38,730 nucleotides of DNA from assembly GCA_964347405.1 (NCBI GenBank), contig CAYFYM010000055.1, forward strand, positions 1 through 38,730. The letters run 5' to 3'. This document shows positions 1 through 38,730 of the stretch, one piece after another. A program made the translations under genes and the position numbers. The notes below the pieces were generated by a model. The model did not search any database and was not told the origin of the DNA. It was given only the letters and a program-made list of their open reading frames with translations. This DNA is from an uncultured Candidatus Bathyarchaeia archaeon. Lineage in GTDB: Archaea > Thermoproteota > Bathyarchaeia > TCS64. Numbering within the stretch: position 1 is the stretch's first letter; each line of letters begins with the position of its first letter.

Positions 1-1914
1 GAGGTCCAGCCCGCTCAGCGCCTCCTCCACGTCCAGGCCGTCCGGCTCCGACACCGCCGGGTTCTCCCCCATGACGTACAGCGCCTTGAGCTTCCCCTCG
101 TAGGCGGCGTCCATCATCTCCACGACGGTGAGGCCCGGCTCCGCGCTCAACTCAACGCCCCAGGCCTCCGTGAACCTTGCCTGTGTCTCTTTGTCGCCCA
201 CTGGCTGGTAGCTGGGGTATACGTTTGGCAGGGCCCCCAGGTCGCAGGCTCCCTGTACGTTGTTCTGGCCCCTCAGGGGGTTAACCCCCGTGCTCTCCCT
301 GCCCACGTTGCCGGTGAGCATGGCCAGGTTGGCGACGGAGATGACGTTGTCTGTCCCCGTGGTGTGCTGGGTGATCCCCATGCTGAACACGAAGCTGGCC
401 CTATCGGCCTCCCCTATGGCGAAGGCCGCCGCCTCCAGATCCCGGCCCGGCACCCCCGTGATCTCCTCAACCCTCTCGGGCGTGTATCTCTCCACGGTTT
501 CCCTGAACTCTTGGAAGCCCTCGCAGCGTTCCTCGATGAACTCCGTGTCCTGGAGGCCTTCTCGGAGGATGACGTTCATGAGGCCGTTGAGCAGCGCCAC
601 GTCTGTGCCTCCCCTCTGCCTCAGCCACATGTCCGCGTGGTCCACCAGCCCGATCCTCCTGGGGTCAGCCACGATGAGCGTCGCCCCGTGGTCGACCACG
701 GCCTGCCTCATGTACTTCGCTATGACTGGGTGGTTCTCCGTGGTGTTGCTGCCCGTGACGAATATCAGGTCGCTTCCCGTCAGCTCCCGGATGCTGTTCG
801 TCATGGCCCCGGACCCGAAGGCCTTCACCAGCCCCGCCACCGTGGGGGCGTGGCAAAGCCTGGCGCAGTGGTCCACGTTGTTGCTCCCGAGGCACGCCCT
901 GACGAGCTTCTGGAAGAGGTAGTTCTCCTCGTTGGTGCACTTGGCCGAGGCCAGGCCGGCGAGGGCCTCCTCTCCATGCTTCTCCTTGATCTCCCTGAAC
1001 CTTGAGGCGACGTGGCTGAGGGCCTCTTCCCACGTCGCGGCCTCGAACCCGTCGCCGCGCCTGATTAGGGGCGTGGTGAGCCTCTCAGGCGAGTTTACCC
1101 AGTCGTACCCGAACCTTCCCTTGACGCAGAGGCTGCCCGTGTTTTCGACGCCGTCCTCGGCGCCCCGCACCTTCACGATCATGCCGTCCTTGGTGTAGGC
1201 CTCTAGGGTGCACCCCACGCCGCAGAATGGGCAAGTGGTCGTCTGTCTATCAAGCTCCCACCATCTGCCCTTGAACCTCGAAGGCTTCTCCGATAGAGAG
1301 CCTGTTGGACAGACCTGGACGCACTCGCCGCAGCTGACGCACCCGGAGTCCACAATGAGTTCTCCGAGGCCGGCTATGACGACTGTGTCGTACCCACGGT
1401 CCCGGTAGTTGAGTATGCCGTTGTTCCTGACCGTGTTGCACGCGGCGACGCATCGGCCGCAAAGGATGCACAGGTCGGGGTCATAGGTGACTGCGGGGCT
1501 GGAATCGTCGACCCCTCTACCTAGACGCGTGGGCTCGAAGGTGAGGTCCTCCATCTCGATCCCTAGCTCGTAGGCCAGGTCTTGGAGCTCGCAGCGTCCG
1601 TTTTGCTCGCACGTCATGCAGTCCGCCGGGTGGGCGGATAGCATGAGCTCTACGACGGTTCTCCGCGCCTCCCTCACCCTCTCGTTTCCTGTCTCCACGT
1701 TCATGCCGCTTGAGATGGGTAGGGTGCACGACGCCTCTAGACGGTCTTTCCTCCCCACGTCGACGACGCAGACGCGGCAGGCACCTGAAACCGGCAGCAG
1801 CGGGTGGTAGCAGAGGGTGGGGATGTGGATGCCGTTTGCCTCGGCTGCTTCTAGGACGGTCTGCCCCGGCTCGCCCCTGACCTTCCTGCCGTCTATCGTG
1901 AGCTCGACGCTCAA
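1..1914 (-). CDS. fdhA: Formate dehydrogenase catalytic (alpha) subunit. NuoG-like N-terminal Fe-S domains are fused to a molybdopterin-oxidoreductase domain. The C-terminus lies beyond the window edge.
   Basis: Absent from the ORF track because there is no stop inside the window. My own reverse-strand translation starts at TTG 1914-1912, immediately after the TGA (1917-1915) of the upstream gene. It reads SVELTIDGRKVRGEPGQTVLEAAEANGIHIPTLCYHP..CRVCVV (2Fe-2S), CILCGRCVAAC and CVSCGECVQVCP (4Fe-4S), CPFCGVGCTL (MopB cluster), and NVDHCARLCHAPTV (FdhF-type active-site signature). The frame stays open to position 1. Confidence 0.85.
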   Translation of the reverse strand, partial: MSVELTIDGRKVRGEPGQTVLEAAEANGIHIPTLCYHPLLPVSGACRVCVVDVGRKDRLEASCTLPISSGMNVETGNERVREARRTVVELMLSAHPADCMTCEQNGRCELQDLAYELGIEMEDLTFEPTRLGRGVDDSSPAVTYDPDLCILCGRCVAACNTVRNNGILNYRDRGYDTVVIAGLGELIVDSGCVSCGECVQVCPTGSLSEKPSRFKGRWWELDRQTTTCPFCGVGCTLEAYTKDGMIVKVRGAEDGVENTGSLCVKGRFGYDWVNSPERLTTPLIRRGDGFEAATWEEALSHVASRFREIKEKHGEEALAGLASAKCTNEENYLFQKLVRACLGSNNVDHCARLCHAPTVAGLVKAFGSGAMTNSIRELTGSDLIFVTGSNTTENHPVIAKYMRQAVVDHGATLIVADPRRIGLVDHADMWLRQRGGTDVALLNGLMNVILREGLQDTEFIEERCEGFQEFRETVERYTPERVEEITGVPGRDLEAAAFAIGEADRASFVFSMGITQHTTGTDNVISVANLAMLTGNVGRESTGVNPLRGQNNVQGACDLGALPNVYPSYQPVGDKETQARFTEAWGVELSAEPGLTVVEMMDAAYEGKLKALYVMGENPAVSEPDGLDVEEALSGLDL

Positions 1915-3777
1915 TCACCATAACTCCTTTATCGCCAGAGTGGGGCAAGCCTCCAGACATGCGCCGCACTGGACGCAGGCGCTGGCGTTTATCGCAGCTT
2001 GGCTACTCGCGGCTTCCCCGACAAGCGTGATGGCGCCGTTGGGGCACTCCTGCACACACAGGCCGCACCCTACACAGTCCTCGGTCACCCTGTATCCTTT
2101 GAAGAACGCGTCGCAGACACCCGCGGGACACCTTCTCTCCTCTATATGCGCCAGATACTCTTCCTTGAAGTACCTGAGCGTGGTAAGAACGGGGTTGGGG
2201 GCGCTTCTCCCCAGGGCGCAGAGGCTGGCGTCGAGGATGGTCGTAGACAGCCGTTCCAGCGTCCCGATGTCCTCCGGCTCCCCGCCGCCGTGGGATACCC
2301 TGACCAGTATCTCGCTCATCCGTTTCAGCCCGACGCGGCAGGGGGTGCACTTGCCGCAGGACTCCGCGGTGGTAAATGACAGGAAGTACCGGGCAAGGTC
2401 GACGGTGCACGTTGTGTCGTCCACGACCACTATGCCGCCTGACCCCATGATGCTACCCGCCGACTGCAGGCTCTCGTAGTCTAGGGGGAGGTCAAGATAC
2501 TCCGCCGACAGGCACCCCCCTGACGGTCCGCCGGTCTGGACGGCCTTGAACGTCCTGCCCTCCAGTGGGCCTCCCCCGACGTCGAATACGAGCCTCCTTA
2601 TGCTGGTTCCGAGAGGCACTTCCGCGGCTCCGGTTCTCTGGACAGCCCCGGTTAGGCAGAAAACCTTGGTGCCTTTGCTTCTCTCGCTGCCAACCTTGGA
2701 GAACTCCTCCGGGCCTTCCCGGAGGATGGTAGGCACGTGGGCGAGGGTCTCCACGTTGTTGATGACAGTGGGCTTACCCCACAGCCCCTTTGTGGCTGGG
2801 AACGGCGGCCTGGGCCGCGGCGTCGCCCGCTTTCCTTCTATGGCTGCCATGAGCGCGGTCTCCTCGCCGCACACGAACGCGCCCGCGCTCAACATGACGT
2901 TCACGTCGAAACTGAAGTCGGAGCCGAAAACGTCGTCCCCGAGTAGGCCGTGAGCCCTCGCGTGGTTAACGGCTGTTTCGAGCCTGCTCGCCATGAGGGG
3001 CTTCTCCGCCCTGACGAAGACGTATCCCTCGTCCGCGCCAACCGCGTACGCCGCTATAATGAGCCCCTCGAGGACCCTGTGGGGGTCCCCCTCGGCGTTG
3101 AGCCTGTTCATGAAAGCCCCGGGGTCCCCCTCGTCCGCGTTACAAATCGCGTACTTCTTCTCCCCCTGGGCCTGTCTGGTGAACCTCCACTTGAGCCCAG
3201 TCGGGAAGCCGGCTCCGCCCCTGCCGCGGAGACCCGACTCCATGACCGTCTCGATGACCTCCACAGGGGTCATCTCCGTCAACGCCCGCCTGAGCCCCAG
3301 GTAGCCTCCCCTGAGGACGTACTCCTCGATGGACTCCGGGTCTATGACGCCGCAGTTCTCTATGGCGTCCCGGGTCTGGTGCTTGAAGAAATCCAGCTCG
3401 TCGAGGAGGGGGACGCCTTCCTTTCCTCTGAGGCTCCCGGTTCTCCCCCGGACCGCGAAAGCCCCCGACGCGTCTCCCGACAGGTATCCTTCTATCATCT
3501 CCTCGATCCTGCTCTCCGTGACTCTACCGTATATGACCCCGGGCTGGCCCCGGGACATGAACTCTACCAGGGGCTCGGCGTAGCATGCGCCAATGCAGCC
3601 GACGTTCACCACCTTCGCCGCCACGCCTCTTCGGGCCAGCTGGCTCTTGATCTCGCTGTAGACTGGGCTGGCCCCGGCGGCGAGGCCGCACGTGCTCATG
3701 CCGACGTTCACCCTCAGGTCGCCCTCGCCGAAAAGCACCGAATCCTCGTCTGGTACCTCGATGGCGCACTCATTCAC
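1915..3777 (-). CDS. NuoF/HydB-like NAD(P)H- and FMN-binding subunit, with an extra N-terminal thioredoxin-like 2Fe-2S domain and a C-terminal 2x[4Fe-4S] ferredoxin domain
   Basis: 620-aa ORF. Motifs: GRGGAGFPTGLKW (FMN), ICNADEGDPGAF (NADH), ESCGKCTPCR (N3 cluster). N-terminus has STCGLAAGA..CIGACYAEP. C-terminus has CVGCGLCVQECP and CVQCGACLEACP. Its start overlaps the upstream gene by 8 nt. Confidence 0.9.
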   Translation of the reverse strand: MNECAIEVPDEDSVLFGEGDLRVNVGMSTCGLAAGASPVYSEIKSQLARRGVAAKVVNVGCIGACYAEPLVEFMSRGQPGVIYGRVTESRIEEMIEGYLSGDASGAFAVRGRTGSLRGKEGVPLLDELDFFKHQTRDAIENCGVIDPESIEEYVLRGGYLGLRRALTEMTPVEVIETVMESGLRGRGGAGFPTGLKWRFTRQAQGEKKYAICNADEGDPGAFMNRLNAEGDPHRVLEGLIIAAYAVGADEGYVFVRAEKPLMASRLETAVNHARAHGLLGDDVFGSDFSFDVNVMLSAGAFVCGEETALMAAIEGKRATPRPRPPFPATKGLWGKPTVINNVETLAHVPTILREGPEEFSKVGSERSKGTKVFCLTGAVQRTGAAEVPLGTSIRRLVFDVGGGPLEGRTFKAVQTGGPSGGCLSAEYLDLPLDYESLQSAGSIMGSGGIVVVDDTTCTVDLARYFLSFTTAESCGKCTPCRVGLKRMSEILVRVSHGGGEPEDIGTLERLSTTILDASLCALGRSAPNPVLTTLRYFKEEYLAHIEERRCPAGVCDAFFKGYRVTEDCVGCGLCVQECPNGAITLVGEAASSQAAINASACVQCGACLEACPTLAIKELW

Positions 3778-4261
3778 CGTCGTGCGCCTCCTCGAATGAG
3801 CCCAGTATCTGCTTGAGCTTCTCCTGGTCGAGTCTCCCGTAGACCCTGTCGTCCACCTTGATGACGGGCGCTAGGCTACATGCCCCAATACACCTGACTT
3901 GGTGAACCGTGAACAACCCGTCGGGGGACGTGTCCTCTGGAGGAGAGATGCCCAGCAGCTTCATCAACTCGTCATAGACTTTGGTGACGCCCGCCACGTG
4001 GCAGGCTGTCCCCCTGCATATCGTTACGATGTGTTTTCCGTGGGGCCGCAGCCGGAACTGGTGGTAGAAGGTAGCCACACCAAAAACCTTGCTTGGTGAG
4101 ACACCGAGCTTCTCCGCTACCGTCAATAGAGTGATCTTGGGTAGATAACCGAGTGAGTCCTGGATCTTCTGCAAGAGCGGTATGAGCTGAGCCTCCGGGT
4201 TCCTACCGTTAAAATGCTCAACACATAACTCCTCTACTAGCATGATCTCTGATTCGATCAA
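3770..4261 (-). CDS. NuoE/HydC-like thioredoxin-fold [2Fe-2S] subunit
   Basis: 163-aa ORF with CRGTACHVAG and CIGACSLAPV cysteine motifs. First gene of the minus-strand operon. Start is TTG at 4261, or ATG six codons further in. Confidence 0.85.
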   Translation of the reverse strand: MIESEIMLVEELCVEHFNGRNPEAQLIPLLQKIQDSLGYLPKITLLTVAEKLGVSPSKVFGVATFYHQFRLRPHGKHIVTICRGTACHVAGVTKVYDELMKLLGISPPEDTSPDGLFTVHQVRCIGACSLAPVIKVDDRVYGRLDQEKLKQILGSFEEAHDGE

Positions 4262-4582
4262 GGTACGCTATCCCTTCCTCAGGTCGTCCCATGCCGGTAT
4301 CCGATGCGTTAGCGACAGGTTGTTACCGTCAGCGACACGTTTTCCCAAACTCTATTCTATGTTGTATTAAACATCTCCGGGTGTCGCTATTTTTCCCTGT
4401 GGTAGGTGTTCATGGTGTCGAAAACCGGGCTTCGTTCGTGTCATTGTTGGATAACGCTATCGGTGATCCAGCGTCATGTTTGTCAGCTTGCTAGATGAGC
4501 CTCCTTGGCTGCGCATCGTGCCTGAGGCGTCTCACAGCTGAGAAGAACGGTTTCCTTAAACGAGCATGGAATAGGGAGGGCG

Positions 4583-4777
4583 CTACTTTTTCTTCTTTTT
4601 AAGGTACCACGTCTCGCCCTTGGGGCTGGTGGTTATCTCGAACTCTGGGTTGTAGTGGAGCATCTCCTTCACGAACTCCCTCATCGTGGCCTTGGTGCCG
4701 TCGCTCCGGGTGATGACCTCGTCCAGCGAGATCGTGACCCTTCTGCCCTTACTCTCATCGACATCCAATCTGATCAA
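4583..4777 (-). CDS. Hypothetical small protein (64 aa) with a poly-Lys C-terminus
   Basis: ORF with coding-like composition and a TATA-like AT box upstream (about 4800-4815, minus strand). No family recognised. Confidence 0.4.
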   Translation of the reverse strand: MIRLDVDESKGRRVTISLDEVITRSDGTKATMREFVKEMLHYNPEFEITTSPKGETWYLKKKKK

Positions 4778-4915
4778 TGATTAAACGGCGCAGCACCTTT
4801 ATTATTCTATAGGGTGGTCTGACGCCTTGGTTGTGTTGACGCTCGGCGCAGACACACCGTTTAAACGTGAACGCCTGTTATCCACGGGTGGAAGACGAGC
4901 CCAGCCACGTGCAGG

Positions 4916-5104
4916 GTGAACACGCTTGAGATCGGGGCGAGGCTCACGTCTGAGGAGATGTCGCCAGAGCAGGTTCTCATAGGCATCGAGGCCGAGGATA
5001 TTTTAAGCTTCGACGCGGCATGCACCCCGCGTGTGGAAGCAGCGGTTGATCAAGTCGTGAAAGAGATAACCATGCTCGTCGAGCACATAGAAGGTGAAGC
5101 ATAG
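4916..5104 (+). CDS. Hypothetical acidic small protein (62 aa)
   Basis: GTG-start ORF that fills an otherwise empty spacer. No recognisable motifs or promoter. Confidence 0.25.
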   Translation: MNTLEIGARLTSEEMSPEQVLIGIEAEDILSFDAACTPRVEAAVDQVVKEITMLVEHIEGEA

Positions 5105-5138
5105 CCTCTCAGAGAAGACGCAGAAAAATGGACAACCC

Positions 5139-6242
5139 CTAGAGCTCGGTTCTTAGCTGGATGGTTTTCCCGATGTCGCTCCTCGTGATTATGCCGACGA
5201 GTTTGCCTTCTTCGACGACAGGGAGACGCCCCACGTCCCTAGAGGACATTAGCATTAAGGCATCGGAGGCCCTCTCGTCCGGGGATATCGTCACCAGCTC
5301 GTCCCTCGCCTTCATGACGTCCCTGACCCTGACCGAGTCTCCCCTGTCGGGGTCCACGTTTCTAACGTCTTCTATAGTGATTATACCGACTAGCCTCCCG
5401 TCTTCAACGACAGGGTAGCCCTGGTGCTTGTGGACCGAGAACCACTCATCGACGGCTCGCTTGATGGACGCGTCCGCCTCTACGGTGCGGACCTCCCCGG
5501 TCATGATCTCCCTGACTGTAATTTCGCCCAGAGCCTCGCTTATGATGGTCTGACTTAGACCCATCTTCGAGCTGCTGTTGATGAACAACCCGATGAATAT
5601 CAGCCAGAGCCCGTCGAACGAGCCGGTGCTGAAAATGCCGTAGAACCCGATCATCATGAATACGACGCCGATGACGTTTGAGACGGTTGACGCGGTTCTC
5701 GTCGATCTAATCAGGTTGCCGCTTCTCTTCCACAGGATGGCTCTTAGAACCCTCCCACCGTCCATGGGGAAGGCGGGTAGCATATTGAACAAGGCGAGCC
5801 CTATGTTGACGTATCCCGCGTACCTCAACACCGCCTCCACGGCATCCGGCACGCCCAGCGTGTAGTATAAGACCAGAAACAAGCCACCGACAACGATGCT
5901 CGTGAAGGGCCCAACCATCGCCATATATGCCTCAGTCTTTGGGTTCGTGCTCTCCTCGTCTATCTGGGCGACCCCTCCGAAGAAGTGAAGCGTGATGTTA
6001 TTGATGTCGAGCCCGCTCCTCTTAGCGATGGTCGAGTGTGCTAACTCGTGGATCAGAATCGATAGGTAGAGGGACAGCGCCGAAACTCCTCCAATTATCC
6101 AGTAGAAATTCACGGGCTTGCTTGGGTACTGACTCGGCAGGTAGTTGTTCGCCAGGCTCCACGTTATGAAGAGGAAGACTAGAAACCACGAGTAATCGAG
6201 CCTGATGTTGATTCCTCTGACCCTGGCTATTTTCACTGACAT
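5139..6242 (-). CDS. M50 family site-2 metalloprotease with a C-terminal CBS pair
   Basis: HELAHS zinc motif inside a polytopic membrane region, a later MLPAFPMDGG motif, and two CBS-like repeats (..VVEDGRLVGIITIEDV.. and ..VVEEGKLVGIITRSDI..). Confidence 0.85.
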   Translation of the reverse strand: MSVKIARVRGINIRLDYSWFLVFLFITWSLANNYLPSQYPSKPVNFYWIIGGVSALSLYLSILIHELAHSTIAKRSGLDINNITLHFFGGVAQIDEESTNPKTEAYMAMVGPFTSIVVGGLFLVLYYTLGVPDAVEAVLRYAGYVNIGLALFNMLPAFPMDGGRVLRAILWKRSGNLIRSTRTASTVSNVIGVVFMMIGFYGIFSTGSFDGLWLIFIGLFINSSSKMGLSQTIISEALGEITVREIMTGEVRTVEADASIKRAVDEWFSVHKHQGYPVVEDGRLVGIITIEDVRNVDPDRGDSVRVRDVMKARDELVTISPDERASDALMLMSSRDVGRLPVVEEGKLVGIITRSDIGKTIQLRTEL

Positions 6243-6494
6243 GTGATCACTCTTTCTCTCCCAATCACCATAATGATTACCAGTGATGCATACAGAATAC
6301 GTCTATCTATCTGTACCAATTCTTCAGCCATCTCCGTCTCTCCTACACTTGTTACCGTACCTTCGATGTGAAACATTACTAATAAACATAAAACGGAAGG
6401 TGCATGGCTGCCCAATTTCTATCCGGTAAAGATGATAAAGAAATAATGTTGTCCGAGAACTCGCTTCAGGGGGCTTCCGTATAGGCTTCCACCG

Positions 6495-6692
6495 TCACTT
6501 TTCCAGATGCTTCTTAAGCAGACCAGTTAGCTCGTCAATGTGTTCTTCCTTGTCTTTCTCCATCTTCTTCCAGAAGGCTTGGCATTCGCTGCATCCGGCC
6601 GAGTCTGCCTGGTATTTGTCCTTGATTCTCCAGAGGCTCTGGCTCTCTTCCACGAGCTGGGTCATGAGGTCGTATACATGGTCGCTTAACAT
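6495..6692 (-). CDS. Hypothetical small helical protein (65 aa, one CxxC)
   Basis: ORF with coding-like composition. No family recognised. Confidence 0.4.
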   Translation of the reverse strand: MLSDHVYDLMTQLVEESQSLWRIKDKYQADSAGCSECQAFWKKMEKDKEEHIDELTGLLKKHLEK

Positions 6693-6770
6693 TTTACTTC
6701 ATGTCTGGCTTGAGAAACACTTTTTATAAACCTTAGAGGCCCTGTTCGGTATACAAATAAAATCGATTTC

Positions 6771-6781
6771 CGGTTTAAATA
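6771..6781 (+). promoter_or_regulatory. BRE/TATA box (cggTTTAAATA) for permease 1
   Basis: The TATA box ends 24 nt before ATG 6806, which implies a leaderless or near-leaderless mRNA. The same GGTTTAWATA pattern recurs before many genes in this window. Confidence 0.6.
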
Positions 6782-6805
6782 GGGTCTTTCTTTAGACTAC
6801 TTGAG

Positions 6806-8107
6806 ATGTCTGAGTCAATCGAACTAGTTTATGATCTCGATGACGAGCCTAAATCAACTAGGGACACGATAATCTACAGTCTTCAATGGATAGTGACCAT
6901 GTTTTACTGTGTCGTCTGGGGGTACGCTATAGTCGGTGTTGAACTTGGGTTCACGGGGCAGGTACTAGCTCGTTACATGGCGACCACCGTATTCATGATT
7001 GGCGTATCTACTCTGGCGCAGCTCATGCTAGGCCATAGATTCACGATGGTCTCCGGACCGAACGTGATACCTTCACTGGCTATCGTCTCGGCGATGCAGG
7101 TCGTGGGAAGAGACTATGCTCTACAATCCTTCAACGCTCAGGCCATCGCGGGCATAGTCGTGGCCATCCTGGGCGCGCTAGGGATAATTAGCTACATCTC
7201 AAGGGTCTGGAGCAACCTCGTCCTGGGATCTATGGTTATGATGGTCGGGCTATCAATCACCGGGGTAGGCTTGGATCTTCTGACGGCGCAGGGGGTCGGA
7301 TGGCCGTTCTGGGTCGGGTTAATGCTTGCCCTCGCAGCCGGAATAATCTCCATAAAGGGAAAAGGCGTTATCTCTACGATTCCCACACTTGTCGTGATAG
7401 CCCTTGGATACGTCATCTTCATCGTGACGGGCAATTTTGACTGGCAGTTCATCGGAGAACTGCCTGTAATCACTTACCCTAGTCTGCTGCCTTTCGGGGC
7501 CGAGATTCCGCCTCTTGATCTCATTGTCACCATGATAATAGTGAACTTGATGGCTGCGTTGAACCTCTATGGAAACGTCACTGGGTGGGGGTCCATCGTT
7601 GGACACGAGGTGGAACCCGAACAATCGAAGAAGTCGTTCACCGTGTTCGGCGTCATAGAGACCGCATTAGCCGGGGTACTTGGTGTACCAGGCCACGTGT
7701 CTTACGGCGAAAACCTGGGCATAATTACCCTGACGCGTGTGGCGTCGAGATATTTCTTGATGATCGCGTCGGGTATCTTCATCGCGGCAAGCTTCTTCGG
7801 ACCCATCGGTGGCTTCATGGCCGCCATGCCCGACCCCATCGCGGGAGCGATCCTTCTGGGCATCGCCTCCACCGTGATAGGTCAAGGAGCCGACATCTGG
7901 ACCAGCAACGAGTTCGGGCGGAGAGAGATACTAATCACAGGTTTCAGCGTCTTCCTCAGCTACGGGCTCAGCCTGCTACCCAGCGACTTCTGGAGCCAGG
8001 TACCCAGGTTGGCTGCCACGGTTTTCAGTAACCCGATAATAACCGTGATACTGGTGGTTATATTGCTGGAGCAGGTGTTCTTCCGGAAAGAGCCCTCCAA
8101 AAAATAG
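6806..8107 (+). CDS. Nucleobase-type permease, NCS2 (xanthine/uracil permease)-like, copy 1
   Basis: 433-aa polytopic membrane protein. YSLQWIVTMFY sits where NCS2 carriers have GLQH..AMF. AAMPDPIAGAILLGIASTVIGQG resembles the NCS2 signature. Paralog of 9066-10370. Confidence 0.6.
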   Translation: MSESIELVYDLDDEPKSTRDTIIYSLQWIVTMFYCVVWGYAIVGVELGFTGQVLARYMATTVFMIGVSTLAQLMLGHRFTMVSGPNVIPSLAIVSAMQVVGRDYALQSFNAQAIAGIVVAILGALGIISYISRVWSNLVLGSMVMMVGLSITGVGLDLLTAQGVGWPFWVGLMLALAAGIISIKGKGVISTIPTLVVIALGYVIFIVTGNFDWQFIGELPVITYPSLLPFGAEIPPLDLIVTMIIVNLMAALNLYGNVTGWGSIVGHEVEPEQSKKSFTVFGVIETALAGVLGVPGHVSYGENLGIITLTRVASRYFLMIASGIFIAASFFGPIGGFMAAMPDPIAGAILLGIASTVIGQGADIWTSNEFGRREILITGFSVFLSYGLSLLPSDFWSQVPRLAATVFSNPIITVILVVILLEQVFFRKEPSKK

Positions 8108-8113
8108 CCTCCC

Positions 8114-8120
8114 TTTTTTT
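8114..8120 (+). terminator. Oligo-T (T7) archaeal terminator after permease 1
   Basis: The T7 run begins 7 nt after the stop codon and is followed directly by the next TATA box. Confidence 0.55.
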
Positions 8121-8145
8121 CAGTATATAAGGAATCGTTCCTAGG
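8121..8145 (+). promoter_or_regulatory. TATA box (TATATAA, 8124-8130) plus candidate operator AATCGTTCCTAGG (8133-8145)
   Basis: The 13-mer recurs as AATCGTTCCTAAG at 27877-27889. Both copies sit at the same distance from their ATG (16 nt) and from their TATA box. Confidence 0.55.
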
Positions 8146-8161
8146 TATAACTTGACTAAAA

Positions 8162-9019
8162 ATGCCAGGAATAAGAACATACGAGGACTTCGTCTACTCT
8201 TCACGAGAAGAAAAGATGAAGAGGGTGCAGGAGGCCTACGAGCGTTTCCAGGAGACCAAGACCTTTGAGTACCCGGCTTGGCTCTACGGCGAGCCCATGG
8301 GCAAGCTGTTCAAGGTCGAGGTCGAGGACAGCCCCAACTTCGGGGAGACCGCCTACCTGGAGATGGACTCCGCGCAAACCGTCTTCATGGTGGTGGACAT
8401 GCAGATCGACTTCTGTGGCGAGAAGGGCTACGTCAACCAGATGGGGTACCCCTTGGAGAACACTGCCCAGGCCATCGAGCCCATCAAGAAGTGCCTCAAA
8501 GAAGTCAGGAAGACAAACATGAACATCATGTACACCCGTGAGGGCCACGAGCCGTCGCTGACGGGCGCACCGTTCAACAAGATACTGCGGAGCAAGATAA
8601 TCGGCGAAGGCTACGGCATAGGCGACACGCCCCCAGGCGGGATCGGAGAGCTCCTTGTACGAGGCCAGAAGAACTGGGACATCATCGAGGAACTCTACCC
8701 CCAGGAGGGAGACTACATCCTCGACAAGTCGGGGAAAGGCGCGTTCAACCAGAGCGACATCCACCAGAAGCTGCTGAACATGACCCCCCCGCCAAAGTAC
8801 CTGGTGATAACGGGGATCACGGCGGACGTCTGCCCGCACACCATCATGCGTGAGGCGAACGACTTCGGTTACTGGTGTCTGTTCCTGAAGGACGCTTCAG
8901 GCGCGACGGACGAACGTAACCACGAGGCCGCGGTGCGGATGATAAAGATGCAGGGAGGAGTATTCGGGAACGTCTCGGACTCCAAGCGGTTCATCAAGGC
9001 AGTCAAAACCATCCAGTAA
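8162..9019 (+). CDS. Isochorismatase-family cysteine hydrolase (amidohydrolase) with a ~65-aa N-terminal extension
   Basis: 285 aa. VVDMQIDFC (catalytic Asp region), DKSGKGAF (Lys) and ITGITADVCPHTIMREA (nucleophile Cys) match the D-K-C triad layout of this family. Confidence 0.8.
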   Translation: MPGIRTYEDFVYSSREEKMKRVQEAYERFQETKTFEYPAWLYGEPMGKLFKVEVEDSPNFGETAYLEMDSAQTVFMVVDMQIDFCGEKGYVNQMGYPLENTAQAIEPIKKCLKEVRKTNMNIMYTREGHEPSLTGAPFNKILRSKIIGEGYGIGDTPPGGIGELLVRGQKNWDIIEELYPQEGDYILDKSGKGAFNQSDIHQKLLNMTPPPKYLVITGITADVCPHTIMREANDFGYWCLFLKDASGATDERNHEAAVRMIKMQGGVFGNVSDSKRFIKAVKTIQ

Positions 9020-9024
9020 CCCCC

Positions 9025-9031
9025 TTTTTTT
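9025..9031 (+). terminator. Oligo-T (T7) terminator after the hydrolase gene
   Basis: The T7 run starts 6 nt after the stop and is followed at once by cggTTTAAATA. Confidence 0.55.
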
Positions 9032-9042
9032 CGGTTTAAATA
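9032..9042 (+). promoter_or_regulatory. BRE/TATA box (cggTTTAAATA) for permease 2
   Basis: Identical 11-mer to 6771-6781. It ends 23 nt before ATG 9066. Confidence 0.6.
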
Positions 9043-9065
9043 GAATTCTTTTCCACGTATACTAG

Positions 9066-10370
9066 ATGAGCGATTCACTGGATCTGGTCTACGATCTTGA
9101 CGACAAGCCCAAATCCCTGAGAGACACGGTGGTATACTCCCTACAGTGGGTGGTGACCATGTTCTACGCGGTTGTCTGGGGGTACTCCATCGTAGGCGTC
9201 GGTCTGGGTCTTGAAGGCCAGGTCCTCGCGAGGTACATGGCGACGGTCGTATTGATGATAGGAGTCTCAACCGTCACCCAAGTGTATCTCGGCCATAAAT
9301 ACGCCATGCTGTCGGGCCCCAACGACATAACCTCGCTGGCGATTCTTTACGCTTTCACCGTCGGGGGGAGGGAGTATGCATTCGAGGCGTTCACCGCCCA
9401 GGTGATGGCCGGGGTGTTGATAGCAGCGGTGATCTTCACGGGGCTCATCGACAGGATCTCCCTCATCTGGAGCGACCTCGTCTCTGGCTCCATGATAATG
9501 ATTATCGGCCTGGCCGTAGCCAGGCAGGGGATAGAACTGATTGCTTCTCATGGCCCGGGATGGCCTCTGATGGTTGGGGTCGGGCTGGCGCTTCTCGCCG
9601 GCCTCATCTCCATTAAAGGCAGCGGCGTGTTATCGACCCTGCCCAGCTTGGTAACCATCTCGCTGGGATACCTGATATTCATACTAATGGGCGAGTTCAA
9701 CTGGGGTCTAGTCAACGAGCTACCGCTCATCACCCTGCCCAACATCCTGCCTTACGGTTTTTCGATGCCGAGCCTCGGCCTCATAGTGACCATGATACTC
9801 GTAAACCTGATGGCTGTGCTGAACGTCTACGGGAACCTGAAGGGGTATTCATCAGCCATCCTAGGACGCGAGATGAAGGAGGCGACCGGGAAACGATCGA
9901 TGTACGCCTTCAGCCTGGTTGAGACCGCCCTCGCCGGGCTGCTGGGCGTACCCGGGTTGGTTCCCTACAGCGAGAGCATCGGGATGATCACCATGACCCG
10001 CGTAGCCTCCAGGTTCTTCCTCCTGGTGGGATCAATAGTATTCATGGCTCTGAGCCTCTTCGGCCCCATGGGAGGATTCATGGCCGCCATGCCTAAACCG
10101 GTAGCCGGAGCTATACTCCTCGGCATAGCCAGCACCGTGATCGGCTCAGGCGCCCAAGTCTGGTCCAAGAGCGAGTTTGGTCGGAGAGAGATACTCATAA
10201 CCGGCTTCTCTATATTCCTAGCACTCGGGTTAAGCTCGCTGCCCAACCAGTTCTGGGATCAGCTTCCGAAGATGGTGGCCACCATATTCAACAATCCCAG
10301 CATAACGGTGACGCTTTCGGTGATCGTGCTCGAACAAGTCTTCTTCAGAAAGGAACAAGCCGAAGAGTAA
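9066..10370 (+). CDS. Nucleobase-type permease, NCS2-like, copy 2
   Basis: 434 aa, collinear with 6806-8107. Roughly 60% identical by eye (not computed), with the same YSLQWVVTMFY and AAMPKPVAGAILLGIASTVIG motifs. Confidence 0.6.
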   Translation: MSDSLDLVYDLDDKPKSLRDTVVYSLQWVVTMFYAVVWGYSIVGVGLGLEGQVLARYMATVVLMIGVSTVTQVYLGHKYAMLSGPNDITSLAILYAFTVGGREYAFEAFTAQVMAGVLIAAVIFTGLIDRISLIWSDLVSGSMIMIIGLAVARQGIELIASHGPGWPLMVGVGLALLAGLISIKGSGVLSTLPSLVTISLGYLIFILMGEFNWGLVNELPLITLPNILPYGFSMPSLGLIVTMILVNLMAVLNVYGNLKGYSSAILGREMKEATGKRSMYAFSLVETALAGLLGVPGLVPYSESIGMITMTRVASRFFLLVGSIVFMALSLFGPMGGFMAAMPKPVAGAILLGIASTVIGSGAQVWSKSEFGRREILITGFSIFLALGLSSLPNQFWDQLPKMVATIFNNPSITVTLSVIVLEQVFFRKEQAEE

Positions 10371-10380
10371 CCCTCTTTTT

Positions 10381-10391
10381 AGGTTTAAAAG
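10381..10391 (+). promoter_or_regulatory. BRE/TATA box (aggTTTAAAAG), preceded by a weak T5 terminator (10376-10380)
   Basis: Ends 29 nt before ATG 10421. Confidence 0.45.
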
Positions 10392-10420
10392 GCATCTTTC
10401 GTTGAACGTAAACGAAGAAA

Positions 10421-11065
10421 ATGAGGTTGAAAAGACCCTTTGAGTACGAGATCAAGCCAAAAAAGGTAGATAAAGGCACACACTGGGTCACCGTTGACCT
10501 GAAGAACGTAAGTACAGACGTCCTCTCTCAGCTGGATGTGCAGCTACAGTCTCGGGACTCCTATTTCATCTTTGTCCATGGCACCGGAAGCTATATGCCC
10601 GAGTTGAAGGGAAACGTGATAACCAGCCTACCCTTCCAGATAACCGCCCGTCAAACAGGCATGGTGTACGTCACCGTGAATGGTTACAGAGACGGCGTGT
10701 ACTTCTACTGGGAGACGCCCGCCGAGGAGATCCAGGTAGGGGCAGAGGTGGCTGCGTTAGAAAACCTGTTCGTCCTGTCTCATCCCTATACGGCCATAGG
10801 TAAGTCCCTCGAGATCGAGGCGATAGTCAAGGCGATCGTCGGCGGGAAGAAGCTTGATCTGAGCTTCTGGGTGGAAACTCGTTCGGGCGCCTTTGACAGG
10901 ATCGCTGAGATAGAGACTAAGAAGCTGGAGGCGGGTGAAGAGGTGAGGTACTCGGCCGAGTTCACGCCCGAGGAAACCGGTATCCACGAGATATACGCCT
11001 ACCTGTACGACGGGACCACGCTGCTGGGACGCAAGAACGACACCATCTACGTCCAAAGCGAGTAA
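10421..11065 (+). CDS. Hypothetical protein with two tandem Ig/CARDB-like beta-sandwich halves and no signal peptide
   Basis: 214 aa. Alternating beta-type pattern. The second half (..LEAGEEVRYSAEFTPEETGIHEIYAYLYDG..) resembles CARDB-type domains. Weak call. Confidence 0.45.
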   Translation: MRLKRPFEYEIKPKKVDKGTHWVTVDLKNVSTDVLSQLDVQLQSRDSYFIFVHGTGSYMPELKGNVITSLPFQITARQTGMVYVTVNGYRDGVYFYWETPAEEIQVGAEVAALENLFVLSHPYTAIGKSLEIEAIVKAIVGGKKLDLSFWVETRSGAFDRIAEIETKKLEAGEEVRYSAEFTPEETGIHEIYAYLYDGTTLLGRKNDTIYVQSE

Positions 11066-11248
11066 ATAATCCACCTTTCTTTATTTCCTCCTTATAGTTT
11101 CTAGTGTTTAAAATCAAGATCCAGCCGAGGTGGAGTTGAGCGACACGCTATAAACTTCATGACTAGGACGCTTGGTTTACCGGGAGTCACCTGCGTCGTC
11201 AATGACATGGTATATAGATGGAAGTCTTATGCAATTAGCAGTTGAGTG

Positions 11249-11256
11249 AAAAAAAA
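11249..11256 (-). terminator. Oligo-T (T8 on the minus strand) terminator after hsp20
   Basis: An A8 run on the plus strand, 8 nt beyond the hsp20 stop. Confidence 0.5.
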
Positions 11257-11263
11257 TGGTTGT

Positions 11264-11779
11264 TTACTTTATTTTTACCCTGTGTTTCTCTTCCACGGGG
11301 GTGGGCTCGACCTTCGGGATCTTGATCTCCAGTACTCCGTTCTTCAGGGTGGCTGAGGTGCCTTCTGGCCTGACATTCTCTTGGAACATCAGCCGCCTGT
11401 TTATGCTCTCATAGCTTCTCTCGTAGAGTTGGTAGTTCTCCTTCTCTTCCTTCTTCTCGGCCTCGATCTTGCCGGTGATCTCGACGCTGTCACTAGTTAC
11501 GTCGATCTCTATGTCGTCTTTGGTGAAGCCCGGGACCTCAGCCTTGACCACATACTCTTTCCCGTTATCTATCATGTCTACAAGGGGAGTCCGCGTCCAC
11601 CTCTCCGATGGTAGGAACATCTTCCTCGGGATTAGCCACGGCCTTTGAACCAGGGGCTCGAACATGCCTCTCTGGAAACCTTCCCATAGGTCCTCAAAGG
11701 AACGTATGACGTCGAGGGGGTGCCTGGACGCCAGCTCCCGTCTTTCTTTTCCTTCGTCTTTCTCCGACATTTTATTCAA
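11264..11779 (-). CDS. hsp20: Small heat-shock protein, Hsp20/alpha-crystallin family
   Basis: Alpha-crystallin domain: PLVDMIDNGKEYVVKAEVPGFTKDDIEIDV...NGVLEIKIPK. The TATA box caggTTTATTAAAc at 11798-11811 makes ATG 11770 (27 nt downstream) a more likely start than TTG 11779. Confidence 0.9.
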   Translation of the reverse strand: MNKMSEKDEGKERRELASRHPLDVIRSFEDLWEGFQRGMFEPLVQRPWLIPRKMFLPSERWTRTPLVDMIDNGKEYVVKAEVPGFTKDDIEIDVTSDSVEITGKIEAEKKEEKENYQLYERSYESINRRLMFQENVRPEGTSATLKNGVLEIKIPKVEPTPVEEKHRVKIK

Positions 11780-11856
11780 TTTTTACTTGAGATTGCTGTT
11801 TAATAAACCTGAAAAAATACGCGGTTCTGTCTAGACGAGGGGCTCGACCGGGCCTC

Positions 11857-13479
11857 TTACTGCTCCTCTTCGATGTTCATGGATTTCACGATCATCACCA
11901 GCAGCGAGGCCAAGCCTAGGATGACGAGCCACCCGTGCCAGCTCTCGAAGAGCGAGTCTGTCGAGAGGGAGACTATGCTTACCCCGATGATAATCCCAGT
12001 CGTAAGTATCCCCAAGAGCAGCCTCTGGGAGGCCCGGTCGATGGACCTGTGGAGTTCGTGGACCTCGGGCACAGCCACCTCCATCCTCGATCTGCCTGAC
12101 GCGAGCCTCTCGAGGAACCGCCTCAAGCTCTTCGGGAACGACAGCAGGTCCCTGGTGACGGCTTGACGCATCTCGTCGAGCCTCTCCGGGCTGATGATCC
12201 CGTCCATGAGCATGTCGTCCAGGTAGGGCTGTATGCGTTCTATGAAGTTGAAGCCGGGGTCCAGCTGCTCCCCGATCTTGCTGATCATGCTGATGACTTT
12301 GATCATGAGCATGAACGTGCCGGGCAGCTTCACATTGTACCTGTAGAAGGTGTCGGTGATGTCGTTGAGACTGTCGATGAACGTGTACTCCTCCAGGTTG
12401 TAGCGCTGGGTCTCCTTGAGTATGATGTACATCTCGTCCTTGAACGAGTCTATCCTGTTCTGTTCTATCATGACCCCGATGTCCTCGAGGCCGTCGATGA
12501 GGGAGTTCACGTCGCCGCTGACGATGCTGTACAGTATGCTGGTGTAGGCGTGCCTCTTCTCGGGTCGGAGTATCCCCACCATGCCGAAGTCCAGGAAGAC
12601 TAGGTCCCCGCCGTCGGTGACGAGCAGGTTGCCGGGGTGGGGGTCTCCGTGGAAGAAGCCGTCCCTGAATATCTGTTTCAGGTAGGCTTGGAACCCGATC
12701 TCTATTATGGTCGAGGGATTATGCTTCTCCCTTATTCCCTCCACGTCGTCTATACGTAAGCCTTTGATATGCTCCATGACGAGGAGCCTCTCCCCGGAGT
12801 GCTCCCAGTATATCTTGGGGACCTTGATCCGAGAAACGTCCTCCAGGTTCTTGCCTATGGTCTCGGCGTTCTTCCCATCCCTTACAAAGTTCAGCTCCTT
12901 CCTCAGCTGGATGCTGAACTCCTTCACGAGCTCCCTCGGGTTGTAGGGCTGGAGGTAAGGGAACGCGCTCTCAACCCTCTCCGCCAGGGATTCAAGTATA
13001 TGTAGGTCTACCTCGATGAGCTCGTCTATGTTCGGCCTCTGGACCTTGAACACCACCTCCTCCCCGGTGTGCAGCGTCGCCCTGTGGACTTGGCTGAGCG
13101 ACGCCGACGCGAAGGGCGTCTCGTCCACGAAGGAGCACACCTCCTCCAGTTCCCCGCATATCTCCTCGATGACGGGCCTGACGTCCTCGAAGGGCACCGG
13201 CTTGACGTCGTCGGTGAGCTTCAGCAGCTCCTTGATCATGGGCACCGGGAGGACGTCGCTGCGGACGCTCAGTATCTGTCCCATCTTGATGTACGTGGGG
13301 CCGAGCTCCTCTATCGCCATCCTTATCCTCTGGTAGACGCTGAGTCCCTCAACGTAGTCTTCGGATCTCAGGAACCCGGGGCGGGACTCCTCCGGGAAGA
13401 GCTCCTCGATGAATATGCCGAAGCCGTACTTGGTGAGTATGCCGGCGATTTGGGCGTAACGTGCGAGCCTGTTGACCAT
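11857..13479 (-). CDS. ABC1/UbiB-type atypical protein kinase with C-terminal TM helices
   Basis: 540 aa. PFASASLSQVHRA, VVFKVQRPNI, FFHGDPHPGNLLV and LDFGMVG are ABC1-family motifs. Confidence 0.85.
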   Translation of the reverse strand: MVNRLARYAQIAGILTKYGFGIFIEELFPEESRPGFLRSEDYVEGLSVYQRIRMAIEELGPTYIKMGQILSVRSDVLPVPMIKELLKLTDDVKPVPFEDVRPVIEEICGELEEVCSFVDETPFASASLSQVHRATLHTGEEVVFKVQRPNIDELIEVDLHILESLAERVESAFPYLQPYNPRELVKEFSIQLRKELNFVRDGKNAETIGKNLEDVSRIKVPKIYWEHSGERLLVMEHIKGLRIDDVEGIREKHNPSTIIEIGFQAYLKQIFRDGFFHGDPHPGNLLVTDGGDLVFLDFGMVGILRPEKRHAYTSILYSIVSGDVNSLIDGLEDIGVMIEQNRIDSFKDEMYIILKETQRYNLEEYTFIDSLNDITDTFYRYNVKLPGTFMLMIKVISMISKIGEQLDPGFNFIERIQPYLDDMLMDGIISPERLDEMRQAVTRDLLSFPKSLRRFLERLASGRSRMEVAVPEVHELHRSIDRASQRLLLGILTTGIIIGVSIVSLSTDSLFESWHGWLVILGLASLLVMIVKSMNIEEEQ

Positions 13480-13490
13480 GTCTATGCTTC

Positions 13491-14273
13491 CTATAGCGAG
13501 TGTGAGAGGAAGTCGAAGCGGCCGCCGTCCACCGTCAGTGCCTGTCCGGTGACGAAGCTGGCCCTGTCCGAGGCCAGAAACGCGACCGCCTCCGCTATCT
13601 CGCGGGGCTCCCCGAGGCGGTTTAGCATTGTGTGTCTTCTATAATAGTCCAGTCGTTCCTTCTGCTCCTCGGCCGGTTTTCCCTTGAGGCCCATGTCGGT
13701 CTTGATGAGCCCCGGCGCCACGGCGTTCACCCTGACCCCGTGTGGGCCCAGTTCCATGGCCAGGTTCTTGGTTATGATTAGCACCGCTGCTTTCGTGGAG
13801 CTGTAAATCATGTTCCCAGGGCGGCTTGCCGTCCCAAGACCCGCGACGGACGCGATGTTGATGATGCTGCCCGTCTCTTGTCTCTTCATGGCGGGGGCGA
13901 CGGCCCTGCAGCAGTTGAGTACCCCCTTGACGTTGACGCTCATAGTTGGATCGAACGCGTCCAGATCGAGTTCCTCCAAGTGCCCACCGTCCAGCAGTAT
14001 CCCGGCGTTGTTCACGAGCACGTCTATGGAGCCGAACCGCTCAAGGGCCTCGTTCACAATCTCGTTGACTGCATCCTCGTCGCTTACGTCGGCCTGGTGG
14101 GCGTAAGCCTCCCCGCCGCCTTTCACTATTTCTTCCAAGACCTCGTCCGCCATGTCCCTGGATCGATGATAGTTCACTACAACCCTGGCTCTCTCCCTAG
14201 CCAGCACCCGTGCGCACGCCTTCCCTATTCCCCGTGAAGCCCCGGTTACGATGGCAACCTTATCTTTCAACAT
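13491..14273 (-). CDS. Short-chain dehydrogenase/reductase (FabG-like)
   Basis: TGASRGIGKA cofactor motif, NNAG, and the YSSTKAAV (YxxxK) catalytic motif. Confidence 0.9.
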   Translation of the reverse strand: MLKDKVAIVTGASRGIGKACARVLARERARVVVNYHRSRDMADEVLEEIVKGGGEAYAHQADVSDEDAVNEIVNEALERFGSIDVLVNNAGILLDGGHLEELDLDAFDPTMSVNVKGVLNCCRAVAPAMKRQETGSIINIASVAGLGTASRPGNMIYSSTKAAVLIITKNLAMELGPHGVRVNAVAPGLIKTDMGLKGKPAEEQKERLDYYRRHTMLNRLGEPREIAEAVAFLASDRASFVTGQALTVDGGRFDFLSHSL

Positions 14274-14304
14274 GATTCCGCATCAACTGATCATGTGACC
14301 CATC

Positions 14305-14337
14305 AAATAAAAACAAAAACCCGAAGCCGACGGGTTT
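14305..14337 (-). terminator. Hairpin plus T-rich tract downstream of the RHH-protein gene
   Basis: 7-bp stem aaacccg/cgggttt (14317-14337, 7-nt loop). On the minus strand it is followed by TTTTTGTTTTTATTT. Confidence 0.5.
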
Positions 14338-14371
14338 GATTGATTACGCTGCCTTCTCCGGTGTCTGTGAT

Positions 14372-14914
14372 CTACTTGTCTTGTACGGGCTTCCTAATCC
14401 TAACAGTCACGGCGTCGTCTATTTTAGTGATCTCCACCTCGGAATCTAGGATGGCCTTGAACATCGCCTCGATGTATTTTGACAGGAAGATGCTCCATTT
14501 CTCGTTGTATAAGTGTCTTAGATGGAAGAGGTGCTCGTCTACTTGCTCGTAGTGGCCGCAAATGAACCAGTCGTTGTAGCCTCCCAGTATCTCTTCGATG
14601 TACCACATCAGCGAATCGAAGTCGAGCCGCCTCCCCCGCATGAGGAGCCTGTCCCTCGGCCTCACCGAGCCTGAAAGCTCGCCAACCTTCTCTATATCCT
14701 CTTTCTGAATTTTGGAGATTAATAATTCCAGCGTCTGAGGCGAGAGCGTTATGGATTGACCTTTACCGTAGTATCGGTCGGACAACGCGAACCGTCTGAA
14801 TATCTGGTTCGCCAGGTTGTTGACGCTGACACCTCTTTCTTCGGCTTCGGCCCGAAGAACCTCATCCAGTTGGGACTCCAGCCTAAAGGTTCTAGTTACT
14901 GCGCTGTCGCTCAA
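14372..14914 (-). CDS. Ribbon-helix-helix (CopG/Arc-like) N-terminal domain protein with an uncharacterised C-terminal domain
   Basis: 180 aa. N-terminal TRTFRLESQLDEVLRAEAEERGVSVNNLANQIFRRF fits a beta-strand/helix/helix RHH pattern. Confidence 0.5.
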   Translation of the reverse strand: MSDSAVTRTFRLESQLDEVLRAEAEERGVSVNNLANQIFRRFALSDRYYGKGQSITLSPQTLELLISKIQKEDIEKVGELSGSVRPRDRLLMRGRRLDFDSLMWYIEEILGGYNDWFICGHYEQVDEHLFHLRHLYNEKWSIFLSKYIEAMFKAILDSEVEITKIDDAVTVRIRKPVQDK

Positions 14915-15083
14915 CAGAATGACTCTCCGTTTCCATGTAAATCATCTGCATATGGCGGTATATAAGTGAGTATAACCGAGTGAAAATGAATGTAAATGAC
15001 TGTAATACTTTAATTAATAATAGTTAATGTTATAAAACAACAGAAAAAAACCACTATAATATTATTGAATATATAATAAACAT

Positions 15084-15479
15084 ATGTTTTATATATCTAG
15101 ATTCCAAAACAATTATGTGATGTTATCAAAAGAAAATAAATCGAATGATATTAGATACCCAAATAATGAGATTAACAGAAACGTGCACTTAAGGGGTGAG
15201 GAAAATTCATACATGACGAGTTTCGTTGGATATGACAACGTGATTGCACAAGATAAAACATATGTATTAGACATTGGTTTTAAATCAATCAAGTACGTGA
15301 GTGACGAACTTCAACTAAAGACAGTAGAAATCATAAGTGATCTAATAGAATTAGGAATACCTGAAAGATGCCTGGATGATATATTATTAGAAGGGATAAA
15401 AAAATACTATGAAACAATGTGCATAGAAAGAAGCCAGAATTACTTGATTAACATTATTAGAGATAATAAAGGAGAATAA
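15084..15479 (+). CDS. Hypothetical protein encoded in strongly AT-rich DNA, directly upstream of tfb
   Basis: A 131-codon open frame in ~30% GC DNA, where stop codons should be frequent. It ends 3 nt before the tfb ATG. No family recognised. Confidence 0.5.
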   Translation: MFYISRFQNNYVMLSKENKSNDIRYPNNEINRNVHLRGEENSYMTSFVGYDNVIAQDKTYVLDIGFKSIKYVSDELQLKTVEIISDLIELGIPERCLDDILLEGIKKYYETMCIERSQNYLINIIRDNKGE

Positions 15480-15482
15480 AAA

Positions 15483-16415
15483 ATGATCACGACAGTAGCA
15501 CAGGAGCCTGAGGCCGCTCAGGATCAAAGCTGTCCCTCGTGCAACGGAACGGATCTTATCCACGACATCGATACGGGGGAGGTGATCTGCTCTAGATGTG
15601 GCACCGTGGTCGATGAACGTTCATACGACCTCGGTCCGGAGTGGAGGTCCTACACTAGGCAGGAGAGAGAGGCACGGGCGAGGACCGGCCACGCGCTGAC
15701 CAACAAGATCTATGACCGCGGTCTCTCGACGGTGATGGCTGGTAGCGTGGACGCGCGGGGGAAGCAGCTGGACACGGAGACCATGAGGAAGATGAACCGG
15801 CTGAAGCGCCTCAACAGCAGGGAGAAAAACTACGAGTCATGGGACAAGAACCTCAAGATAGCCCTCAGCGAGATGGACAGGATATGCACAGAGCTCCATC
15901 TCCCAGACTACATACACGAAGAGGCGGCGAAGATCTACCGCAAGGTCCTGAAGAAGGACCTGGTAAGAGGGAGATCCATAGACGGGTTCGTGGGGGCGTC
16001 CATTTTCGCCGCGTGTAGGCTCTCGAAGCTCCCCTACTCCATCAAGAAGATCGCGGAGGTAAGCATGTTGGACAGCAGCGATATAGGGTACCACTACCGG
16101 CTGCTGGTCAAGGAACTCGACATCAAGATGCCTCTCGACAAACCCAACAAGTTCGTGTTGGGCATGGCCTCCCGTCTCGGTCTCAACGCGGACGTGGAAC
16201 AACACTCGATGAGGATAATCGAGAAGGCCAAGGAGAAGAGACTGGTGGTGGGCAAGAACCCGAGAGGCGTGGCGGCTGCCGCGTTTTACCTCGCGTGCGT
16301 CCATAAGGGGTACCCGGTCACCCAGACCCAGGTCGCGAACGTCGCCGACGTATCCGAGGTAACCATGAGGAAAAGGTTCAAGGAATACGAGCCCATCCAG
16401 AGCTTCATGGAATAG
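15483..16415 (+). CDS. tfb: Transcription initiation factor IIB (TFB)
   Basis: N-terminal zinc ribbon CPSCNG..CSRCG. Two cyclin-fold repeats (GRSIDGFVGASIFAACRLSKLP, KNPRGVAAAAFYLAC). Confidence 0.93.
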   Translation: MITTVAQEPEAAQDQSCPSCNGTDLIHDIDTGEVICSRCGTVVDERSYDLGPEWRSYTRQEREARARTGHALTNKIYDRGLSTVMAGSVDARGKQLDTETMRKMNRLKRLNSREKNYESWDKNLKIALSEMDRICTELHLPDYIHEEAAKIYRKVLKKDLVRGRSIDGFVGASIFAACRLSKLPYSIKKIAEVSMLDSSDIGYHYRLLVKELDIKMPLDKPNKFVLGMASRLGLNADVEQHSMRIIEKAKEKRLVVGKNPRGVAAAAFYLACVHKGYPVTQTQVANVADVSEVTMRKRFKEYEPIQSFME

Positions 16416-16472
16416 CTCGGCCCCCGTTCTTACTGTTTATATTTTAAACGATTATTTTCGTCTTTATCCTCA

Positions 16473-16696
16473 GGTTCAATGCTTCGTTGAACCATCAAGA
16501 TGCAGTTGTGCCCGTTTTCCATAAACGAAAAGTGCCCGAATGTTCTCGCGTGGAGATGAAGTTTTCATCTGCGCCAAAGCCCAGATGTACTTTGAAGCCC
16601 ATCTCAGTGCTCAGCGTCTTAAGGTCGTCCGCTTCTTGGACCTTAGGGCGCTCCCATTCAGGCAAATATATCCTCGAAGGGTGCCTTATAAACCTG
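16473..16696 (-). repeat. Copy A of a promoter-bearing ~215-bp element (candidate small RNA gene), minus orientation
   Basis: Core 16529-16652 is the reverse complement of 20498-20621, with 118/124 identical by my hand alignment. caggTTTATAAGG (16684-16696) lies 34 nt upstream of the core. A T-run and a conserved hairpin (16473-16493) lie downstream. Confidence 0.85.
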
Positions 16697-16827
16697 AATT
16701 TTTAATAAATAGCAAAATATATGTTTTTTCTATTAATTTTCTCGTTTATACAGTTAAAAAAATATTCAGTCGAAGTTATTCAATCTATATAAATGATGTT
16801 TTCTCAGATGAAAATAGTTGCCTGTAA

Positions 16828-17127
16828 ATGACCGATGAACTCCAGGATTCCCTTGAGGAGATACTTGAGGACACCGCCAACGAGAAACACCTCGATCACT
16901 TGTACAGGATATGGCATAGGCTGGACGAGAGCGGGGATTTCGGCACATTCAATGCGTTCGCCGCGGGCAACTTCGCGGGGGCAATGATCTTTCTATACTC
17001 CAGCTACGAGGGAAAAAAGATCTCTAATCTAGATGAAAGAGATATCAAGGATCTAACCCACAGGATTCTGGGATATTATTATGATCTAAAACCCATGATA
17101 AAAGACTACGTAACGAAACACGAATAA
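16828..17127 (+). CDS. Hypothetical protein (99 aa)
   Basis: ATG ORF with coding-like composition after an AT-rich spacer. No family recognised. Confidence 0.45.
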   Translation: MTDELQDSLEEILEDTANEKHLDHLYRIWHRLDESGDFGTFNAFAAGNFAGAMIFLYSSYEGKKISNLDERDIKDLTHRILGYYYDLKPMIKDYVTKHE

Positions 17128-17146
17128 ACAATTCCTGATTGTGCTG

Positions 17147-17725
17147 CTAGACCAGTGATTTTATTCCGAACCCTACCAGAAAAGCGACTACCCCCAGCAC
17201 CATCATTCTCAGCCCCCTCCAGATCTTCTCTCCCCTATTCTTCTCGCTGAAGATGTAGCCTGTTAGGAACAGCAGGGATATCGTGAGGCCCACGGATATC
17301 CATATAGTTGCCTTCACATGCAACACGTTTGCCAAGCTCAGAATTTGAGGAGTCAACGCGTACAGGGAAGTGAAGATCGGTGTGAGGAGTATGATTAATG
17401 CGATCACCGCCGTCTGCCTCTGTTCGTTCTCGACTATGAGCGTCTCGTCCAGATCCCGTAGCAGGGATTCCTCAAGAGACTCGATCTTCTTCTCCGCCTG
17501 CAGCGTCTCGGCCTCGTAGACGCTCACCCCCGAGGATATGCCCAGCGAGAAGGTGCCGGCCAGCAGGGTCCCCAGGAATATCTTTTGGTCAAAGTTCTCC
17601 GAGAACGCGGACCCCACTATTATTCCCAGTATCGTGAAAGAGGCGTCAAAAACCGTGTTTATGAAGTATGGTTTCAGCTTGTAGTATATCTCGCTGAACT
17701 CGGTCTTCCAATCGCTGATGGACAA
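17147..17725 (-). CDS. VIT1/CCC1-like (DUF125-type) membrane protein
   Basis: 192 aa with a two-block TM layout split by a charged coiled segment. N-terminal FDASFTILGIIVGS resembles the VIT family. TATA box caggTTTATATG at 17754-17766. Confidence 0.45.
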   Translation of the reverse strand: MSISDWKTEFSEIYYKLKPYFINTVFDASFTILGIIVGSAFSENFDQKIFLGTLLAGTFSLGISSGVSVYEAETLQAEKKIESLEESLLRDLDETLIVENEQRQTAVIALIILLTPIFTSLYALTPQILSLANVLHVKATIWISVGLTISLLFLTGYIFSEKNRGEKIWRGLRMMVLGVVAFLVGFGIKSLV

Positions 17726-17918
17726 CTTCAGTCAGTTAATTCTAAAAAGTAGATCATATAAACCTGAAACAGTTCTCCGCGTATTCACATATCCATGCAG
17801 GAGGTCCATTATCTCCATATCTTCATTCAAATCATCTTCACTAAATTTTAATATTTACATAATAATGGCACTAAAATAAGGTTATAAGAAATGCTTTCAA
17901 TACTTGTAACGAGAAAAA

Positions 17919-19118
17919 TTGGTTAAAACACTGGAAGAGCTAGCATTCAGCGACATAGACGCGTTGGTTAGGAAAGACGTTCAGACGTTCAAGCCCCAGG
18001 ATAAGGTCTCCAAGGTTCTAGGGGAGCTATACGAATCGAGCCACTACGAAGCCTTGGTGGAGGACAACGGCAAGTACGGCCTCGTCACTGTGAGGGATCT
18101 CTTGGTGGTCCAGCAGCCCGCCCAGACGACCATAGGCGGCTACCCGAAGGACAGGTGGAGCATATACAGGTCGGTGTCCGCTGAAGACAGCGTGCTGGAC
18201 GTGAGCGAGATATTGATAGAGCACAAGGTGAGGGCTTTACCCGTGGTCGATGACGGCTCAGCGTCTGGAATCATCTGCCAGGTAGAGCTTGTTGACGCCT
18301 TGACGGAGGTGGATGAGCTGTCAGGCATCCCGGCGAAGGACGTCATGGTCCTTCCCGTCGTCACAATGGACGCCAATGAGCCTGTCGCGCGGGCGAGGAA
18401 ACAGATGATGGAAGCCGGCTTCAGCCACGTACCCGTGATAAGGGAGGGGAAGCTGGTCGGTGTCGTGACCGCGAAGGACGTGGCCACGATCTATGGTAGA
18501 CCCATAGGCGCAACGACCACCGGCGACTTGGTCGGGGAAAAGGTACCCAGATACGTGGGTGTCCTCGGGGACATAATGGATAAACATCCGGTCACTGTTT
18601 CCTCAGACTCCAGCGCTTTGGAGGTGGCTAAGAAGATCAGCGAACACAGGAAAGGATGCTGCCTCGTATTGAAAGACGAAATGGTCGTCGGCATAGTCAC
18701 CCCCAGAGAGCTGCTGTCGCCCCTCCTCCAGTTCAGGGCCCCCGAAGAGGAGCTAATCGCGTATATTACTGGGTTAGACGAAGCGATGGACTTTTTGGAT
18801 AAATCCGTCGTGGAGAGCAAGGTGATGAGGGTGGTCAGGAGGGCTCGGAGGATTCACCCCCACCTCTCGGAGGCGGGCGTGAACATAAAGACCTCCAGGG
18901 CGAGGGGGAACAGGAAACGGTACGAAGTGGACGTCAACGTCTACAGCAAGGCCACGGATGAACGGTTCCACCTCAAGAAGGAGGGCTGGGACCCCTACAA
19001 CCTGTTCGACGAGTTGAGTGAGGCTCTTGACAGGGTTCTGAGGGAGTCGAAGCACGAGCCCAGGGGCGAGTCCAGGACCCAGAAAAGGATAAGGTTCTCC
19101 CTGAGAAGGAAGCCCTAG
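17919..19118 (+). CDS. Four-CBS-domain protein with a C-terminal HPF/RaiA-like (ribosome-hibernation-factor-like) domain
   Basis: TTG start 31 nt after aaGGTTATAAG (17878-17890). Four CBS-type repeats (..GLVTVRDLL, ..GIICQVELV, ..GVVTAKDV, ..GIVTPRELL). Residues ~278-380 follow the beta-alpha-beta-beta-beta-alpha pattern of HPF (see findings). Confidence 0.8.
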   Translation: MVKTLEELAFSDIDALVRKDVQTFKPQDKVSKVLGELYESSHYEALVEDNGKYGLVTVRDLLVVQQPAQTTIGGYPKDRWSIYRSVSAEDSVLDVSEILIEHKVRALPVVDDGSASGIICQVELVDALTEVDELSGIPAKDVMVLPVVTMDANEPVARARKQMMEAGFSHVPVIREGKLVGVVTAKDVATIYGRPIGATTTGDLVGEKVPRYVGVLGDIMDKHPVTVSSDSSALEVAKKISEHRKGCCLVLKDEMVVGIVTPRELLSPLLQFRAPEEELIAYITGLDEAMDFLDKSVVESKVMRVVRRARRIHPHLSEAGVNIKTSRARGNRKRYEVDVNVYSKATDERFHLKKEGWDPYNLFDELSEALDRVLRESKHEPRGESRTQKRIRFSLRRKP

Positions 19119-19226
19119 CCACTCCCAAGGTGATCGACCACGGTAACCCCCATAGGCATCTTCCTTTTCTTTTCAACCATCATCCTCATCGGCTATTTCA
19201 GCAACATCATATACACTCGAACAGGC

Positions 19227-20381
19227 GTGCCGGACCTCATATGGCTGCTTGTCTTCGGGTTGATCCTCGGCCCCGTGCTGAACCTGGTGGACAGGAGTAT
19301 CTTCATCGAGATCTCGCCGGTAATCAGCGTCGCCACCATCATACTGATCACCTTCGAGGCGGGGACCGACATCGACTACGAGACGCTCAAGTCTGTGCTC
19401 CCCACCACGATTGTCCTCAGCGTCTTCACGTTCACGTTAATCACGGTGGGGACTGGCCTGGTCACGCCCAGACTATTCCCGGGGCTGGGCTTCACCGAGT
19501 CCCTGATGCTGGGCACCTTCCTAGGCGGCATAAGCACCGTAGCCGTCATGAGCGCCATGGATAAACTGTCGATAGTCTTCGAGGACATCACGGAGTCCCG
19601 GCTCATCCTCTACCTGGAGTCCACCATAGTGGACCCCATCCGCGTCATGACCGCCATAGCGCTGATCAGGATCATGCTGCGCAGCGAGGTCCTCCCGCGT
19701 GAAATCTTCAAGGAGATCGTCTTCGTGTTCCTCGCCGGGGCCGTCGTCGGGCTCCTGTCGGGGGTCCTCTGGATGATGGTCCTCCACAGGCTCAGGAACC
19801 TACCCAACAACTACATGGTGACCGTCGCCGTGCTCCTGCAGGTCTACTACCTCGCCGAGATGGTGGCCGGGGACGGGGGAGGAACCATGGCCTGCTTCAC
19901 CTTCGGCTTCGCGCTAGCCAACCACAGACTGATAGGTAGAAGGCTCGGGTTCCGCCCGTTGATCAACATCAAGCGCCTCGTCCAGGTGAACGACGAGATC
20001 AGCTTCGTGTTGAAGTCCTACTACTTCGTGTACACCGGGATCATAGCCTCGCTGTCGCCCAGGTTTCTGGCCGTGGGGGCGGCGCTCACCGTTTTGATAA
20101 TCGCGCTGCGGTTCCTCTCCGCCGAGTTGACGGGGGTCTTCACCGATCTCGGGGGCAGGGAGCTCAGGATCACCAGCCTGGTCTACCCGCTGGGGACGTC
20201 TGCCTTCGTTTTCTCGCAGCTCCCCTCCATATACGAACCGGGTGGACAGGTCATCCAGAACCCTGACCTGTACTCGAACATTGTCTTCCCCGTCGTGCTG
20301 GGGACCATACTCTTCACGGCTTTGCTGGTTCCACGCATTCTGGGGCATGCTTTGGAACAAGATGACGATGAATCCATGTGA
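19227..20381 (+). CDS. Cation/proton antiporter (CPA1/NhaP-like Na+/H+ exchanger). The annotated 5' end is probably incomplete.
   Basis: 384-aa polytopic protein, N-terminus PDLIWLLVFGLILGPVLN. The same frame stays open and hydrophobic back to 19134 without any ATG/GTG/TTG (see findings). Confidence 0.8.
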   Translation: MPDLIWLLVFGLILGPVLNLVDRSIFIEISPVISVATIILITFEAGTDIDYETLKSVLPTTIVLSVFTFTLITVGTGLVTPRLFPGLGFTESLMLGTFLGGISTVAVMSAMDKLSIVFEDITESRLILYLESTIVDPIRVMTAIALIRIMLRSEVLPREIFKEIVFVFLAGAVVGLLSGVLWMMVLHRLRNLPNNYMVTVAVLLQVYYLAEMVAGDGGGTMACFTFGFALANHRLIGRRLGFRPLINIKRLVQVNDEISFVLKSYYFVYTGIIASLSPRFLAVGAALTVLIIALRFLSAELTGVFTDLGGRELRITSLVYPLGTSAFVFSQLPSIYEPGGQVIQNPDLYSNIVFPVVLGTILFTALLVPRILGHALEQDDDESM

Positions 20382-20453
20382 TGGGGGCGCCTGAACCTGC
20401 ACTTCATGACTGCACAGACCCGGAAAAACACGTTATTTTAAGGAGAAACCCTA

Positions 20454-20667
20454 AGGTTTATATGAAATGTCTATTATACATTATTTGCTCGAATTGAAGC
20501 GCCCTAAGGTCTAAGAAGCGGACGGCCTTGAGACGCTGAGCACTGAGATGGGCTTCAAAGAGCATCTGGGCTTTGGCGCTGATGAAAACTTCATCTCCAC
20601 GCGAGAACATTCGGGCACTTTCCATTTTACACAAAAGTTATGGGTTCATCGAAGATCCCGTGAACCC
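20454..20667 (+). repeat. Copy B of the promoter-bearing ~215-bp element (candidate small RNA gene), plus orientation
   Basis: aaGGTTTATATGA (20454-20466) lies 35 nt before core 20498-20621. It is followed by a T4 run and a hairpin gggttca/tgaaccc (20642-20667). This is the inverted partner of copy A. Confidence 0.85.
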
Positions 20668-20679
20668 GGTAAAAAACCT

Positions 20680-20874
20680 CTAGTCGTAACGCCTGTCTAG
20701 TATTTTCCGTGCCTTCTCTATTCCTATAAGGTCCTTTAGCTTCTTGTCCAGATCCTCGCCCTCGTACTCTGACATCAAATCCCTCGCCAGCTCCCGCACG
20801 TCGGGGCTGAGATCCTTTAGAAGCTCGTTTATCCTTCTCTCCCTGTCTGGATCCGGCTTCGATAGGCTCCCCAT
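20680..20874 (-). CDS. Hypothetical small charged protein (64 aa)
   Basis: ORF 31 nt downstream of the ferredoxin gene on the same strand. No family recognised. Confidence 0.45.
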   Translation of the reverse strand: MGSLSKPDPDRERRINELLKDLSPDVRELARDLMSEYEGEDLDKKLKDLIGIEKARKILDRRYD

Positions 20875-20905
20875 ATTCGATCGTTGATTAAGCAGTAAAT
20901 ATGTT

Positions 20906-21199
20906 TTATAAAGATTCTAACGTCCTTGAAGGACACGCGTAGCCCTGATACCCGTTCTTTACCTTCTTTGATGCCCCGGATAAGAGGCTCGTAGATGTCG
21001 TTATTCTTCTACCGTGATGGCCTGGGCACGCGTTCATGCAGGTCATGCATAGAATGCAGGCTTCTGGCCTGAGGGCTTCGGATTTCAACGCGCCCCCATA
21101 TGCCTCCATCGATTTTAACTCGTAAATGTTGGAGGGGCACACAGCCACGCAGTGGCCACTGCCTTCACATAACTCCAAGTCTATTGTTATCTTAGCCAT
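20906..21199 (-). CDS. 2-cluster ferredoxin with an apparently frameshifted C-terminal extension
   Basis: CEGSGHCVAVCP (second ligand replaced by Ser) and CILCMTCMNACP. After NACP an alternative frame reads AITVEE-stop (21021-21001), the canonical ferredoxin ending. Confidence 0.7.
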   Translation of the reverse strand: MAKITIDLELCEGSGHCVAVCPSNIYELKSMEAYGGALKSEALRPEACILCMTCMNACPGHHGRRITTSTSLLSGASKKVKNGYQGYACPSRTLESL

Positions 21200-21345
21200 T
21201 TTACTACAGGATTATTTGAAACATCTAATTTATACTTTAATTCAGAAAGTGCCCGGTTTATGACATTCTTATGTCAGGTGGAAACAGCGGCCTAACGATG
21301 GACCCCGTGTTCCATTATCCAGCGTGGAGAATCTAGGCTCTGTGC

Positions 21346-22314
21346 TCAGAGTAAAAACGGTAAAATCCATGAACTCAAATATAGAGCTATCAGGAGGCCC
21401 CCGGTCTTTTTATCGTTGACGCCTCTGTAAGCGAGTACGCTAACCGCTACTATATGCAGCAGGATAGAGTAGGATCCTATCAGCCGGACCTCTCTCACGT
21501 TGATCCTTAGAGGGTTAACCAAGGCTGAGAACCCCATTGCCAACGTGATGTCCACGATGCAGCTACCCACTATGTCCCCTATGGCCAGCTCGTAGTATCT
21601 CTTCCTTATCGACGACATGGCCACCACGAACTCGGGCAGGCTGGTCCCTATCGATAACGCGAAGAAGCTTATGAAGAACTCTGACACCCCAAGGATCCCA
21701 GATACCATTATCGCCGACTCCACGACGAGGTAAGATCCTATTCCAACGCCTATGAAGCTGAGCACGATCCCGAGGGCGGTCCAGGGCTTGTTTATCGAGG
21801 CTATCCTCGGGGACTCGCTCTCCTCCTCGGCGTACCTCCTGCCCCCGAAACGCCTGATCACCCAGATAGAGAAAAACCATAGCAGGACGAGCAATACGCC
21901 GTCTAGCCTGGACAAGGTTCCGTCCAGAGACAGGACGACGGCCACTGTGAGAATACCCACCTCGGTGGCCCCTAAAACGGCGAAGGGTCTAGGGATGAGC
22001 CTGCAAAACGTGCAGAAGAAGGGCATTACGCCCAGTATGAGTAGAAGCTGGGCGTTGGCTGAGCCGATGGTGTTCCCGACGGCGATTCCTCCGTGGTCTA
22101 TCAGGGCGGAGAATACCCCGTTAACTATCTCCGGGATGTCCGAGCCAATCGACGAAACTATGAATCCGATGTTGAACATCGAGACGCCGAAGTATCTGGC
22201 TAATAGAATGAGGTTCTCGACGATTATGTCTCCGCTGATGTAGAGGAGGGCGAGGCCGATTACTATGCTTACTGCCAACAGCCATGGCTGCAAAGAATCA
22301 CCATTATATATCAT
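21346..22314 (-). CDS. Ca2+/cation antiporter (CaCA/YrbG family)
   Basis: Two alpha-repeat motifs, GSDIPEIVNG and GTSLPEFVVA, in a 10-TM-like protein. Confidence 0.85.
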   Translation of the reverse strand: MIYNGDSLQPWLLAVSIVIGLALLYISGDIIVENLILLARYFGVSMFNIGFIVSSIGSDIPEIVNGVFSALIDHGGIAVGNTIGSANAQLLLILGVMPFFCTFCRLIPRPFAVLGATEVGILTVAVVLSLDGTLSRLDGVLLVLLWFFSIWVIRRFGGRRYAEEESESPRIASINKPWTALGIVLSFIGVGIGSYLVVESAIMVSGILGVSEFFISFFALSIGTSLPEFVVAMSSIRKRYYELAIGDIVGSCIVDITLAMGFSALVNPLRINVREVRLIGSYSILLHIVAVSVLAYRGVNDKKTGGLLIALYLSSWILPFLL

Positions 22315-22342
22315 AGTTCATCCGGATTTATCGTTGATAAAG

Positions 22343-22813
22343 GTGTACAGCAAGATACTGGTCCCGGTGGACGGCTCCGAGACCTCGATGAAGGCGTTCA
22401 GACACGCGATGGGCCTAGCGAAGATACATGAAGCGGAGGTGACGATGCTGACGGTGTTCGCGGAGTTCTCGTTCCCCTTCGGCGCTCAATACGATCTATG
22501 GGCCGAGGAGAGCCGCGACAACTACGTCGCAAAGGTTCTAGGGGAGATGAACGCGGCTTTACAGGAGCATGTCGATGAAGGGCTGCGGGGCTCGGTGGAT
22601 ACGAGGATCGAGTGGGGGCGCCCCGCGTCCGTGATCACCTCCATCGCCGAGGAAGAGGGCTACGACCTCATAATGATAGGGTCGAGGGGTCTGGGCAGGA
22701 TCCAGGGGATGCTACTGGGTAGCGTGAGCATGGAAGTGATCAACGCCAGCAACGTGCCGGTGCTCGTCATAAAGGCGGATGAGGGCCAGCCTCAGCCTAA
22801 GAAAAATATTTGA
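22343..22813 (+). CDS. Universal stress protein (UspA family)
   Basis: KILVPVDGSETSMKAF and GSRGLGRIQGMLLGSVSMEVINASNVPVLVIK. I prefer GTG 22343 over the track start 22265, which overlaps the divergent CaCA gene. Confidence 0.85.
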   Translation: MYSKILVPVDGSETSMKAFRHAMGLAKIHEAEVTMLTVFAEFSFPFGAQYDLWAEESRDNYVAKVLGEMNAALQEHVDEGLRGSVDTRIEWGRPASVITSIAEEEGYDLIMIGSRGLGRIQGMLLGSVSMEVINASNVPVLVIKADEGQPQPKKNI

Positions 22814-22847
22814 ACCTAACCTGCGGCGAGATGTGGCGCGACAAGCG

Positions 22848-23006
22848 TTAGAGGAGTTTATCCAGCTCCTTCTCCATGTCGCCGGACACGCCCGGAGGCC
22901 GCCAGTCGATCTGCTGGGCCTCTACTCCCTGTTCCTTGAGATCCTCGTAGAAATCTAGGAGACCCAGGTTCAATACCTTCAGTTTCTCTTCTAGGATTCT
23001 TGACAT
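22848..23006 (-). CDS. 52-aa ORF coupled to fdrA. Resembles a detached C-terminal tail of FdrA.
   Basis: The ATG at 23006 lies 1 nt after the fdrA stop (23010-23008). The sequence is MSRILEEKLKVLNLGLLDFYEDLKEQGVEAQQIDWRPPGVSGDMEKELDKLL. The track start at 23042 would overlap fdrA. Confidence 0.55.
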   Translation of the reverse strand: MSRILEEKLKVLNLGLLDFYEDLKEQGVEAQQIDWRPPGVSGDMEKELDKLL

Positions 23007-23007
23007 G

Positions 23008-24585
23008 TTACCCCTCCCTCCACGGTATCGGCATCCTCTCACGCCGGGCTATCATTCCTGCCACGGCCGATGCCTGGGCGTTACTGGGCAGCACCAGGAC
23101 CCCGGCGCGTTCAAGCTTCTCGACCTGCTCCTCGTAGCCTTGAGGGTCCTTCGACGTGCCCACCACCGACGCGACCACGGGGAGGTAGCCTCCCTCATCC
23201 TCCGCCCGTCTCTTGGCTGACTTGATGGCGTCGATGAGCGCCCCCGCCGGGTCGTCGTGAGACCCGTACCCCAGCACCACGTCGAGGAGGATGACGGCGG
23301 TCTCCGGGTCCTCCGCCTCCTTCCCTAATCTGATCTTTCTCTGCGTCGGGTCGATCATGGGGTGGGGGCGCCCCTCCACGAACTCCTCGCTCCCCATATC
23401 CACGAAGCTGTGCCCCCTGCTCTCCCTGTGGCTCTCCAGCCTGTAGTCCGGGTTGAGGGGGCTGTTGGAGTACGTGTCGCCTAGGAGCCCTCTCAGAACC
23501 ACCTGGGCCTCGGTTGCGAGGGTTCCCCCCGCGTACAGTCCCCTGACGTACCTCTGCCTCTCGGCCAGCTTCCCCCACTCCGACTCGGCCATTGAAGCCA
23601 GCTCGTCCATGTCCCAGCGATAGAACTGTTCGGTGTAGCCCTCTCCCTTCACGCTGTTCACGGTCCTCACGGCGGCCTGGTCAAGCGTCTCTGCCCAGGT
23701 GTATCCCCTCTCGACGACAAGCCCGGGGTCTCCGCTGAGGAAGTTGATGATCACCGGCTTCGAGGTGTGTGCGTTGAGGTGTTCCAAGATTTTCTCCTCG
23801 ACGCCGGGGCTCGGCGGCTTGGATACGAGCAGGATCAGCTCCGTATCGGGGTCCCCGTCGAGGAGATCGATGGCCTCCATCATCGTGGTGCCCCCTATCC
23901 GTTCGTCGAGGTCGTTTCCTCCCGTGCCGATGGCATGTGTGATCCCGACGCCCATGGACTGCATGAGGCACGTCACCTCCTGGGTCCCGGAGCCCGAGGC
24001 CGCCACTATCCCGACGGGCCCCCTGTCGACAACGTTCCCGAACCCGAGGACCTTTCCCCCGATGATGCTCGTGCCGCAATCGGGGCCCATCACCAGCAGC
24101 CCCTTCTCTTTCCCCAGCGTCTTGAGCTCCCTCTCCCTGGCGATGGGCACGTTGCTGCTGAAGATGAATAGGTTGAGCCTGCGGTCCAGACCCTCTCTGG
24201 CTTCTCTGTAGGCGTGTTCGCCGGGTATGGAGATGGATAGAAGGTTTGCTCCGGGCATGGACTCGAGGGCCGCCTCTATGCTCTTGGGGGAGTACTCCCT
24301 GTCGATGTCTCTGCGCTTGGCTGTCAGCCCCTCCTCGACCCGTTGGAGCATGTCCTCTATTTTGTCTTCCTCGGCGTCGATGCTTATTACGAGGTCGTTG
24401 GGGCCCGCGGAGTCGAGTTCGTCGCCGTACAGGTTCAGCTCCTTGAGTATCTCCTTGTTGGAGTCTGTCCCCATCACGACGGCTATTTGGTTTACCCCCG
24501 TGAACTCCTGGGCCTTCTGGGAGACCCGGAGCAGGAGCACCGAGTCGTAGTACTTCCCCGTTTTCACGATGTTCTTCTTCACCAT
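23008..24585 (-). CDS. fdrA: FdrA-like protein (succinyl-CoA-synthetase-alpha-like fold)
   Basis: 525 aa. KGLLVMGPDCGTSIIGG, VGIVAASGSGTQEV and FVEGRPHPMIDPTQR match my recollection of E. coli FdrA along its whole length. Confidence 0.85.
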   Translation of the reverse strand: MVKKNIVKTGKYYDSVLLLRVSQKAQEFTGVNQIAVVMGTDSNKEILKELNLYGDELDSAGPNDLVISIDAEEDKIEDMLQRVEEGLTAKRRDIDREYSPKSIEAALESMPGANLLSISIPGEHAYREAREGLDRRLNLFIFSSNVPIARERELKTLGKEKGLLVMGPDCGTSIIGGKVLGFGNVVDRGPVGIVAASGSGTQEVTCLMQSMGVGITHAIGTGGNDLDERIGGTTMMEAIDLLDGDPDTELILLVSKPPSPGVEEKILEHLNAHTSKPVIINFLSGDPGLVVERGYTWAETLDQAAVRTVNSVKGEGYTEQFYRWDMDELASMAESEWGKLAERQRYVRGLYAGGTLATEAQVVLRGLLGDTYSNSPLNPDYRLESHRESRGHSFVDMGSEEFVEGRPHPMIDPTQRKIRLGKEAEDPETAVILLDVVLGYGSHDDPAGALIDAIKSAKRRAEDEGGYLPVVASVVGTSKDPQGYEEQVEKLERAGVLVLPSNAQASAVAGMIARRERMPIPWREG

Positions 24586-25445
24586 ATTCTTTCCTCCATT
24601 AACTTTAACGCCGTCAGCACCCCTATGGCGAGGTCCGTGCCCGATGAATGCCCCACCCGGCAGAGCTCCTCTACGGCGTGGTCCAGCCGCCTCTGCGAGC
24701 CTGTGCGCAGAGCCGTCATCAGCTCATCCGTGTTCTCGTCCACCATGCCCAGAGCGTAGTGGCTGAGGAGGGAGCGGCTGATCTCGTTGGTCCTGTTCAC
24801 GGCTTCCCCGAGGATGCGATGCTTCAGCCCGACCTTGGCCTGGGTCAAGCCTCTCGGGGTTCTGGACAGCTCCAAGGTGGCAAGCAGCCCGCTGAGAAGG
24901 TCGTCGCCGCTGGGCGTAAGGCCTGGCCCGAGCCCCAGGAGCTTCACCGCCTCCCCGCCGCCCAGTCCGCCTGCTAGTATGTCGCTGACTATCGCCCTGG
25001 CTTTATACGAGTAGGAGTTGTCCCCTTCCCGGGCTTGGTCTGTGAACATGCTCAGCAGCGGCTTCATCCCCCCGCTTCTCCCGTGGACGATGAGAGACGC
25101 TGACAGGGTCTCGGGGCTCAGCCTCGGCTGCGTCTCCCCTGACGCGGCGGCCGGTCTCCATACGGCTGCAGAGCAGGTGTCGATTTGGGTGCCGCGGCCG
25201 ATTTGTAGGCCACCTGTTCTTAGCTGGGCTTCCTCGCCTTCCCTGAGCTTCGAGAGCGTCTCCGTGTCCTCCACCGTGATCGTGTAGGGCGTCCTCGGGA
25301 TCCGCGTTGACGAGATCGAGTAAAGTTCGCCGCCGAGGGCCAGGTTCGCCACATCGCTGAACACGCTGTGGACCGAGCCGCTGGCCCCGCGTGTGGCGGC
25401 CTCCTTGACCTTGAATCCGATGGATGTCGCCTGAAGCCTTGTCAT
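24579..25445 (-). CDS. DUF2877 (YlbF-like) protein
   Basis: 288 aa. It occupies the position between the fdrA and DUF1116 genes, as in the E. coli fdrA-ylbE-ylbF set. N-terminal ..SVHSVFSDVANLAL.. is typical of the family as I recall it. Overlaps fdrA by 7 nt. Confidence 0.65.
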   Translation of the reverse strand: MTRLQATSIGFKVKEAATRGASGSVHSVFSDVANLALGGELYSISSTRIPRTPYTITVEDTETLSKLREGEEAQLRTGGLQIGRGTQIDTCSAAVWRPAAASGETQPRLSPETLSASLIVHGRSGGMKPLLSMFTDQAREGDNSYSYKARAIVSDILAGGLGGGEAVKLLGLGPGLTPSGDDLLSGLLATLELSRTPRGLTQAKVGLKHRILGEAVNRTNEISRSLLSHYALGMVDENTDELMTALRTGSQRRLDHAVEELCRVGHSSGTDLAIGVLTALKLMEERIW

Positions 25446-25448
25446 GGG

Positions 25449-26570
25449 TTACTCTGCTCTCACTATGGCCGCTATGGGGCCTCCCCCGGGGGGGCCTTGG
25501 TGCTCCGAGCCGCCTGACACGTAGACCATGGGGTCGCCCGTTATCGAGCTCACCACGGCTCCCACCACCGCCCGCGCGTGGCGCGTAGCCGGGAGCATGG
25601 AGTCCGTCAGCATGGTGTGTCTTCTGCCCCTCACCTCCCCGTCGGGGGAGGCGTCGCACTTGGCGAAGACGTTCACGATCCTCGATCTCTGTTCCTCGCT
25701 AGGCTGGCACTCGTACTCGAGTCCCGCGTCTCTGAGCGCGTCGTGGACGGCTCCCGCGTCTATGCCGTCCTTCATGACGCTGTGCCCTATTCTAAGCTTG
25801 CTCACCGACTCGCTGGAGTTGCCCAGGACGACTATCTCGCAGGCGTCGAGCTCGACGCCGGCCGAGGTTGAAGCAACGCTGCTGTAGACGCCTCTCATCT
25901 TGTAGATTACGTCGTCGCCGAGCTCCGTCTCCTCCACCTCCCCCAGGGCCAGGGCGACGCCGAGGGCCGACGCCCCCCTGCTATAGCCCATGGACTTGAG
26001 GGTGTCGTCGGTGGCCACGGTCTCGCCCCTGTCCCGGGCGTCCTTTATCTTGGCGGACGTCAGCAGGGGGCATTTTATCTGGACGAAGTGCACGTCGGAG
26101 GGGCTGCCTATGCGGGCGTCGTCCATGGCCGTCTTGACCTTCTCGGCGACCTCCCTCACCATGGGCATGCGGCCTATCTCTTCGGGCTTGAACCTCCTCG
26201 TCAGGCTGATACCGATGGCCAGGCGTTTACCCTTCCCGGGGGCACCCTCGGCCTCTTTCCTCGTGAAGACCGTGAAGTGGGGGGAGAGCACTCCCTCCGT
26301 CCCGCCGGACATCACCAGGCTCACCCTCTCATCGACCTCCTCCAATGGTATCTTCATCTTCTCGCTCAGCAGGACCTTGCACGCCAGATCCGCCTGGCCC
26401 CTGCTGTAGTCGTTGACGAGGCCGTTGCCCTCGGTCTTGCCGATTATCGCCACTATCTCAGTTGGAGCCACCGCCCCGCTGTCGATCAGCTCCTCTATGC
26501 CTGAGACATCCCCAGGCCCCTCCATCCCCATCTTGTAAACGTTCGAGTCGATCAATCTATTCACCTTCAT
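25449..26570 (-). CDS. Ring-opening amidohydrolase of the AtzD (cyanuric acid hydrolase) / barbiturase family
   Basis: 373 aa, collinear with AtzD as I remember it. Motifs: IIGKTEGNGLVNDY, VMSGGTEGVLSPH, HFVQIKCPLLT, MGYSRGASALGVALA, VNVFAKCDASPDG, VYVSGGSEHQGPPGGGP. Confidence 0.88.
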   Translation of the reverse strand: MKVNRLIDSNVYKMGMEGPGDVSGIEELIDSGAVAPTEIVAIIGKTEGNGLVNDYSRGQADLACKVLLSEKMKIPLEEVDERVSLVMSGGTEGVLSPHFTVFTRKEAEGAPGKGKRLAIGISLTRRFKPEEIGRMPMVREVAEKVKTAMDDARIGSPSDVHFVQIKCPLLTSAKIKDARDRGETVATDDTLKSMGYSRGASALGVALALGEVEETELGDDVIYKMRGVYSSVASTSAGVELDACEIVVLGNSSESVSKLRIGHSVMKDGIDAGAVHDALRDAGLEYECQPSEEQRSRIVNVFAKCDASPDGEVRGRRHTMLTDSMLPATRHARAVVGAVVSSITGDPMVYVSGGSEHQGPPGGGPIAAIVRAE

Positions 26571-27813
26571 ATTTATCCGAGAAAGCCTTCAAAGCCTTCC
26601 TGAAGCACTCCATGGGGGCCCGCACCACTCCGGCGCCTATCTGGCCCACCCCGGGCTCCCTGTGGGCTATACCCGTGTTGATCAACGGGGCCACGCCTTT
26701 CCGCAGAACCTTCCGCAGGTCGATCCCCACGGGGACGCCTCTGAAGTCCAGCTGGGGTATGGTTAGGTTGGGGTCGTCTCCCTGGGTTATCTCGTACATC
26801 TCCCGGGTGTAGTTCAGCGCGTCGCCGGGGATCCCTCCGACGAACTGCACTATGGAGGGGCTGGCCGCCATGGCGAAGCCGCCCACCCCCCGGGTCTCCG
26901 AGATGCTGCTGTCGCCGAGGTCAAGCGCCGCGTCGCTTTTGCTGTACCCCGAGAAGTAGAGTCCGTCCACCTCCGGAGCCTCCGCCGTGTACCACTCGTC
27001 TCCCGTGGCGCTGATCCTTATCCCGAACTCGGTGCCGTTTCGGCTCATGGCCGATGTGATGGTGCAGTGCTCTATGCCTATTATCGAGTCCATGGCGGCC
27101 TTGCTGTTGGCCATGCTGAAGTTGAGGTAGAAGTGCTCGTTTTCCGAGATGAACCCGTAGACCTCCCCCAGCGTCCTCCTGTCGGTGTCGGAGTCGATCA
27201 TCCTGTTGGTCAGTTCTTTCAGCAGGAGGAGCGAGGCGGCCACGTTCCTGTTGTGGACCTCGTCGTTCATGTGGAGAGCCTTGGCGGTGATGGCGTTCAG
27301 ATCGATGGGCTCCGCCTCCCCGGCGACGACTTTAAGCGTCGGGTACAGCGTGTCCTCCATCCACTTCAGCCTCTGGATGACCTCGTCGCTGTACGCCCCG
27401 AACCTCAGAACCTTTCCCAGTCCCTCGTTCAGGTTCGAGTAGGCCCTGTTGCCTCCCTCCATGTTCTCGACGACCATGACTGGCATCGAGGGGCTGATGA
27501 CCCCCGCCATGGGTCCAACGCACCCGTGGTCGTGGCAGGGGCTGAGCACGATGTCCCCGCGCTCGGCCAGCTTCATCGCCTCCTCCGGGTCGTCCGCCAG
27601 TCCCTCGTAGATGATGGCCCCCGTGACGGCGCCTCTCTGGGGGCCGGACATTCTCTCCCACGTCACGGGGGGGCCGGCGTGTAGGAAGGTCTCGTCGTCC
27701 ATGCCGGGGACTGCCGTCTTCGCCAAGCTGAAGCCGGTCAGCATGGGTCTGGCGGATGTGACCCGTTTGAAGGCTTCTTCGTTGGCTTCCGATATGAGAT
27801 CCCTTAAACCCAA
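26557..27813 (-). CDS. DUF1116 (YlbE-like) protein
   Basis: 418 aa, TTG start. FLHAGPP, GPMAGVISPSMPVMVVEN, NEGLGKVLRFGAY and INTGIAHREPGVGQIGAGVVRAPMECF match E. coli YlbE from memory. Confidence 0.85.
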   Translation of the reverse strand: MGLRDLISEANEEAFKRVTSARPMLTGFSLAKTAVPGMDDETFLHAGPPVTWERMSGPQRGAVTGAIIYEGLADDPEEAMKLAERGDIVLSPCHDHGCVGPMAGVISPSMPVMVVENMEGGNRAYSNLNEGLGKVLRFGAYSDEVIQRLKWMEDTLYPTLKVVAGEAEPIDLNAITAKALHMNDEVHNRNVAASLLLLKELTNRMIDSDTDRRTLGEVYGFISENEHFYLNFSMANSKAAMDSIIGIEHCTITSAMSRNGTEFGIRISATGDEWYTAEAPEVDGLYFSGYSKSDAALDLGDSSISETRGVGGFAMAASPSIVQFVGGIPGDALNYTREMYEITQGDDPNLTIPQLDFRGVPVGIDLRKVLRKGVAPLINTGIAHREPGVGQIGAGVVRAPMECFRKALKAFSDKYEGE

Positions 27814-27835
27814 TGCAGTTAAGCCATGGAAGCCG

Positions 27836-27889
27836 TTCTTTAAATACGTTAAAACCTGGCTTTCACCTTTAAAAGCAATCGTTCCTAAG
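27836..27889. promoter_or_regulatory. Divergent promoter region. Minus-strand TATA box (TATTTAAAG, 27838-27846). Plus-strand TATA box (TTTAAAAG, 27868-27875) with candidate operator AATCGTTCCTAAG (27877-27889).
   Basis: The TATA boxes sit 24 nt from TTG 27813 and 30 nt from ATG 27906. The 41 nt from 27868 to 27908 align position by position with 8124-8164. Confidence 0.6.
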
Positions 27890-27905
27890 CTTTTATTGAA
27901 TCGAA

Positions 27906-29183
27906 ATGAATGGGATATTAACGGTCATCCCCCTTGTGGTGATACTGGTCCTAGTGCTGCCGCCCTTCCGTCTGCACATGATGATCGCCGGCCTCGTAGG
28001 CGCGGCGGTAGCTATACTGATAGGGGGCATACCCCTCGGTGACATCACCGGGCTCTACCTGAGCGGCCTGGGCCAGATAATGGGGATAACCTCGGTCATG
28101 ATCCTCGCGGCCGCTGCCAAGCTGCTTGCCGAGATGGGGGCCATAAAGAGCATAGTTAACCTCACCTCTCTGATTTTCAAGGAGAGGCTGTACCTGGCCG
28201 CCGGGTTGATCGTCTTGATCCAGGCGGGCGCGGTTTACGCCGCCGGCCTGGGGGCCGGGAACACCATCGTTACGGCGCCCATGGTCAACAGCCTGATGGG
28301 CTTCGTGCCCGAGGTGGTCGCCGCCATGAGCATAGTGTCTCCTACGTCGTGGGCCACCTCGCCGTCGTCGGCCGAGAGCGCCTACGTTTCAAGCCAGTGG
28401 GGCGTAGACGTGGAGACCTACGCGTCCCACATGAGGCCCTACGTCTACGCTATGTGGGGGCTGGCGACGATCCTAGCGATAGTCGGCACCTACAGGAGGG
28501 GGGTGAAGGTCGAGATCGAGGAGGAGGTGCTGGAGACCCCGTTATCGACTCACCTGGTTAGATCCACGCCGTTCATGTTGTTCCTGCTGCTCATACTCGT
28601 GGGGCCGTGGATCAACTCCGTCGTGGGGACCAGCCTCTCTACACCGATCACCAACGTGCTAGTGGTGGTCATCCTGGCTCAGGCCATCTTCTGGGACAGG
28701 AAGAAGAGCTGGAACGAGAACCTCAGCGAGACGGGTCGGCTATTCGTAAAGTCCTCGGCGCCCATACTGAACTACCTGTTCCTGGCTGGCAGCTTCCTAG
28801 GGTTCATCAAGATGCTTGAGGCGATAGGCACGTTTGAGACCCTGGCCGGGTACGTCGAGTTCGCGCCGCCCTGGGCGCTCTTGCTGGCGGCCGTCGTGAT
28901 AGGGTTCATCGTGGCCATCCCGGCGGGGGCCTACACCGTCGCCACCGACATACTCATCATCCCCACCCTGGCCCTGGCGGGCGTCGAGGGATCGACCTTC
29001 GGCTTCGTCGCCATGGCCGTGGCCTACGGCGCCATGATAAGCCCAGTCCAGATCAACGTCGCCGCGACCGCCGAGGGATTCGGCGTGGAAATCCCCGAGG
29101 TCATCAGCAACAACACGCCTTACATGCCCCTGGCGCTGCTAGCGTTGATAGTGCTGCTCGCCGTCTCGGGGGTCCTCTTCTAA
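27906..29183 (+). CDS. Polytopic membrane permease, family not recognised
   Basis: 425 aa, about 11-12 hydrophobic segments, Gly/Ala-rich helices. Its stop lies 4 nt before the next start. Confidence 0.6.
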   Translation: MNGILTVIPLVVILVLVLPPFRLHMMIAGLVGAAVAILIGGIPLGDITGLYLSGLGQIMGITSVMILAAAAKLLAEMGAIKSIVNLTSLIFKERLYLAAGLIVLIQAGAVYAAGLGAGNTIVTAPMVNSLMGFVPEVVAAMSIVSPTSWATSPSSAESAYVSSQWGVDVETYASHMRPYVYAMWGLATILAIVGTYRRGVKVEIEEEVLETPLSTHLVRSTPFMLFLLLILVGPWINSVVGTSLSTPITNVLVVVILAQAIFWDRKKSWNENLSETGRLFVKSSAPILNYLFLAGSFLGFIKMLEAIGTFETLAGYVEFAPPWALLLAAVVIGFIVAIPAGAYTVATDILIIPTLALAGVEGSTFGFVAMAVAYGAMISPVQINVAATAEGFGVEIPEVISNNTPYMPLALLALIVLLAVSGVLF

Positions 29184-29187
29184 CCCC

Positions 29188-30414
29188 ATGTCGTTGACGA
29201 TAATCAATGCAAGGCTGGGCTCCTCCGAGGAGACGTACAGCATAGAGATCAGGGGCGGTGTCATCGAGGATATAGTCCTCGGGGCTTCGGGGGGCGACGA
29301 ACTCATCGACGCCGGGGGGAGGCTGGTCTCCCCGGGGCTGGTGGATCCCCACATGCATCTCGACAAGGCGTTTCTCTCGGAGCGCTACGCGAACAGGACG
29401 GGCACCCTGGAGGAGGCCATAAGGGTGATGGGCGAGGCCAAGAGGAGGTTCACCGTGGAGTCCGTGGCGCAGCGAGCCGGGAGGCTGGTGGAGATGGCGT
29501 CGGCCCACGGGACCACGCTGATACGGACGCACGTGGACGTGGACACCATCGTTGGCTTGACGGGGCTAGAGGCCCTGCTGGGGGTCAGGGAGGCCTACAG
29601 GGGCCGCGTCGATCTGCAGATAGTCGCCTTCCCGCAAGAGGGGTTGGAGCAGGAGGGGGCGGTCTCCCTGCTCGAGGACGCCCTAGAGATGGGCGCCGAC
29701 GCGGTGGGGGGCATACCTGCCCTGGACGAGGACCCGGAGGTCCACATAGACACAGTTTTCGAGCTCAGCGGCAGGCACTCGGTTGACGTGGACATGCACA
29801 TAGACGAGTCGGAGTCCCCGGATGACCTGACCCTCGAATACTACGCGGACAAGGCGTCAAGCGTCCACGGCGACGCCAGGATGGTCACCAGCCACTGCAG
29901 CTCGTTATCCGTAGTCGAGGACGAGAAGGCCGCCCAGGTCATCGATAAGGTACGTGAAGCAGGGATAGGCGTGGTGACGCTGCCTTCAACGAACCTGTAC
30001 CTGCTGGGGAGGAACGGCTACCCCAAGACGAGGGGGCTCACCCGGGTCAGACAGCTCCTCGACGCGGGCGTCCAGGTGCTCTATGGCTCCGACAACGTCC
30101 GCGACCCCTTCAACCCCTTCGGTAACGCGAACCTCCTGGAGATAGGATGCATACTGGCGCACGCCGACCACATGGGCGGCGGCGAGGAGTTGCGGCGGGT
30201 GTTCAGCATGGCCTCGGAGAGACCCAAGACGCTCCTGAGGGACGACCGCGGCCTGTTCGTAGGCTCCAGAGCCGACTTGGTGGTGCACGACGCCCTCGAC
30301 CCCATCGACGCCGTCGTGTCCCACAGGCGGCCCCTCTGCGTCATCAAAGACGGATCCATAGTGTCCCTGGACGGGCGTCAGGCGCCTGAGCCTGTTATGA
30401 AGTCATCGAAGTAG
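29188..30414 (+). CDS. CodA-family amidohydrolase (cytosine deaminase / AtzC / creatinine deaminase-type)
   Basis: 408 aa, collinear with E. coli CodA from memory. Motifs: PGLVDPHMHLDKA, IRTHVDVD, DLQIVAFPQEG, DVDMHIDE, VTSHC, YPKTRGLTRV, GSDNVRDPFNPFG. Confidence 0.88.
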   Translation: MSLTIINARLGSSEETYSIEIRGGVIEDIVLGASGGDELIDAGGRLVSPGLVDPHMHLDKAFLSERYANRTGTLEEAIRVMGEAKRRFTVESVAQRAGRLVEMASAHGTTLIRTHVDVDTIVGLTGLEALLGVREAYRGRVDLQIVAFPQEGLEQEGAVSLLEDALEMGADAVGGIPALDEDPEVHIDTVFELSGRHSVDVDMHIDESESPDDLTLEYYADKASSVHGDARMVTSHCSSLSVVEDEKAAQVIDKVREAGIGVVTLPSTNLYLLGRNGYPKTRGLTRVRQLLDAGVQVLYGSDNVRDPFNPFGNANLLEIGCILAHADHMGGGEELRRVFSMASERPKTLLRDDRGLFVGSRADLVVHDALDPIDAVVSHRRPLCVIKDGSIVSLDGRQAPEPVMKSSK

Positions 30415-31871
30415 GGCACCTTTACCGGCACGGCGAACTTGGTGAAGATGCTGGTTATTATGGCCTCCCCGATGTCTAGGCTCGATATGTTGTGCTGCTC
30501 GCTGGAGAGGTCCTGGGAGCTGCTGTCGATGAGGGTTTCCGTCTCAGACTTTAGCTCGTTTCCGAGGATGATCTTGGTGCACAGGTTCGTCAGTATGGGC
30601 TTGGGGATGACGCTGGTTAGCTGGGTGACCGCCAGCAGCCCTATGTTGAACTTCCTCCCCTCCCTCGCGATGAGGCTGTATATGCTCTCTCCCTTGGTCC
30701 TTATGGTCTCGGCGGCCAGCGCCCTGGGGGCCTCCTCTATAACGATCGTTATGGTGGGGAGGTTATCCAGCGAGCCCTCGGCCTTGCTGCACAGGTACCT
30801 CTCGAAGACGGTGTGGGCGATCATGCTGCCTATCAACAGCTCGGCCTCGTCCACGAGCCGGATGGTGTCCACTATGACCGTCTTCCCGTCGATGAGGTCG
30901 TCTATCATCTGGTCGAGGGTATCCAGCCCGCTTTCCTGGCTGAATATCTGGCTGTGGCAGCGTATCACGCTCCCCGTGTCGAGGTATATCCCCAGCAGGG
31001 ACTCGAGTTTCCTCTTTATAGAGGCGAAGTGTCTCCCCTCGGTCTCCTCGTACTCGCCCCTCACGATGCCCTCGATCCACTCGTCCCCATTCCTGCCGTG
31101 GTAGCTCTTTATGACGCTCATCTCCGTCTCGGTCAGGCTCACAACACCCTCGAGGTGGCTGGGCTTGATGGATCTGAGGTTGATCACGAGCCCCTTCCCC
31201 CCGTCCGCCTGCACAGGGCTGTAGTACACCAGCCTCTCGTCCGAGCGGGGGTGGTTTTTCAGCCCCGCGCCGTGTCTCCCATAGTACTCGTCGTGGGGGT
31301 CCAGCACCAGGCACCCGTAGGAGCCCTCCTTCAGGCCCATGATCCCCCAGAGCAGGACCTTAACGAGGTTGCTCTTCCCGCGGCCGGTCATGGCGGGCAC
31401 AAGTATGTGGTGGGGCAGCAGGTCATCGGCGTCGAGATAGACCCCCACGTCGAGTACCTTGGAGCCGCTTCTCACGTAGCCTAGGAAGAGGGGGTTCTCG
31501 GGCTTCGAGAGAAAAAAGAGGTCCCTGGAGGTCATGCCTCGCACCATGGAGAACATCTGGGGCAGGGCCTTCGCAGACACCAGCTTACCCTCCTCGTCTA
31601 CGGTGGCTATCTCCTTGGCTACGGCGATGACGTACTCTCTCCCCTTCGAGAAGTAGTTCTGGATCTTTTCCCCTTGGAGGCCAATCTCCGCTATGAACTC
31701 CCTGGACTCGGCGGATATCTGACTGCCGAACCTCAGATCGTACACCTGAAGAAGCAGCGATTGATCTTCGCCCTCTACGACGAGGAGCTCACCAAGCTCC
31801 AGCTTCACATCGTTCCGGGCCCTGATCAGGAGGGCTCCGTACTCCCCGCCTGTGATGATCCCTCGCTCCAA
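30378..31871 (-). CDS. HerA/DUF87-type P-loop ATPase (FtsK-HerA superfamily)
   Basis: Walker A PAMTGRGKSNLVK, Walker B ITIVIEEAPR, and EGRKFNIGLLAVTQ. The track start 31919 lies inside the AT-rich promoter. TTG 31871 lies 21 nt after TTTATATTATATTAAA (31893-31908). The 3' end overlaps the convergent CodA-family gene by 37 nt. Confidence 0.8.
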   Translation of the reverse strand: MERGIITGGEYGALLIRARNDVKLELGELLVVEGEDQSLLLQVYDLRFGSQISAESREFIAEIGLQGEKIQNYFSKGREYVIAVAKEIATVDEEGKLVSAKALPQMFSMVRGMTSRDLFFLSKPENPLFLGYVRSGSKVLDVGVYLDADDLLPHHILVPAMTGRGKSNLVKVLLWGIMGLKEGSYGCLVLDPHDEYYGRHGAGLKNHPRSDERLVYYSPVQADGGKGLVINLRSIKPSHLEGVVSLTETEMSVIKSYHGRNGDEWIEGIVRGEYEETEGRHFASIKRKLESLLGIYLDTGSVIRCHSQIFSQESGLDTLDQMIDDLIDGKTVIVDTIRLVDEAELLIGSMIAHTVFERYLCSKAEGSLDNLPTITIVIEEAPRALAAETIRTKGESIYSLIAREGRKFNIGLLAVTQLTSVIPKPILTNLCTKIILGNELKSETETLIDSSSQDLSSEQHNISSLDIGEAIITSIFTKFAVPVKVPYFDDFITGSGA

Positions 31872-31920
31872 ACTGCTCGGATATACACCCGATTTAATAT
31901 AATATAAACAGAAAAACACT

Positions 31921-32226
31921 GGTGTAGAAAACCACGGCGTCCACCCTGACGCTAATGTTGTCCTTCGTGATGGCTTCCTGCGTCGGGATGTCCATGGTCC
32001 TCACCCTCTTGTCTAGGGAGGTCGCCTTCTCGATCACGGGGATCGTGAGGTAGAGCCCGGCTTTCTGGAGCCTGTTGTATTTACCCAGTCTCAGAACGAT
32101 CGACTCATCCCACTCGTTGTTGACGTGGATCGAGGCTGCCAATAACCCGATGACGATGACGACAAGGGCCCCGATAACTGCTATATTTACCATTATATCT
32201 CGGTTAACTATTCCCCAGCGAAACAT
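31921..32226 (-). pseudogene. Truncated stomatin/SPFH (band 7) gene: N-terminal TM helix plus the first ~70 residues of the SPFH domain only
   Basis: ..NEWDESIVLRLGKYNRLQKAGLYLTIPVIEKATSLDKRVRTMDIPTQEAITKDNISVRVDAVVFY matches archaeal stomatins. Homology stops at about 31921 and a stop follows 9 codons later. The likely true start is ATG 32193, preceded by a TTTAAATG box. Confidence 0.7.
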
Positions 32227-32495
32227 TTAAAGTTGAGTCACAGTGTGGGCGCTGGGAATACGCCTGTTTCACATGGTTTGATGCACTGGAGTGTGCTAGG
32301 TGGGCTGTTAGTTTTCCATTAACTCTTCTTCGCCGTAAAACCCAAAGTAGAAGCCGGCGTTCAACGCAACAAGTAGAGCCCCTGAGAGGAAAGACGGGGT
32401 CATTTAGAGGGACTCGAACATGTACCCTGACACATGACGATGATTTGTACGAGTGGTAATCAGGTATATATCGCATGGTATGTTTTGTTTCCTGA

Positions 32496-32882
32496 ATGCC
32501 ACCCGACTCCATAGTGAAGGCCAGAGATCACCTGACCACTTTAGAGAGCGAGTACCCTGGCATAGAGATACCTTTCTACATGTTCCGTGAATGGTACGGA
32601 GCCGAGCAGAAAATCTTCTTCGACTGCGAAAACGGTGACCTTGAAGCCTGTCTAGATGAGAGACTTGGCTTCAAGCAGTTCCCTTATTTTCGAGTCTTCT
32701 TCATCGTGAAAAGCGAGGAAGGCTACACCGTGAAGGCCATCAGCTACCCCAACATAGGGAAACGCAGCCTGGAGTCCTGGGTGCCAAGGTTCGAGAAAAA
32801 CCTCAAGCCATCCACACTCATGTCGCTGAGCGCTTCCGGCTCGGAGCTTGTAGACGAGTTAGGGTTCAGCTACAGGACCTGA
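32496..32882 (+). CDS. Hypothetical protein (128 aa)
   Basis: ATG lies 23-26 nt after aGGTATATAT (32462-32471). Coding-like composition. No family recognised. Confidence 0.45.
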   Translation: MPPDSIVKARDHLTTLESEYPGIEIPFYMFREWYGAEQKIFFDCENGDLEACLDERLGFKQFPYFRVFFIVKSEEGYTVKAISYPNIGKRSLESWVPRFEKNLKPSTLMSLSASGSELVDELGFSYRT

Positions 32883-32960
32883 TTACAGGCTAGTGGGCAC
32901 GATCATAGACAATGCCGTGATGTGGGTGCCGAGATCAAGCCTTCACTGCACAGTTGATGG

Positions 32961-33168
32961 TCATGACTCCACGAATATCATCGATACGGGGCAAAGGTCC
33001 TCCGCCGTATGGGCGCAGCCCTCCAGCGAGCCATCAAACATTCCTCTGGTTATATCGCCGTCCACTCTGTGAGTCCCTTTTATCTGAGACTTGCCATCAT
33101 CCTCACTGGCCTCGAATGTTTCCGGGCAGTCGGTGTGACAGTTACAGCATATTATGCAGTTCTCTCAT
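32961..33168 (-). pseudogene. Small single-cluster-type ferredoxin-like ORF without an in-frame start codon
   Basis: My reverse-strand translation gives ENCIICCNCHTDCPETFEASEDDGKSQIKG...GCAHTAEDLCPVSMIFVES-stop. This frame is preceded by TGA. The only nearby ATG (33168) is in another frame and reaches a stop after 8 codons. Confidence 0.4.
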
Positions 33169-33496
33169 GCCACAACCATATTCAACTAAATCCAAACAAG
33201 CCCAACATACTTTAGCACAGCAAACACCGCCCCCCCCAAAAAAAAAACGCTTATAGTCAGTAGCCGACTACGAGTGAGACATCGACTCGCGTAAACCCTC
33301 ACCGTGTGGTGGACTGGGGGTATCCGCCTAAAATTTTAATCTAAACGTACCAGTATAGCGTAATGATTTAAACAGAATATAATGGCTTCTTTTTTTTGAT
33401 AAGAACCTTTTTTATTGTTTATAATTCACATTTTTTATTATTTTATTCCATTTAAGGTTGTGTTCGCTCACAGTAATTTTTTAAATTCTGTACTAA

Positions 33497-33522
33497 AGTT
33501 TAAAATACTTATTATATAAACT
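33497..33522 (+). promoter_or_regulatory. Candidate TATA boxes (AAGTTTAAAATAC / TTATTATATAAAC) ahead of the tail sheath gene
   Basis: They sit at the end of a ~280-bp spacer that looks roughly three-quarters A+T by eye (33260-33540). TTG start at 33541. Confidence 0.4.
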
Positions 33523-33540
33523 TAGATTGAGTGTGTTACT

Positions 33541-34899
33541 TTGGTTAGAGTAATACCTGGTGTAGAGGTTAAAGTAATCAAAGAGATCATTCCACCGGCA
33601 CCATATCCCTCTGGAGTCGTTGGTATGATGGGGACTGCTGAGAAGGGTCCTGAACTCACCCCAACCCACTTGGGGAGTTGGAGGGAGTTTGCCGACCTAT
33701 TCGGTGACAGTCCTGAATATACCCTGACACAGAGTGTCAAACAGTGCTTCCAGAACGGGGTCTTCGAGGTCGTTGCTACTCGGATAGTGGGGAAGGGTGG
33801 CGAATATTCCTCGGCCAAGTTGAAGGACAGTGAGAAAGCGGACACCGTGGAGTTGGTGGCAAAGGCCATTGGCGAAGCTGGCGATGACATAGGCTTTTCG
33901 ATTGAGCCTGGTACGACGGAGAACACGGTCAGGTTACTGCTGAGTGATGGCGTGGTCTTCGAGGTATTCGACGACCTCGACATGAATAGGAGAAGCGACA
34001 AGTACTTGGTGAAGTACGTCAACGAGAACTCGAAGCTCGTCAAAGCCAATGATCTAAAGTCTAAGACGAAGGCACCGGGCAACTACCCTGTCCCAGTTGA
34101 GGGAAAGCTGAAAGGCGGAAAGCCTCCAGGCGACCCAACTGAGGAGAGCTTTGAGGCGGCCCTCGAGAGGCTGGAGGCTGAGGCTGAGGTCGACATGGTG
34201 TGCGCCTGCGAAGTTACGGATCCCAAGGTCCACGCCCTTATAGAGGCCCATTGCGTCAACATGAGTAATTGGGCCATGGGCAGGATCGGCATCGGGTCTG
34301 TGGAGGAAGGAGAGGAAATCAGCGACATCACCAAGAGAACGGAGGTGCTCGCAAGCGACAGATTCATACTAGTGGCGCCCCACGGTATCGCCGGCGCTGT
34401 AGCCGGCCTAATCAGCAAACTGAGTTACTACGAGTCACCTACCTTCAAGGCCTTGACGGGTCTCTCAGAGCTGGAGCAGAAATACACCCCCTCCCAGGCA
34501 AGGCAGCTACTCAATGCCGGAATCCTGCCCGTATGGGCACAGAAGGGCAAAGGACTAATCGTCATCAAGGGAATCACGACAAGTAAGGAGCAGATCAACG
34601 TTACCCGGACGACGGACCACGCGGTGAGGCTGGTAAAGTCGACGGGCGACCAGTTCATCGGAACCCTAAACAACGCCACGGGCAGAGCCGCCCTCAAGGA
34701 GAAGATCACGGAACTGATGCTACGGATGGAGAACGAGGGTGCGATCGTGCCGAGCACAGACGGTTCAGAGCCAGCTTTCATTGTGGATGTATACAGCTCA
34801 CAACTCGACTTCGCTCAGGGAATAGTCAGAGTCGACTTGGCCGTGAGGCCTGTCCGGGCGATAGACTACATCTACGCGACCATAACGGTCCAGGCATAG
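33541..34899 (+). CDS. Contractile tail sheath protein
   Basis: 452 aa. N-terminus IPGVEVKVIKEIIPPAPYPSGVVGMMGTAEKGP..THLGSWREFADLFG is the classic sheath opening. C-terminus ..GIVRVDLAVRPVRAIDYIYATITVQA is typical of sheath C-domains. A tube gene follows. Confidence 0.85.
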   Translation: MVRVIPGVEVKVIKEIIPPAPYPSGVVGMMGTAEKGPELTPTHLGSWREFADLFGDSPEYTLTQSVKQCFQNGVFEVVATRIVGKGGEYSSAKLKDSEKADTVELVAKAIGEAGDDIGFSIEPGTTENTVRLLLSDGVVFEVFDDLDMNRRSDKYLVKYVNENSKLVKANDLKSKTKAPGNYPVPVEGKLKGGKPPGDPTEESFEAALERLEAEAEVDMVCACEVTDPKVHALIEAHCVNMSNWAMGRIGIGSVEEGEEISDITKRTEVLASDRFILVAPHGIAGAVAGLISKLSYYESPTFKALTGLSELEQKYTPSQARQLLNAGILPVWAQKGKGLIVIKGITTSKEQINVTRTTDHAVRLVKSTGDQFIGTLNNATGRAALKEKITELMLRMENEGAIVPSTDGSEPAFIVDVYSSQLDFAQGIVRVDLAVRPVRAIDYIYATITVQA

Positions 34900-34912
34900 G
34901 AGGTGATGTGGA

Positions 34913-35308
34913 GTGTCATTAATGATTGTATCTGCGGCGAAGAGCAAGGTTACCGTAGATGGCAACGAGGTCGAAGGCGTCCAGTCTATAGACTTCAAGG
35001 TACGTAGGAGACAAGCAGACATAGAGGCCATAGGAGTAGCAGAGCGCATAGGAATAGAGTCGGGACAAGTGATTGTAACAGGCTCCCTCAGGATCAGCTC
35101 AATTAACACAGCGCTAGACGATTTCCTTTATCCGGTAGACCCACCGGGCTTCAACATGGTCTTGACCCTCAACGTGGCTGAGGGGACACAAGTCAGACAG
35201 ATAACCTTCGACGAGTGTTACCTCGATGACAAGACCTTTGAGATGACGGCGAATGGCGTCGGTGTCACGGCATACAACTTTACTTCAACTAGGGTAAGGG
35301 AAGAATAG
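34913..35308 (+). CDS. Tail tube protein
   Basis: 131 aa, directly after the sheath gene. GGAGGTGA (34899-34906) lies 6 nt before GTG 34913. Beta-rich pattern KVTVDGNEVEGVQSIDF..VTGSL..FTSTRV is consistent with tube proteins. Confidence 0.65.
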   Translation: MSLMIVSAAKSKVTVDGNEVEGVQSIDFKVRRRQADIEAIGVAERIGIESGQVIVTGSLRISSINTALDDFLYPVDPPGFNMVLTLNVAEGTQVRQITFDECYLDDKTFEMTANGVGVTAYNFTSTRVREE

Positions 35309-35339
35309 GGAGTAACCTAGCTAAGAGAAAGGGACCGAG

Positions 35340-35726
35340 ATGAGTGGGACGAAGAGGCTTACGAAGGAGGACATCCTTAAGGGCAAGGAAAGACACGAGC
35401 CGCTGTACGTCGAGGAATACGACGCAGAAGTCGTGATAAGACCTCTGACTGATGGCGAACTCACCAACATCTTCTCCCTAATCGGAAACGTCCCACTCAA
35501 CGAGGATGGCACCCCAGACATAGCAAGTATGGACGCCACGAAGAACTTCGAGGCCCTAAGGATGGCTGCCTCCATGGGAATGGTGGAGCCGAACCTGACG
35601 AAGGAAGATGTCTCTGATATGAAGTTCGGGGTACCTGAGTTCATCGGCATGAAGGTACTAGAGATCAGCGGAGTAACATCGAGTGAGGAAGCTAAAAAAA
35701 AAGCTAGAGATGGAGGAGTTCGTTAA
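35340..35726 (+). CDS. Tail assembly chaperone candidate (G/E-like ORF)
   Basis: 128 aa, located between the tube and tape-measure genes. Acidic, with VVIRPLTDGEL. It ends just after an A9 tract that overlaps the next ORF. Confidence 0.55.
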   Translation: MSGTKRLTKEDILKGKERHEPLYVEEYDAEVVIRPLTDGELTNIFSLIGNVPLNEDGTPDIASMDATKNFEALRMAASMGMVEPNLTKEDVSDMKFGVPEFIGMKVLEISGVTSSEEAKKKARDGGVR

Positions 35727-35910
35727 GAGCCCTGACGGTCTTGAGCTCTCAACCCTCTGCCTCGACTACGGGTACAAACTCGCTGACAGCCCAGGGGACC
35801 TCACACGGGATCAGATCAACTTCCTTATTTTTGCATTGTCGCATCGACTAAAGCAGATGAGTTACTCCAGGCCAACAGAGAGCGACACCACAAGGATCAT
35901 ATTCGAGTAG
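35683..35910 (+). CDS. Overlapping +1-frame ORF (T/E'-like extension of the chaperone)
   Basis: A 75-codon ORF in the +1 frame that overlaps the previous ORF by 44 nt across A9 (35694-35702). It has no promoter or SD of its own. Confidence 0.45.
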   Translation: MRKLKKKLEMEEFVKSPDGLELSTLCLDYGYKLADSPGDLTRDQINFLIFALSHRLKQMSYSRPTESDTTRIIFE

Positions 35911-35942
35911 ATCAACGTGAACCATTCAGAGGGGAACCTCAC

Positions 35943-38360
35943 ATGAGCCGCTTCGAGACGCTCGTCAAGAAAACCTTGGAGATGCAGAGAGCCAGCGCCT
36001 ACGCTCTACCCGTACTTGGACCTAACAAAGCCATCTCCTCAATGATAAACAAGTTATACGAAATAGGCATCCCCGACAATCTTAACACCTTGGCTTTAAG
36101 AATGGTCGGAATAATGAGGCGAGTCGCTCGACTGCAAGTGGCCATCTCAACGCCAACGATACCCGCCATTCTATCCCAGGAGCCAGCTTACAAGGTAGCT
36201 GAGTTCGAAGAGGCGTATCCAAGAATTGAGGAACCCCAAAAATTTGTCGTTACCAGCAGGTTTGATCCCCTAACCAACATCATCAGGAGAATGGTAAGAA
36301 GCTTCCTTAGGCGCCCACGTAGACCAGAGCGCGGGCGCGCACCCGAACCACTTTCCATAAAAAAGGAAAAAGGATACACAATCCCCGAGTACATACAGAG
36401 AATCATAGCAGCGATACCGCCGTTGGCGTATGTTCCCCCTGAATTGAGACACAGACCGGAGATCGAGAAGCCTGAATTAATCGCTGAAACCCGACTTGAG
36501 GAAATATCAGTTCCCAAGAGTGTGGACGTCCCAGATAGGTACTATGAAATCGTCGAGGAATACGAGGTCCCTGGTAAGAGAGTCCCTCTGATGCCCAGGG
36601 CGGAACTCTCAAGGGCGAAAACTCCCTCTCTGAGGATAACCCCCCAAGTGAGAATAGTCCGCCAGACGTTCCAAGACCTCGCTAAATGGGCCGCCGGCGT
36701 GAGCGCCGCCCAGCCAGCCGTCACGAAGATGGGTCTCGTCGATAATTACGTGGACATGCAGGCATCGATCCACGATGTCGTCAGCCAGCAGATAGATGTC
36801 CGGAAAATCAGACCAACATATGATTGGAGGCCGCTAATTCTGGAGGCGACGAAGATCGCCAGCGAGCAAGTGTTCGCATGGGGTAAGGATGAAATGGAGG
36901 CCGGCCGACCAGGGGTCTTTAGGGGGCCGCAGATCGAGAGGGCAGTGGAGGCTGTAGAGGGCCTCGCTGAGGACGAGCTCTCCCCCTTGGTCACTGACAT
37001 ACTGACGAGAGAGGCGGAGAGCAAGGCCGCCCTGGTCTCCTCCGAAGTGGAAAGAGTTACACGACAGCTGGCCGAGGAGGCGGCCGAGACCTACAGGCAG
37101 GCATTAACCCAGTTGATGCCGGTACACCGCCGGGCGGCTGTCAAGGAGCTGGTCCACGCGCCCGGACTCAAGGAGCTTGTGACCAAGAAGCTCCGCACCT
37201 CCCTTGAGATAATAGGCATTAGGGAAGCAATCTCGGAGGAGGTCAGAGAACGAGGGATGGAGTTAGGCAAGAAACATCCTCTTCACGAGTATATCGCGAG
37301 GGTGGCGAGGCTTGCCGGGGTCGCAAGGCCCGAGGTTCCCACGCATCCTGTTGTGGAAGAGGATATGGTACCTGCCACATCGCCTTTCCACCCGCTTCAC
37401 GAGTACATCACAATGGCATCGAGGCTTGCCGGGGTCACAAGGCCCGAGGTTCCCACGCATCCGATCGGAGAAGAGGATATGGTACCTGCCACATCGCCTT
37501 TCCACCCGCTTCACGAGTACATCACAATGGCATCGAGGCTTGCCGGGGTCGCAAGGCCCGAGGTTCCCACGCATCCTGTTGTGGAAGAGGATATGGTACC
37601 TGCCACATCGCCTTTCCACCCGCTTCACGAGTACATCACTAGGGTGGCGAGGCTCGCCGGGATCACACGAGTAGAGCTGCCTGCCCCCATGGAAGAATTG
37701 ATGGCGCCGACCCCAACGCCGTTACGCCCTCTGCAAGACTACATCGACATCACTGCCAAGCTTGCAGAGGTCGCTAAGTTGGAGGAACCCATAATTTCGA
37801 TCGAGGAGGAAGTGGAGGAGATCGCCGGGGCCCCCCGGCACCCCATAAGGGCTTATCTCGATCTGGCATCCAGGTTAGGGGAATTCATGAGCGCACGCGC
37901 AGCCGCTGTTTATGGGATAACCGCTGCTCATGTTCCCGAGGTGGAATATCTGGGTGGGAAGCTGGAAGTCTCCAAGGCCTTCGATTACATTAGCGTATTG
38001 AAGGAAATCGTCACTTCAAAGGTGGAGGCCGAGAAGGTTTTGACGGCATCCTTGAGCGGAGTGGTTTCCAGCCTGCTGGAGGTCCCCCTGGGGGAACAGG
38101 CACCTGAGGTAGTTGGCCTGGAGTTCCCTGTATCGGTGCCGAGCCCGAGGCTTCTGGACATGGTGTCCGTGCTCTCGCGTGTCGAGACGATCCCCGGCAC
38201 GCAGAGGCCTCCATCGGTCAGGCGGGAGCGTGTCGTGGAGAGGCGGCGCCCCATAGATATAAAGGTCGAGCCAAAGATAGGTGATATCGACCTCAAAGAG
38301 CTGGAGAGGAAGATAGCCCGCATCCTGAGGGAAGAGGCTCGAAGGTATGGTGTGTACTGA
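35943..38360 (+). CDS. Tape measure protein candidate (805 aa) with internal tandem repeats
   Basis: Largest ORF of the module, in the canonical position after the chaperone pair. Helix-rich and charged. Contains 38-aa tandem repeats. Its stop overlaps the next start (TGATG). Confidence 0.55.
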   Translation: MSRFETLVKKTLEMQRASAYALPVLGPNKAISSMINKLYEIGIPDNLNTLALRMVGIMRRVARLQVAISTPTIPAILSQEPAYKVAEFEEAYPRIEEPQKFVVTSRFDPLTNIIRRMVRSFLRRPRRPERGRAPEPLSIKKEKGYTIPEYIQRIIAAIPPLAYVPPELRHRPEIEKPELIAETRLEEISVPKSVDVPDRYYEIVEEYEVPGKRVPLMPRAELSRAKTPSLRITPQVRIVRQTFQDLAKWAAGVSAAQPAVTKMGLVDNYVDMQASIHDVVSQQIDVRKIRPTYDWRPLILEATKIASEQVFAWGKDEMEAGRPGVFRGPQIERAVEAVEGLAEDELSPLVTDILTREAESKAALVSSEVERVTRQLAEEAAETYRQALTQLMPVHRRAAVKELVHAPGLKELVTKKLRTSLEIIGIREAISEEVRERGMELGKKHPLHEYIARVARLAGVARPEVPTHPVVEEDMVPATSPFHPLHEYITMASRLAGVTRPEVPTHPIGEEDMVPATSPFHPLHEYITMASRLAGVARPEVPTHPVVEEDMVPATSPFHPLHEYITRVARLAGITRVELPAPMEELMAPTPTPLRPLQDYIDITAKLAEVAKLEEPIISIEEEVEEIAGAPRHPIRAYLDLASRLGEFMSARAAAVYGITAAHVPEVEYLGGKLEVSKAFDYISVLKEIVTSKVEAEKVLTASLSGVVSSLLEVPLGEQAPEVVGLEFPVSVPSPRLLDMVSVLSRVETIPGTQRPPSVRRERVVERRRPIDIKVEPKIGDIDLKELERKIARILREEARRYGVY
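37275..37616 (+). repeat. Three near-identical in-frame 114-bp tandem repeats, followed by 2-3 degenerate units to about 37950
   Basis: Units at 37275, 37389 and 37503 each encode HPLHEYI(A/T)(R/M)(V/A)(A/S)RLAGV(A/T)RPEVPTHP(VV/IG)EEDMVPATSPF. Later units read HPLHEYITRVARLAGITRVELP.., RPLQDYIDITAKLAEVAKLEEP.. and HPIRAYLDLASRLGEF.. Confidence 0.95.
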
Positions 38361-38730
38361 TGAGCATAGAGCTCGATAAGATACCCCTGATAAAGCACAC
38401 CCGGGACGACGACACCGGGAAGACGAAAGTGATCAACAGCGTCTACAACGTGAAGGTCGAGGAGAGGCGGAGCGTCGTCGAGCACAAGATACCGGGGATG
38501 GAGGGGGGAGTGCTCCAGGACCTTGGGAGGGAGCCTGTCCGCATCTCCTTCGAGGGCGTGATCTACGGCGAAGGGGCGAAGGAAGCCCTGAAGAACATCA
38601 GGTCGAAGTTCAAGGCCGGTAAACCCGTTCCCTTCTCGTCGGACGTCTCGGGCGTGGCCGAGGTCACCGACGTTCTGATTGAGAACCTCCAGGTGGACGA
38701 TATGGGGGGGATGCCGAACAACTACAAGTA
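38360..38730 (+). CDS. Baseplate-region protein resembling the N-terminal domain of Mu gp43 (DNA circulation protein). The 3' end lies beyond the window.
   Basis: Absent from the track (no stop in the window). My translation from ATG 38360 reads MSIELDKIPLIKHTRDDDTGKTKV..VEHKIPGMEGGVLQDLGREPVRISFEGVIYGEGAKEALKNIRSKFKAGKPVPFSS. The H.(I/Y)PG..G..(Q/E)DLGR....(I/F).G.. pattern recalls gp43-N. Confidence 0.5.
   Translation, partial: MSIELDKIPLIKHTRDDDTGKTKVINSVYNVKVEERRSVVEHKIPGMEGGVLQDLGREPVRISFEGVIYGEGAKEALKNIRSKFKAGKPVPFSSDVSGVAEVTDVLIENLQVDDMGGMPNNYK

Follow-up and report, generated by a model that had tools for sequence, protein, structure and literature searches.

Two paralogous genes for a structured non-coding RNA of an undescribed family form an inverted pair in a Bathyarchaeia genome

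The inverted repeat arms found in the window (i.e., the whole 38,730-nucleotide stretch of archaeal DNA analysed here) represent two paralogous genes for a structured non-coding RNA of ~145 nt, which belongs to an undescribed family restricted to some Bathyarchaeia. A stand-alone RNA family with a compact fold, which would act in trans, is the best explanation overall and one that we consider probable. Each copy is predicted to form its own transcription unit, and the RNA locus appears to be a stand-alone gene at a stable position, neither a leader nor a MITE. A sequence-only reading of this DNA had already proposed duplicated small RNA genes with their own promoters on these strands, a proposal that is supported by the strong covariation among ~90 homologs and by promoter geometry; no family in Rfam 15 matched the RNA at E ≤ 10. 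The features in the window, followed by the helices in copy A numbering, are:

16522..16666, minus strand: RNA gene copy A (RNA nt n = window position 16667-n); 3' tail CUUUUCGUUUA
16684..16696, minus strand: putative copy A promoter box, BRE/TATA CAGGTTTATAAGG, ending ~20 nt upstream of RNA nt 1
16473..16493: hairpin GGTTCAA-N7-TTGAACC, 7-bp stem, located where RNA A and the convergent tfb gene face each other with their 3' ends
20484..20628, plus strand: RNA gene copy B (RNA nt n = window position 20483+n); helices as in copy A; 3' tail CUUUCCAUUUU
20454..20466, plus strand: putative copy B promoter box, BRE/TATA AGGTTTATATGAA, recognised from its sequence, the family-wide geometry and enrichment in the window
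20642..20667: hairpin GGGTTCA-N12-TGAACCC, 7-bp stem, downstream of RNA B
16667..20483: 3.8-kb interval between the copies (context, outside the RNA)
16828-17127, plus strand: 99-aa ORF, in the interval
17147-17725, minus strand: VIT1-like gene, in the interval (ORF list and Pfam)
17919-19118, plus strand: CBSx4 gene with a weak S30AE/HPF-like C-terminus, in the interval (ORF list and Pfam)
19227-20381, plus strand: Na+/H+ exchanger, in the interval (ORF list and Pfam)
nt 3-12 with 125-134: P1
nt 16-18 with 51-53: P2
nt 23-28 with 41-46: P3
nt 32-36 (GAAGC, P3 loop) with 69-73 (GCUUC): pseudoknot
nt 57-58 with 118-119: P4a
nt 62-67 with 109-114: P4
nt 83-88 with 93-98: P5, with a UUUG cap

A covariance-model search and a set of ~90 distinct homologs revealed strong covariation, which extends over five helices, a junction helix of 2 bp, and a pseudoknot of 5 bp. 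In alignment A3, built from 49 distinct sequences, pairing is seen in 91.4% of cells, compared to 26-39% when partners are slid, and both sides change in 23 of 37 pairs; none of 500 shuffles reached the observed values. Alignment A4 (74 distinct sequences) gave 87.9% paired cells versus 27-40% in the slid controls. For the pseudoknot, the two alignments show pairing in 99.1% and 99.7% of cells, with compensatory changes in four of its five pairs and variants that include GAAGC/GCUUC, GCAGC/GCUGC, GAGGC/GCCUC, ACAGC/GCUGU, and GAAAC/GUUUC. A mutual-information scan blind to structure detected the pseudoknot along with P1, P3, P4, and P5, and ranked pair 57-119 highest (39 sequences with G-C, 27 with A-U). 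Covariation thus shows P1 to be a G+C-rich 10-bp stem in which both ends of the RNA pair to close a three-way junction, from which P2-P3 extends as one arm and P4a-P4-P5 as the other; it likewise shows that the 12-13-nt P3 loop forms five base pairs with a bulged strand in the P4a-P4-P5 arm, so that the pseudoknot holds the two arms side by side. The junction is lined by ~10 near-invariant purines (G13 R14 A15, G55 A56, and R120 A121 G122 A123 A124), P4a is probably extended by tandem purine pairs that look like tandem G.A/A.G, and P2 and G55-A56 are just a single variable nucleotide apart. One subgroup carries a variable peripheral hairpin with GNRA-type loops. The RNA strand is fixed by conserved G.U pairs, including one P5 pair that is G.U in 68 of 74 sequences, and the geometry of promoter and T-run agrees with this strand; single-sequence folding did not favour it.

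Two structural elements proposed earlier did not hold up in the same way as the gene assignment. The letters of the local hairpin GATGAA-aac-TTCATC are present, but as GAUGAA/UUCAUC it takes up the 3' strand of the covariation-supported P4, with which it competes, and it is not conserved in the family. The CUGAUGA box, read as a possible k-turn element, occurs in copy B only (copy A has CAGAUGA); as the two window copies already differ in this box, the k-turn reading is not supported and a C/D-box RNA is ruled out. RNase P RNA and SRP RNA were ruled out as well.

A repeat search of the window placed the inverted arms at 16523-16668 and 20482-20627 (146 nt, 92% complementary), and the reported core match is exact, with 118 of 124 positions identical between 16529-16652 and the reverse complement of 20498-20621. 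This repeat far exceeds what chance would produce, and its homologs make up a family present in dozens of genomes. Copy A is the genome's top match to covariance model R1 (147.7 bits, E=1e-38), while copy B scores 137.5 bits with R1 and 131.5 bits with model R2. The copies differ at 13 of 145 RNA positions, five of them in stems, where pairing is kept in three cases and weakened in two (U12.C125 at the end of P1 and U84.U97 in P5, both in copy B); at position 12, copy B carries a rare U where G is otherwise 99% conserved. Given the two weakened stem positions and the rare U12, copy B may be less functional than copy A. Beyond the RNA, identity is only ~50%, the TATA box and the hairpin excepted. 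We infer that the inverted pair would have arisen through a local duplication or gene conversion particular to the source genome, with selection preserving 91% identity in the RNA and the flanks decaying to ~50%.

The conserved box reported upstream of each copy is present (AGGTTTATA at 16687-16695 on the minus strand and at 20454-20462 on the plus strand); the window holds five such boxes versus 0.23 expected, including one upstream of the VIT-like gene. Its geometry is found family-wide: a BRE/TATA box precedes the first paired nucleotide by ~25 nt, only A or T occurs at positions -25 to -21, and A is conserved at -36, -35, and -31. A T-run follows both window copies, as had been claimed, and follows P1 in 51 of 72 copies. 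Since these runs comprise few residues (T3-T4), and no stretch of four T occurs within 25 nt of P1 in 20 of 72 copies, the RNA 3' ends are approximate. Both terminal hairpins exist with 7-bp stems and align with each other, but they are not part of the RNA, as they lie downstream of the T-run, outside the RNA family model, and occur only in this pair; the closest orthologs in other genomes (loci L011, L012, and L013) lack them. The hairpin downstream of copy B adjoins the T6 run that ends a convergent 64-aa ORF. The hairpin downstream of copy A is probably either what is left of the duplicated unit or a shared terminator.

The source genome carries four RNA copies and its relatives one to six. 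The family occurs only in some genera of one Bathyarchaeia family of soil and sediment archaea (13/13 genomes of genus g1, 8/8 of g4, 1/1 of g6, 1/1 of g27, and 1/4 of g26). A pattern search of ~185,000 species genomes returned 70 hits, all but two in Bathyarchaeia/Bathyarchaeota MAGs, the exceptions being a single "uncultured archaeon" and a short contig that had been binned to a bacterium; the family was not found in IMG/VR viral contigs. Flanking genes sort the loci into orthologous groups, one by tRNA-Arg(CCU) and one near tRNA-Lys and tRNA-Gly, and most copies keep orthologous positions across species and even genera, while paralogs are only 72-76% identical. Across loci we found no shared protein family and no neighbour gene common to the paralog groups, nor did a protein partner emerge. 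Based on gene layout and fold, the RNA would be trans-acting, forming a stable folded particle that is most likely the RNA component of a complex with protein, with the conserved junction and loops as its binding or active surface; paralogs at fixed loci would have partly separate roles, and the inverted pair would not serve to flip the genes that it encloses.

The architecture of the fold also bears on two readings that we regard as unlikely. In a ligand-sensing RNA, a metabolite or ion in the purine-rich junction would stabilise P1, which together with the weak T-run would act as a conditional terminator controlling read-through into downstream genes. Many aptamers have a P1-closed three-way junction clamped by a distal loop-bulge pseudoknot; the RNA shares this design and the near-invariant purines, its T-run directly abuts the 3' strand of P1, and a same-strand gene lies 53-440 nt downstream of half of the copies (34 loci). 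However, the other half (34 loci), both window copies included, face a convergent gene, the same-strand genes share no theme (band-7, gamma-glutamyltranspeptidase-like, and AlaX-like proteins), each copy's own promoter is placed for a start exactly at P1, leaving no leader, and no Rfam riboswitch matches. Slightly less likely still is a new ribozyme class, self-cleaving or otherwise catalytic, with the conserved junction as active site: the ~10 near-invariant junction purines, a helix probably capped by tandem purine pairs at a three-way junction whose other arms are clamped as in the hammerhead design, and the variable peripheral hairpin with its GNRA-type loops, of a kind seen in many ribozymes, would all fit. 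Known ribozyme models, however, give no match at E ≤ 10, the hammerhead core CUGANGA...GAAA...UH is absent, and a stand-alone gene with mutually paired ends differs from small self-cleavers, which usually lie inside longer transcripts or repeats.

The remaining readings, which concern the repeat as DNA or as coding sequence, are more improbable. The arms could serve as recombination arms that flip the 3.8-kb cassette, making an invertible DNA segment the relevant feature; 146 nt at 92% identity, inverted and 3.8 kb apart, suffices for occasional homologous recombination, and this role is compatible with the arms being RNA genes. We consider it improbable: none of nine ORFs scanned with Pfam (15084-22314) matched a recombinase family, and inversion would leave promoter-gene connections unchanged because every gene has its own promoter. 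The inverted pairing is unique to the source genome among all genomes searched, gene order across 16667..20483 is not kept in sister genomes, and the one metagenome contig with 99% identity has the normal junction (weak evidence, n = 1), none being inverted; the earlier picture of a functionally bracketed, invertible cassette is thus not borne out. A MITE-like or SINE-like mobile repeat without a cellular function of its own is very improbable, even though the RNA occurs in several copies, members of the window-type subgroup (window A and B, G004, G005, and G023) lie in non-syntenic places, and two loci bear an extra degenerate 3'-half copy. Against a plain MITE, copies are few and mostly at orthologous chromosomal positions, purifying selection is strong, with compensatory changes and a conserved external promoter, viral contigs lack the family, and no transposase association was found. 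Finally, it is scarcely credible that the arms are fragments or pseudogenes of a small-protein gene on either strand. Short ORFs do cross the repeat on both strands in the window, and one on the opposite strand (MFSRGDEVFI...) is open in both copies; however, the distances from one conserved block to the next vary by 1-2 nt from homolog to homolog (every value of 64-72 nt and 16-22 nt occurs), and this lack of three-base periodicity indicates that the RNA is not protein-coding, in agreement with the doubts raised in the sequence-only reading. That indel pattern makes a conserved-frame homolog impossible, substitutions track base-pairing rather than codons, and the in-frame stop noted in the other candidate frame of copy B is real (TAA, where copy A reads CAA).

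The preferred stand-alone RNA family can be compared to several known systems. Hammerheads (RF00008, RF00163, and RF02275-RF02277; stem I/II pseudoknot forms) also have three helices at a purine-rich junction, with one helix, P4a in the RNA, extended by apparent tandem G.A/A.G pairs and the other two arms tied by a distal tertiary contact or pseudoknot; however, the missing CUGANGA / GAAA / UH core and the lack of a covariance-model match (E ≤ 10) rule out a hammerhead, and the RNA also differs in the variable nucleotide between P2 and G55-A56 and in being a stand-alone gene of ~145 nt with paired termini. Purine and THF-I riboswitches share a three-way junction closed by P1, two arms kept parallel by long-range pairing of the loop-loop or loop-bulge type, and conserved junction nucleotides that could form a pocket, whereas the RNA is no leader, would start at P1 from its own promoter, faces convergent genes in half of the cases with no common downstream function, and has no Rfam match. 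The 5S rRNA (RF00001) resembles it in its end-closing helix, three-way junction, two arms with an internal loop and a hairpin, size (120-145 nt), own promoter and T-run, and several copies, but the RNA has a 5-bp inter-arm pseudoknot, is confined to few genera, and has paralogs of 72-76% identity; 5S rRNA is ruled out, as canonical 5S genes lie elsewhere in the same genomes and there is no sequence or model similarity. Ro60-associated Y RNAs and bacterial Yrl RNAs are likewise small stand-alone genes with several paralogs and a long stem formed by the two ends, with a U-rich tail after it, but their internal fold differs, no rsr-like gene is adjacent to the RNA, and a TROVE/Ro protein occurs in just 1 of 61 genomes of the family, which rules out a Y RNA. 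While the RNA comes from archaea, is far shorter than OLE or ROOL, has several copies at fixed chromosomal loci, and is unrelated in sequence and structure to the orphan RNAs raiA, OLE, ROOL, and LOOT in Rfam, it shares with these a gene context that reveals no function, a narrow taxonomic range, a pseudoknot, many invariant nucleotides, and strong covariation.

A repeat search of the window identified a single strong inverted pair, 16523-16668 versus 20482-20627 (146 nt, 92% complementary, arms 3813 nt apart), and the narrower core for which an earlier reading of the sequence alone (here, the sequence-only reading) had counted 118 of 124 identical positions returned exactly this figure when recomputed. 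The two arms very probably belong to a structured RNA gene family; the features concerned are as follows.

16522-16666, minus strand: copy A, RNA gene of about 145 nt
20484-20628, plus strand: copy B, RNA gene of about 145 nt
Between copies A and B: the cassette, with a 99-aa ORF, a VIT1-like gene, a CBS/HPF-like gene and a Na+/H+ exchanger gene

Within the 145-nt RNA, 13 positions distinguish copy A from copy B, five of them in stems; three of these five retain pairing (two changes from C-G to U.G and one from U-A to U.G), and copy B is weakened by the other two. Identity between the two loci drops to about 50% outside the RNA, except in the TATA box and the downstream hairpin. The window genome, a MAG of 339 contigs that is 87% complete, carries two further RNA copies (contigs C242 and C21), at 72-76% identity. 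In an alignment of these four copies, the conserved blocks are broken by indels of 1-2 nt, and among 89 distinct homologs the block-to-block distances range from 64 to 72 nt and from 16 to 22 nt with no length skipped, and hence cover all values modulo 3. This lack of three-base periodicity, together with substitutions that track pairing, bears out the earlier call that the element is non-coding; a protein gene on either strand can be set aside because no reading frame is conserved among the homologs, and the opposite-strand ORF that is open in both window copies is happenstance, as its frame is not conserved either.

Homologs gathered by BLAST were used to build a covariance model (R1), with which 55 copies (alignment A3) and 75 copies from named MAGs (alignment A4) were realigned. 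Numbered along copy B, where nt 1 is window position 20484, the modelled fold comprises the following elements.

P1: nt 3-12 with nt 125-134
P2: nt 16-18 with nt 51-53
P3: nt 23-28 with nt 41-46, closing a conserved 12-13-nt loop (CnAAGAAGCGnAA)
Pseudoknot: P3 loop nt 32-36 with nt 69-73, 5 bp joining the P3 loop to the P4 arm
P4: nt 62-67 with nt 109-114
P5: nt 83-88 with nt 93-98, cap GGC-UUUG-GCU
P4a: nt 57 with nt 119 and C58 with G118, a short helix from mutual information

Standard pairs occupy 91.4% of pair cells in A3, versus 26-39% when partners are slid by 1-3 columns, and 87.9% in A4, versus 27-40% in the slid controls; in A3, both sides change in 23 of 37 pairs, and none of 500 shuffles reached the observed values. 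The pseudoknot is paired in 99.1% (A3) and 99.7% (A4) of cells, with compensatory changes at four of its five pairs (GAAGC/GCUUC, GCAGC/GCUGC, GAGGC/GCCUC, ACAGC/GCUGU, GAAAC/GUUUC). The suggestion that further copies might reveal covariation is thus borne out by homologs in many genomes, in which both the helices and the pseudoknot covary. A structure-blind mutual-information scan also recovered P1, P3, P4, P5 and the pseudoknot, and its top pair, previously unmodelled, was nt 57-119 (39 sequences have G-C there and 27 have A-U), with C58-G118 as its neighbour. Beyond these two pairs, near-invariant A56 lies opposite R120 and G55 opposite A121; we read the region as a short helix, P4a, apparently capped by tandem purine pairs (G55.A121, A56.R120), which may have sheared geometry. 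Near-invariant residues line the three-way junction, namely G13 R14 A15, G55 A56 and R120 A121 G122 A123 A124, with any base at nt 54. A further helix, P4b (nt 75-77 with 106-108), was dropped, being paired in only 57% of cells. By contrast with the covariation-supported P4, the GAUGAA/UUCAUC hairpin noticed in the sequence-only reading does not stand: it is present in the minimum-energy fold of copy A, yet it competes with P4. For copy A, single-sequence folding gave z-scores of -3.5 (RNA strand) and -5.0 (opposite strand); for copy B, z was near 0 on both strands. Thermodynamic folding does not discriminate the RNA strand.

A subgroup of genus g4, one of the numbered genera of this Bathyarchaeia family, departs from the common architecture (L115, L127, L093, L080 and other loci), with an additional hairpin, or two, located between P4 and the P1 3' strand, loops that are often of GNRA type (GCAA, GUAA) or CAAA, and RNAs of up to about 215 nt. 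In this subgroup, the GCGAGAAC junction strand is swapped for a GCGGUGAUCUCG-like sequence; it includes GGUGAUC, which we take to be the complement of the usual archaeal 16S 3' end.

The strand of the RNA is fixed by conserved G.U pairs, since reading the opposite strand would turn each of them into an A.C mismatch; at one P5 pair, 68 of the 74 sequences have G.U. These pairs agree with the strands proposed from the sequence alone (copy A minus, copy B plus). The AGGTTTATA box that had been noted upstream of both copies, each in its own orientation, was found again (five occurrences in the window versus 0.23 expected), as was its use by a protein gene, with one occurrence upstream of the VIT-like gene. 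The three further AGGTTTAWA sites in the window lie at 6725-6733, 10381-10389 and 17757-17765, at one of which the box precedes the start of the VIT-like gene by 32-40 nt; the motif appears to represent a local strong-promoter consensus. In the upstream regions of 71 copies, each position from -25 to -21 (counted from RNA nt 1) is A or T in 90-100% of sequences, with conserved A residues at -36, -35 and -31; this pattern matches archaeal BRE/TATA geometry and predicts that transcription starts near nt 1-3. In 51 of 72 copies, P1 is followed within 25 nt by four or more consecutive T, and the short T-runs reported behind both window copies are there; because the T-runs are short, the 3' ends of the RNA are uncertain. 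With regard to the hairpins described downstream of the two copies, a 7-bp stem does follow the T-run at both, but it is missing from the closest orthologs.

For a genus-level census, we used a broader covariance model, R2, while R1 was applied to other families of the class; E-values of these models are rough, and bit scores for genus g1 (120-156) are far above noise. R2 detected the RNA in all 13 genomes of g1, all eight of g4, the single genome of g27 and one of four g26 genomes; the RNA is also present in the one genome of g6, with two copies in a closed chromosome. It was not found with R2 in g24, g25, g2 and g5 or in eight genomes from three other families of the order, nor with R1 in about 120 genomes from other families of the class. 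A degenerate pattern scan of one genome per species, covering about 185,000 species, gave 70 matches; all but two fell in MAGs of Bathyarchaeia or Bathyarchaeota, sampled from soil, peat, permafrost and aquifers, the exceptions being an "uncultured archaeon" and a 5-kb contig binned to a bacterium. At locus L091 (DATKWN010000086.1, labelled as a Krumholzibacteriaceae bacterium), a 5.4-kb contig carries the RNA followed by the same band-7 gene as Bathyarchaeia loci, and is most likely a mis-binned archaeal contig.

Flanking genes are conserved within groups of RNA paralogs and differ between groups, and no protein neighbour conserved across all paralog groups was found. In one group, a divergent tRNA-Arg(CCU) gene lies about 300 nt upstream and an AlaX-like gene downstream, and an AlaX-like gene is also downstream in a genus-g4 group; this gene is common across genera only at an apparently ancestral locus. 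Another group lies near tRNA-Lys and tRNA-Gly, upstream of the band-7 gene. The nearest downstream gene is on the same strand at 34 loci and convergent at 34, which, with flanks conserved within groups, argues that the RNA gene stands alone at stable chromosomal positions and is, as judged from these comparisons, not a leader or a MITE. A cis-regulatory leader or riboswitch is rejected on the same even split in orientation and on the heterogeneity of the neighbouring gene families. A plain MITE had been named as the finding that would undo the RNA gene interpretation, with many degraded copies flanked by target-site duplications; instead, copies number one to six per genome, mostly at orthologous loci, and the stability of these loci together with the lack of any RNA match among IMG/VR viral contigs makes a MITE or a virus-borne repeat very unlikely.

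Two loci, L026 and L122, show a full and a partial copy on the same strand (L026:106-251 and, 1.25 kb downstream, L026:1500-1647), the partial copy being limited to the final ~70 nt of the RNA and the flank downstream of it. Two proteins are encoded in the L026 insert, one of 206 aa that matches a winged-helix family and, weakly, a nucleotidyltransferase, and one of 122 aa that looks HEPN-like by eye; the arrangement is similar to what a small element would leave behind on inserting into the 3' half of the RNA gene.

The idea that the pair brackets a conserved cassette did not survive comparison with sister genomes. The closest orthologs of the window copies (in genomes G004, G005 and G023) occur singly, at places that are not syntenic, and orthologs of the CBS gene in the same three genomes have no nearby RNA copies and a different gene order, so a conserved bracketed cassette is ruled out. 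Two full copies within 8 kb occur at only one of 73 other loci, as direct repeats. Because the orthologs are single and non-syntenic, the CBS-gene orthologs lack the RNA and only this one locus is paired, and in direct orientation, the inverted bracketing is a peculiarity of the window genome. Homology stops sharply at the RNA ends, which is consistent with gene conversion among the paralogs or with a local duplication that is old and has since been under selection in the RNA alone. With regard to the proposed inversion, no metagenome contig carried a recombinant (inverted) junction and one carried the normal junction (n = 1; L161, JABAOH010061453.1, 99% identical over window positions 16103-18169, with two mismatches and one 18-nt indel), which weakly indicates a fixed orientation. 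A Pfam scan of nine ORFs between 15084 and 22314 matched TFIIB, VIT1, CBS with S30AE, Na_H_Exchanger, ferredoxin and Na_Ca_ex, and no recombinase family.

The CBS/HPF-like gene recurs in other settings. At L160 (G004, contig C88, 7256-8639, corresponding to window positions 17931-19061 and 21023-21199), it is followed directly by a ferredoxin homolog on the same strand; in the window, the ferredoxin gene is found past copy B and on the other strand. The region has been rearranged between species. At L087, which belongs to another genus and another paralog group, an RNA copy is followed after about 100 nt, on the same strand, by a gene for a 392-aa homolog of the window CBS/HPF-like protein, probably a coincidence because a model scan found no RNA near the CBS/HPF-like gene at six other sister-genome loci.

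Sequence comparison shows how the RNA folds, that its junction is conserved, how its promoter is laid out, that the gene stands alone and that species have retained several diverged paralogs. Transcription would yield an RNA of about 145 nt with both ends locked by a 10-bp G+C-rich stem, the pseudoknot would keep two arms side by side, and the purine-rich junction with the invariant loops may form a binding or active surface. A folded particle acting in trans is favoured over a cis-regulator or an antisense guide because no downstream gene is consistently linked to the RNA genes, because the RNA has no long variable single-stranded segment that could serve as a guide and because, in two genera, none of the sampled genomes lacks it; that it acts in trans bound to protein is, in our judgement, an even bet. 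A ligand sensor, in which a metabolite or ion would bind at the junction, is an unlikely alternative. More broadly, the RNA could, tentatively, represent a new functional class with an elaborate biochemical role in Bathyarchaeia, either the RNA subunit of a so far undescribed RNP or a new catalytic or ligand-binding fold, in which the purine junction clamped by the pseudoknot would be the site and the paralogs would have different specificities; its function, of whatever kind, could also prove ordinary.

Bathyarchaeia are a major uncultured archaeal group. To our knowledge, RNA classes with complex folds are rare in archaea, and almost no RNA biology has been characterised experimentally in Bathyarchaeia. 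A pseudoknot combined with near-invariant junction purines is a type of conservation that has earlier marked ribozymes, riboswitches or RNP scaffolds; here, it occurs, with about ten such purines, in an RNA that is universal in the sampled g1 and g4 genomes and has several diverged paralogs at fixed loci. At about 145 nt, and with its structure defined and a covariance model in hand, the RNA lends itself to structure determination, partner pull-downs and mining of metatranscriptomes.

By model, sequence or defining features, the RNA fits no described family and would thus be new. The covariance-model search proposed earlier was run with Rfam 15, which gave no match in the whole window at gathering thresholds; under permissive settings, nothing overlapped the RNA at E<=10 for copy A or at E<=5 for eight diverse copies from three genera, and full-text literature searches returned nothing on this RNA. 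It is not 5S rRNA, as it has no RF00001 match and no similarity to the 5S sequence of the window genome, in which canonical 5S genes (61-71 bits) occur on contigs C141 and C54. RNase P RNA and SRP RNA are excluded by canonical genes elsewhere in four RNA-carrying sister genomes (RF00373, 183-210 bits; RF01857, 113-129 bits); neither was found in the window genome assembly, probably due to its 87% completeness. The k-turn boxes suggested in the sequence-only reading fail on comparison, as CUGAUGA is present only in copy B, copy A has CAGAUGA and the family consensus has no boxes there; a box C/D sRNA is ruled out because neither the C box (RUGAUGA) nor the D box (CUGA) is conserved. A Y RNA is likewise excluded, as TROVE/Ro (PF05731) occurs in one of 61 family genomes while the RNA is in all sampled g1 and g4 genomes; the single TROVE/Ro60-like protein (G017:C137:14777-15664, a 549-aa open frame) was not found in the other 60 family genomes searched. 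A mimic of the 23S GTPase-associated centre, considered for a likeness to AAAGAAAGCGUAA, was discarded since the lineage's own 23S shares only scattered, non-colinear words of 6-12 nt.

A new ribozyme class, with the junction as a catalytic centre, would suit the near-invariant purines and is held to be unlikely. A hammerhead is excluded because its catalytic core is absent from the junction strands: the RNA differs from it in having no CUGANGA...GAAA...UH core, no CUGA turn and no conserved C or U at a cleavage site. What the two share is architecture, namely three helices (here P1, P2-P3 and P4a-P4-P5) and a tertiary contact between two arms, a role taken in this RNA by the 5-bp pseudoknot.

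Follow-up and report, generated by a model that had tools for sequence, protein, structure and literature searches.

A cyanuric acid hydrolase-like gene inside an AllFGH-type operon of a Bathyarchaeia archaeon: a candidate module for phosphorolytic breakdown of cyanuric acid

In the anaerobic allantoin pathway of Escherichia coli, which includes AllFGH and AllK (PMC11326118, PMC9843812), the AllFGH complex interconverts oxalurate plus phosphate and oxamate plus carbamoyl phosphate (PMC11326118). This activity has been demonstrated for the E. coli complex only (PMC11326118), and the tie between the FdrA/YlbE/YlbF trio and oxamate carbamoyltransferase, stated in the initial annotation of the DNA studied here, is now experimental fact. 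The arginine deiminase pathway (catabolic ornithine transcarbamylase plus carbamate kinase) likewise obtains carbamoyl phosphate, and then ATP, by phosphorolysis of a ureido compound, but with an unrelated transcarbamylase fold and with citrulline as the substrate. Cyanuric acid is opened to 1-carboxybiuret by the AtzD-family enzyme of the atzDGEHF operon of Pseudomonas sp. ADP (PMC6219798), a single operon, so that the unstable intermediate is captured; all later steps there are hydrolytic (AtzEG amidase, AtzH decarboxylase, and AtzF allophanate hydrolase). The biuret pathway of Rhizobium leguminosarum combines a cyanuric acid hydrolase (CAH) with BiuH and allophanate hydrolase (PMC5806882, PMC6219798). 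Finally, ammonia-oxidizing archaea and comammox Nitrospira carry biuH next to allFGHK, with no upstream allantoin genes; those genomes lack atzD, and the authors propose no phosphorolysis of biuret-type ureides (PMC12625717).

We analyzed a contig of 38,730 nucleotides (here, the window), which contains both an AtzD-family gene and genes for all three AllFGH subunit families. The host is an archaeon, since the window carries a TFIIB gene (positions 15483 to 16415) and the closest homologues of its proteins bear the names Bathyarchaeia or Bathyarchaeota. The relevant features are as follows.

26557..27813, minus strand: AllG-type subunit (formerly DUF1116) of an AllFGH-like carbamoyltransferase (PF06545, 2e-88)
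25449..26570, minus strand: CAH-like ring-opening amidohydrolase, AtzD/TrzD family (PF09663, 9e-156)
24579..25445, minus strand: AllH-type subunit, formerly DUF2877 (PF11392, 1.7e-24)
23008..24585, minus strand: AllF/FdrA-type subunit (NF004760, 479 bits; cut-off, 433)
22848..23006, minus strand: free-standing 52-amino-acid mini-domain (positions 503-550 of the NCBIfam FdrA model)
27814..27905, no strand: divergent intergenic region, putative bidirectional archaeal promoter (two TATA-like boxes)
27906..29183, plus strand: 425-amino-acid permease of an uncharacterized family (weak GntP match)
29188..30414, plus strand: CodA/AtzC-family amidohydrolase (PF07969/PF01979)
6806..8107, plus strand: NCS2 (xanthine/uracil family) permease, next to the BiuH-like gene (PF00860, 2e-46)
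8162..9019, plus strand: BiuH-like cysteine hydrolase (PDB and NCBIfam BiuH scores)
9066..10370, plus strand: second NCS2 permease (PF00860, 1.9e-48)

The five minus-strand genes are tightly packed in the order AllG, hydrolase, AllH, AllF, and 52-amino-acid open reading frame. Reanalysis reproduced all of the open reading frame coordinates of the initial annotation and its account of the spacing: the 3' end of allG, which opens the operon, shares 14 nucleotides with the start of the hydrolase gene, and then come a 3-nucleotide gap, a 7-nucleotide overlap, and a 1-nucleotide gap. Its FdrA, DUF1116, and DUF2877 calls were likewise matched above the cut-offs of NF004760, PF06545, and PF11392, and the permease and CodA-family genes lie divergently on the plus strand as described. 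A GGAGGGAGGGG stretch stands immediately upstream of the last ATG, the start of the 52-amino-acid frame. The 92-nucleotide divergent spacer contains TTTAAATA at 27839-27846 and TTTAAAAG at 27868-27875, each about 30 nucleotides from the start codon that it faces, and may serve as a bidirectional promoter; the same divergent arrangement was found in the sister contigs L010 and L011.

The operon encodes a hydrolase with a complete CAH active site. The protein matched PF09663 at 518.9 bits (cut-off, 25), TIGR02714 at 527 bits (cut-off, 153) over residues 10 to 372 of 373, and the NCBIfam cyanuric acid amidohydrolase equivalog NF052395 at 529 bits (cut-off, 360). Against PDB sequences it scored 448 bits with TrzD, 432 with the Moorella CAH, 390 with AtzD, and 326 with barbiturase. 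Three Ser-Lys-Arg triads (Lys45/Ser88/Arg57, Lys166/Ser236/Arg198, and Lys304/Ser352/Arg333) are complete, and these nine residues, together with Arg330 and Glu356, are invariant in an alignment of 24 homologues. Thus, the catalytic Ser and Lys residues on which the initial annotation had made its proposal depend are all present. The domain-2 dyad, Ser236/Lys166, is the counterpart of the family-wide dyad found as Ser226/Lys156 in Azorhizobium and Ser231/Lys161 in Moorella (residue roles according to PMC4051656 and PMC6557486), and the active-site residues as a whole correspond to those described for the Moorella enzyme (PMC6557486).

The assignment to an AtzD/barbiturase family made by the initial annotation therefore stood at the level of the family but not in its barbiturase half. 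At the discriminating positions (Arg193, Arg325/328, Gly348, and Glu351 in Moorella numbering) the protein is CAH-like, with SRGASALG, TRHARAVV, and VSGGSEHQG where the barbiturase 5HWE has SNGGTALG, HRQIKSCV, and VSVSAAHQG; at these sites it is unlike barbiturase. Consequently, carboxybiuret, allophanate, or biuret is a likelier intermediate than ureidomalonate, which had been listed among the possible opened-ring products. The Moorella enzyme is a proven CAH with a tight pocket, inhibited by barbiturate but not turning it over (PMC4051656). It is approximately 58% identical to the window hydrolase, 94% identical to Zhaonella protein P0052, and 85% identical to Moorella sp. Hama-1 protein P0123, and the loci of the latter two share the order perm-AllH-AllF-AllG-AtzD-NCS2. 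The identity to the Moorella enzyme and the clustered 94% orthologue indirectly support the idea that the window enzyme, like AtzD of Pseudomonas, opens cyanuric acid to carboxybiuret.

All three AllFGH subunit families are encoded together in the window, each above its model cut-off. AllG (PF06545, 296 bits; cut-off, 27) is 45% identical to E. coli AllG/YlbE, and its AF2 model (pLDDT, 87) had PDB 3CLQ as its sole structural match, with a TM score of 0.95. AllF, which resembles the succinyl-CoA synthetase alpha subunit, is 35% identical to E. coli AllF and scored 269 bits with PDB 3DMY (E. coli FdrA), with which it has the motif GRPHPMIDPT in common. AllH (PF11392, 87 bits; cut-off, 25) shows 31% identity to E. 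coli AllH in the C-terminal domain of the latter. It evolves fast, with only 32% identity to the copy on sister contig L010. The 52-amino-acid frame aligned with both the C-terminal ~50 residues of E. coli AllF and the N-terminal ~55 residues of long-form AllG, and a mini-domain HMM built without E. coli sequences matched E. coli AllF at 509-554 (E = 9e-12). By homology, then, this frame is a detached AllF-tail/AllG-head mini-domain, located at the AllF C terminus in E. coli, at the AllG N terminus in Bacillota, and on its own here, where AllG is the short form without it; separate copies were likewise present in L010/L011, L102, and L103. It is effectively a fourth AllFGH polypeptide, the AllFGH-type subunits being split into four in this genome. 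The window thus resembles E. coli in its three protein families and mini-domain but differs in that the mini-domain is free, a CAH-like gene is embedded, and no allB, allC, allD, or allE was found among the 30 Pfam-scanned window proteins. The substrate presumed for the window complex is also different, carboxybiuret or allophanate instead of oxalurate.

The association of AtzD with AllF/G/H was far beyond chance. We counted loci that had 3 kb or more of flanking sequence, 35 in the clade of the window enzyme and 27 in the sister clade that contains Pseudomonas AtzD. AllF/G/H genes adjoined AtzD in 27 of the former (8 had no AllFGH) and in none of the latter (Fisher p = 1.5e-10, a value that overstates the support because the loci are not phylogenetically independent). 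The linked loci belong to Bathyarchaeia and to Bacillota, Moorella and Zhaonella among them, and show at least 10 gene orders; the linkage with FdrA, DUF1116, and DUF2877 proposed initially is thus widely conserved and repeatedly rearranged. Across the 31 linked loci, the only recurrent families were AtzD, AllG, AllF, AllH, the 425-amino-acid permease, NCS2 permeases, carbamate kinase, CodA-like enzymes, PucR regulators, and BiuH-like hydrolases. No AtzE/AtzF-type amidase-signature enzyme, AtzH decarboxylase, urease, or allantoin gene recurred in these loci, in contrast to the hydrolytic Pseudomonas operon, and no PF01425 amidase was found among the scanned window proteins.

The 425-amino-acid permease, whose only Pfam match was GntP (5.7e-5), had homologues with 38 to 72% identity in 19 of the 31 linked loci; it is the most faithful nonenzymatic companion of the cluster and a candidate substrate importer. 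NCS2 permeases were present in 15 loci. The two NCS2 permeases of the window are paralogues (61% identity), the first with a 75%-identical homologue inside the L010 cluster, and they flank the BiuH-like gene, which lies 16 kb away. The BiuH-like protein scored 215 bits with Rhizobium BiuH (6AZO), 200 with 6XJM, 125 with TrtA, and 55 with RutB, and its catalytic Asp, Lys, and Cys are aligned and conserved. However, it falls under the NCBIfam BiuH cut-off (NF050097, 237 bits; cut-off, 370), its gene is optional, occurring in 5 of the 31 loci, and the window has no allophanate hydrolase, AllFGH standing where AtzF would be expected. A 69%-identical homologue adjoins the cluster in L010/L011. The BiuH-like hydrolase and both NCS2 permeases (6806-10370) are probably part of the system that the operon encodes. 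The CodA-like amidohydrolase scored under every NCBIfam cut-off and, against the PDB, matched cytosine deaminase 4R7W (218 bits), E. coli CodA (192), and AtzC (160); homologues occurred in 7 of the 31 loci, mostly adjoining AtzD. It is a candidate deaminase that could make the ring substrate, for instance cyanuric acid from ammelide. The initial annotation had cautioned that no carbamate kinase was visible. This held for the 38.7-kb window by tblastn, and none lay within reach in its closest relatives, L010 and L011, but 13 of the 31 linked loci have the kinase, many inside the same cluster as E. coli has AllK, and that of L018 passes the arcC equivalog. In summary, the AtzD and AllFGH genes remain linked in both Bathyarchaeia and Bacillota, accompanied by two permease families and, in many genomes, by carbamate kinase.

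We consider it somewhat likelier to be right than wrong that these genes form a conserved catabolic module whose substrate is cyanuric acid or a symmetric triazine-trione very close to it, with AllFGH-like phosphorolysis to carbamoyl phosphate. Comparative genomics gives good support to the phosphorolytic reading, and we infer the chemical step at its center, the cleavage of the opened ring by phosphate. Points that weigh against the module are the missing carbamate kinase in the window, and within reach of the cluster in L010/L011, the mixing of AtzD-linked and AtzD-free AllG sequences described below, the PucR regulators and nucleobase permeases, and the 8 clade loci devoid of AllFGH. The substrate would be imported by the 425-amino-acid permease and/or the NCS2 permeases; where needed, the CodA-like deaminase would make it from an amino-triazine, for instance ammelide. 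The hydrolase would convert the ring to 1-carboxybiuret, whose terminal carbamoyl group would be attacked by phosphate on the AllFGH-like complex, much as E. coli AllFGH acts on oxalurate, another N-carbamoyl compound. This would yield carbamoyl phosphate and allophanate; a second round might release carbamoyl phosphate and carbamate. Carboxybiuret that decarboxylated spontaneously would give biuret, which the BiuH-like hydrolase could turn back into allophanate. Tight translational coupling, with the hydrolase gene between allG and allH, would aid handover of the unstable carboxybiuret, and the carbamoyl phosphate would go to ATP via carbamate kinase or to arginine and pyrimidine synthesis.

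The best-surviving alternative, which we consider unlikely, is that enzymes of this AtzD clade open another natural heterocycle from purine or pyrimidine oxidation (for example, parabanate directly to oxalurate) and AllFGH phosphorolyzes that ureide, so that carbamoyl phosphate is still made and cyanurate is a side activity. PucR-type regulators in 7 linked loci, NCS2/NCS1 nucleobase permeases in at least 15, and molybdenum-hydroxylase gene fragments near the Moorella and Zhaonella clusters fit such a substrate, as do the action of E. coli AllFGH on oxalurate (PMC11326118) and the lack of a known biological source of cyanuric acid (PMC4051656). However, the nine triad residues, which suit a three-fold symmetric substrate, are all invariant, the barbiturate-inhibited Moorella enzyme that is 94% identical to that of Zhaonella is a proven CAH (PMC4051656), and a BiuH-like gene suits cyanurate and biuret chemistry.

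Quite improbable, in our view, is a mere co-location and co-regulation of two ureide pathways, in which AllFGH handles exogenous oxalurate specifically and the cyanurate product is hydrolyzed by BiuH and an allophanate hydrolase or urease encoded elsewhere. PMC12625717 reads biuH plus allFGHK in this way, as two separate pathways; we take the same co-location as an independent hint in favor of the cyanuric acid module. The window does encode a BiuH-like hydrolase, oxalurate/oxamate is the only AllFGH activity demonstrated, and AllG sequences are not separated by genomic context: in a neighbor-joining tree, AtzD-linked AllG was interspersed with AllG of AtzD-free clusters from Korarchaeota, Thorarchaeota, and Halobacteriaceae, so no substrate-specific subfamily was visible and a separate AtzD-linked AllG subfamily was rejected. 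Nevertheless, the hydrolase gene is flanked by allG and allH, whose codons overlap or abut its own, and many Bacillota clusters consist of AtzD, AllFGH, kinase, and permeases only and lack genes for BiuH, an amidase, urease, and the allantoin pathway. Moreover, a linkage kept through at least 10 rearrangements would be difficult to account for if the genes did not share a pathway. Last, a non-carbamoyl role such as the acyl-CoA or acyl-phosphate ligase of the old FdrA annotation, yielding no carbamoyl phosphate, might be read from the CoA-binding and CoA-ligase domains of AllF (succinyl-CoA synthetase alpha type) and the 31 to 45% identity to the E. coli subunits but is very improbable given the three family HMM matches above cut-off, the arcC-equivalog kinase as the next gene in many clusters, and the absence of any reported CoA dependence of the E. 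coli complex (PMC11326118).

AllFGH appears to be a module that is combined with other hydrolases as well; on a korarchaeal contig it is accompanied by a PF04199 cyclase-type hydrolase and a CodA-like enzyme. It is conceivable, although we lean slightly against it, that AllFGH is a general modular "ureide phosphorylase" joined to different ring-opening hydrolases in anaerobic archaea and bacteria, with the cyanurate ring taken apart stepwise, each carbamoyl unit in turn leaving as carbamoyl phosphate. AtzD and AllFGH, often plus carbamate kinase, are retained side by side in dozens of anaerobes, both bacterial and archaeal, and for this reason they probably represent an undescribed ATP-yielding route for the nitrogen-rich ring of cyanuric acid; we found no earlier description of an AtzD-linked AllFGH phosphorolytic route in the literature. 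If the "ureide phosphorylase" reading is right, each cyanurate ring could, with carbamate kinase, supply as many as two ATP through substrate-level phosphorylation. This would amount to fermentation of a triazine, and the CAH fold would have had a natural function since ancient times, long before the man-made s-triazines.

The association of the ring-opening hydrolase with genes for a carbamoyltransferase of the AllFGH type (oxamate carbamoyltransferase in E. coli) was conserved well beyond the window, and this conserved linkage is our main result. In the window itself, five minus-strand ORFs were found at exactly the positions given in the initial annotation, with two further genes diverging from them:

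27813-26557, minus strand: AllG, Pfam PF06545 (formerly DUF1116), E = 2e-88
26570-25449, minus strand: AtzD/TrzD-family ring-opening amidohydrolase, PF09663 at 519 bits, NCBIfam cyanuric acid amidohydrolase equivalog at 529 bits (cut-off 360)
25445-24579, minus strand: AllH, PF11392 (formerly DUF2877)
24585-23008, minus strand: FdrA/AllF, NF004760 at 479 bits (cut-off 433)
23006-22848, minus strand: 52-aa ORF, a conserved mini-domain
Plus strand, divergent: 425-aa permease, weak GntP match only
Plus strand, divergent: CodA-family amidohydrolase, under all NCBIfam cut-offs

Along the operon, successive genes overlapped by 14 nt, were separated by 3 nt, overlapped by 7 nt and were separated by 1 nt, and a purine-rich stretch, GGAGGGAGGGG, lay directly upstream of the start codon of the last (52-aa) ORF. 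The divergent spacer of 92 nt, a putative promoter region, contained two TATA-like boxes, each approximately 30 nt from the facing start codon. A TFIIB gene, found by a Pfam scan of the window, marks the host as an archaeon, as do the closest homologues of the hydrolase and AllG, which were named Bathyarchaeia or Bathyarchaeota. The window contained no tRNA or Rfam element. The operon and its divergent partners (22848-30414) had a GC content of 62-64% (GC3 0.80-0.86), compared with 53-59% for the neighbouring genes, 53-57% for the block of BiuH-like and NCS2 permease genes and about 46% for an AT-rich stretch at 14-17 kb, a contrast that may reflect horizontal acquisition or an expression-related bias. 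HerA-like (DUF87) ATPase genes adjoined the cluster in three archaeal-type contigs (30378-31919 in the window, L010:3249-4756 and L013:12499-16287), accompanied by NurA in L013. At 33541-38360 the window carried the gene for a 452-aa protein resembling phage tail sheaths (PF04984/PF17482), and behind it lay small ORFs and an 805-aa ORF that matched no family; this stretch may represent a contractile injection system or what is left of a prophage. Downstream of the Alkaliphilus cluster there was likewise a sheath gene (L018:20893), probably by coincidence.

Compared with enzymes of known structure, the window hydrolase scored 448 bits against TrzD (5T13), 432 against the Moorella thermoacetica cyanuric acid hydrolase (CAH; 6BUM), 390 against Pseudomonas AtzD (4BVQ) and 326 against barbiturase (5HWE). 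Three Ser-Lys dyads with partner arginines are known from the enzymes of Moorella and Azorhizobium (PMC6557486, PMC4051656). The conserved catalytic Ser and Lys residues, whose absence the initial annotation had named as a refutation, were all present: the triads K45/S88/R57, K166/S236/R198 and K304/S352/R333 were complete and, together with R330 and E356, invariant across 24 aligned homologues. Wherever barbiturase departs from the CAHs, the window protein carried the CAH residues: SRGASALG versus SNGGTALG in barbiturase 5HWE around Arg193, TRHARAVV versus HRQIKSCV around Arg325/328, and VSGGSEHQG versus VSVSAAHQG around Gly348/Glu351. Because of these active-site residues, and because barbiturate is an inhibitor and not a substrate of CAH (PMC4051656), we read the window hydrolase as a CAH, for which 1-carboxybiuret, not ureidomalonate, would be the relevant ring-opened product. 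Thus, of the "AtzD/barbiturase-family" enzyme originally proposed, the AtzD/TrzD part held, while barbiturase with ureidomalonate was rejected as the main reading on the active-site residues.

A first contig scan with a single AtzD protein returned at least nine loci, mostly short. The sister metagenome contigs L010 and L011, with a hydrolase 75% identical to that of the window, repeated the operon AllG-AtzD-AllH-AllF-53aa with its divergent permease and amidohydrolase, and a BiuH-like isochorismatase and an NCS2 permease lay immediately alongside. In another set of contigs (L013-15, 65% identical) the genes were rearranged: an NCS2 permease came first, then the BiuH-like gene, carbamate kinase, a permease, AllH (encoded on the other strand) and finally AllF-AllG-AtzD. 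Among cultured Bacillota, Zhaonella formicivorans carried PucR, permease, AllH, AllF, AllG, AtzD and NCS2 permease, with a kinase 4 kb beyond, and Alkaliphilus crotonatoxidans carried PucR, AtzD, permease, NCS2 permease, AllH, AllF, AllG and carbamate kinase. The complete genome of Amphibacillus sp. Q70 had the order of A. crotonatoxidans with a CodA-like amidohydrolase after AtzD, and the cluster was also present in Moorella sp. Hama-1, in which we read the Moorella cluster in place of Moorella thermoacetica. The Zhaonella and Hama-1 hydrolases were 94% and 85% identical, respectively, to the Moorella CAH, whose biochemistry and structure have been characterised, which places a proven CAH lineage within this cluster type.

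A neighbour-joining tree of approximately 100 hydrolases and PDB references, including 80 further metagenome loci, split into two clades. Counting only loci with flanks of 3 kb or more, AllF, AllG or AllH lay beside AtzD in 27 of the 35 loci of the clade that holds the window enzyme, the Moorella CAH and TrzD, whereas none of the 27 loci was linked in the clade of Pseudomonas AtzD and soil/alphaproteobacterial sequences, where the neighbours were ABC transporters and an M20 peptidase (Fisher p = 1.5e-10 between clades, a generous value because the loci are not phylogenetically independent). The linkage with FdrA, DUF1116 and DUF2877 first noticed in the window is therefore not peculiar to it, and the cluster is broadly conserved across Bathyarchaeia and many Bacillota. 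At least 10 gene orders occurred among the linked loci (GDHF, FGD, FGKD, PHFGDK, DPXHFGK, DAPXHFGK, PDHFGK and others), and persistence through so much shuffling points to selection that keeps the genes together. Only window-type Bathyarchaeia had the GDHF order, in which the hydrolase gene is placed between allG and allH. One subgroup within the AllFGH-linked clade (L032, L034, L035, L045, L047 and L072; mostly soil or rhizosphere, hydrolase about 59% identical to that of the window) had no AllFGH nearby in flanks of up to 14 kb, and this lineage seems to have lost the linkage; the L034 hydrolase adjoined a BTAD/AAA regulator and branched-chain-type ABC permeases.

When all ORFs of 31 linked loci were clustered, the recurrent families were AtzD (27/31), AllG (22/31), AllF, AllH and the 425-aa permease (19/31 each), NCS2 permease (15/31), carbamate kinase (13/31), CodA-like amidohydrolase and PucR (7/31 each), BiuH-like hydrolase (5/31) and NCS1 permease (3/31). 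Genes for amidase-signature enzymes (AtzE/AtzF), urease or the allantoin pathway did not recur across these loci. As only the listed families recur, the minimal self-contained set would be permeases, CAH, AllFGH and carbamate kinase. The Alkaliphilus kinase passed the arcC equivalog (381 bits, cut-off 358). The absence of a carbamate kinase from the window, stated in the initial annotation, was confirmed, and L010 and L011 had none either. A protein of 510 aa that matched no Pfam or NCBIfam family was encoded in L013-15 between the genes for the NCS2 permease and the BiuH-like protein (L013:1190-2722), and a 55%-identical homologue was found near the cluster of another contig (L046:13508 region).

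The window also encoded an isochorismatase-family protein (8162-9019) whose best matches were solved biuret hydrolases (Rhizobium BiuH, 215 bits; Herbaspirillum BiuH, 200 bits), ahead of TrtA (125 bits) and RutB (55 bits). Its Asp/Lys/Cys triad was conserved, but we call it BiuH-like because it scored below the cut-off of the NCBIfam BiuH equivalog (237 bits versus 370). The gene is flanked by two paralogous NCS2 permease genes, and all three probably belong to the same system as the operon, since a 69%-identical BiuH-like homologue and a 75%-identical NCS2 permease adjoin the operon in L010 and L011. The window CodA-like protein was nearer to cytosine deaminases (4R7W, 218 bits; CodA, 192 bits) than to AtzC (160 bits), and in relatives its gene usually lies directly next to AtzD, which fits a candidate deaminase that makes the ring substrate.

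The window subunits were 35% (AllF), 45% (AllG) and 31% (AllH) identical to those of E. coli, and AllF kept the GRPHPMIDPT motif, which is also seen in the E. coli FdrA structure. A confident AF2 model of AllG (pLDDT 87) had a Foldseek match only to 3CLQ, an uncharacterised Enterococcus family member that gave no mechanistic clue; AF2 of AllH from a single sequence was unusable (pLDDT 37). AllH evolves much faster than its operon partners, being about 32% identical between the window (24579-25445) and L010:11137-12099, whereas AllG, AtzD and AllF were 65-75% identical; only the C-terminal 110 or so residues of window AllH matched the Pfam model. In L011:11571-13134, AllF was split into two ORFs, one of 237 aa and one of 297 aa, and tblastn showed a break near residues 203-215; a frameshift, a pseudogene or an error in assembly may account for this.

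The 52-aa ORF matched positions 503-550 of the 555-position NCBIfam FdrA model and aligned with the final 50 residues of E. coli AllF, as well as with the first 55 residues of long AllG proteins (465-490 aa) from Bacillota, L013 and a haloarchaeon. The shared motif was VxNxG..F..L......VxWxPPxxG. A phmmer search of PDB sequences with the 52-aa ORF alone found no match; homology was shown instead by a profile, as an HMM made exclusively from copies outside E. coli recovered E. coli AllF 509-554 (E = 9e-12). Free-standing copies of 53-58 aa lay downstream of AllF in L010/L011, a korarchaeal contig and a thorarchaeal contig. A frameshifted pseudogene as its origin was rejected, since four separate archaeal loci conserve the ORF in its free form and the window copy has a start codon of its own, preceded by the purine-rich stretch. 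The mini-domain is thus mobile and sits at the AllF/AllG boundary; in the window, where allG has moved to the operon front, it remains as a separate fourth polypeptide.

AllG homologues with 55-60% identity also occurred in archaeal clusters without AtzD:

Korarchaeota, L102:4021-11186 (ENA ERZ27236675): creatinase/M24-like protein, CodA-like amidohydrolase (430 bits on a cytosine deaminase subfamily model), AllF, 55-aa mini-ORF, PF04199 cyclase-type hydrolase, AllG, AllH (opposite strand); no AtzD
Thorarchaeota, L103:1917-10233: two AllG copies, Bmp/ABC nucleoside-type transporter, AllH, AllF, free 58-aa mini-ORF
Halobacteriaceae, L104:1-12689: xanthine-dehydrogenase subunits, amidohydrolase, carbamate kinase, AllH, amidase, AllF, long-form AllG, NCS2 permease

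The korarchaeal locus, where the PF04199 hydrolase sits between the mini-ORF and AllG, suggests that the ring-opening or amide hydrolase with which AllFGH is paired differs from lineage to lineage. In a crude neighbour-joining tree of AllG, AtzD-linked and non-linked copies were interspersed, so AllFGH looks modular with no cyanurate-specific subfamily visible, and we dropped the idea of a dedicated "carboxybiuret-type" subfamily.

In E. coli, AllF-AllG-AllH interconverts oxalurate plus phosphate and oxamate plus carbamoyl phosphate, from which AllK recovers ATP (PMC11326118, PMC9843812). The CAH product 1-carboxybiuret decarboxylates spontaneously to biuret, and the later steps of the pathways described so far in that work are hydrolytic (PMC6219798). 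Carboxybiuret (-OOC-NH-CO-NH-CO-NH2) and allophanate (-OOC-NH-CO-NH2) would serve as close analogues of oxalurate (-OOC-CO-NH-CO-NH2), and an AllFGH-like complex could transfer their terminal carbamoyl group to phosphate. Phosphorolysis of carboxybiuret would give carbamoyl phosphate and allophanate, and the latter would give carbamoyl phosphate and carbamate, while biuret could be rescued to allophanate by BiuH-like hydrolysis. That some clusters have no BiuH implies that the complex can accept the product of CAH directly. On gene content, the cluster is a predicted, undescribed pathway built from known enzyme families and a known type of chemistry, and it is probably energy-conserving.

We leave room for a natural, nucleobase-derived substrate in place of cyanurate, as PucR regulators and nucleobase permeases occur in linked clusters and molybdenum-hydroxylase fragments lie near the Moorellales clusters. 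These xanthine-dehydrogenase-type fragments (MoCoBD_2, CO_deh_flav_C, Fer2/Fer2_2) were found among transposases 8-10 kb from the Hama-1 (L105:18661-21104) and Zhaonella (L016:1-124) clusters and could hint at an oxidative step before ring opening. No biological source of cyanuric acid is known (PMC4051656), hence the question of what the CAH fold does in nature. The nearest report describes biuH beside allFGHK in nitrifiers, expressly without atzD, takes AllFGH as oxalurate-specific and reads the two as merely co-located (PMC12625717); for the present clusters, co-location of two pathways is hard to square with a hydrolase embedded in the operon, with the minimal clusters and with the shuffling of gene order.

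A full-text search, which covered few subscription journals, found no paper tying AtzD/CAH to FdrA, DUF1116, DUF2877, AllFGH or carbamate kinase. The phosphorolytic pathway is directly testable, as the cluster is carried by the cultured Z. formicivorans, Moorella sp. Hama-1 and A. crotonatoxidans and by the completely sequenced Amphibacillus sp. Q70, and the Moorella hydrolase has already been purified and crystallised. Cyanuric acid mineralisation has at least two known routes, via biuret and via 1-carboxybiuret, both purely hydrolytic as described (PMC6219798). If the proposal is true, CAH, AllFGH, carbamate kinase and permeases would form a third, energy-conserving route and a mechanism for cyanurate breakdown in anaerobes. 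It would also extend a transcarbamylase that was identified as recently as 2024 to a second class of substrates, offer a new reading of the biuH and allFGHK clusters of nitrifiers, and change the annotation of "FdrA acyl-CoA synthetase" and DUF1116/DUF2877 genes in metagenomes.

What the first reader, a model, noticed from the sequence alone, without database searches (positions are those of the whole stretch)
27865..27908. A 41-nt promoter/operator homology links the permease/CodA promoter (27868-27908) to the isochorismatase-family hydrolase promoter (8124-8164)
The two stretches are TATATAAGGAATCGTTCCTAGGTATAACTTGACTAAAAATG (8124-8164) and TTTAAAAGCAATCGTTCCTAAGCTTTTATTGAATCGAAATG (27868-27908). 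Aligned without gaps from the TATA box to the ATG, about 29 of 41 positions match by my hand count. They share an 11-nt identical core, AATCGTTCCTA, lying 16 nt (to the end of the 13-mer) before both ATGs.

In the first copy the core contains the inverted half-sites GGAA-tcg-TTCC. It sits exactly where archaeal repressors block TBP/TFB or RNA polymerase recruitment, between the TATA box and the transcription start.

This argues that two loci ~20 kb apart form one regulon. The first is the permease-hydrolase-permease array. The second is the AtzD/FdrA cluster. The minus-strand promoter of the AtzD operon carries a looser AGAAcggcTTCC in the equivalent position.
Basis: seen in the sequence. Interest (0 to 1): 0.6.

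Follow-up and report, generated by a model that had tools for sequence, protein, structure and literature searches.

The report
Shared promoter element of split catabolic cluster
Two archaeal gene groups 20 kb apart, which together look like a cyanuric-acid/biuret/nucleobase breakdown pathway, carry the same rare short DNA motif right after their TATA boxes. It is most likely the docking site of one regulator that switches them on and off together.

Summary
The stretches 8124-8164 and 27868-27908 match at 29/41 positions. The 11-mer AATCGTTCCTA occurs only at these two sites in the 2.59-Mb genome. The pair ties for the most similar of 590,241 start-anchored promoter pairs.

The regulon reading is supported by independent evidence:
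- In related Bathyarchaeia contigs (L044, L026, L031) the two loci form one contiguous cluster. It comprises AllF/AllH/AtzD/AllG, a 425-aa permease, a CodA-like amidohydrolase, NCS2 permeases and a BiuH-like hydrolase. The window therefore holds a split cluster.
- A motif learned only from 15 promoters of those other clusters (TATA + nnAT-nn-TTYC) ranks the window's permease promoter #1 and the hydrolase promoter #5 of 1085. The four neighbouring promoters all fall in the top 5.2%.
- Genome-wide, the bases after TATA carry almost no information, so this is not a generic promoter feature.

The motif lies at about -22 to -12 from the predicted transcription start, a typical archaeal repressor position. 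No regulator gene was found and no transcription data could be obtained. The palindrome seen in one copy is not conserved. A TATA-adjacent element read by one of about 11 TFB paralogs is a live rival. This is a new member of a known kind, of moderate interest.

The parts
8124..8131 (+). TATA box (TATATAAG) of the isochorismatase-like/BiuH-like hydrolase gene. It starts 38 nt before the ATG.
   Evidence: TATA-half PWM score 10.1, among the top 25 of 1085 promoters.
8132..8145 (+). Core motif copy 1, GAATCGTTCCTAGG. It contains the 11-mer AATCGTTCCTA (8133-8143) and the dyad GGAAtcgTTCC (8131-8141).
   Evidence: The 11-mer is unique to two sites in the genome. Downstream-half score ranks 5 of 1085 with a PWM trained only on other genomes.
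8152..8155 (+). Initiator-like TTGA. Its G lies 26.5 nt from the TATA centre, so the predicted transcription start is about 8154 and the 5' UTR about 7-8 nt.
   Evidence: Sequence. TTGA shows modest positional enrichment genome-wide. The transcription start is inferred, not measured.
8162..9019 (+). Isochorismatase-family cysteine hydrolase (285 aa). The best named family is biuret amidohydrolase BiuH, but the score is below its cut-off.
   Evidence: Pfam PF00857. NCBIfam NF050097, 237 bits against a 370-bit cut-off.
27868..27875 (+). TATA box (TTTAAAAG) of the 425-aa permease / CodA-like amidohydrolase operon. It starts 38 nt before the ATG.
27876..27889 (+). Core motif copy 2, CAATCGTTCCTAAG.
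   Evidence: Rank 1 of 1085 with the PWM trained on other genomes. The 11-mer is unique.
27896..27899 (+). Initiator-like TTGA, in the same register as in copy 1.
   Evidence: inferred.
27906..30414 (+). Operon of the 425-aa permease (27906-29183, no firm family) and the cytosine-deaminase-like amidohydrolase (29188-30414).
   Evidence: The gene pair is conserved in L041, L044 and L031.
27826..27847 (-). Divergent promoter of the AllG-AtzD-AllH-AllF operon: TATTTAAA (27847-27840) followed by the looser motif GAACGGCTTCCATG (27839-27826).
   Evidence: Rank 39 of 1085.
22848..27813 (-). Operon of AllG-like (27813-26557), AtzD cyanuric acid amidohydrolase (26570-25449), AllH-like (25445-24579), FdrA/AllF-like (24585-23008) and a 52-aa ORF (23006-22848).
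   Evidence: Pfam. The AtzD equivalog is passed, 529 bits against a 360-bit cut-off. The 52-aa ORF is conserved in 5 loci.
6774..6795 (+). Promoter of NCS2 permease 1: TTTAAATA followed by GGGTCTTTCTTTAG.
   Evidence: Rank 51 of 1085.
9035..9056 (+). Promoter of NCS2 permease 2: TTTAAATA followed by GAATTCTTTTCCAC.
   Evidence: Rank 56 of 1085. Rank 8 with the hand-aligned PWM.
10384..10403 (+). Promoter of the 214-aa beta-sandwich ORF (10421-11065): TTTAAAAG followed by GCATCTTTCGTT.
   Evidence: Rank 18 of 1085. Matches the seed consensus at 10/15 positions in register. The orthologous promoter in L030 carries AAATCTTTCAAACT.
6711..6730 (-). Extra motif copy, TTTATAAA followed by AAGTGTTTCTCA. 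The TATA starts 38 nt before the ATG of a 65-aa ORF (6692-6495), which is divergent from permease 1.
   Evidence: Whole-genome PWM scan. Sequence.
6367..6386 (-). Extra motif copy, TTTATTAG followed by TAATGTTTCACA. It lies upstream of a 32-aa ORF and the M50/CBS peptidase gene (6242-5139).
   Evidence: Downstream-half score 8.4, within the top 6 of 1085.
6761..6771 (+). Motif-like AATCGATTTCC directly upstream of the permease-1 TATA box.
   Evidence: Read from the sequence. Not scored.

Best explanation
The shared sequence is the core promoter of two transcription units of one catabolic gene cluster that has been split in this genome. Its non-generic part is a 10-14 nt element directly after the TATA box (consensus S-A-A-T-S-K-T-T-Y-C; here AATCGTTCCTA). 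This element is most likely the binding site of one sequence-specific transcription factor.

The site lies at about -22 to -12 from the predicted start, between TATA and the initiator. The promoters also have near-consensus TATA boxes. The factor is therefore most likely a repressor that lets TBP/TFB bind but blocks RNA polymerase recruitment, and that is released by a pathway substrate or a nitrogen signal.

Weaker copies sit at the same place in the other promoters of the cluster: two NCS2 permeases, the 214-aa ORF, the AllG/AtzD operon, and two sites upstream of permease 1. Uptake, ring opening (AtzD) and amide hydrolysis (BiuH-like, CodA-like) would thus be switched together although 20 kb apart.

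Shown: the sequence facts, rarity, synteny, and cross-genome recurrence of the motif. Inferred: the transcription start, protein binding, the direction of regulation and the inducer.
For: 1. Rarity and significance. The 11-mer occurs only at these 2 sites in the genome. The pair ties for top of 590,241 promoter pairs.

2. One cluster elsewhere.
- L044 has AllF<AllH<AtzD<AllG | >permease425>amidohydrolase>NCS2>hydrolase>NCS2>DUF87.
- L026 and L031 are also contiguous.
- In L027 the hydrolase directly follows the amidohydrolase.

3. Unbiased motif discovery. EM on 15 promoters from other genomes only gives TATA + nnAT-nn-TTYC, with information content equal to that of the TATA box. Scored on 1085 promoters of this genome, the six cluster promoters rank 1, 5, 18, 39, 51 and 56.

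4. Hold-out site. The L030 promoter found later (AAATCTTTCA) scores within the top 4 of that background.

5. Not generic.
- Positions after TATA carry at most 0.08 bit genome-wide.
- Non-cluster promoters on the relatives' contigs score low.

6. Extra sites. A whole-genome scan finds two more sites, both in the 563-bp spacer upstream of permease 1.

7. Within-genome similarity. Different genes of one genome (7.2/14) are more alike than the same gene across genomes (5.9/14); permutation p=0.002. This is as expected for sites co-evolving with one factor.

8. Strong TATA boxes. TATA-half scores are in the top 1-7% of the genome. This fits repressed rather than activator-dependent promoters (established knowledge of archaeal promoters).
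Against: - No transcription factor gene is conserved in or beside the cluster in any locus.
- The dyad symmetry is perfect only in one copy, and the left half is poorly conserved.
- The register relative to TATA is unusually rigid for an operator.
- The motif is absent or unrecognisable in the G209 hydrolase promoter and the L031-lineage promoters. It is weak in the AllG and permease-1/2 promoters here.
- The within-genome similarity test is confounded by base composition.
Confidence: 0.55

Rival explanations
1. The element is not an operator. It is a TATA-adjacent core-promoter element (BREd-like) read by a particular basal factor, such as one of the many TFB paralogs. In that case the cluster belongs to an alternative-TFB promoter class.
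For: - The motif keeps a fixed register (about +/-1 nt) directly after the TATA 8-mer in about 20 promoters from 7 contigs.
- The genome encodes about 11 TFB paralogs, one of them at 15483-16415 in this window.
- No dedicated regulator gene travels with this patchily distributed cluster.
- TTC at the same fixed position shows a weak excess among other strong promoters: 7 non-C55 cases of 172 against about 3 at other positions.
Against: - The motif differs between genomes while staying alike within a genome. That fits a co-evolving specific regulator better than a conserved basal factor.
- No TFB gene is linked to the cluster in the other loci.
- Base-specific TFB contacts downstream of TATA are not established in archaea (my knowledge, not tested here).
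Confidence: 0.17
2. The site belongs to a global regulator, for example of nitrogen status or stress, and not to a cluster-specific one. The cluster would then be only part of a larger regulon.
For: Other high-scoring promoters:
- in this window, a CBS/HPF-like gene (17919, rank 10) and a Usp gene (22334, rank 9);
- elsewhere, a peroxiredoxin, two ferritin-like proteins and a NifS-like gene;
- in L041, a rubrerythrin/encapsulin operon promoter that matches the L041 permease motif at 13/14 positions.

The half-sites GGAA/TTCC recall the NrpR nitrogen operator GGAAN6TTCC (PMC2723118).
Against: - The extra hits are few and score clearly below the two seed promoters. They are functionally mixed, and several may be chance.
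- No NrpR homologue (PF01995) was found in the 87%-complete assembly.
- The spacing here is N3, not N6.
Confidence: 0.13
3. The similarity has no regulatory meaning. It would be chance, or a remnant of a copied or gene-converted promoter segment, or a donor-type promoter signature of a horizontally acquired island.
For: - The cluster is patchy. The hydrolase was found in none of 24 same-genus genomes searched and the permease in none of 31.
- The hydrolase is 60-68% identical to Firmicutes proteins, so transfer is likely.
- The two NCS2 permeases are paralogs whose promoters could share ancestry.
- Similarity does not extend upstream of TATA, and part of it is made of generic promoter elements.
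Against: - The pair ties for top of 590,241 pairs.
- Non-homologous genes share the motif.
- The motif recurs in other genomes whose flanks and base composition have diverged.
- Non-cluster promoters on the same foreign contigs lack it. It is therefore not a generic donor promoter trait.
Confidence: 0.1

Closest known systems
Archaeal repressor operators placed between TATA box and transcription start (MDR1, LrpA, Phr, TrmB/TrmBL1 type; from established knowledge)
   Same: The site lies directly downstream of a strong TATA box and upstream of the predicted start. It is shared by several promoters of functionally linked genes. One copy has a dyad.
   Different: - No regulator has been identified.
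- Dyad symmetry is not conserved.
- The register to TATA is unusually fixed.
- The sequence matches none of the known operators I can recall.
- Binding and repression are untested.
NrpR nitrogen operator GGAAN6TTCC of Methanococcus maripaludis (PMC2723118)
   Same: It has GGAA/TTCC half-sites. It sits in promoters of genes that supply nitrogen. It has a repressor-type position.
   Different: - The spacer is 3 nt in one copy (GCAA/TTCC in the other), not 6.
- No NrpR (PF01995) homologue was found in this genome.
- The lineage is Bathyarchaeia, not Euryarchaeota.
Bacterial control of cyanuric acid and pyrimidine catabolism (AtzR at atzDEF in Pseudomonas sp. ADP; RutR at rut in E. coli; from my knowledge)
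   Same: One regulator would coordinate transport and ring-opening/amidase genes of a nitrogen-rich heterocycle pathway. AtzD and BiuH-type enzymes are consecutive pathway steps (PMC5806882, PMC3758960).
   Different: Those are bacterial LysR/TetR systems acting on sigma-factor promoters, with the regulator gene adjacent. Here the promoters are archaeal TATA promoters with no adjacent regulator.
Eukaryotic downstream TFIIB recognition element (BREd)
   Same: It lies immediately downstream of TATA in a fixed register.
   Different: No evidence of TFB contact exists here. The sequence is unrelated. The motif is specific to one gene cluster and not general.

Membership tests
Archaeal TATA-proximal repressor operator | Lies between the TATA box and the transcription start | tested here: inconclusive
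   The motif starts 1 nt after the TATA 8-mer and ends about 8 nt before an initiator-like TTGA, which lies 26.5 nt from the TATA centre.
Archaeal TATA-proximal repressor operator | Same site shared by promoters of functionally linked genes and rare elsewhere | tested here: met
   The six cluster promoters rank 1, 5, 18, 39, 51 and 56 of 1085 with a PWM trained on other genomes. The 11-mer is unique to two sites. The genes are contiguous in L044, L026 and L031.
Archaeal TATA-proximal repressor operator | Conserved in orthologous promoters of related genomes | tested here: met
   A degenerate core nnAT-nn-TTYC is found at the same place in L026, L027, L028, L039, L041, L044 and L030. It is not seen in the G209 hydrolase promoter or the L031 lineage.
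Archaeal TATA-proximal repressor operator | Dyad symmetry for a dimeric factor | tested here: inconclusive
   GGAAtcgTTCC is perfect only at 8131-8141. Across 21 sites the right arm TTC is present in 18-19 of 21 (T columns) and 13 of 21 (C). The left arm GAA is present in only 8, 9 and 16 of 21.
Archaeal TATA-proximal repressor operator | A cognate DNA-binding regulator that binds it | not testable with these tools
   No regulator gene is conserved near the cluster. This needs EMSA, DAP-seq or a pulldown.
NrpR regulon | Operator GGAAN6TTCC | tested here: not met
   The spacer is 3 nt (8131-8141). The other copy reads GCAAtcgTTCC. Consensus taken from PMC2723118.
NrpR regulon | NrpR gene (PF01995) in the genome | tested here: not met
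   There is no match in the own assembly, which is 87% complete. The control genomes gave matches.
Cyanuric acid / biuret catabolic genes (functional link of the two loci) | AtzD-type cyanuric acid amidohydrolase | tested here: met
   NCBIfam NF052395 scores 529 bits against a 360-bit cut-off. Substrate specificity versus barbiturate is untested.
Cyanuric acid / biuret catabolic genes (functional link of the two loci) | BiuH-type biuret amidohydrolase | tested here: inconclusive
   The best family is NF050097, but 237 bits is below the 370-bit cut-off. RutB scores 82 bits.

The most novel reading that the evidence does not exclude
The motif is a fixed-register, TATA-adjacent promoter element recognised by a dedicated TFB paralog, or by a TBP/TFB-bound cofactor. 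A horizontally mobile catabolic cluster would then be plugged into the host through an alternative basal-factor promoter class, and would not need its own repressor. This would be a sigma-factor-like regulon in an uncultured, multi-TFB Bathyarchaeon.
Probability: 0.15. Interest if true: 0.7.

Novelty: new member of a known kind. Interest (0 to 1): 0.42.

Why it matters
Almost nothing is known about gene regulation in Bathyarchaeia, which are abundant and uncultured sediment archaea. This finding gives a concrete, testable cis-element with about 8-10 sites in one genome and counterparts in at least six other contigs.

It shows that a split set of genes still behaves as one unit: AtzD with AllFGH-like proteins, a BiuH-like hydrolase, a CodA-like amidohydrolase, and three permeases. 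That strengthens the functional assignment of the hydrolase/permease array to the AtzD pathway.

It also provides a bait for identifying the regulator and its inducer. The inducer would in turn reveal the natural substrate of this unusual anaerobic pathway for nitrogen-rich heterocycles.

Tried and rejected
- **Closest GTDB relative (G209).** It carries the permease, but the orthologous divergent promoter is covered by a run of 100 N. The genome-contig scan returned only that contig.
- **NrpR as the regulator.** No PF01995 match in the genome and the wrong spacer.
- **Regulator gene in the neighbourhood.**
  - The 214-aa ORF is a beta-sandwich protein with no family.
  - The 65-aa divergent ORF has no family and no homologue near other clusters.
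  - The L026 response-regulator gene is not conserved elsewhere.
  - tblastn of the window's small ORFs against all loci found no conserved regulator.
- **Naive automatic anchoring on the end of the A/T run.** It mis-registers AT-rich promoters, because the motif itself begins with A/T. It gives weaker ranks of 15, 18, 40, 67, 89 and 460 of 1139. I replaced it with EM.
- **Generic promoter feature.** Rejected.
- **Known RNA element.** No Rfam hit in the window. The motif lies upstream of the predicted start.
- **Second lineage of clusters (L031, L035-L038, L040).** It has Shine-Dalgarno-type leaders and different promoter sequences. Only L036 shows TAATCTTTCA, 6 nt further from TATA. I did not use it for the motif.
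- **Literature search.** One search was uninformative because of an unspecific term.
Full report
**Observation**

- Ungapped identity from the TATA box to the ATG is 29/41.
- The identical 11-mer AATCGTTCCTA lies at 8133-8143 and 27877-27887.
- The 13-mer AATCGTTCCTARG ends 16 nt before each ATG.
- The TATA 8-mers (TATATAAG, TTTAAAAG) both start at -38.
- The dyad GGAAtcgTTCC is present only in the first copy (8131-8141). The second copy reads GCAAtcgTTCC.
- On the minus strand, the promoter of the AllG/AtzD operon reads TATTTAAA-GAACGGCTTCCATG (27847-27826), followed by the TTG start at 27813.

**Is it more than chance?**

The 11-mer occurs only at these two places on both strands of the whole 2.59-Mb, 339-contig assembly. 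There is no further copy with up to two mismatches in the window.

I collected 1087 candidate promoters of the genome. Each is an A/T run of at least 7, followed at 18-40 nt by a start codon opening an ORF of at least 120 aa. I compared all 590,241 pairs in start-codon register.
- Mean identity over the 38 upstream bases is 10.1 (sd 2.8).
- Only three pairs reach 25 or more.
- This pair (26/38) ties for the top.

Part of the identity is generic: the TATA box, a TTGA 26.5 nt from the TATA centre that looks like an initiator, and A-rich bases before the ATG. The unusual part is the 13-14 nt right after TATA. Genome-wide these positions carry at most 0.08 bit each in 172 strong-TATA promoters.

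**Context**

The organism is an archaeon.
- It has a TFB gene at 15483-16415.
- It uses TATA-type promoters, with T-run terminators abutting the next promoter.
- It belongs to the Bathyarchaeia. The only relative with the permease in the genome collection is titled Candidatus Bathyarchaeia.

Locus 1 comprises:
- NCS2 nucleobase permease (6806-8107)
- isochorismatase-family cysteine hydrolase (8162-9019)
- second NCS2 permease (9066-10370)
- a 214-aa ORF without a family (10421-11065)

Each has its own promoter.

Locus 2 has a minus-strand operon and a divergent plus-strand pair.
- The operon is AllG-like, AtzD, AllH-like, FdrA/AllF-like and a 52-aa ORF (27813-22848).
- The divergent pair is a 425-aa permease (27906-29183) and a cytosine-deaminase-like amidohydrolase (29188-30414).

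AtzD passes NCBI's equivalog cut-off for cyanuric acid amidohydrolase (529 against 360 bits). The hydrolase's best family is biuret amidohydrolase BiuH, at 237 bits and below the 370-bit cut-off. A cysteine-hydrolase BiuH acts after cyanuric acid ring opening in Rhizobium (PMC5806882). The two loci therefore encode enzyme types of consecutive steps.

**Are the two loci one functional unit?**

Yes, by gene neighbourhood in relatives.
- L044 (JGI metagenome; permease 76% identical) has AllF<AllH<AtzD<AllG | >permease425 >amidohydrolase >NCS2 >hydrolase >NCS2 >DUF87 in one block. A Na/Ca exchanger flanks it, as in the window.
- L026 (hydrolase 78% identical) has NCS2, hydrolase, permease425, AllG, AtzD, AllH and AllF in a row.
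- L031 has all of them within 12 kb.
- In L027 the hydrolase directly follows the amidohydrolase.

The window thus holds a split version of one cluster. The cluster is patchy. The hydrolase was found in none of 24 same-genus genomes searched. The permease was found in 4 of 401 genomes of the class, counting this genome.

**Is the motif specific and conserved?**

I ran an OOPS expectation-maximisation search (width 20) on the 55 nt upstream of 15 cluster genes taken only from other genomes (L026, L027, L028, L030, L039, L041, L044).
- It converged on GGTATATAAA+CCATCTTTCA. This is the TATA box plus a downstream block.
- Positions AT (+3, +4) and TTYM (+7 to +10) in that block are as informative as the TATA box itself.

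I then anchored each of 1085 promoters of this genome on its best TATA match and scored only the downstream half.

| Promoter | Rank of 1085 |
|---|---|
| 425-aa permease | 1 |
| hydrolase | 5 |
| 214-aa ORF | 18 |
| AllG operon | 39 |
| NCS2 permease 1 | 51 |
| NCS2 permease 2 | 56 |

All six fall in the top 5.2%. The background mean is -8.7 (sd 5.9).

A hand-aligned version gave ranks 1, 2, 6, 8, 63 and 100. A crude anchoring that mis-registers AT-rich sequences still put five of six in the top 8%.

Further support:
- **Hold-out site.** The promoter of the orf214 homologue next to the hydrolase in L030 was found afterwards. It reads TTTATTAA-AAATCTTTCAAACT. It shares 12 consecutive bases with the L044 permease-2 promoter and scores within the top 4 of the background.
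- **Non-cluster promoters.** On the relatives' contigs these score low. The motif is therefore not a generic trait of a donor lineage.
- **Whole-genome scan.** A scan that ignores ORFs gives 19 hits. Three are training sites. Two new hits both lie in the 563-bp spacer upstream of permease 1:
  - 6730-6711 on the minus strand, with its TATA 38 nt before a 65-aa ORF;
  - 6386-6367 on the minus strand, upstream of a 32-aa ORF and the M50/CBS peptidase gene.
- **Motif-like copy.** AATCGATTTCC sits at 6761-6771.

**Limits of conservation**

- The exact 11-mer is found nowhere else.
- Variants are genome-specific: W has AATCGTTCC, L044 has AAT(C/G)TTTCA, L026 has CG(C/T)C(G/C)TT(C/T)C, and L041/L028 have ATTATT(C/A)C.
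- Within-genome similarity between different genes (7.2/14) exceeds between-genome similarity of the same gene (5.9/14); permutation p=0.002. Base composition contributes to this difference.
- The right arm TTC is far better conserved than the left arm GAA, so the palindrome is not a conserved property.
- The G209 hydrolase promoter and the second lineage of clusters with Shine-Dalgarno leaders (L031, L035-L038, L040) do not show the element at this position.

**Mechanism**

With the TATA box centred 26-27 nt upstream of archaeal starts (established knowledge), the start is predicted at the G/A of TTGA (about 8154 and 27898). This gives 7-8 nt leaders without a Shine-Dalgarno sequence. The motif then covers roughly -22 to -12 and is not transcribed.

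Known archaeal repressors that bind there let TBP/TFB bind but block polymerase recruitment. The cluster promoters have TATA scores in the top 1-7% of the genome, as expected for promoters that need repression rather than activation.

I therefore favour a shared repressor operator (0.55). The inducer is unknown: a pathway substrate, or a nitrogen signal.

No regulator gene is conserved with the cluster. NrpR, whose operator is GGAAN6TTCC (PMC2723118), is not found in the genome, and the spacing differs.

**Rivals**

- **TFB-paralog element (0.17).** The rigid register to TATA, the absence of a linked regulator and the presence of about 11 TFB paralogs keep this reading alive.
- **Wider regulon (0.13).** Moderately scoring promoters suggest it: a CBS/HPF-like gene and a Usp gene in this window, a peroxiredoxin and ferritin-like genes elsewhere, and a rubrerythrin/encapsulin operon in L041.
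- **Chance or non-functional ancestry (0.10).** This is unlikely given the statistics and the cross-genome recurrence.

**Comparison and novelty**

The element works like a classical archaeal TATA-proximal operator. Functionally it parallels bacterial AtzR or RutR control of the corresponding pathways (my knowledge). It matches no described operator and has no known regulator. It is a new member of a known kind.

Its value is practical. It ties the hydrolase/permease array to the AtzD/AllFGH-like operon. It also offers a defined bait for finding a first pathway regulator in Bathyarchaeia.

**Not obtained**

The one close GTDB ortholog of the divergent promoter is hidden by a run of N.

Noticed in passing
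window 30378-31919 (-); L041 12472-13965; L044 15190-16689; L031 6186-7693: A DUF87/HerA-like ATPase is an orthologous, conserved neighbour of the cluster in four lineages (75%, 61% and 50-55% identity). It is split into two ORFs in L031. It looks like a real cluster member of unknown role and not an orphan.
   Followed up: partly
window 10421-11065; L030 1435-1614; L041 21027-21275: The 214-aa beta-sandwich ORF without a family has a homologue directly downstream of the hydrolase in L030. Another homologue lies on the L041 contig, 10 kb from the cluster. It is a recurrent companion of the pathway genes.
   Followed up: partly
window 6495-6692 (-) and 6233-6331 (-): The long spacer upstream of permease 1 holds a 65-aa helical Cys-x2-Cys ORF with the same promoter architecture (TATA at -38 followed by the motif). 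It also holds a 32-aa hydrophobic ORF that overlaps the start of the M50/CBS peptidase gene. Neither has a family or a homologue in the fetched loci.
   Followed up: partly
G000 contig C197 (4971 bp): This small contig carries an Amidohydro_1 protein (463 aa), an MFS transporter, a ferritin-like protein and the start of an ornithine/aspartate-carbamoyltransferase-like gene. Two of its promoters show weak motif-like sequences (CCCTCTTTCG, CAGTGGTTCC). It may be a further part of the same nitrogen-compound catabolism.
   Followed up: no
G000, whole genome: About 11 TFB paralog genes, seen as 21 cyclin-repeat matches on 10-11 contigs. This is an unusually large set. Contamination of the assembly is 6.7%, so some may be foreign.
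   Followed up: no
L041 16900-16951: The promoter of a rubrerythrin-like/encapsulin (Linocin_M18) operon reads GCATTATTCTTTTT after its A/T box. This matches the permease-425 promoter motif of the same contig at 13/14 positions.
   Followed up: no
window 8162-9019: The hydrolase is 60-68% identical to proteins of Firmicutes and Chloroflexi (Enterococcus, Anaerotruncus, Desemzia, Anaerolineales). It has no counterpart in 24 same-genus genomes searched. This points to inter-domain transfer of the gene family.
   Followed up: partly
window 17880-17918 and 22300-22333: Two promoters score in the top 10 of 1085 for the motif's downstream half. They belong to the CBSx4/HPF-like gene (GGTTATAAG-AAATGCTTTC) and the Usp gene (CCATTATATA-TCATAGTTCA).
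   Followed up: no
window 22848-23006 (-): The 52-aa ORF after FdrA/AllF is conserved at the same place in L041, L042, L044, L031/L032 and L035 (50-81% identity). It is therefore a real gene or a detached C-terminal segment.
   Followed up: partly

What the first reader, a model, noticed from the sequence alone, without database searches (positions are those of the whole stretch)
33541..38730. Mu/P2-type contractile tail module starting cold after an AT-rich spacer, with no head or packaging genes upstream: provirus tail block or headless archaeal tailocin/CIS-like particle
Seen in the sequence, the gene order is as follows:
- sheath (452 aa)
- tube (131 aa, SD-coupled)
- chaperone-like ORF pair overlapping at a slippery tract
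- 805-aa repeat-containing tape-measure candidate
- a protein whose N-terminus recalls Mu gp43, start overlapping the previous stop (TGATG)

Established: this is the order of Mu (L, M, chaperones, tape measure, gp43...). The sheath, tube, frameshifted chaperone and tape-measure part also matches P2 and R-type pyocin tail modules. In complete myoviruses, head and packaging genes normally precede the sheath.

Here the sheath gene is the first gene after a 280-bp promoter-like AT-rich spacer. Upstream lie a start-less ferredoxin remnant, a hypothetical gene, a truncated stomatin gene and a HerA-like ATPase, all of host-like composition. The tail genes do not differ obviously in composition from the flanking host-like genes.

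Inference: this may be a domesticated, head-less contractile particle (tailocin-like). Alternatively it is a rearranged or degraded provirus whose head genes lie elsewhere. Contractile tail-derived nanomachines are poorly characterised in archaea.
Basis: partly seen in the sequence, partly recalled or inferred. Interest (0 to 1): 0.75.

Follow-up and report, generated by a model that had tools for sequence, protein, structure and literature searches.

The report
Headless phage-tail gene cluster in archaeon
The end of this archaeal (Bathyarchaeia-like) contig carries the first third of a Mu-like contractile phage-tail gene cluster that, in every relative whose flanks can be read, has no capsid or packaging genes, so it is most likely a domesticated puncturing particle of a kind not yet described in archaea.

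Summary
Window 33541-38730 encodes these genes:
- a tail sheath (Pfam and PHROG hits);
- a tube, supported by Phage_tube_2 hits in homologues and by a fold match to diffocin, PVC and Mu tubes;
- a chaperone pair joined at an A9 slippery run;
- an 805-aa repeat-bearing tape-measure candidate;
- the N-terminus of a Mu gp43-like protein, cut by the contig end. The window is the whole 38,730-bp record.

The 33.5 kb upstream holds only archaeal host genes.

About 35 related loci come from Bathyarchaeia, ANME-1, Methanoperedens and Methanocellales. They show the same order, continuing into hub, spike, optional PAAR, gp25-like, J-like, I-like and two further conserved genes. Four loci with both flanks resolved, and more than twelve different upstream contexts, contain no terminase, portal, capsid or integrase.

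The genes are under purifying selection (dN/dS about 0.1). Homology among close relatives begins abruptly at an invariant BRE/TATA-like box. Variable islands carry toxin-like genes, including a phospholipase C and a metalloprotease-like protein, plus peptidoglycan-binding genes.

The cluster lacks the AAA+ ATPase, DUF4255 cap and paired gp19-type tubes that define Afp/PVC-type eCIS (PLTS).

Verdict: a headless, phage-type (R-tailocin-like) contractile system, a new variant of a known kind. No particles have been shown, and no terminator or release genes were identified.

The parts
33257..33540 (+). AT-rich spacer (GC 0.32) between the ferredoxin pseudogene and the sheath gene. Only its last 50 or so bp are conserved in relatives.
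33491..33509 (+). Invariant box TACTAAAGTTTAAAATACT, read as an archaeal BRE/TATA-like promoter, 32-50 nt upstream of the sheath start. It marks the left border of homology among close relatives.
   Evidence: It is identical in 12 loci whose DNA further upstream is unrelated. A related ...AAAATTTAAAATAC / ...GATTTAAAT element occurs in most of the more distant loci. Promoter function is inferred, not shown.
33541..34899 (+). Contractile tail sheath, 452 aa. The TTG start is conserved in most relatives.
   Evidence: PF04984, PF17482, phrog_279 at 1.6e-41. More than 1000 homologues. dN/dS 0.08-0.10. Start aligned.
34900..34907 (+). Shine-Dalgarno sequence GAGGTGAT, 5 nt before the GTG start of the tube gene.
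34913..35308 (+). Tail tube protein, 131 aa.
   Evidence: 15 of 24 homologues hit PF18906 Phage_tube_2 and 5 hit PF09393. The AF2 model's top Foldseek hits are diffocin, phage 812, PVC, AFP, Hcp and Mu tubes, at E down to 3e-06. dN/dS about 0.09-0.13.
35340..35726 (+). Tail assembly chaperone, short product (128 aa).
   Evidence: phrog_344 and phrog_14268 tail assembly chaperone at E = 1e-3 and 5e-3. Position between tube and tape measure. Conserved in 29 loci. dN/dS about 0.08.
35694..35702 (+). A9 slippery run that joins the two chaperone reading frames.
   Evidence: An A8-A10 run sits at the same place in all 29 loci. The shift needed is -1 in 24 loci and +1 in the window clade.
35683..35910 (+). 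Second chaperone ORF, in the +1 frame here. Slippage at the A9 run would give a 189-aa fusion protein.
35943..38360 (+). Tape-measure candidate, 805 aa.
   Evidence: Assigned by position, length and repeats only. It has no Pfam, PHROG or PDB match. Its N- and C-termini are conserved in relatives while length varies from 455 to 951 aa. dN/dS 0.34.
37281..37667 (+). 114-bp (38-aa) tandem repeat, 3.4 copies, inside the tape-measure gene.
   Evidence: decaying further copies are visible in the translation
38360..38730 (+). N-terminal 123 aa of a Mu gp43-like (DNA_circ_N / DUF6046) baseplate-proximal protein. The start overlaps the previous stop (TGATG), and the gene is cut by the contig end.
   Evidence: PF07157 at 1.8e-06 (28.7 bits, cutoff 21) and phrog_184 baseplate hub. 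Full-length relatives are 231-485 aa with a CarboxypepD_reg Ig-like C-terminus.

Best explanation
The window ends in the 5' third of a roughly 11-17 kb chromosomal gene cluster. The cluster builds a phage-Mu-type contractile tail without a head: an archaeal, R-tailocin-like contractile injection particle.

**Shown by tool results**
- The genes are sheath, tube, a two-frame assembly chaperone, a tape-measure-sized protein and a gp43-like protein.
- Relatives continue with hub (gpD-like), spike (gpV-like, with or without PAAR), a gp25-like sheath initiator, J-like and I-like wedge proteins, a 215-aa helix plus beta-sandwich protein, and a gene of about 230 aa.
- No capsid, portal, terminase or integrase lies beside any copy.
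- The genes are under purifying selection.
- Close copies share DNA only from an invariant BRE/TATA-like box onwards.

**Inferred**
- The host transcription machinery starts about 10-20 nt before a weak TTG start.
- Slippage on the A9 run yields a short and a long chaperone, which hold the tape measure.
- The tape measure sets tube length at roughly 120 nm, using the approximately 1.5 A per residue rule known from lambda.
- Tube and sheath polymerise on the baseplate. On contact the sheath contracts and drives the spike-tipped tube through a neighbour's envelope.
- With no head there is no DNA to deliver, so the outcome is killing by puncture or delivery of spike- or PAAR-associated toxins.
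- The variable island after the gp43-like gene supplies such cargo. In the 95%-identical relative it holds an OmpA/PG-binding protein, a Zn phospholipase C, a reprolysin-like protein, a TPR protein and a further PG-binding protein.
- Whether the particle is released or stays cell-bound is undecided.
For: - **Gene identities:**
- **Collinear continuation in relatives:** Pfam and PHROG hits for Phage_GPD, Phage_base_V, Sheath_initiator/GP46, Baseplate_J and Tail_P2_I.
- **Flanks resolved on both sides and headless:**
  - L025+L034 (one 62.9-kb contig, 76% sheath identity): DegT aminotransferase, then the module, then hydantoinase genes.
  - L004.
  - L033, from a 111-kb contig.
  - L038, from a 337-kb contig.
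- **Host genes directly upstream of the sheath in more than 12 different contexts:**. The window itself has 33.5 kb of host genes including TFIIB.
- **IMG/VR relatives are also tail-only:**
- **Purifying selection:** dN/dS 0.08-0.13 for sheath, tube, chaperone and gp43-N, and 0.34 for the tape measure.
- **Invariant promoter-like box at the homology border:**
- **Slippery run conserved in 29 loci:**
- **Cargo-like genes and PAAR:**
- **No near relative among sequenced viruses:**
  - Among 50,697 phage and archaeal-virus records the sheath gives one 32% partial hit.
  - The J-like protein gives at most 27% identity.
Against: - The window stops inside the fifth gene, so baseplate genes and the absence of head genes downstream are inferred from relatives. 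The nearest relative with both flanks resolved has only 76% sheath identity.
- No tail terminator or cap, lysis or release function, membrane anchor or clear fibre was identified. The 215-aa protein gives only weak matches to carbohydrate-binding-module (CBM) and fibre folds, with TM 0.3-0.4. The roughly 230-aa protein matches nothing.
- The tape-measure assignment rests on position and size alone.
- Head genes at a distant locus of the same genome cannot be excluded with MAG fragments.
- The copies sit in many different contexts without any recognisable recombinase or repeats, which is unexplained.
- No expression or particle data exist.
Confidence: 0.7

Rival explanations
1. This is the tail module of an ordinary or split provirus. 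Head and packaging genes would lie just beyond the contig end or at another locus, and complete myovirus-type virions would be made.
For: The window ends at 38730 inside the module, so its own downstream side is unseen. The order is that of Mu, a complete virus. The tail genes have lower GC3 than most host genes. IMG/VR lists three relatives as viral contigs.
Against: In Mu-type genomes the head genes precede the sheath (established knowledge). Here 33.5 kb upstream is host DNA. In four relatives both flanks are host genes. The IMG/VR contigs hold tail genes only. No integrase, tRNA or att-like repeat was found. The same headless layout recurs across several archaeal lineages.
Confidence: 0.12
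2. This is a decaying remnant of an old provirus, with no present function.
For: A pseudogenised ferredoxin and a truncated stomatin gene lie next to the left border, suggesting a rearrangement scar. The chaperone frame relation is altered in this clade.
Against: All ORFs are intact in about 35 independent loci. dN/dS is about 0.1. The promoter-like box, TTG start and slippery run are all conserved. The +1 variant is fixed in five independent assemblies and still gives the same fusion protein.
Confidence: 0.05
3. This is a member of the Afp/PVC-type extracellular contractile injection systems (PLTS/eCIS, cis1-16) already catalogued in archaea, or of the haloarchaeal T6SS-like CIS.
For: It is headless, some relatives carry PAAR, and toxin-like neighbours are present. 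The best PDB sequence hit of the sheath profile is H. borinquense Cis2, 9EZM. PLTS clusters are reported in ANME archaea, including an ANME-1 type (PMC9012536).
Against: PLTS 'always' include an AAA+ ATPase, usually paired with a DUF4255 protein, and generally carry two gp19-type tube genes (PMC4122934). None of these appears in or beside any locus examined. Here there is a single Phage_tube_2-type tube, a phage-style slippage chaperone followed by the tape measure, separate gpD-like hub and gpV-like spike genes, and a DNA_circ_N protein. The 9EZM hit covers only residues 25-134 at E = 5e-13.
Confidence: 0.05

Closest known systems
Tail module of Mu-like myoviruses (Mu L sheath, M tube, chaperones, tape measure, gp43 to gp48)
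   Same: The gene order is the same: sheath, tube, two-frame chaperone, tape measure, DNA_circ_N protein, gpD-type hub, gpV-type spike, GP46/gp25-like, Baseplate_J, P2-I-like. The Mu order itself is taken from established knowledge. The tube model also matches the Mu tube, 9khy and 9ki1.
   Different: There are no head, packaging, transposition or lysis genes. No terminator or completion genes precede the sheath. Sequence similarity to any sequenced virus is marginal. The cluster has an archaeal BRE/TATA-like promoter element. Variable cargo islands and PAAR lie inside the baseplate block.
R-type tailocins (R-pyocins, diffocin and similar)
   Same: Both are chromosomal, headless, phage-type contractile tail clusters with a tape measure and chaperone, and without a eCIS-type AAA+ ATPase. 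The best structural matches of the tube include the diffocin tube.
   Different: Tailocins are known only from bacteria. They carry lysis cassettes and dedicated regulators and clear fibre genes, none of which was identified here. The pyocin gene order is P2-like, with the baseplate first. Here toxin-like and PAAR genes are embedded, which is more typical of eCIS and T6SS.
Afp/PVC-type eCIS (PLTS), including the archaeal examples (Sarris 2014, PMC4122934; Chadwick 2022, PMC9012536)
   Same: Both are headless contractile particles encoded in archaeal genomes. Both have PAAR and neighbouring toxin-like genes, and neither has a lysis cassette.
   Different: The defining AAA+ ATPase, DUF4255 cap, duplicated gp19-type tubes and fused VgrG are missing. 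A phage-type slippage chaperone is present instead. CIS surveys filter out such ATPase-less loci on purpose (PMC12210884).
Haloarchaeal T6SS-like CIS (Halogeometricum borinquense, PMC11566945)
   Same: It is an archaeal contractile system used against neighbouring cells. Its sheath Cis2 (9EZM) is the top PDB sequence hit.
   Different: That system has the full cis1-16 set with an ATPase and a conserved membrane anchor, and is related to eCIS of Bacillota. The match here is weak and partial, and no anchor gene was recognised.
Archaeal tailed viruses (haloarchaeal myoviruses; Bathyarchaeia Fuxivirus and Kunpengvirus, PMC10848311)
   Same: Same host domain and the same ancestral tail proteins. 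The J-like protein finds Halorubrum, Haloarcula and Natrialba myoviruses at no more than 27% identity.
   Different: Those viruses encode an HK97 capsid, portal and terminase. This cluster has none, and its sheath finds no archaeal virus at E <= 1e-5.

Membership tests
Myovirus-type (Mu-like) contractile tail module | Tail sheath protein (Phage_sheath_1 plus C-terminal domain) | tested here: met
   PF04984 at 3.3e-14, PF17482 at 1.2e-07, phrog_279 at 1.6e-41
Myovirus-type (Mu-like) contractile tail module | Tube protein with the Hcp / gp19 / tube fold, encoded next to the sheath | tested here: met
   Phage_tube_2 in 15 of 24 homologues. Foldseek matches contractile-system tubes at TM about 0.65, E = 3e-06. 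Model confidence is moderate, pLDDT 72.
Myovirus-type (Mu-like) contractile tail module | Tail assembly chaperone made as two products by programmed slippage, upstream of the tape measure | tested here: met
   Overlapping ORFs joined at an A8-A10 run in 29 loci, plus a weak phrog_344 hit. Slippage itself is not demonstrated. The frame is +1 in the window clade.
Myovirus-type (Mu-like) contractile tail module | Tape measure protein | tested here: inconclusive
   Position, size (805 aa), internal repeats and length variation fit. There is no profile or structure match.
Myovirus-type (Mu-like) contractile tail module | Mu gp43-type DNA_circ_N protein, followed by hub, spike, gp25-like, J-like and I-like baseplate genes | tested here: met
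   PF07157 in the window. The remaining genes are found only in relatives, because the window ends first.
Complete tailed provirus (Caudoviricetes) | Terminase, portal and HK97-fold major capsid genes contiguous with the tail genes | tested here: not met
   None in window 1-33,500. None in the flanks of relatives. The window's own downstream side is unavailable.
Complete tailed provirus (Caudoviricetes) | Integrase and att repeats or a tRNA target | tested here: not met
   No integrase domain. No tRNA. No flanking repeats in L004, L025+L034 or L033.
R-type tailocin | Complete contractile tail gene set without head or replication genes, kept in the chromosome | tested here: met
   Met in relatives with both flanks resolved. 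For the window it is met on the upstream side only. A terminator or cap gene was not identified.
R-type tailocin | Lysis or release cassette and dedicated regulator | tested here: not met
   No holin or endolysin-type gene was recognised in or beside the clusters. Archaeal release functions may be unrecognisable.
R-type tailocin | Production of free tail-like particles with killing activity | not testable with these tools
   Needs culture, TEM and activity assays.
Afp/PVC-type eCIS (PLTS, cis1-16) | Chaperone-type AAA+ ATPase (Afp15/Cis15), 'always' present (PMC4122934) | tested here: not met
   No AAA domain among the Pfam assignments of any gene in or beside the clusters.
Afp/PVC-type eCIS (PLTS, cis1-16) | DUF4255 cap (Afp16/Cis16) and two gp19-type tube genes | tested here: not met
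   There is a single tube gene of Phage_tube_2 / DUF2001 type and no DUF4255 hit on record (same calls as above). The unassigned gene of about 230 aa could hide a divergent cap.
Afp/PVC-type eCIS (PLTS, cis1-16) | PAAR tip and adjacent toxin or effector genes | tested here: inconclusive
   PAAR is present in L025/L034, L027 and L038 but not in all loci. A phospholipase C and a reprolysin-like gene occur in L007. An effector role is untested.
Type VI secretion system | TssB/TssC sheath, ClpV and the TssJLM membrane complex | tested here: not met
   None among the Pfam assignments of the loci. The sheath is a single Phage_sheath_1 protein.

The most novel reading that the evidence does not exclude
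This would be an archaea-specific lineage of phage-type (Mu-like, ATPase-less) tailocins with four properties:
- It has spread horizontally among Bathyarchaeia, ANME-1, Methanoperedens, Methanocellales and others.
- It moves as a cassette that starts exactly at its own promoter.
- It carries exchangeable toxin cargo together with peptidoglycan-binding modules. That would make it a weapon that wall-less or S-layer archaea fire at bacteria.
- It makes its long chaperone by slippage on an A-run that can serve either the -1 or the +1 frame.

A homologue of the cluster's 215-aa gene is annotated in the cultured methanogen Methanooceanicella nereidis CWC-04, which would make the idea testable if the full cluster is there.
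Probability: 0.35. Interest if true: 0.8.

Novelty: new variant of a known kind. Interest (0 to 1): 0.65.

Why it matters
Contractile injection systems known in archaea are all of the Afp/PVC (eCIS/PLTS) type. One of them works like a T6SS in haloarchaea. Tailocins, by contrast, are known only from bacteria.

A phage-type, headless, selectively maintained tail cluster in Bathyarchaeia (among the most abundant sediment archaea), methane-oxidising ANME and Methanoperedens, and methanogens would add a new class of cell-to-cell weapon or delivery device. These communities are ones where interspecies interactions are central and poorly understood.

Systematic CIS surveys exclude ATPase-less loci by design (PMC12210884), which may explain why this cluster has been missed. 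Its embedded peptidoglycan-binding and toxin-like genes suggest archaea-versus-bacteria antagonism. Its conserved promoter border and its dual-frame slippery site raise tractable questions about cassette mobility and recoding in archaea.

Tried and rejected
**Led nowhere**
- Exact-protein look-ups of the window's sheath, tape measure and NCBI-called tube found no stored contig. The downstream side could therefore not be read. One search showed that the record is only 38,730 bp.
- The single-sequence IMG/VR scan found nothing. The alignment-based scan found three loci, all tail-only.
- PDB sequence or profile searches gave only chance-level hits for the tube, tape measure, gp43-like, 215-aa and roughly 230-aa proteins.
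- Foldseek of the 215-aa model gave only weak matches to carbohydrate-binding-module (CBM), jelly-roll and fibre folds. Calling it a receptor-binding protein is a guess.
- A search for att-like direct or inverted repeats around three complete modules found only 10-11-nt chance matches.
- Small ORFs directly upstream of the sheath in different loci were tested as possible missing terminator or completion genes. These included the window's 128-aa ORF at 32496-32882. They are unrelated to one another.

**Considered and rejected**
- A link between HerA-type ATPases and the cluster was considered, because HerA lies near the sheath in the window and in L001/L020. It was not adopted: the two HerAs are divergent and HerA is absent from the other contexts.
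- Literature searches for archaeal tailocins returned no description of this family.

Full report
**1. What is in the window**

- **Sheath.** The 452-aa protein at 33541-34899 is a tail sheath: PF04984 at 3.3e-14, PF17482 at 1.2e-07, phrog_279 at 1.6e-41 over the full length.
- **Tube.**
  - The next gene, 34913-35308, follows a GAGGTGAT Shine-Dalgarno sequence by 5 nt. It has no Pfam hit of its own.
  - 15 of 24 homologues hit PF18906 Phage_tube_2 and 5 hit PF09393.
  - An AlphaFold model (pLDDT 72) finds tube proteins of diffocin, phage 812, PVC, AFP, phiCD508 and Mu, and Hcp, as its best PDB matches. E goes down to 3e-06 and TM is about 0.65.
- **Chaperones.** Two overlapping ORFs, 35340-35726 and 35683-35910, meet at an A9 run at 35694-35702. 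The first has weak tail-assembly-chaperone PHROG hits.
- **Tape-measure candidate.** The 805-aa ORF at 35943-38360 contains a 114-bp repeat of 3.4 copies. It matches no profile or solved structure. Its assignment rests on position, size and length variation.
- **gp43-like.** The last ORF starts in a TGATG overlap at 38360 and hits PF07157 DNA_circ_N (Mu gp43 family) above threshold, and also DUF6046.

**2. Host and surroundings**

- The 33.5 kb upstream encodes formate-dehydrogenase/Nuo-like subunits, permeases, TFIIB, ion exchangers, an AllG/AllH/AtzD cluster, amidohydrolases, a HerA-like ATPase and a Band_7 fragment. It also holds a ferredoxin pseudogene at 32961-33179, with an in-frame TGA at codon 5.
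- There is no capsid, portal, terminase or integrase, and no tRNA or Rfam hit.
- TFIIB shows that the contig is archaeal. The closest loci come from Bathyarchaeia MAGs.
- A tube homologue 100% identical over its own shorter annotated length (128 aa) is recorded on an NCBI contig of exactly 38,730 bp. The window is therefore the whole record and the module is cut by the contig end.

**3. The module in relatives**

Protein-guided scans and neighbourhood look-ups gave about 35 related loci.
- All show sheath, tube, chaperone A and B, tape measure and gp43-like in that order.
- Where sequence continues, the next genes are a gpD-type hub, a gpV-type spike (some with a PAAR gene), a gp25/GP46-like sheath initiator, a Baseplate_J protein and a P2-I-like protein.
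- A 215-aa protein follows. Its model is a long N-terminal helix plus a beta-sandwich, with only weak matches to carbohydrate-binding-module (CBM) and fibre folds.
- In several loci a conserved gene of about 230 aa with no detectable homology comes last.
- By established knowledge this is the order of Mu gp39 to gp48.

**4. Headlessness**

Four loci have both flanks readable.
- L025+L034, parts of one 62.9-kb contig with 76% sheath identity, run DegT aminotransferase, then the module, then S-methyl-THD/hydantoinase genes.
- L004 runs from succinyl-CoA ligase, NUDIX and NUBPL/FeMo-co genes into the module.
- L033, from a 111-kb contig, and L038, from a 337-kb contig, likewise sit among host genes.

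Directly upstream of the sheath I found more than a dozen different host contexts. They include NurA-HerA, altronate dehydratase, an amidase, aldehyde:ferredoxin oxidoreductase with topoisomerase IB, PolB/TetR/AsnC genes, ALAD/NosD and ilv genes. None contains head genes. The three IMG/VR contigs that contain relatives are tail-only as well.

**5. Signs of function**

- **Selection.** dN/dS against relatives is 0.075-0.13 for sheath, tube and chaperone, 0.10-0.26 for the gp43 N-terminus, and 0.34 for the tape measure.
- **Left border.**
  - Among copies with at least 87% sheath identity, DNA homology begins abruptly at TACTAAAGTTTAAAATACT (window 33491-33509).
  - This box is identical in 12 loci whose further upstream DNA is unrelated.
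  - Most of the more distant loci keep an AAAATTTAAAATAC-like element at the same distance, a purine-rich SD-like stretch, and mostly a TTG start.
  - I read this as an archaeal BRE/TATA promoter. That reading is an inference.
- **Slippery run.**
  - An A8-A10 run joins the chaperone frames in all 29 loci examined.
  - 24 loci need a -1 shift. The window and four independent assemblies of its clade need +1, because one G after the run is missing.
  - The predicted 189-aa fusion is otherwise the same.

**6. Variable content**

- Between the gp43-like gene and the hub many loci carry an island.
- In L007, the closest relative that extends past the gp43-like gene (95% sheath identity), the island holds five genes: an OmpA/PG_binding_1 protein, a Zn-dependent phospholipase C, a TPR protein, a reprolysin-like protein and a PG_binding_1 protein.
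- The last three recur as a trio in L002, L011 and L029.
- PAAR genes occur in L025/L034, L027 and L038.
- Zn-ribbon plus Ig-like repeat proteins border or interrupt the module in L004, L031, L034 and L038.

**7. Mechanism**

- The best-supported reading is a headless contractile particle built as in phage tails. The baseplate nucleates on the hub, spike and tape measure. The chaperones hold the tape measure. Tube and sheath polymerise to a length set by the tape measure, roughly 120 nm for 805 aa by the lambda rule of thumb (established knowledge, an inference here).
- Contraction drives the spike through a target envelope.
- With no capsid there is nothing to inject but proteins. The embedded toxin-like and PAAR genes suggest effector delivery or killing.
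- The peptidoglycan-binding domains hint at bacterial targets. This is speculative.
- Release versus cell-anchored action is undecided. No lysis genes, anchor, terminator or clear fibres were recognised.

**8. Comparison and membership**

- The family is collinear with the Mu tail module and works most like an R-type tailocin.
- It fails the defining tests of Afp/PVC-type eCIS (PLTS). It has no AAA+ ATPase, no DUF4255 protein and no paired gp19-type tubes, features stated as constant or usual in PMC4122934. It fails the T6SS tests as well.
- The sheath profile's best PDB sequence hit is the haloarchaeal Cis2, 9EZM, but only over residues 25-134 at E = 5e-13.
- Against 50,697 phage and archaeal-virus records the sheath finds one 32% partial hit. 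The J-like protein finds at most 27% identity, to bacterial and haloarchaeal myoviruses.
- Described Bathyarchaeia tailed viruses encode capsid, portal and terminase.

**9. Novelty**

- Sheath homologues in Bathyarchaeota MAGs have been noted in passing (PMC9230969).
- PLTS/eCIS are known in ANME, methanogens and haloarchaea.
- CIS surveys deliberately drop ATPase-less loci.
- Full-text searches found no description of phage-type tailocin-like clusters in archaea.
- I could not determine whether the 'ANME-1-type PLTS' of PMC9012536 overlaps this family.
- Homologues of the 215-aa gene that carry a source name are nearly all labelled archaeal. They include the cultured methanogen Methanooceanicella nereidis CWC-04.

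**10. Caveats**

- The conclusion for this locus is by analogy, because the window ends at the fifth gene.
- The data are MAG fragments. Two near-identical modules carry bacterial MAG labels, probably from mis-binning.
- Head genes elsewhere in the genome are not excluded.
- How the cassette came to lie in so many contexts without a recombinase is unexplained.

Noticed in passing
window 35694-35702 (and the same site in L006-L009, compared with 24 other loci): The chaperone slippery A-run is universal. The frame of the downstream ORF is +1 in the window's clade, across five independent assemblies, and -1 everywhere else. The cause is a single missing G after the run, and the predicted fusion protein is the same. 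This hints at slippage that can serve either frame, for example transcriptional slippage on A9.
   Followed up: partly
window 33491-33509: A 19-nt box, TACTAAAGTTTAAAATACT, is identical in 12 loci whose upstream DNA is otherwise unrelated. Homology between copies starts exactly here, as if the cassette moves together with its promoter. No flanking repeats or recombinase were found.
   Followed up: partly
window 30378-31919 (-); L001 6822-9881 (+); L020: HerA-like ATPases lie next to the sheath gene in two unrelated contexts. In the window the HerA is alone beside a Band_7 fragment. In L001 and L020 a NurA-HerA pair ends 120 bp before the sheath. The two HerAs are divergent. This may be coincidence or a shared hotspot.
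   Followed up: partly
window 32961-33179 (-) and 31894-32226 (-): A ferredoxin gene (Fer4_15) has an in-frame TGA at codon 5, and a Band_7/stomatin gene is truncated to its first 70 or so profile positions. Both lie immediately left of the module and look like a rearrangement scar.
   Followed up: partly
window 15084-15479 (+): A 131-aa ORF has GC 0.295 and GC3 0.30 in a contig whose genes have GC3 0.66-0.86. It lies directly upstream of TFIIB and has no Pfam hit. It may be a foreign gene or a non-coding AT-rich region.
   Followed up: no
L007 5934-11854; L002 14462-17582; L011 7295-10357; L029 16548-19186: The variable island after the gp43-like gene holds an OmpA/PG_binding_1 protein, a Zn phospholipase C, and a recurring trio: a PG_binding_1 protein (about 218 aa), a reprolysin-like protein (about 500 aa) and a TPR protein (about 290 aa). 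The trio occurs in either orientation. Peptidoglycan-binding domains are unexpected in an archaeal system.
   Followed up: partly
L004 20642-21235; L031 6116-9851; L038 11469-13037; L034 10688-17051: Proteins that combine a double zinc ribbon with Ig-like repeats (Big_1, Invasin_D3, CarboxypepD_reg), or very large CarboxypepD_reg and Kelch repeat proteins, border or interrupt the module in several lineages. They could be fibres, anchors or immunity functions.
   Followed up: no
L033 20288-21001; L038 10632-11327; L036 6350-7129; L034 17239-17928: A conserved gene of about 230 aa closes the module and has no Pfam or PDB match. By position it is a candidate for the missing tube or sheath terminator (cap).
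   Followed up: partly
L001 (DATLAV010000049.1); protein P0286: Near-identical copies of this archaeal module sit in MAGs labelled 'Patescibacteria group bacterium' and 'Krumholzibacteriaceae bacterium'. These contigs are probably mis-binned.
   Followed up: no
L036 (IMGVR_UViG_3300045996_004455): In one distant relative the baseplate block (hub through the 227-aa and 259-aa genes) precedes the sheath block, and the gp43-like gene is inverted. This is a P2/pyocin-like permutation of the same gene set.
   Followed up: partly
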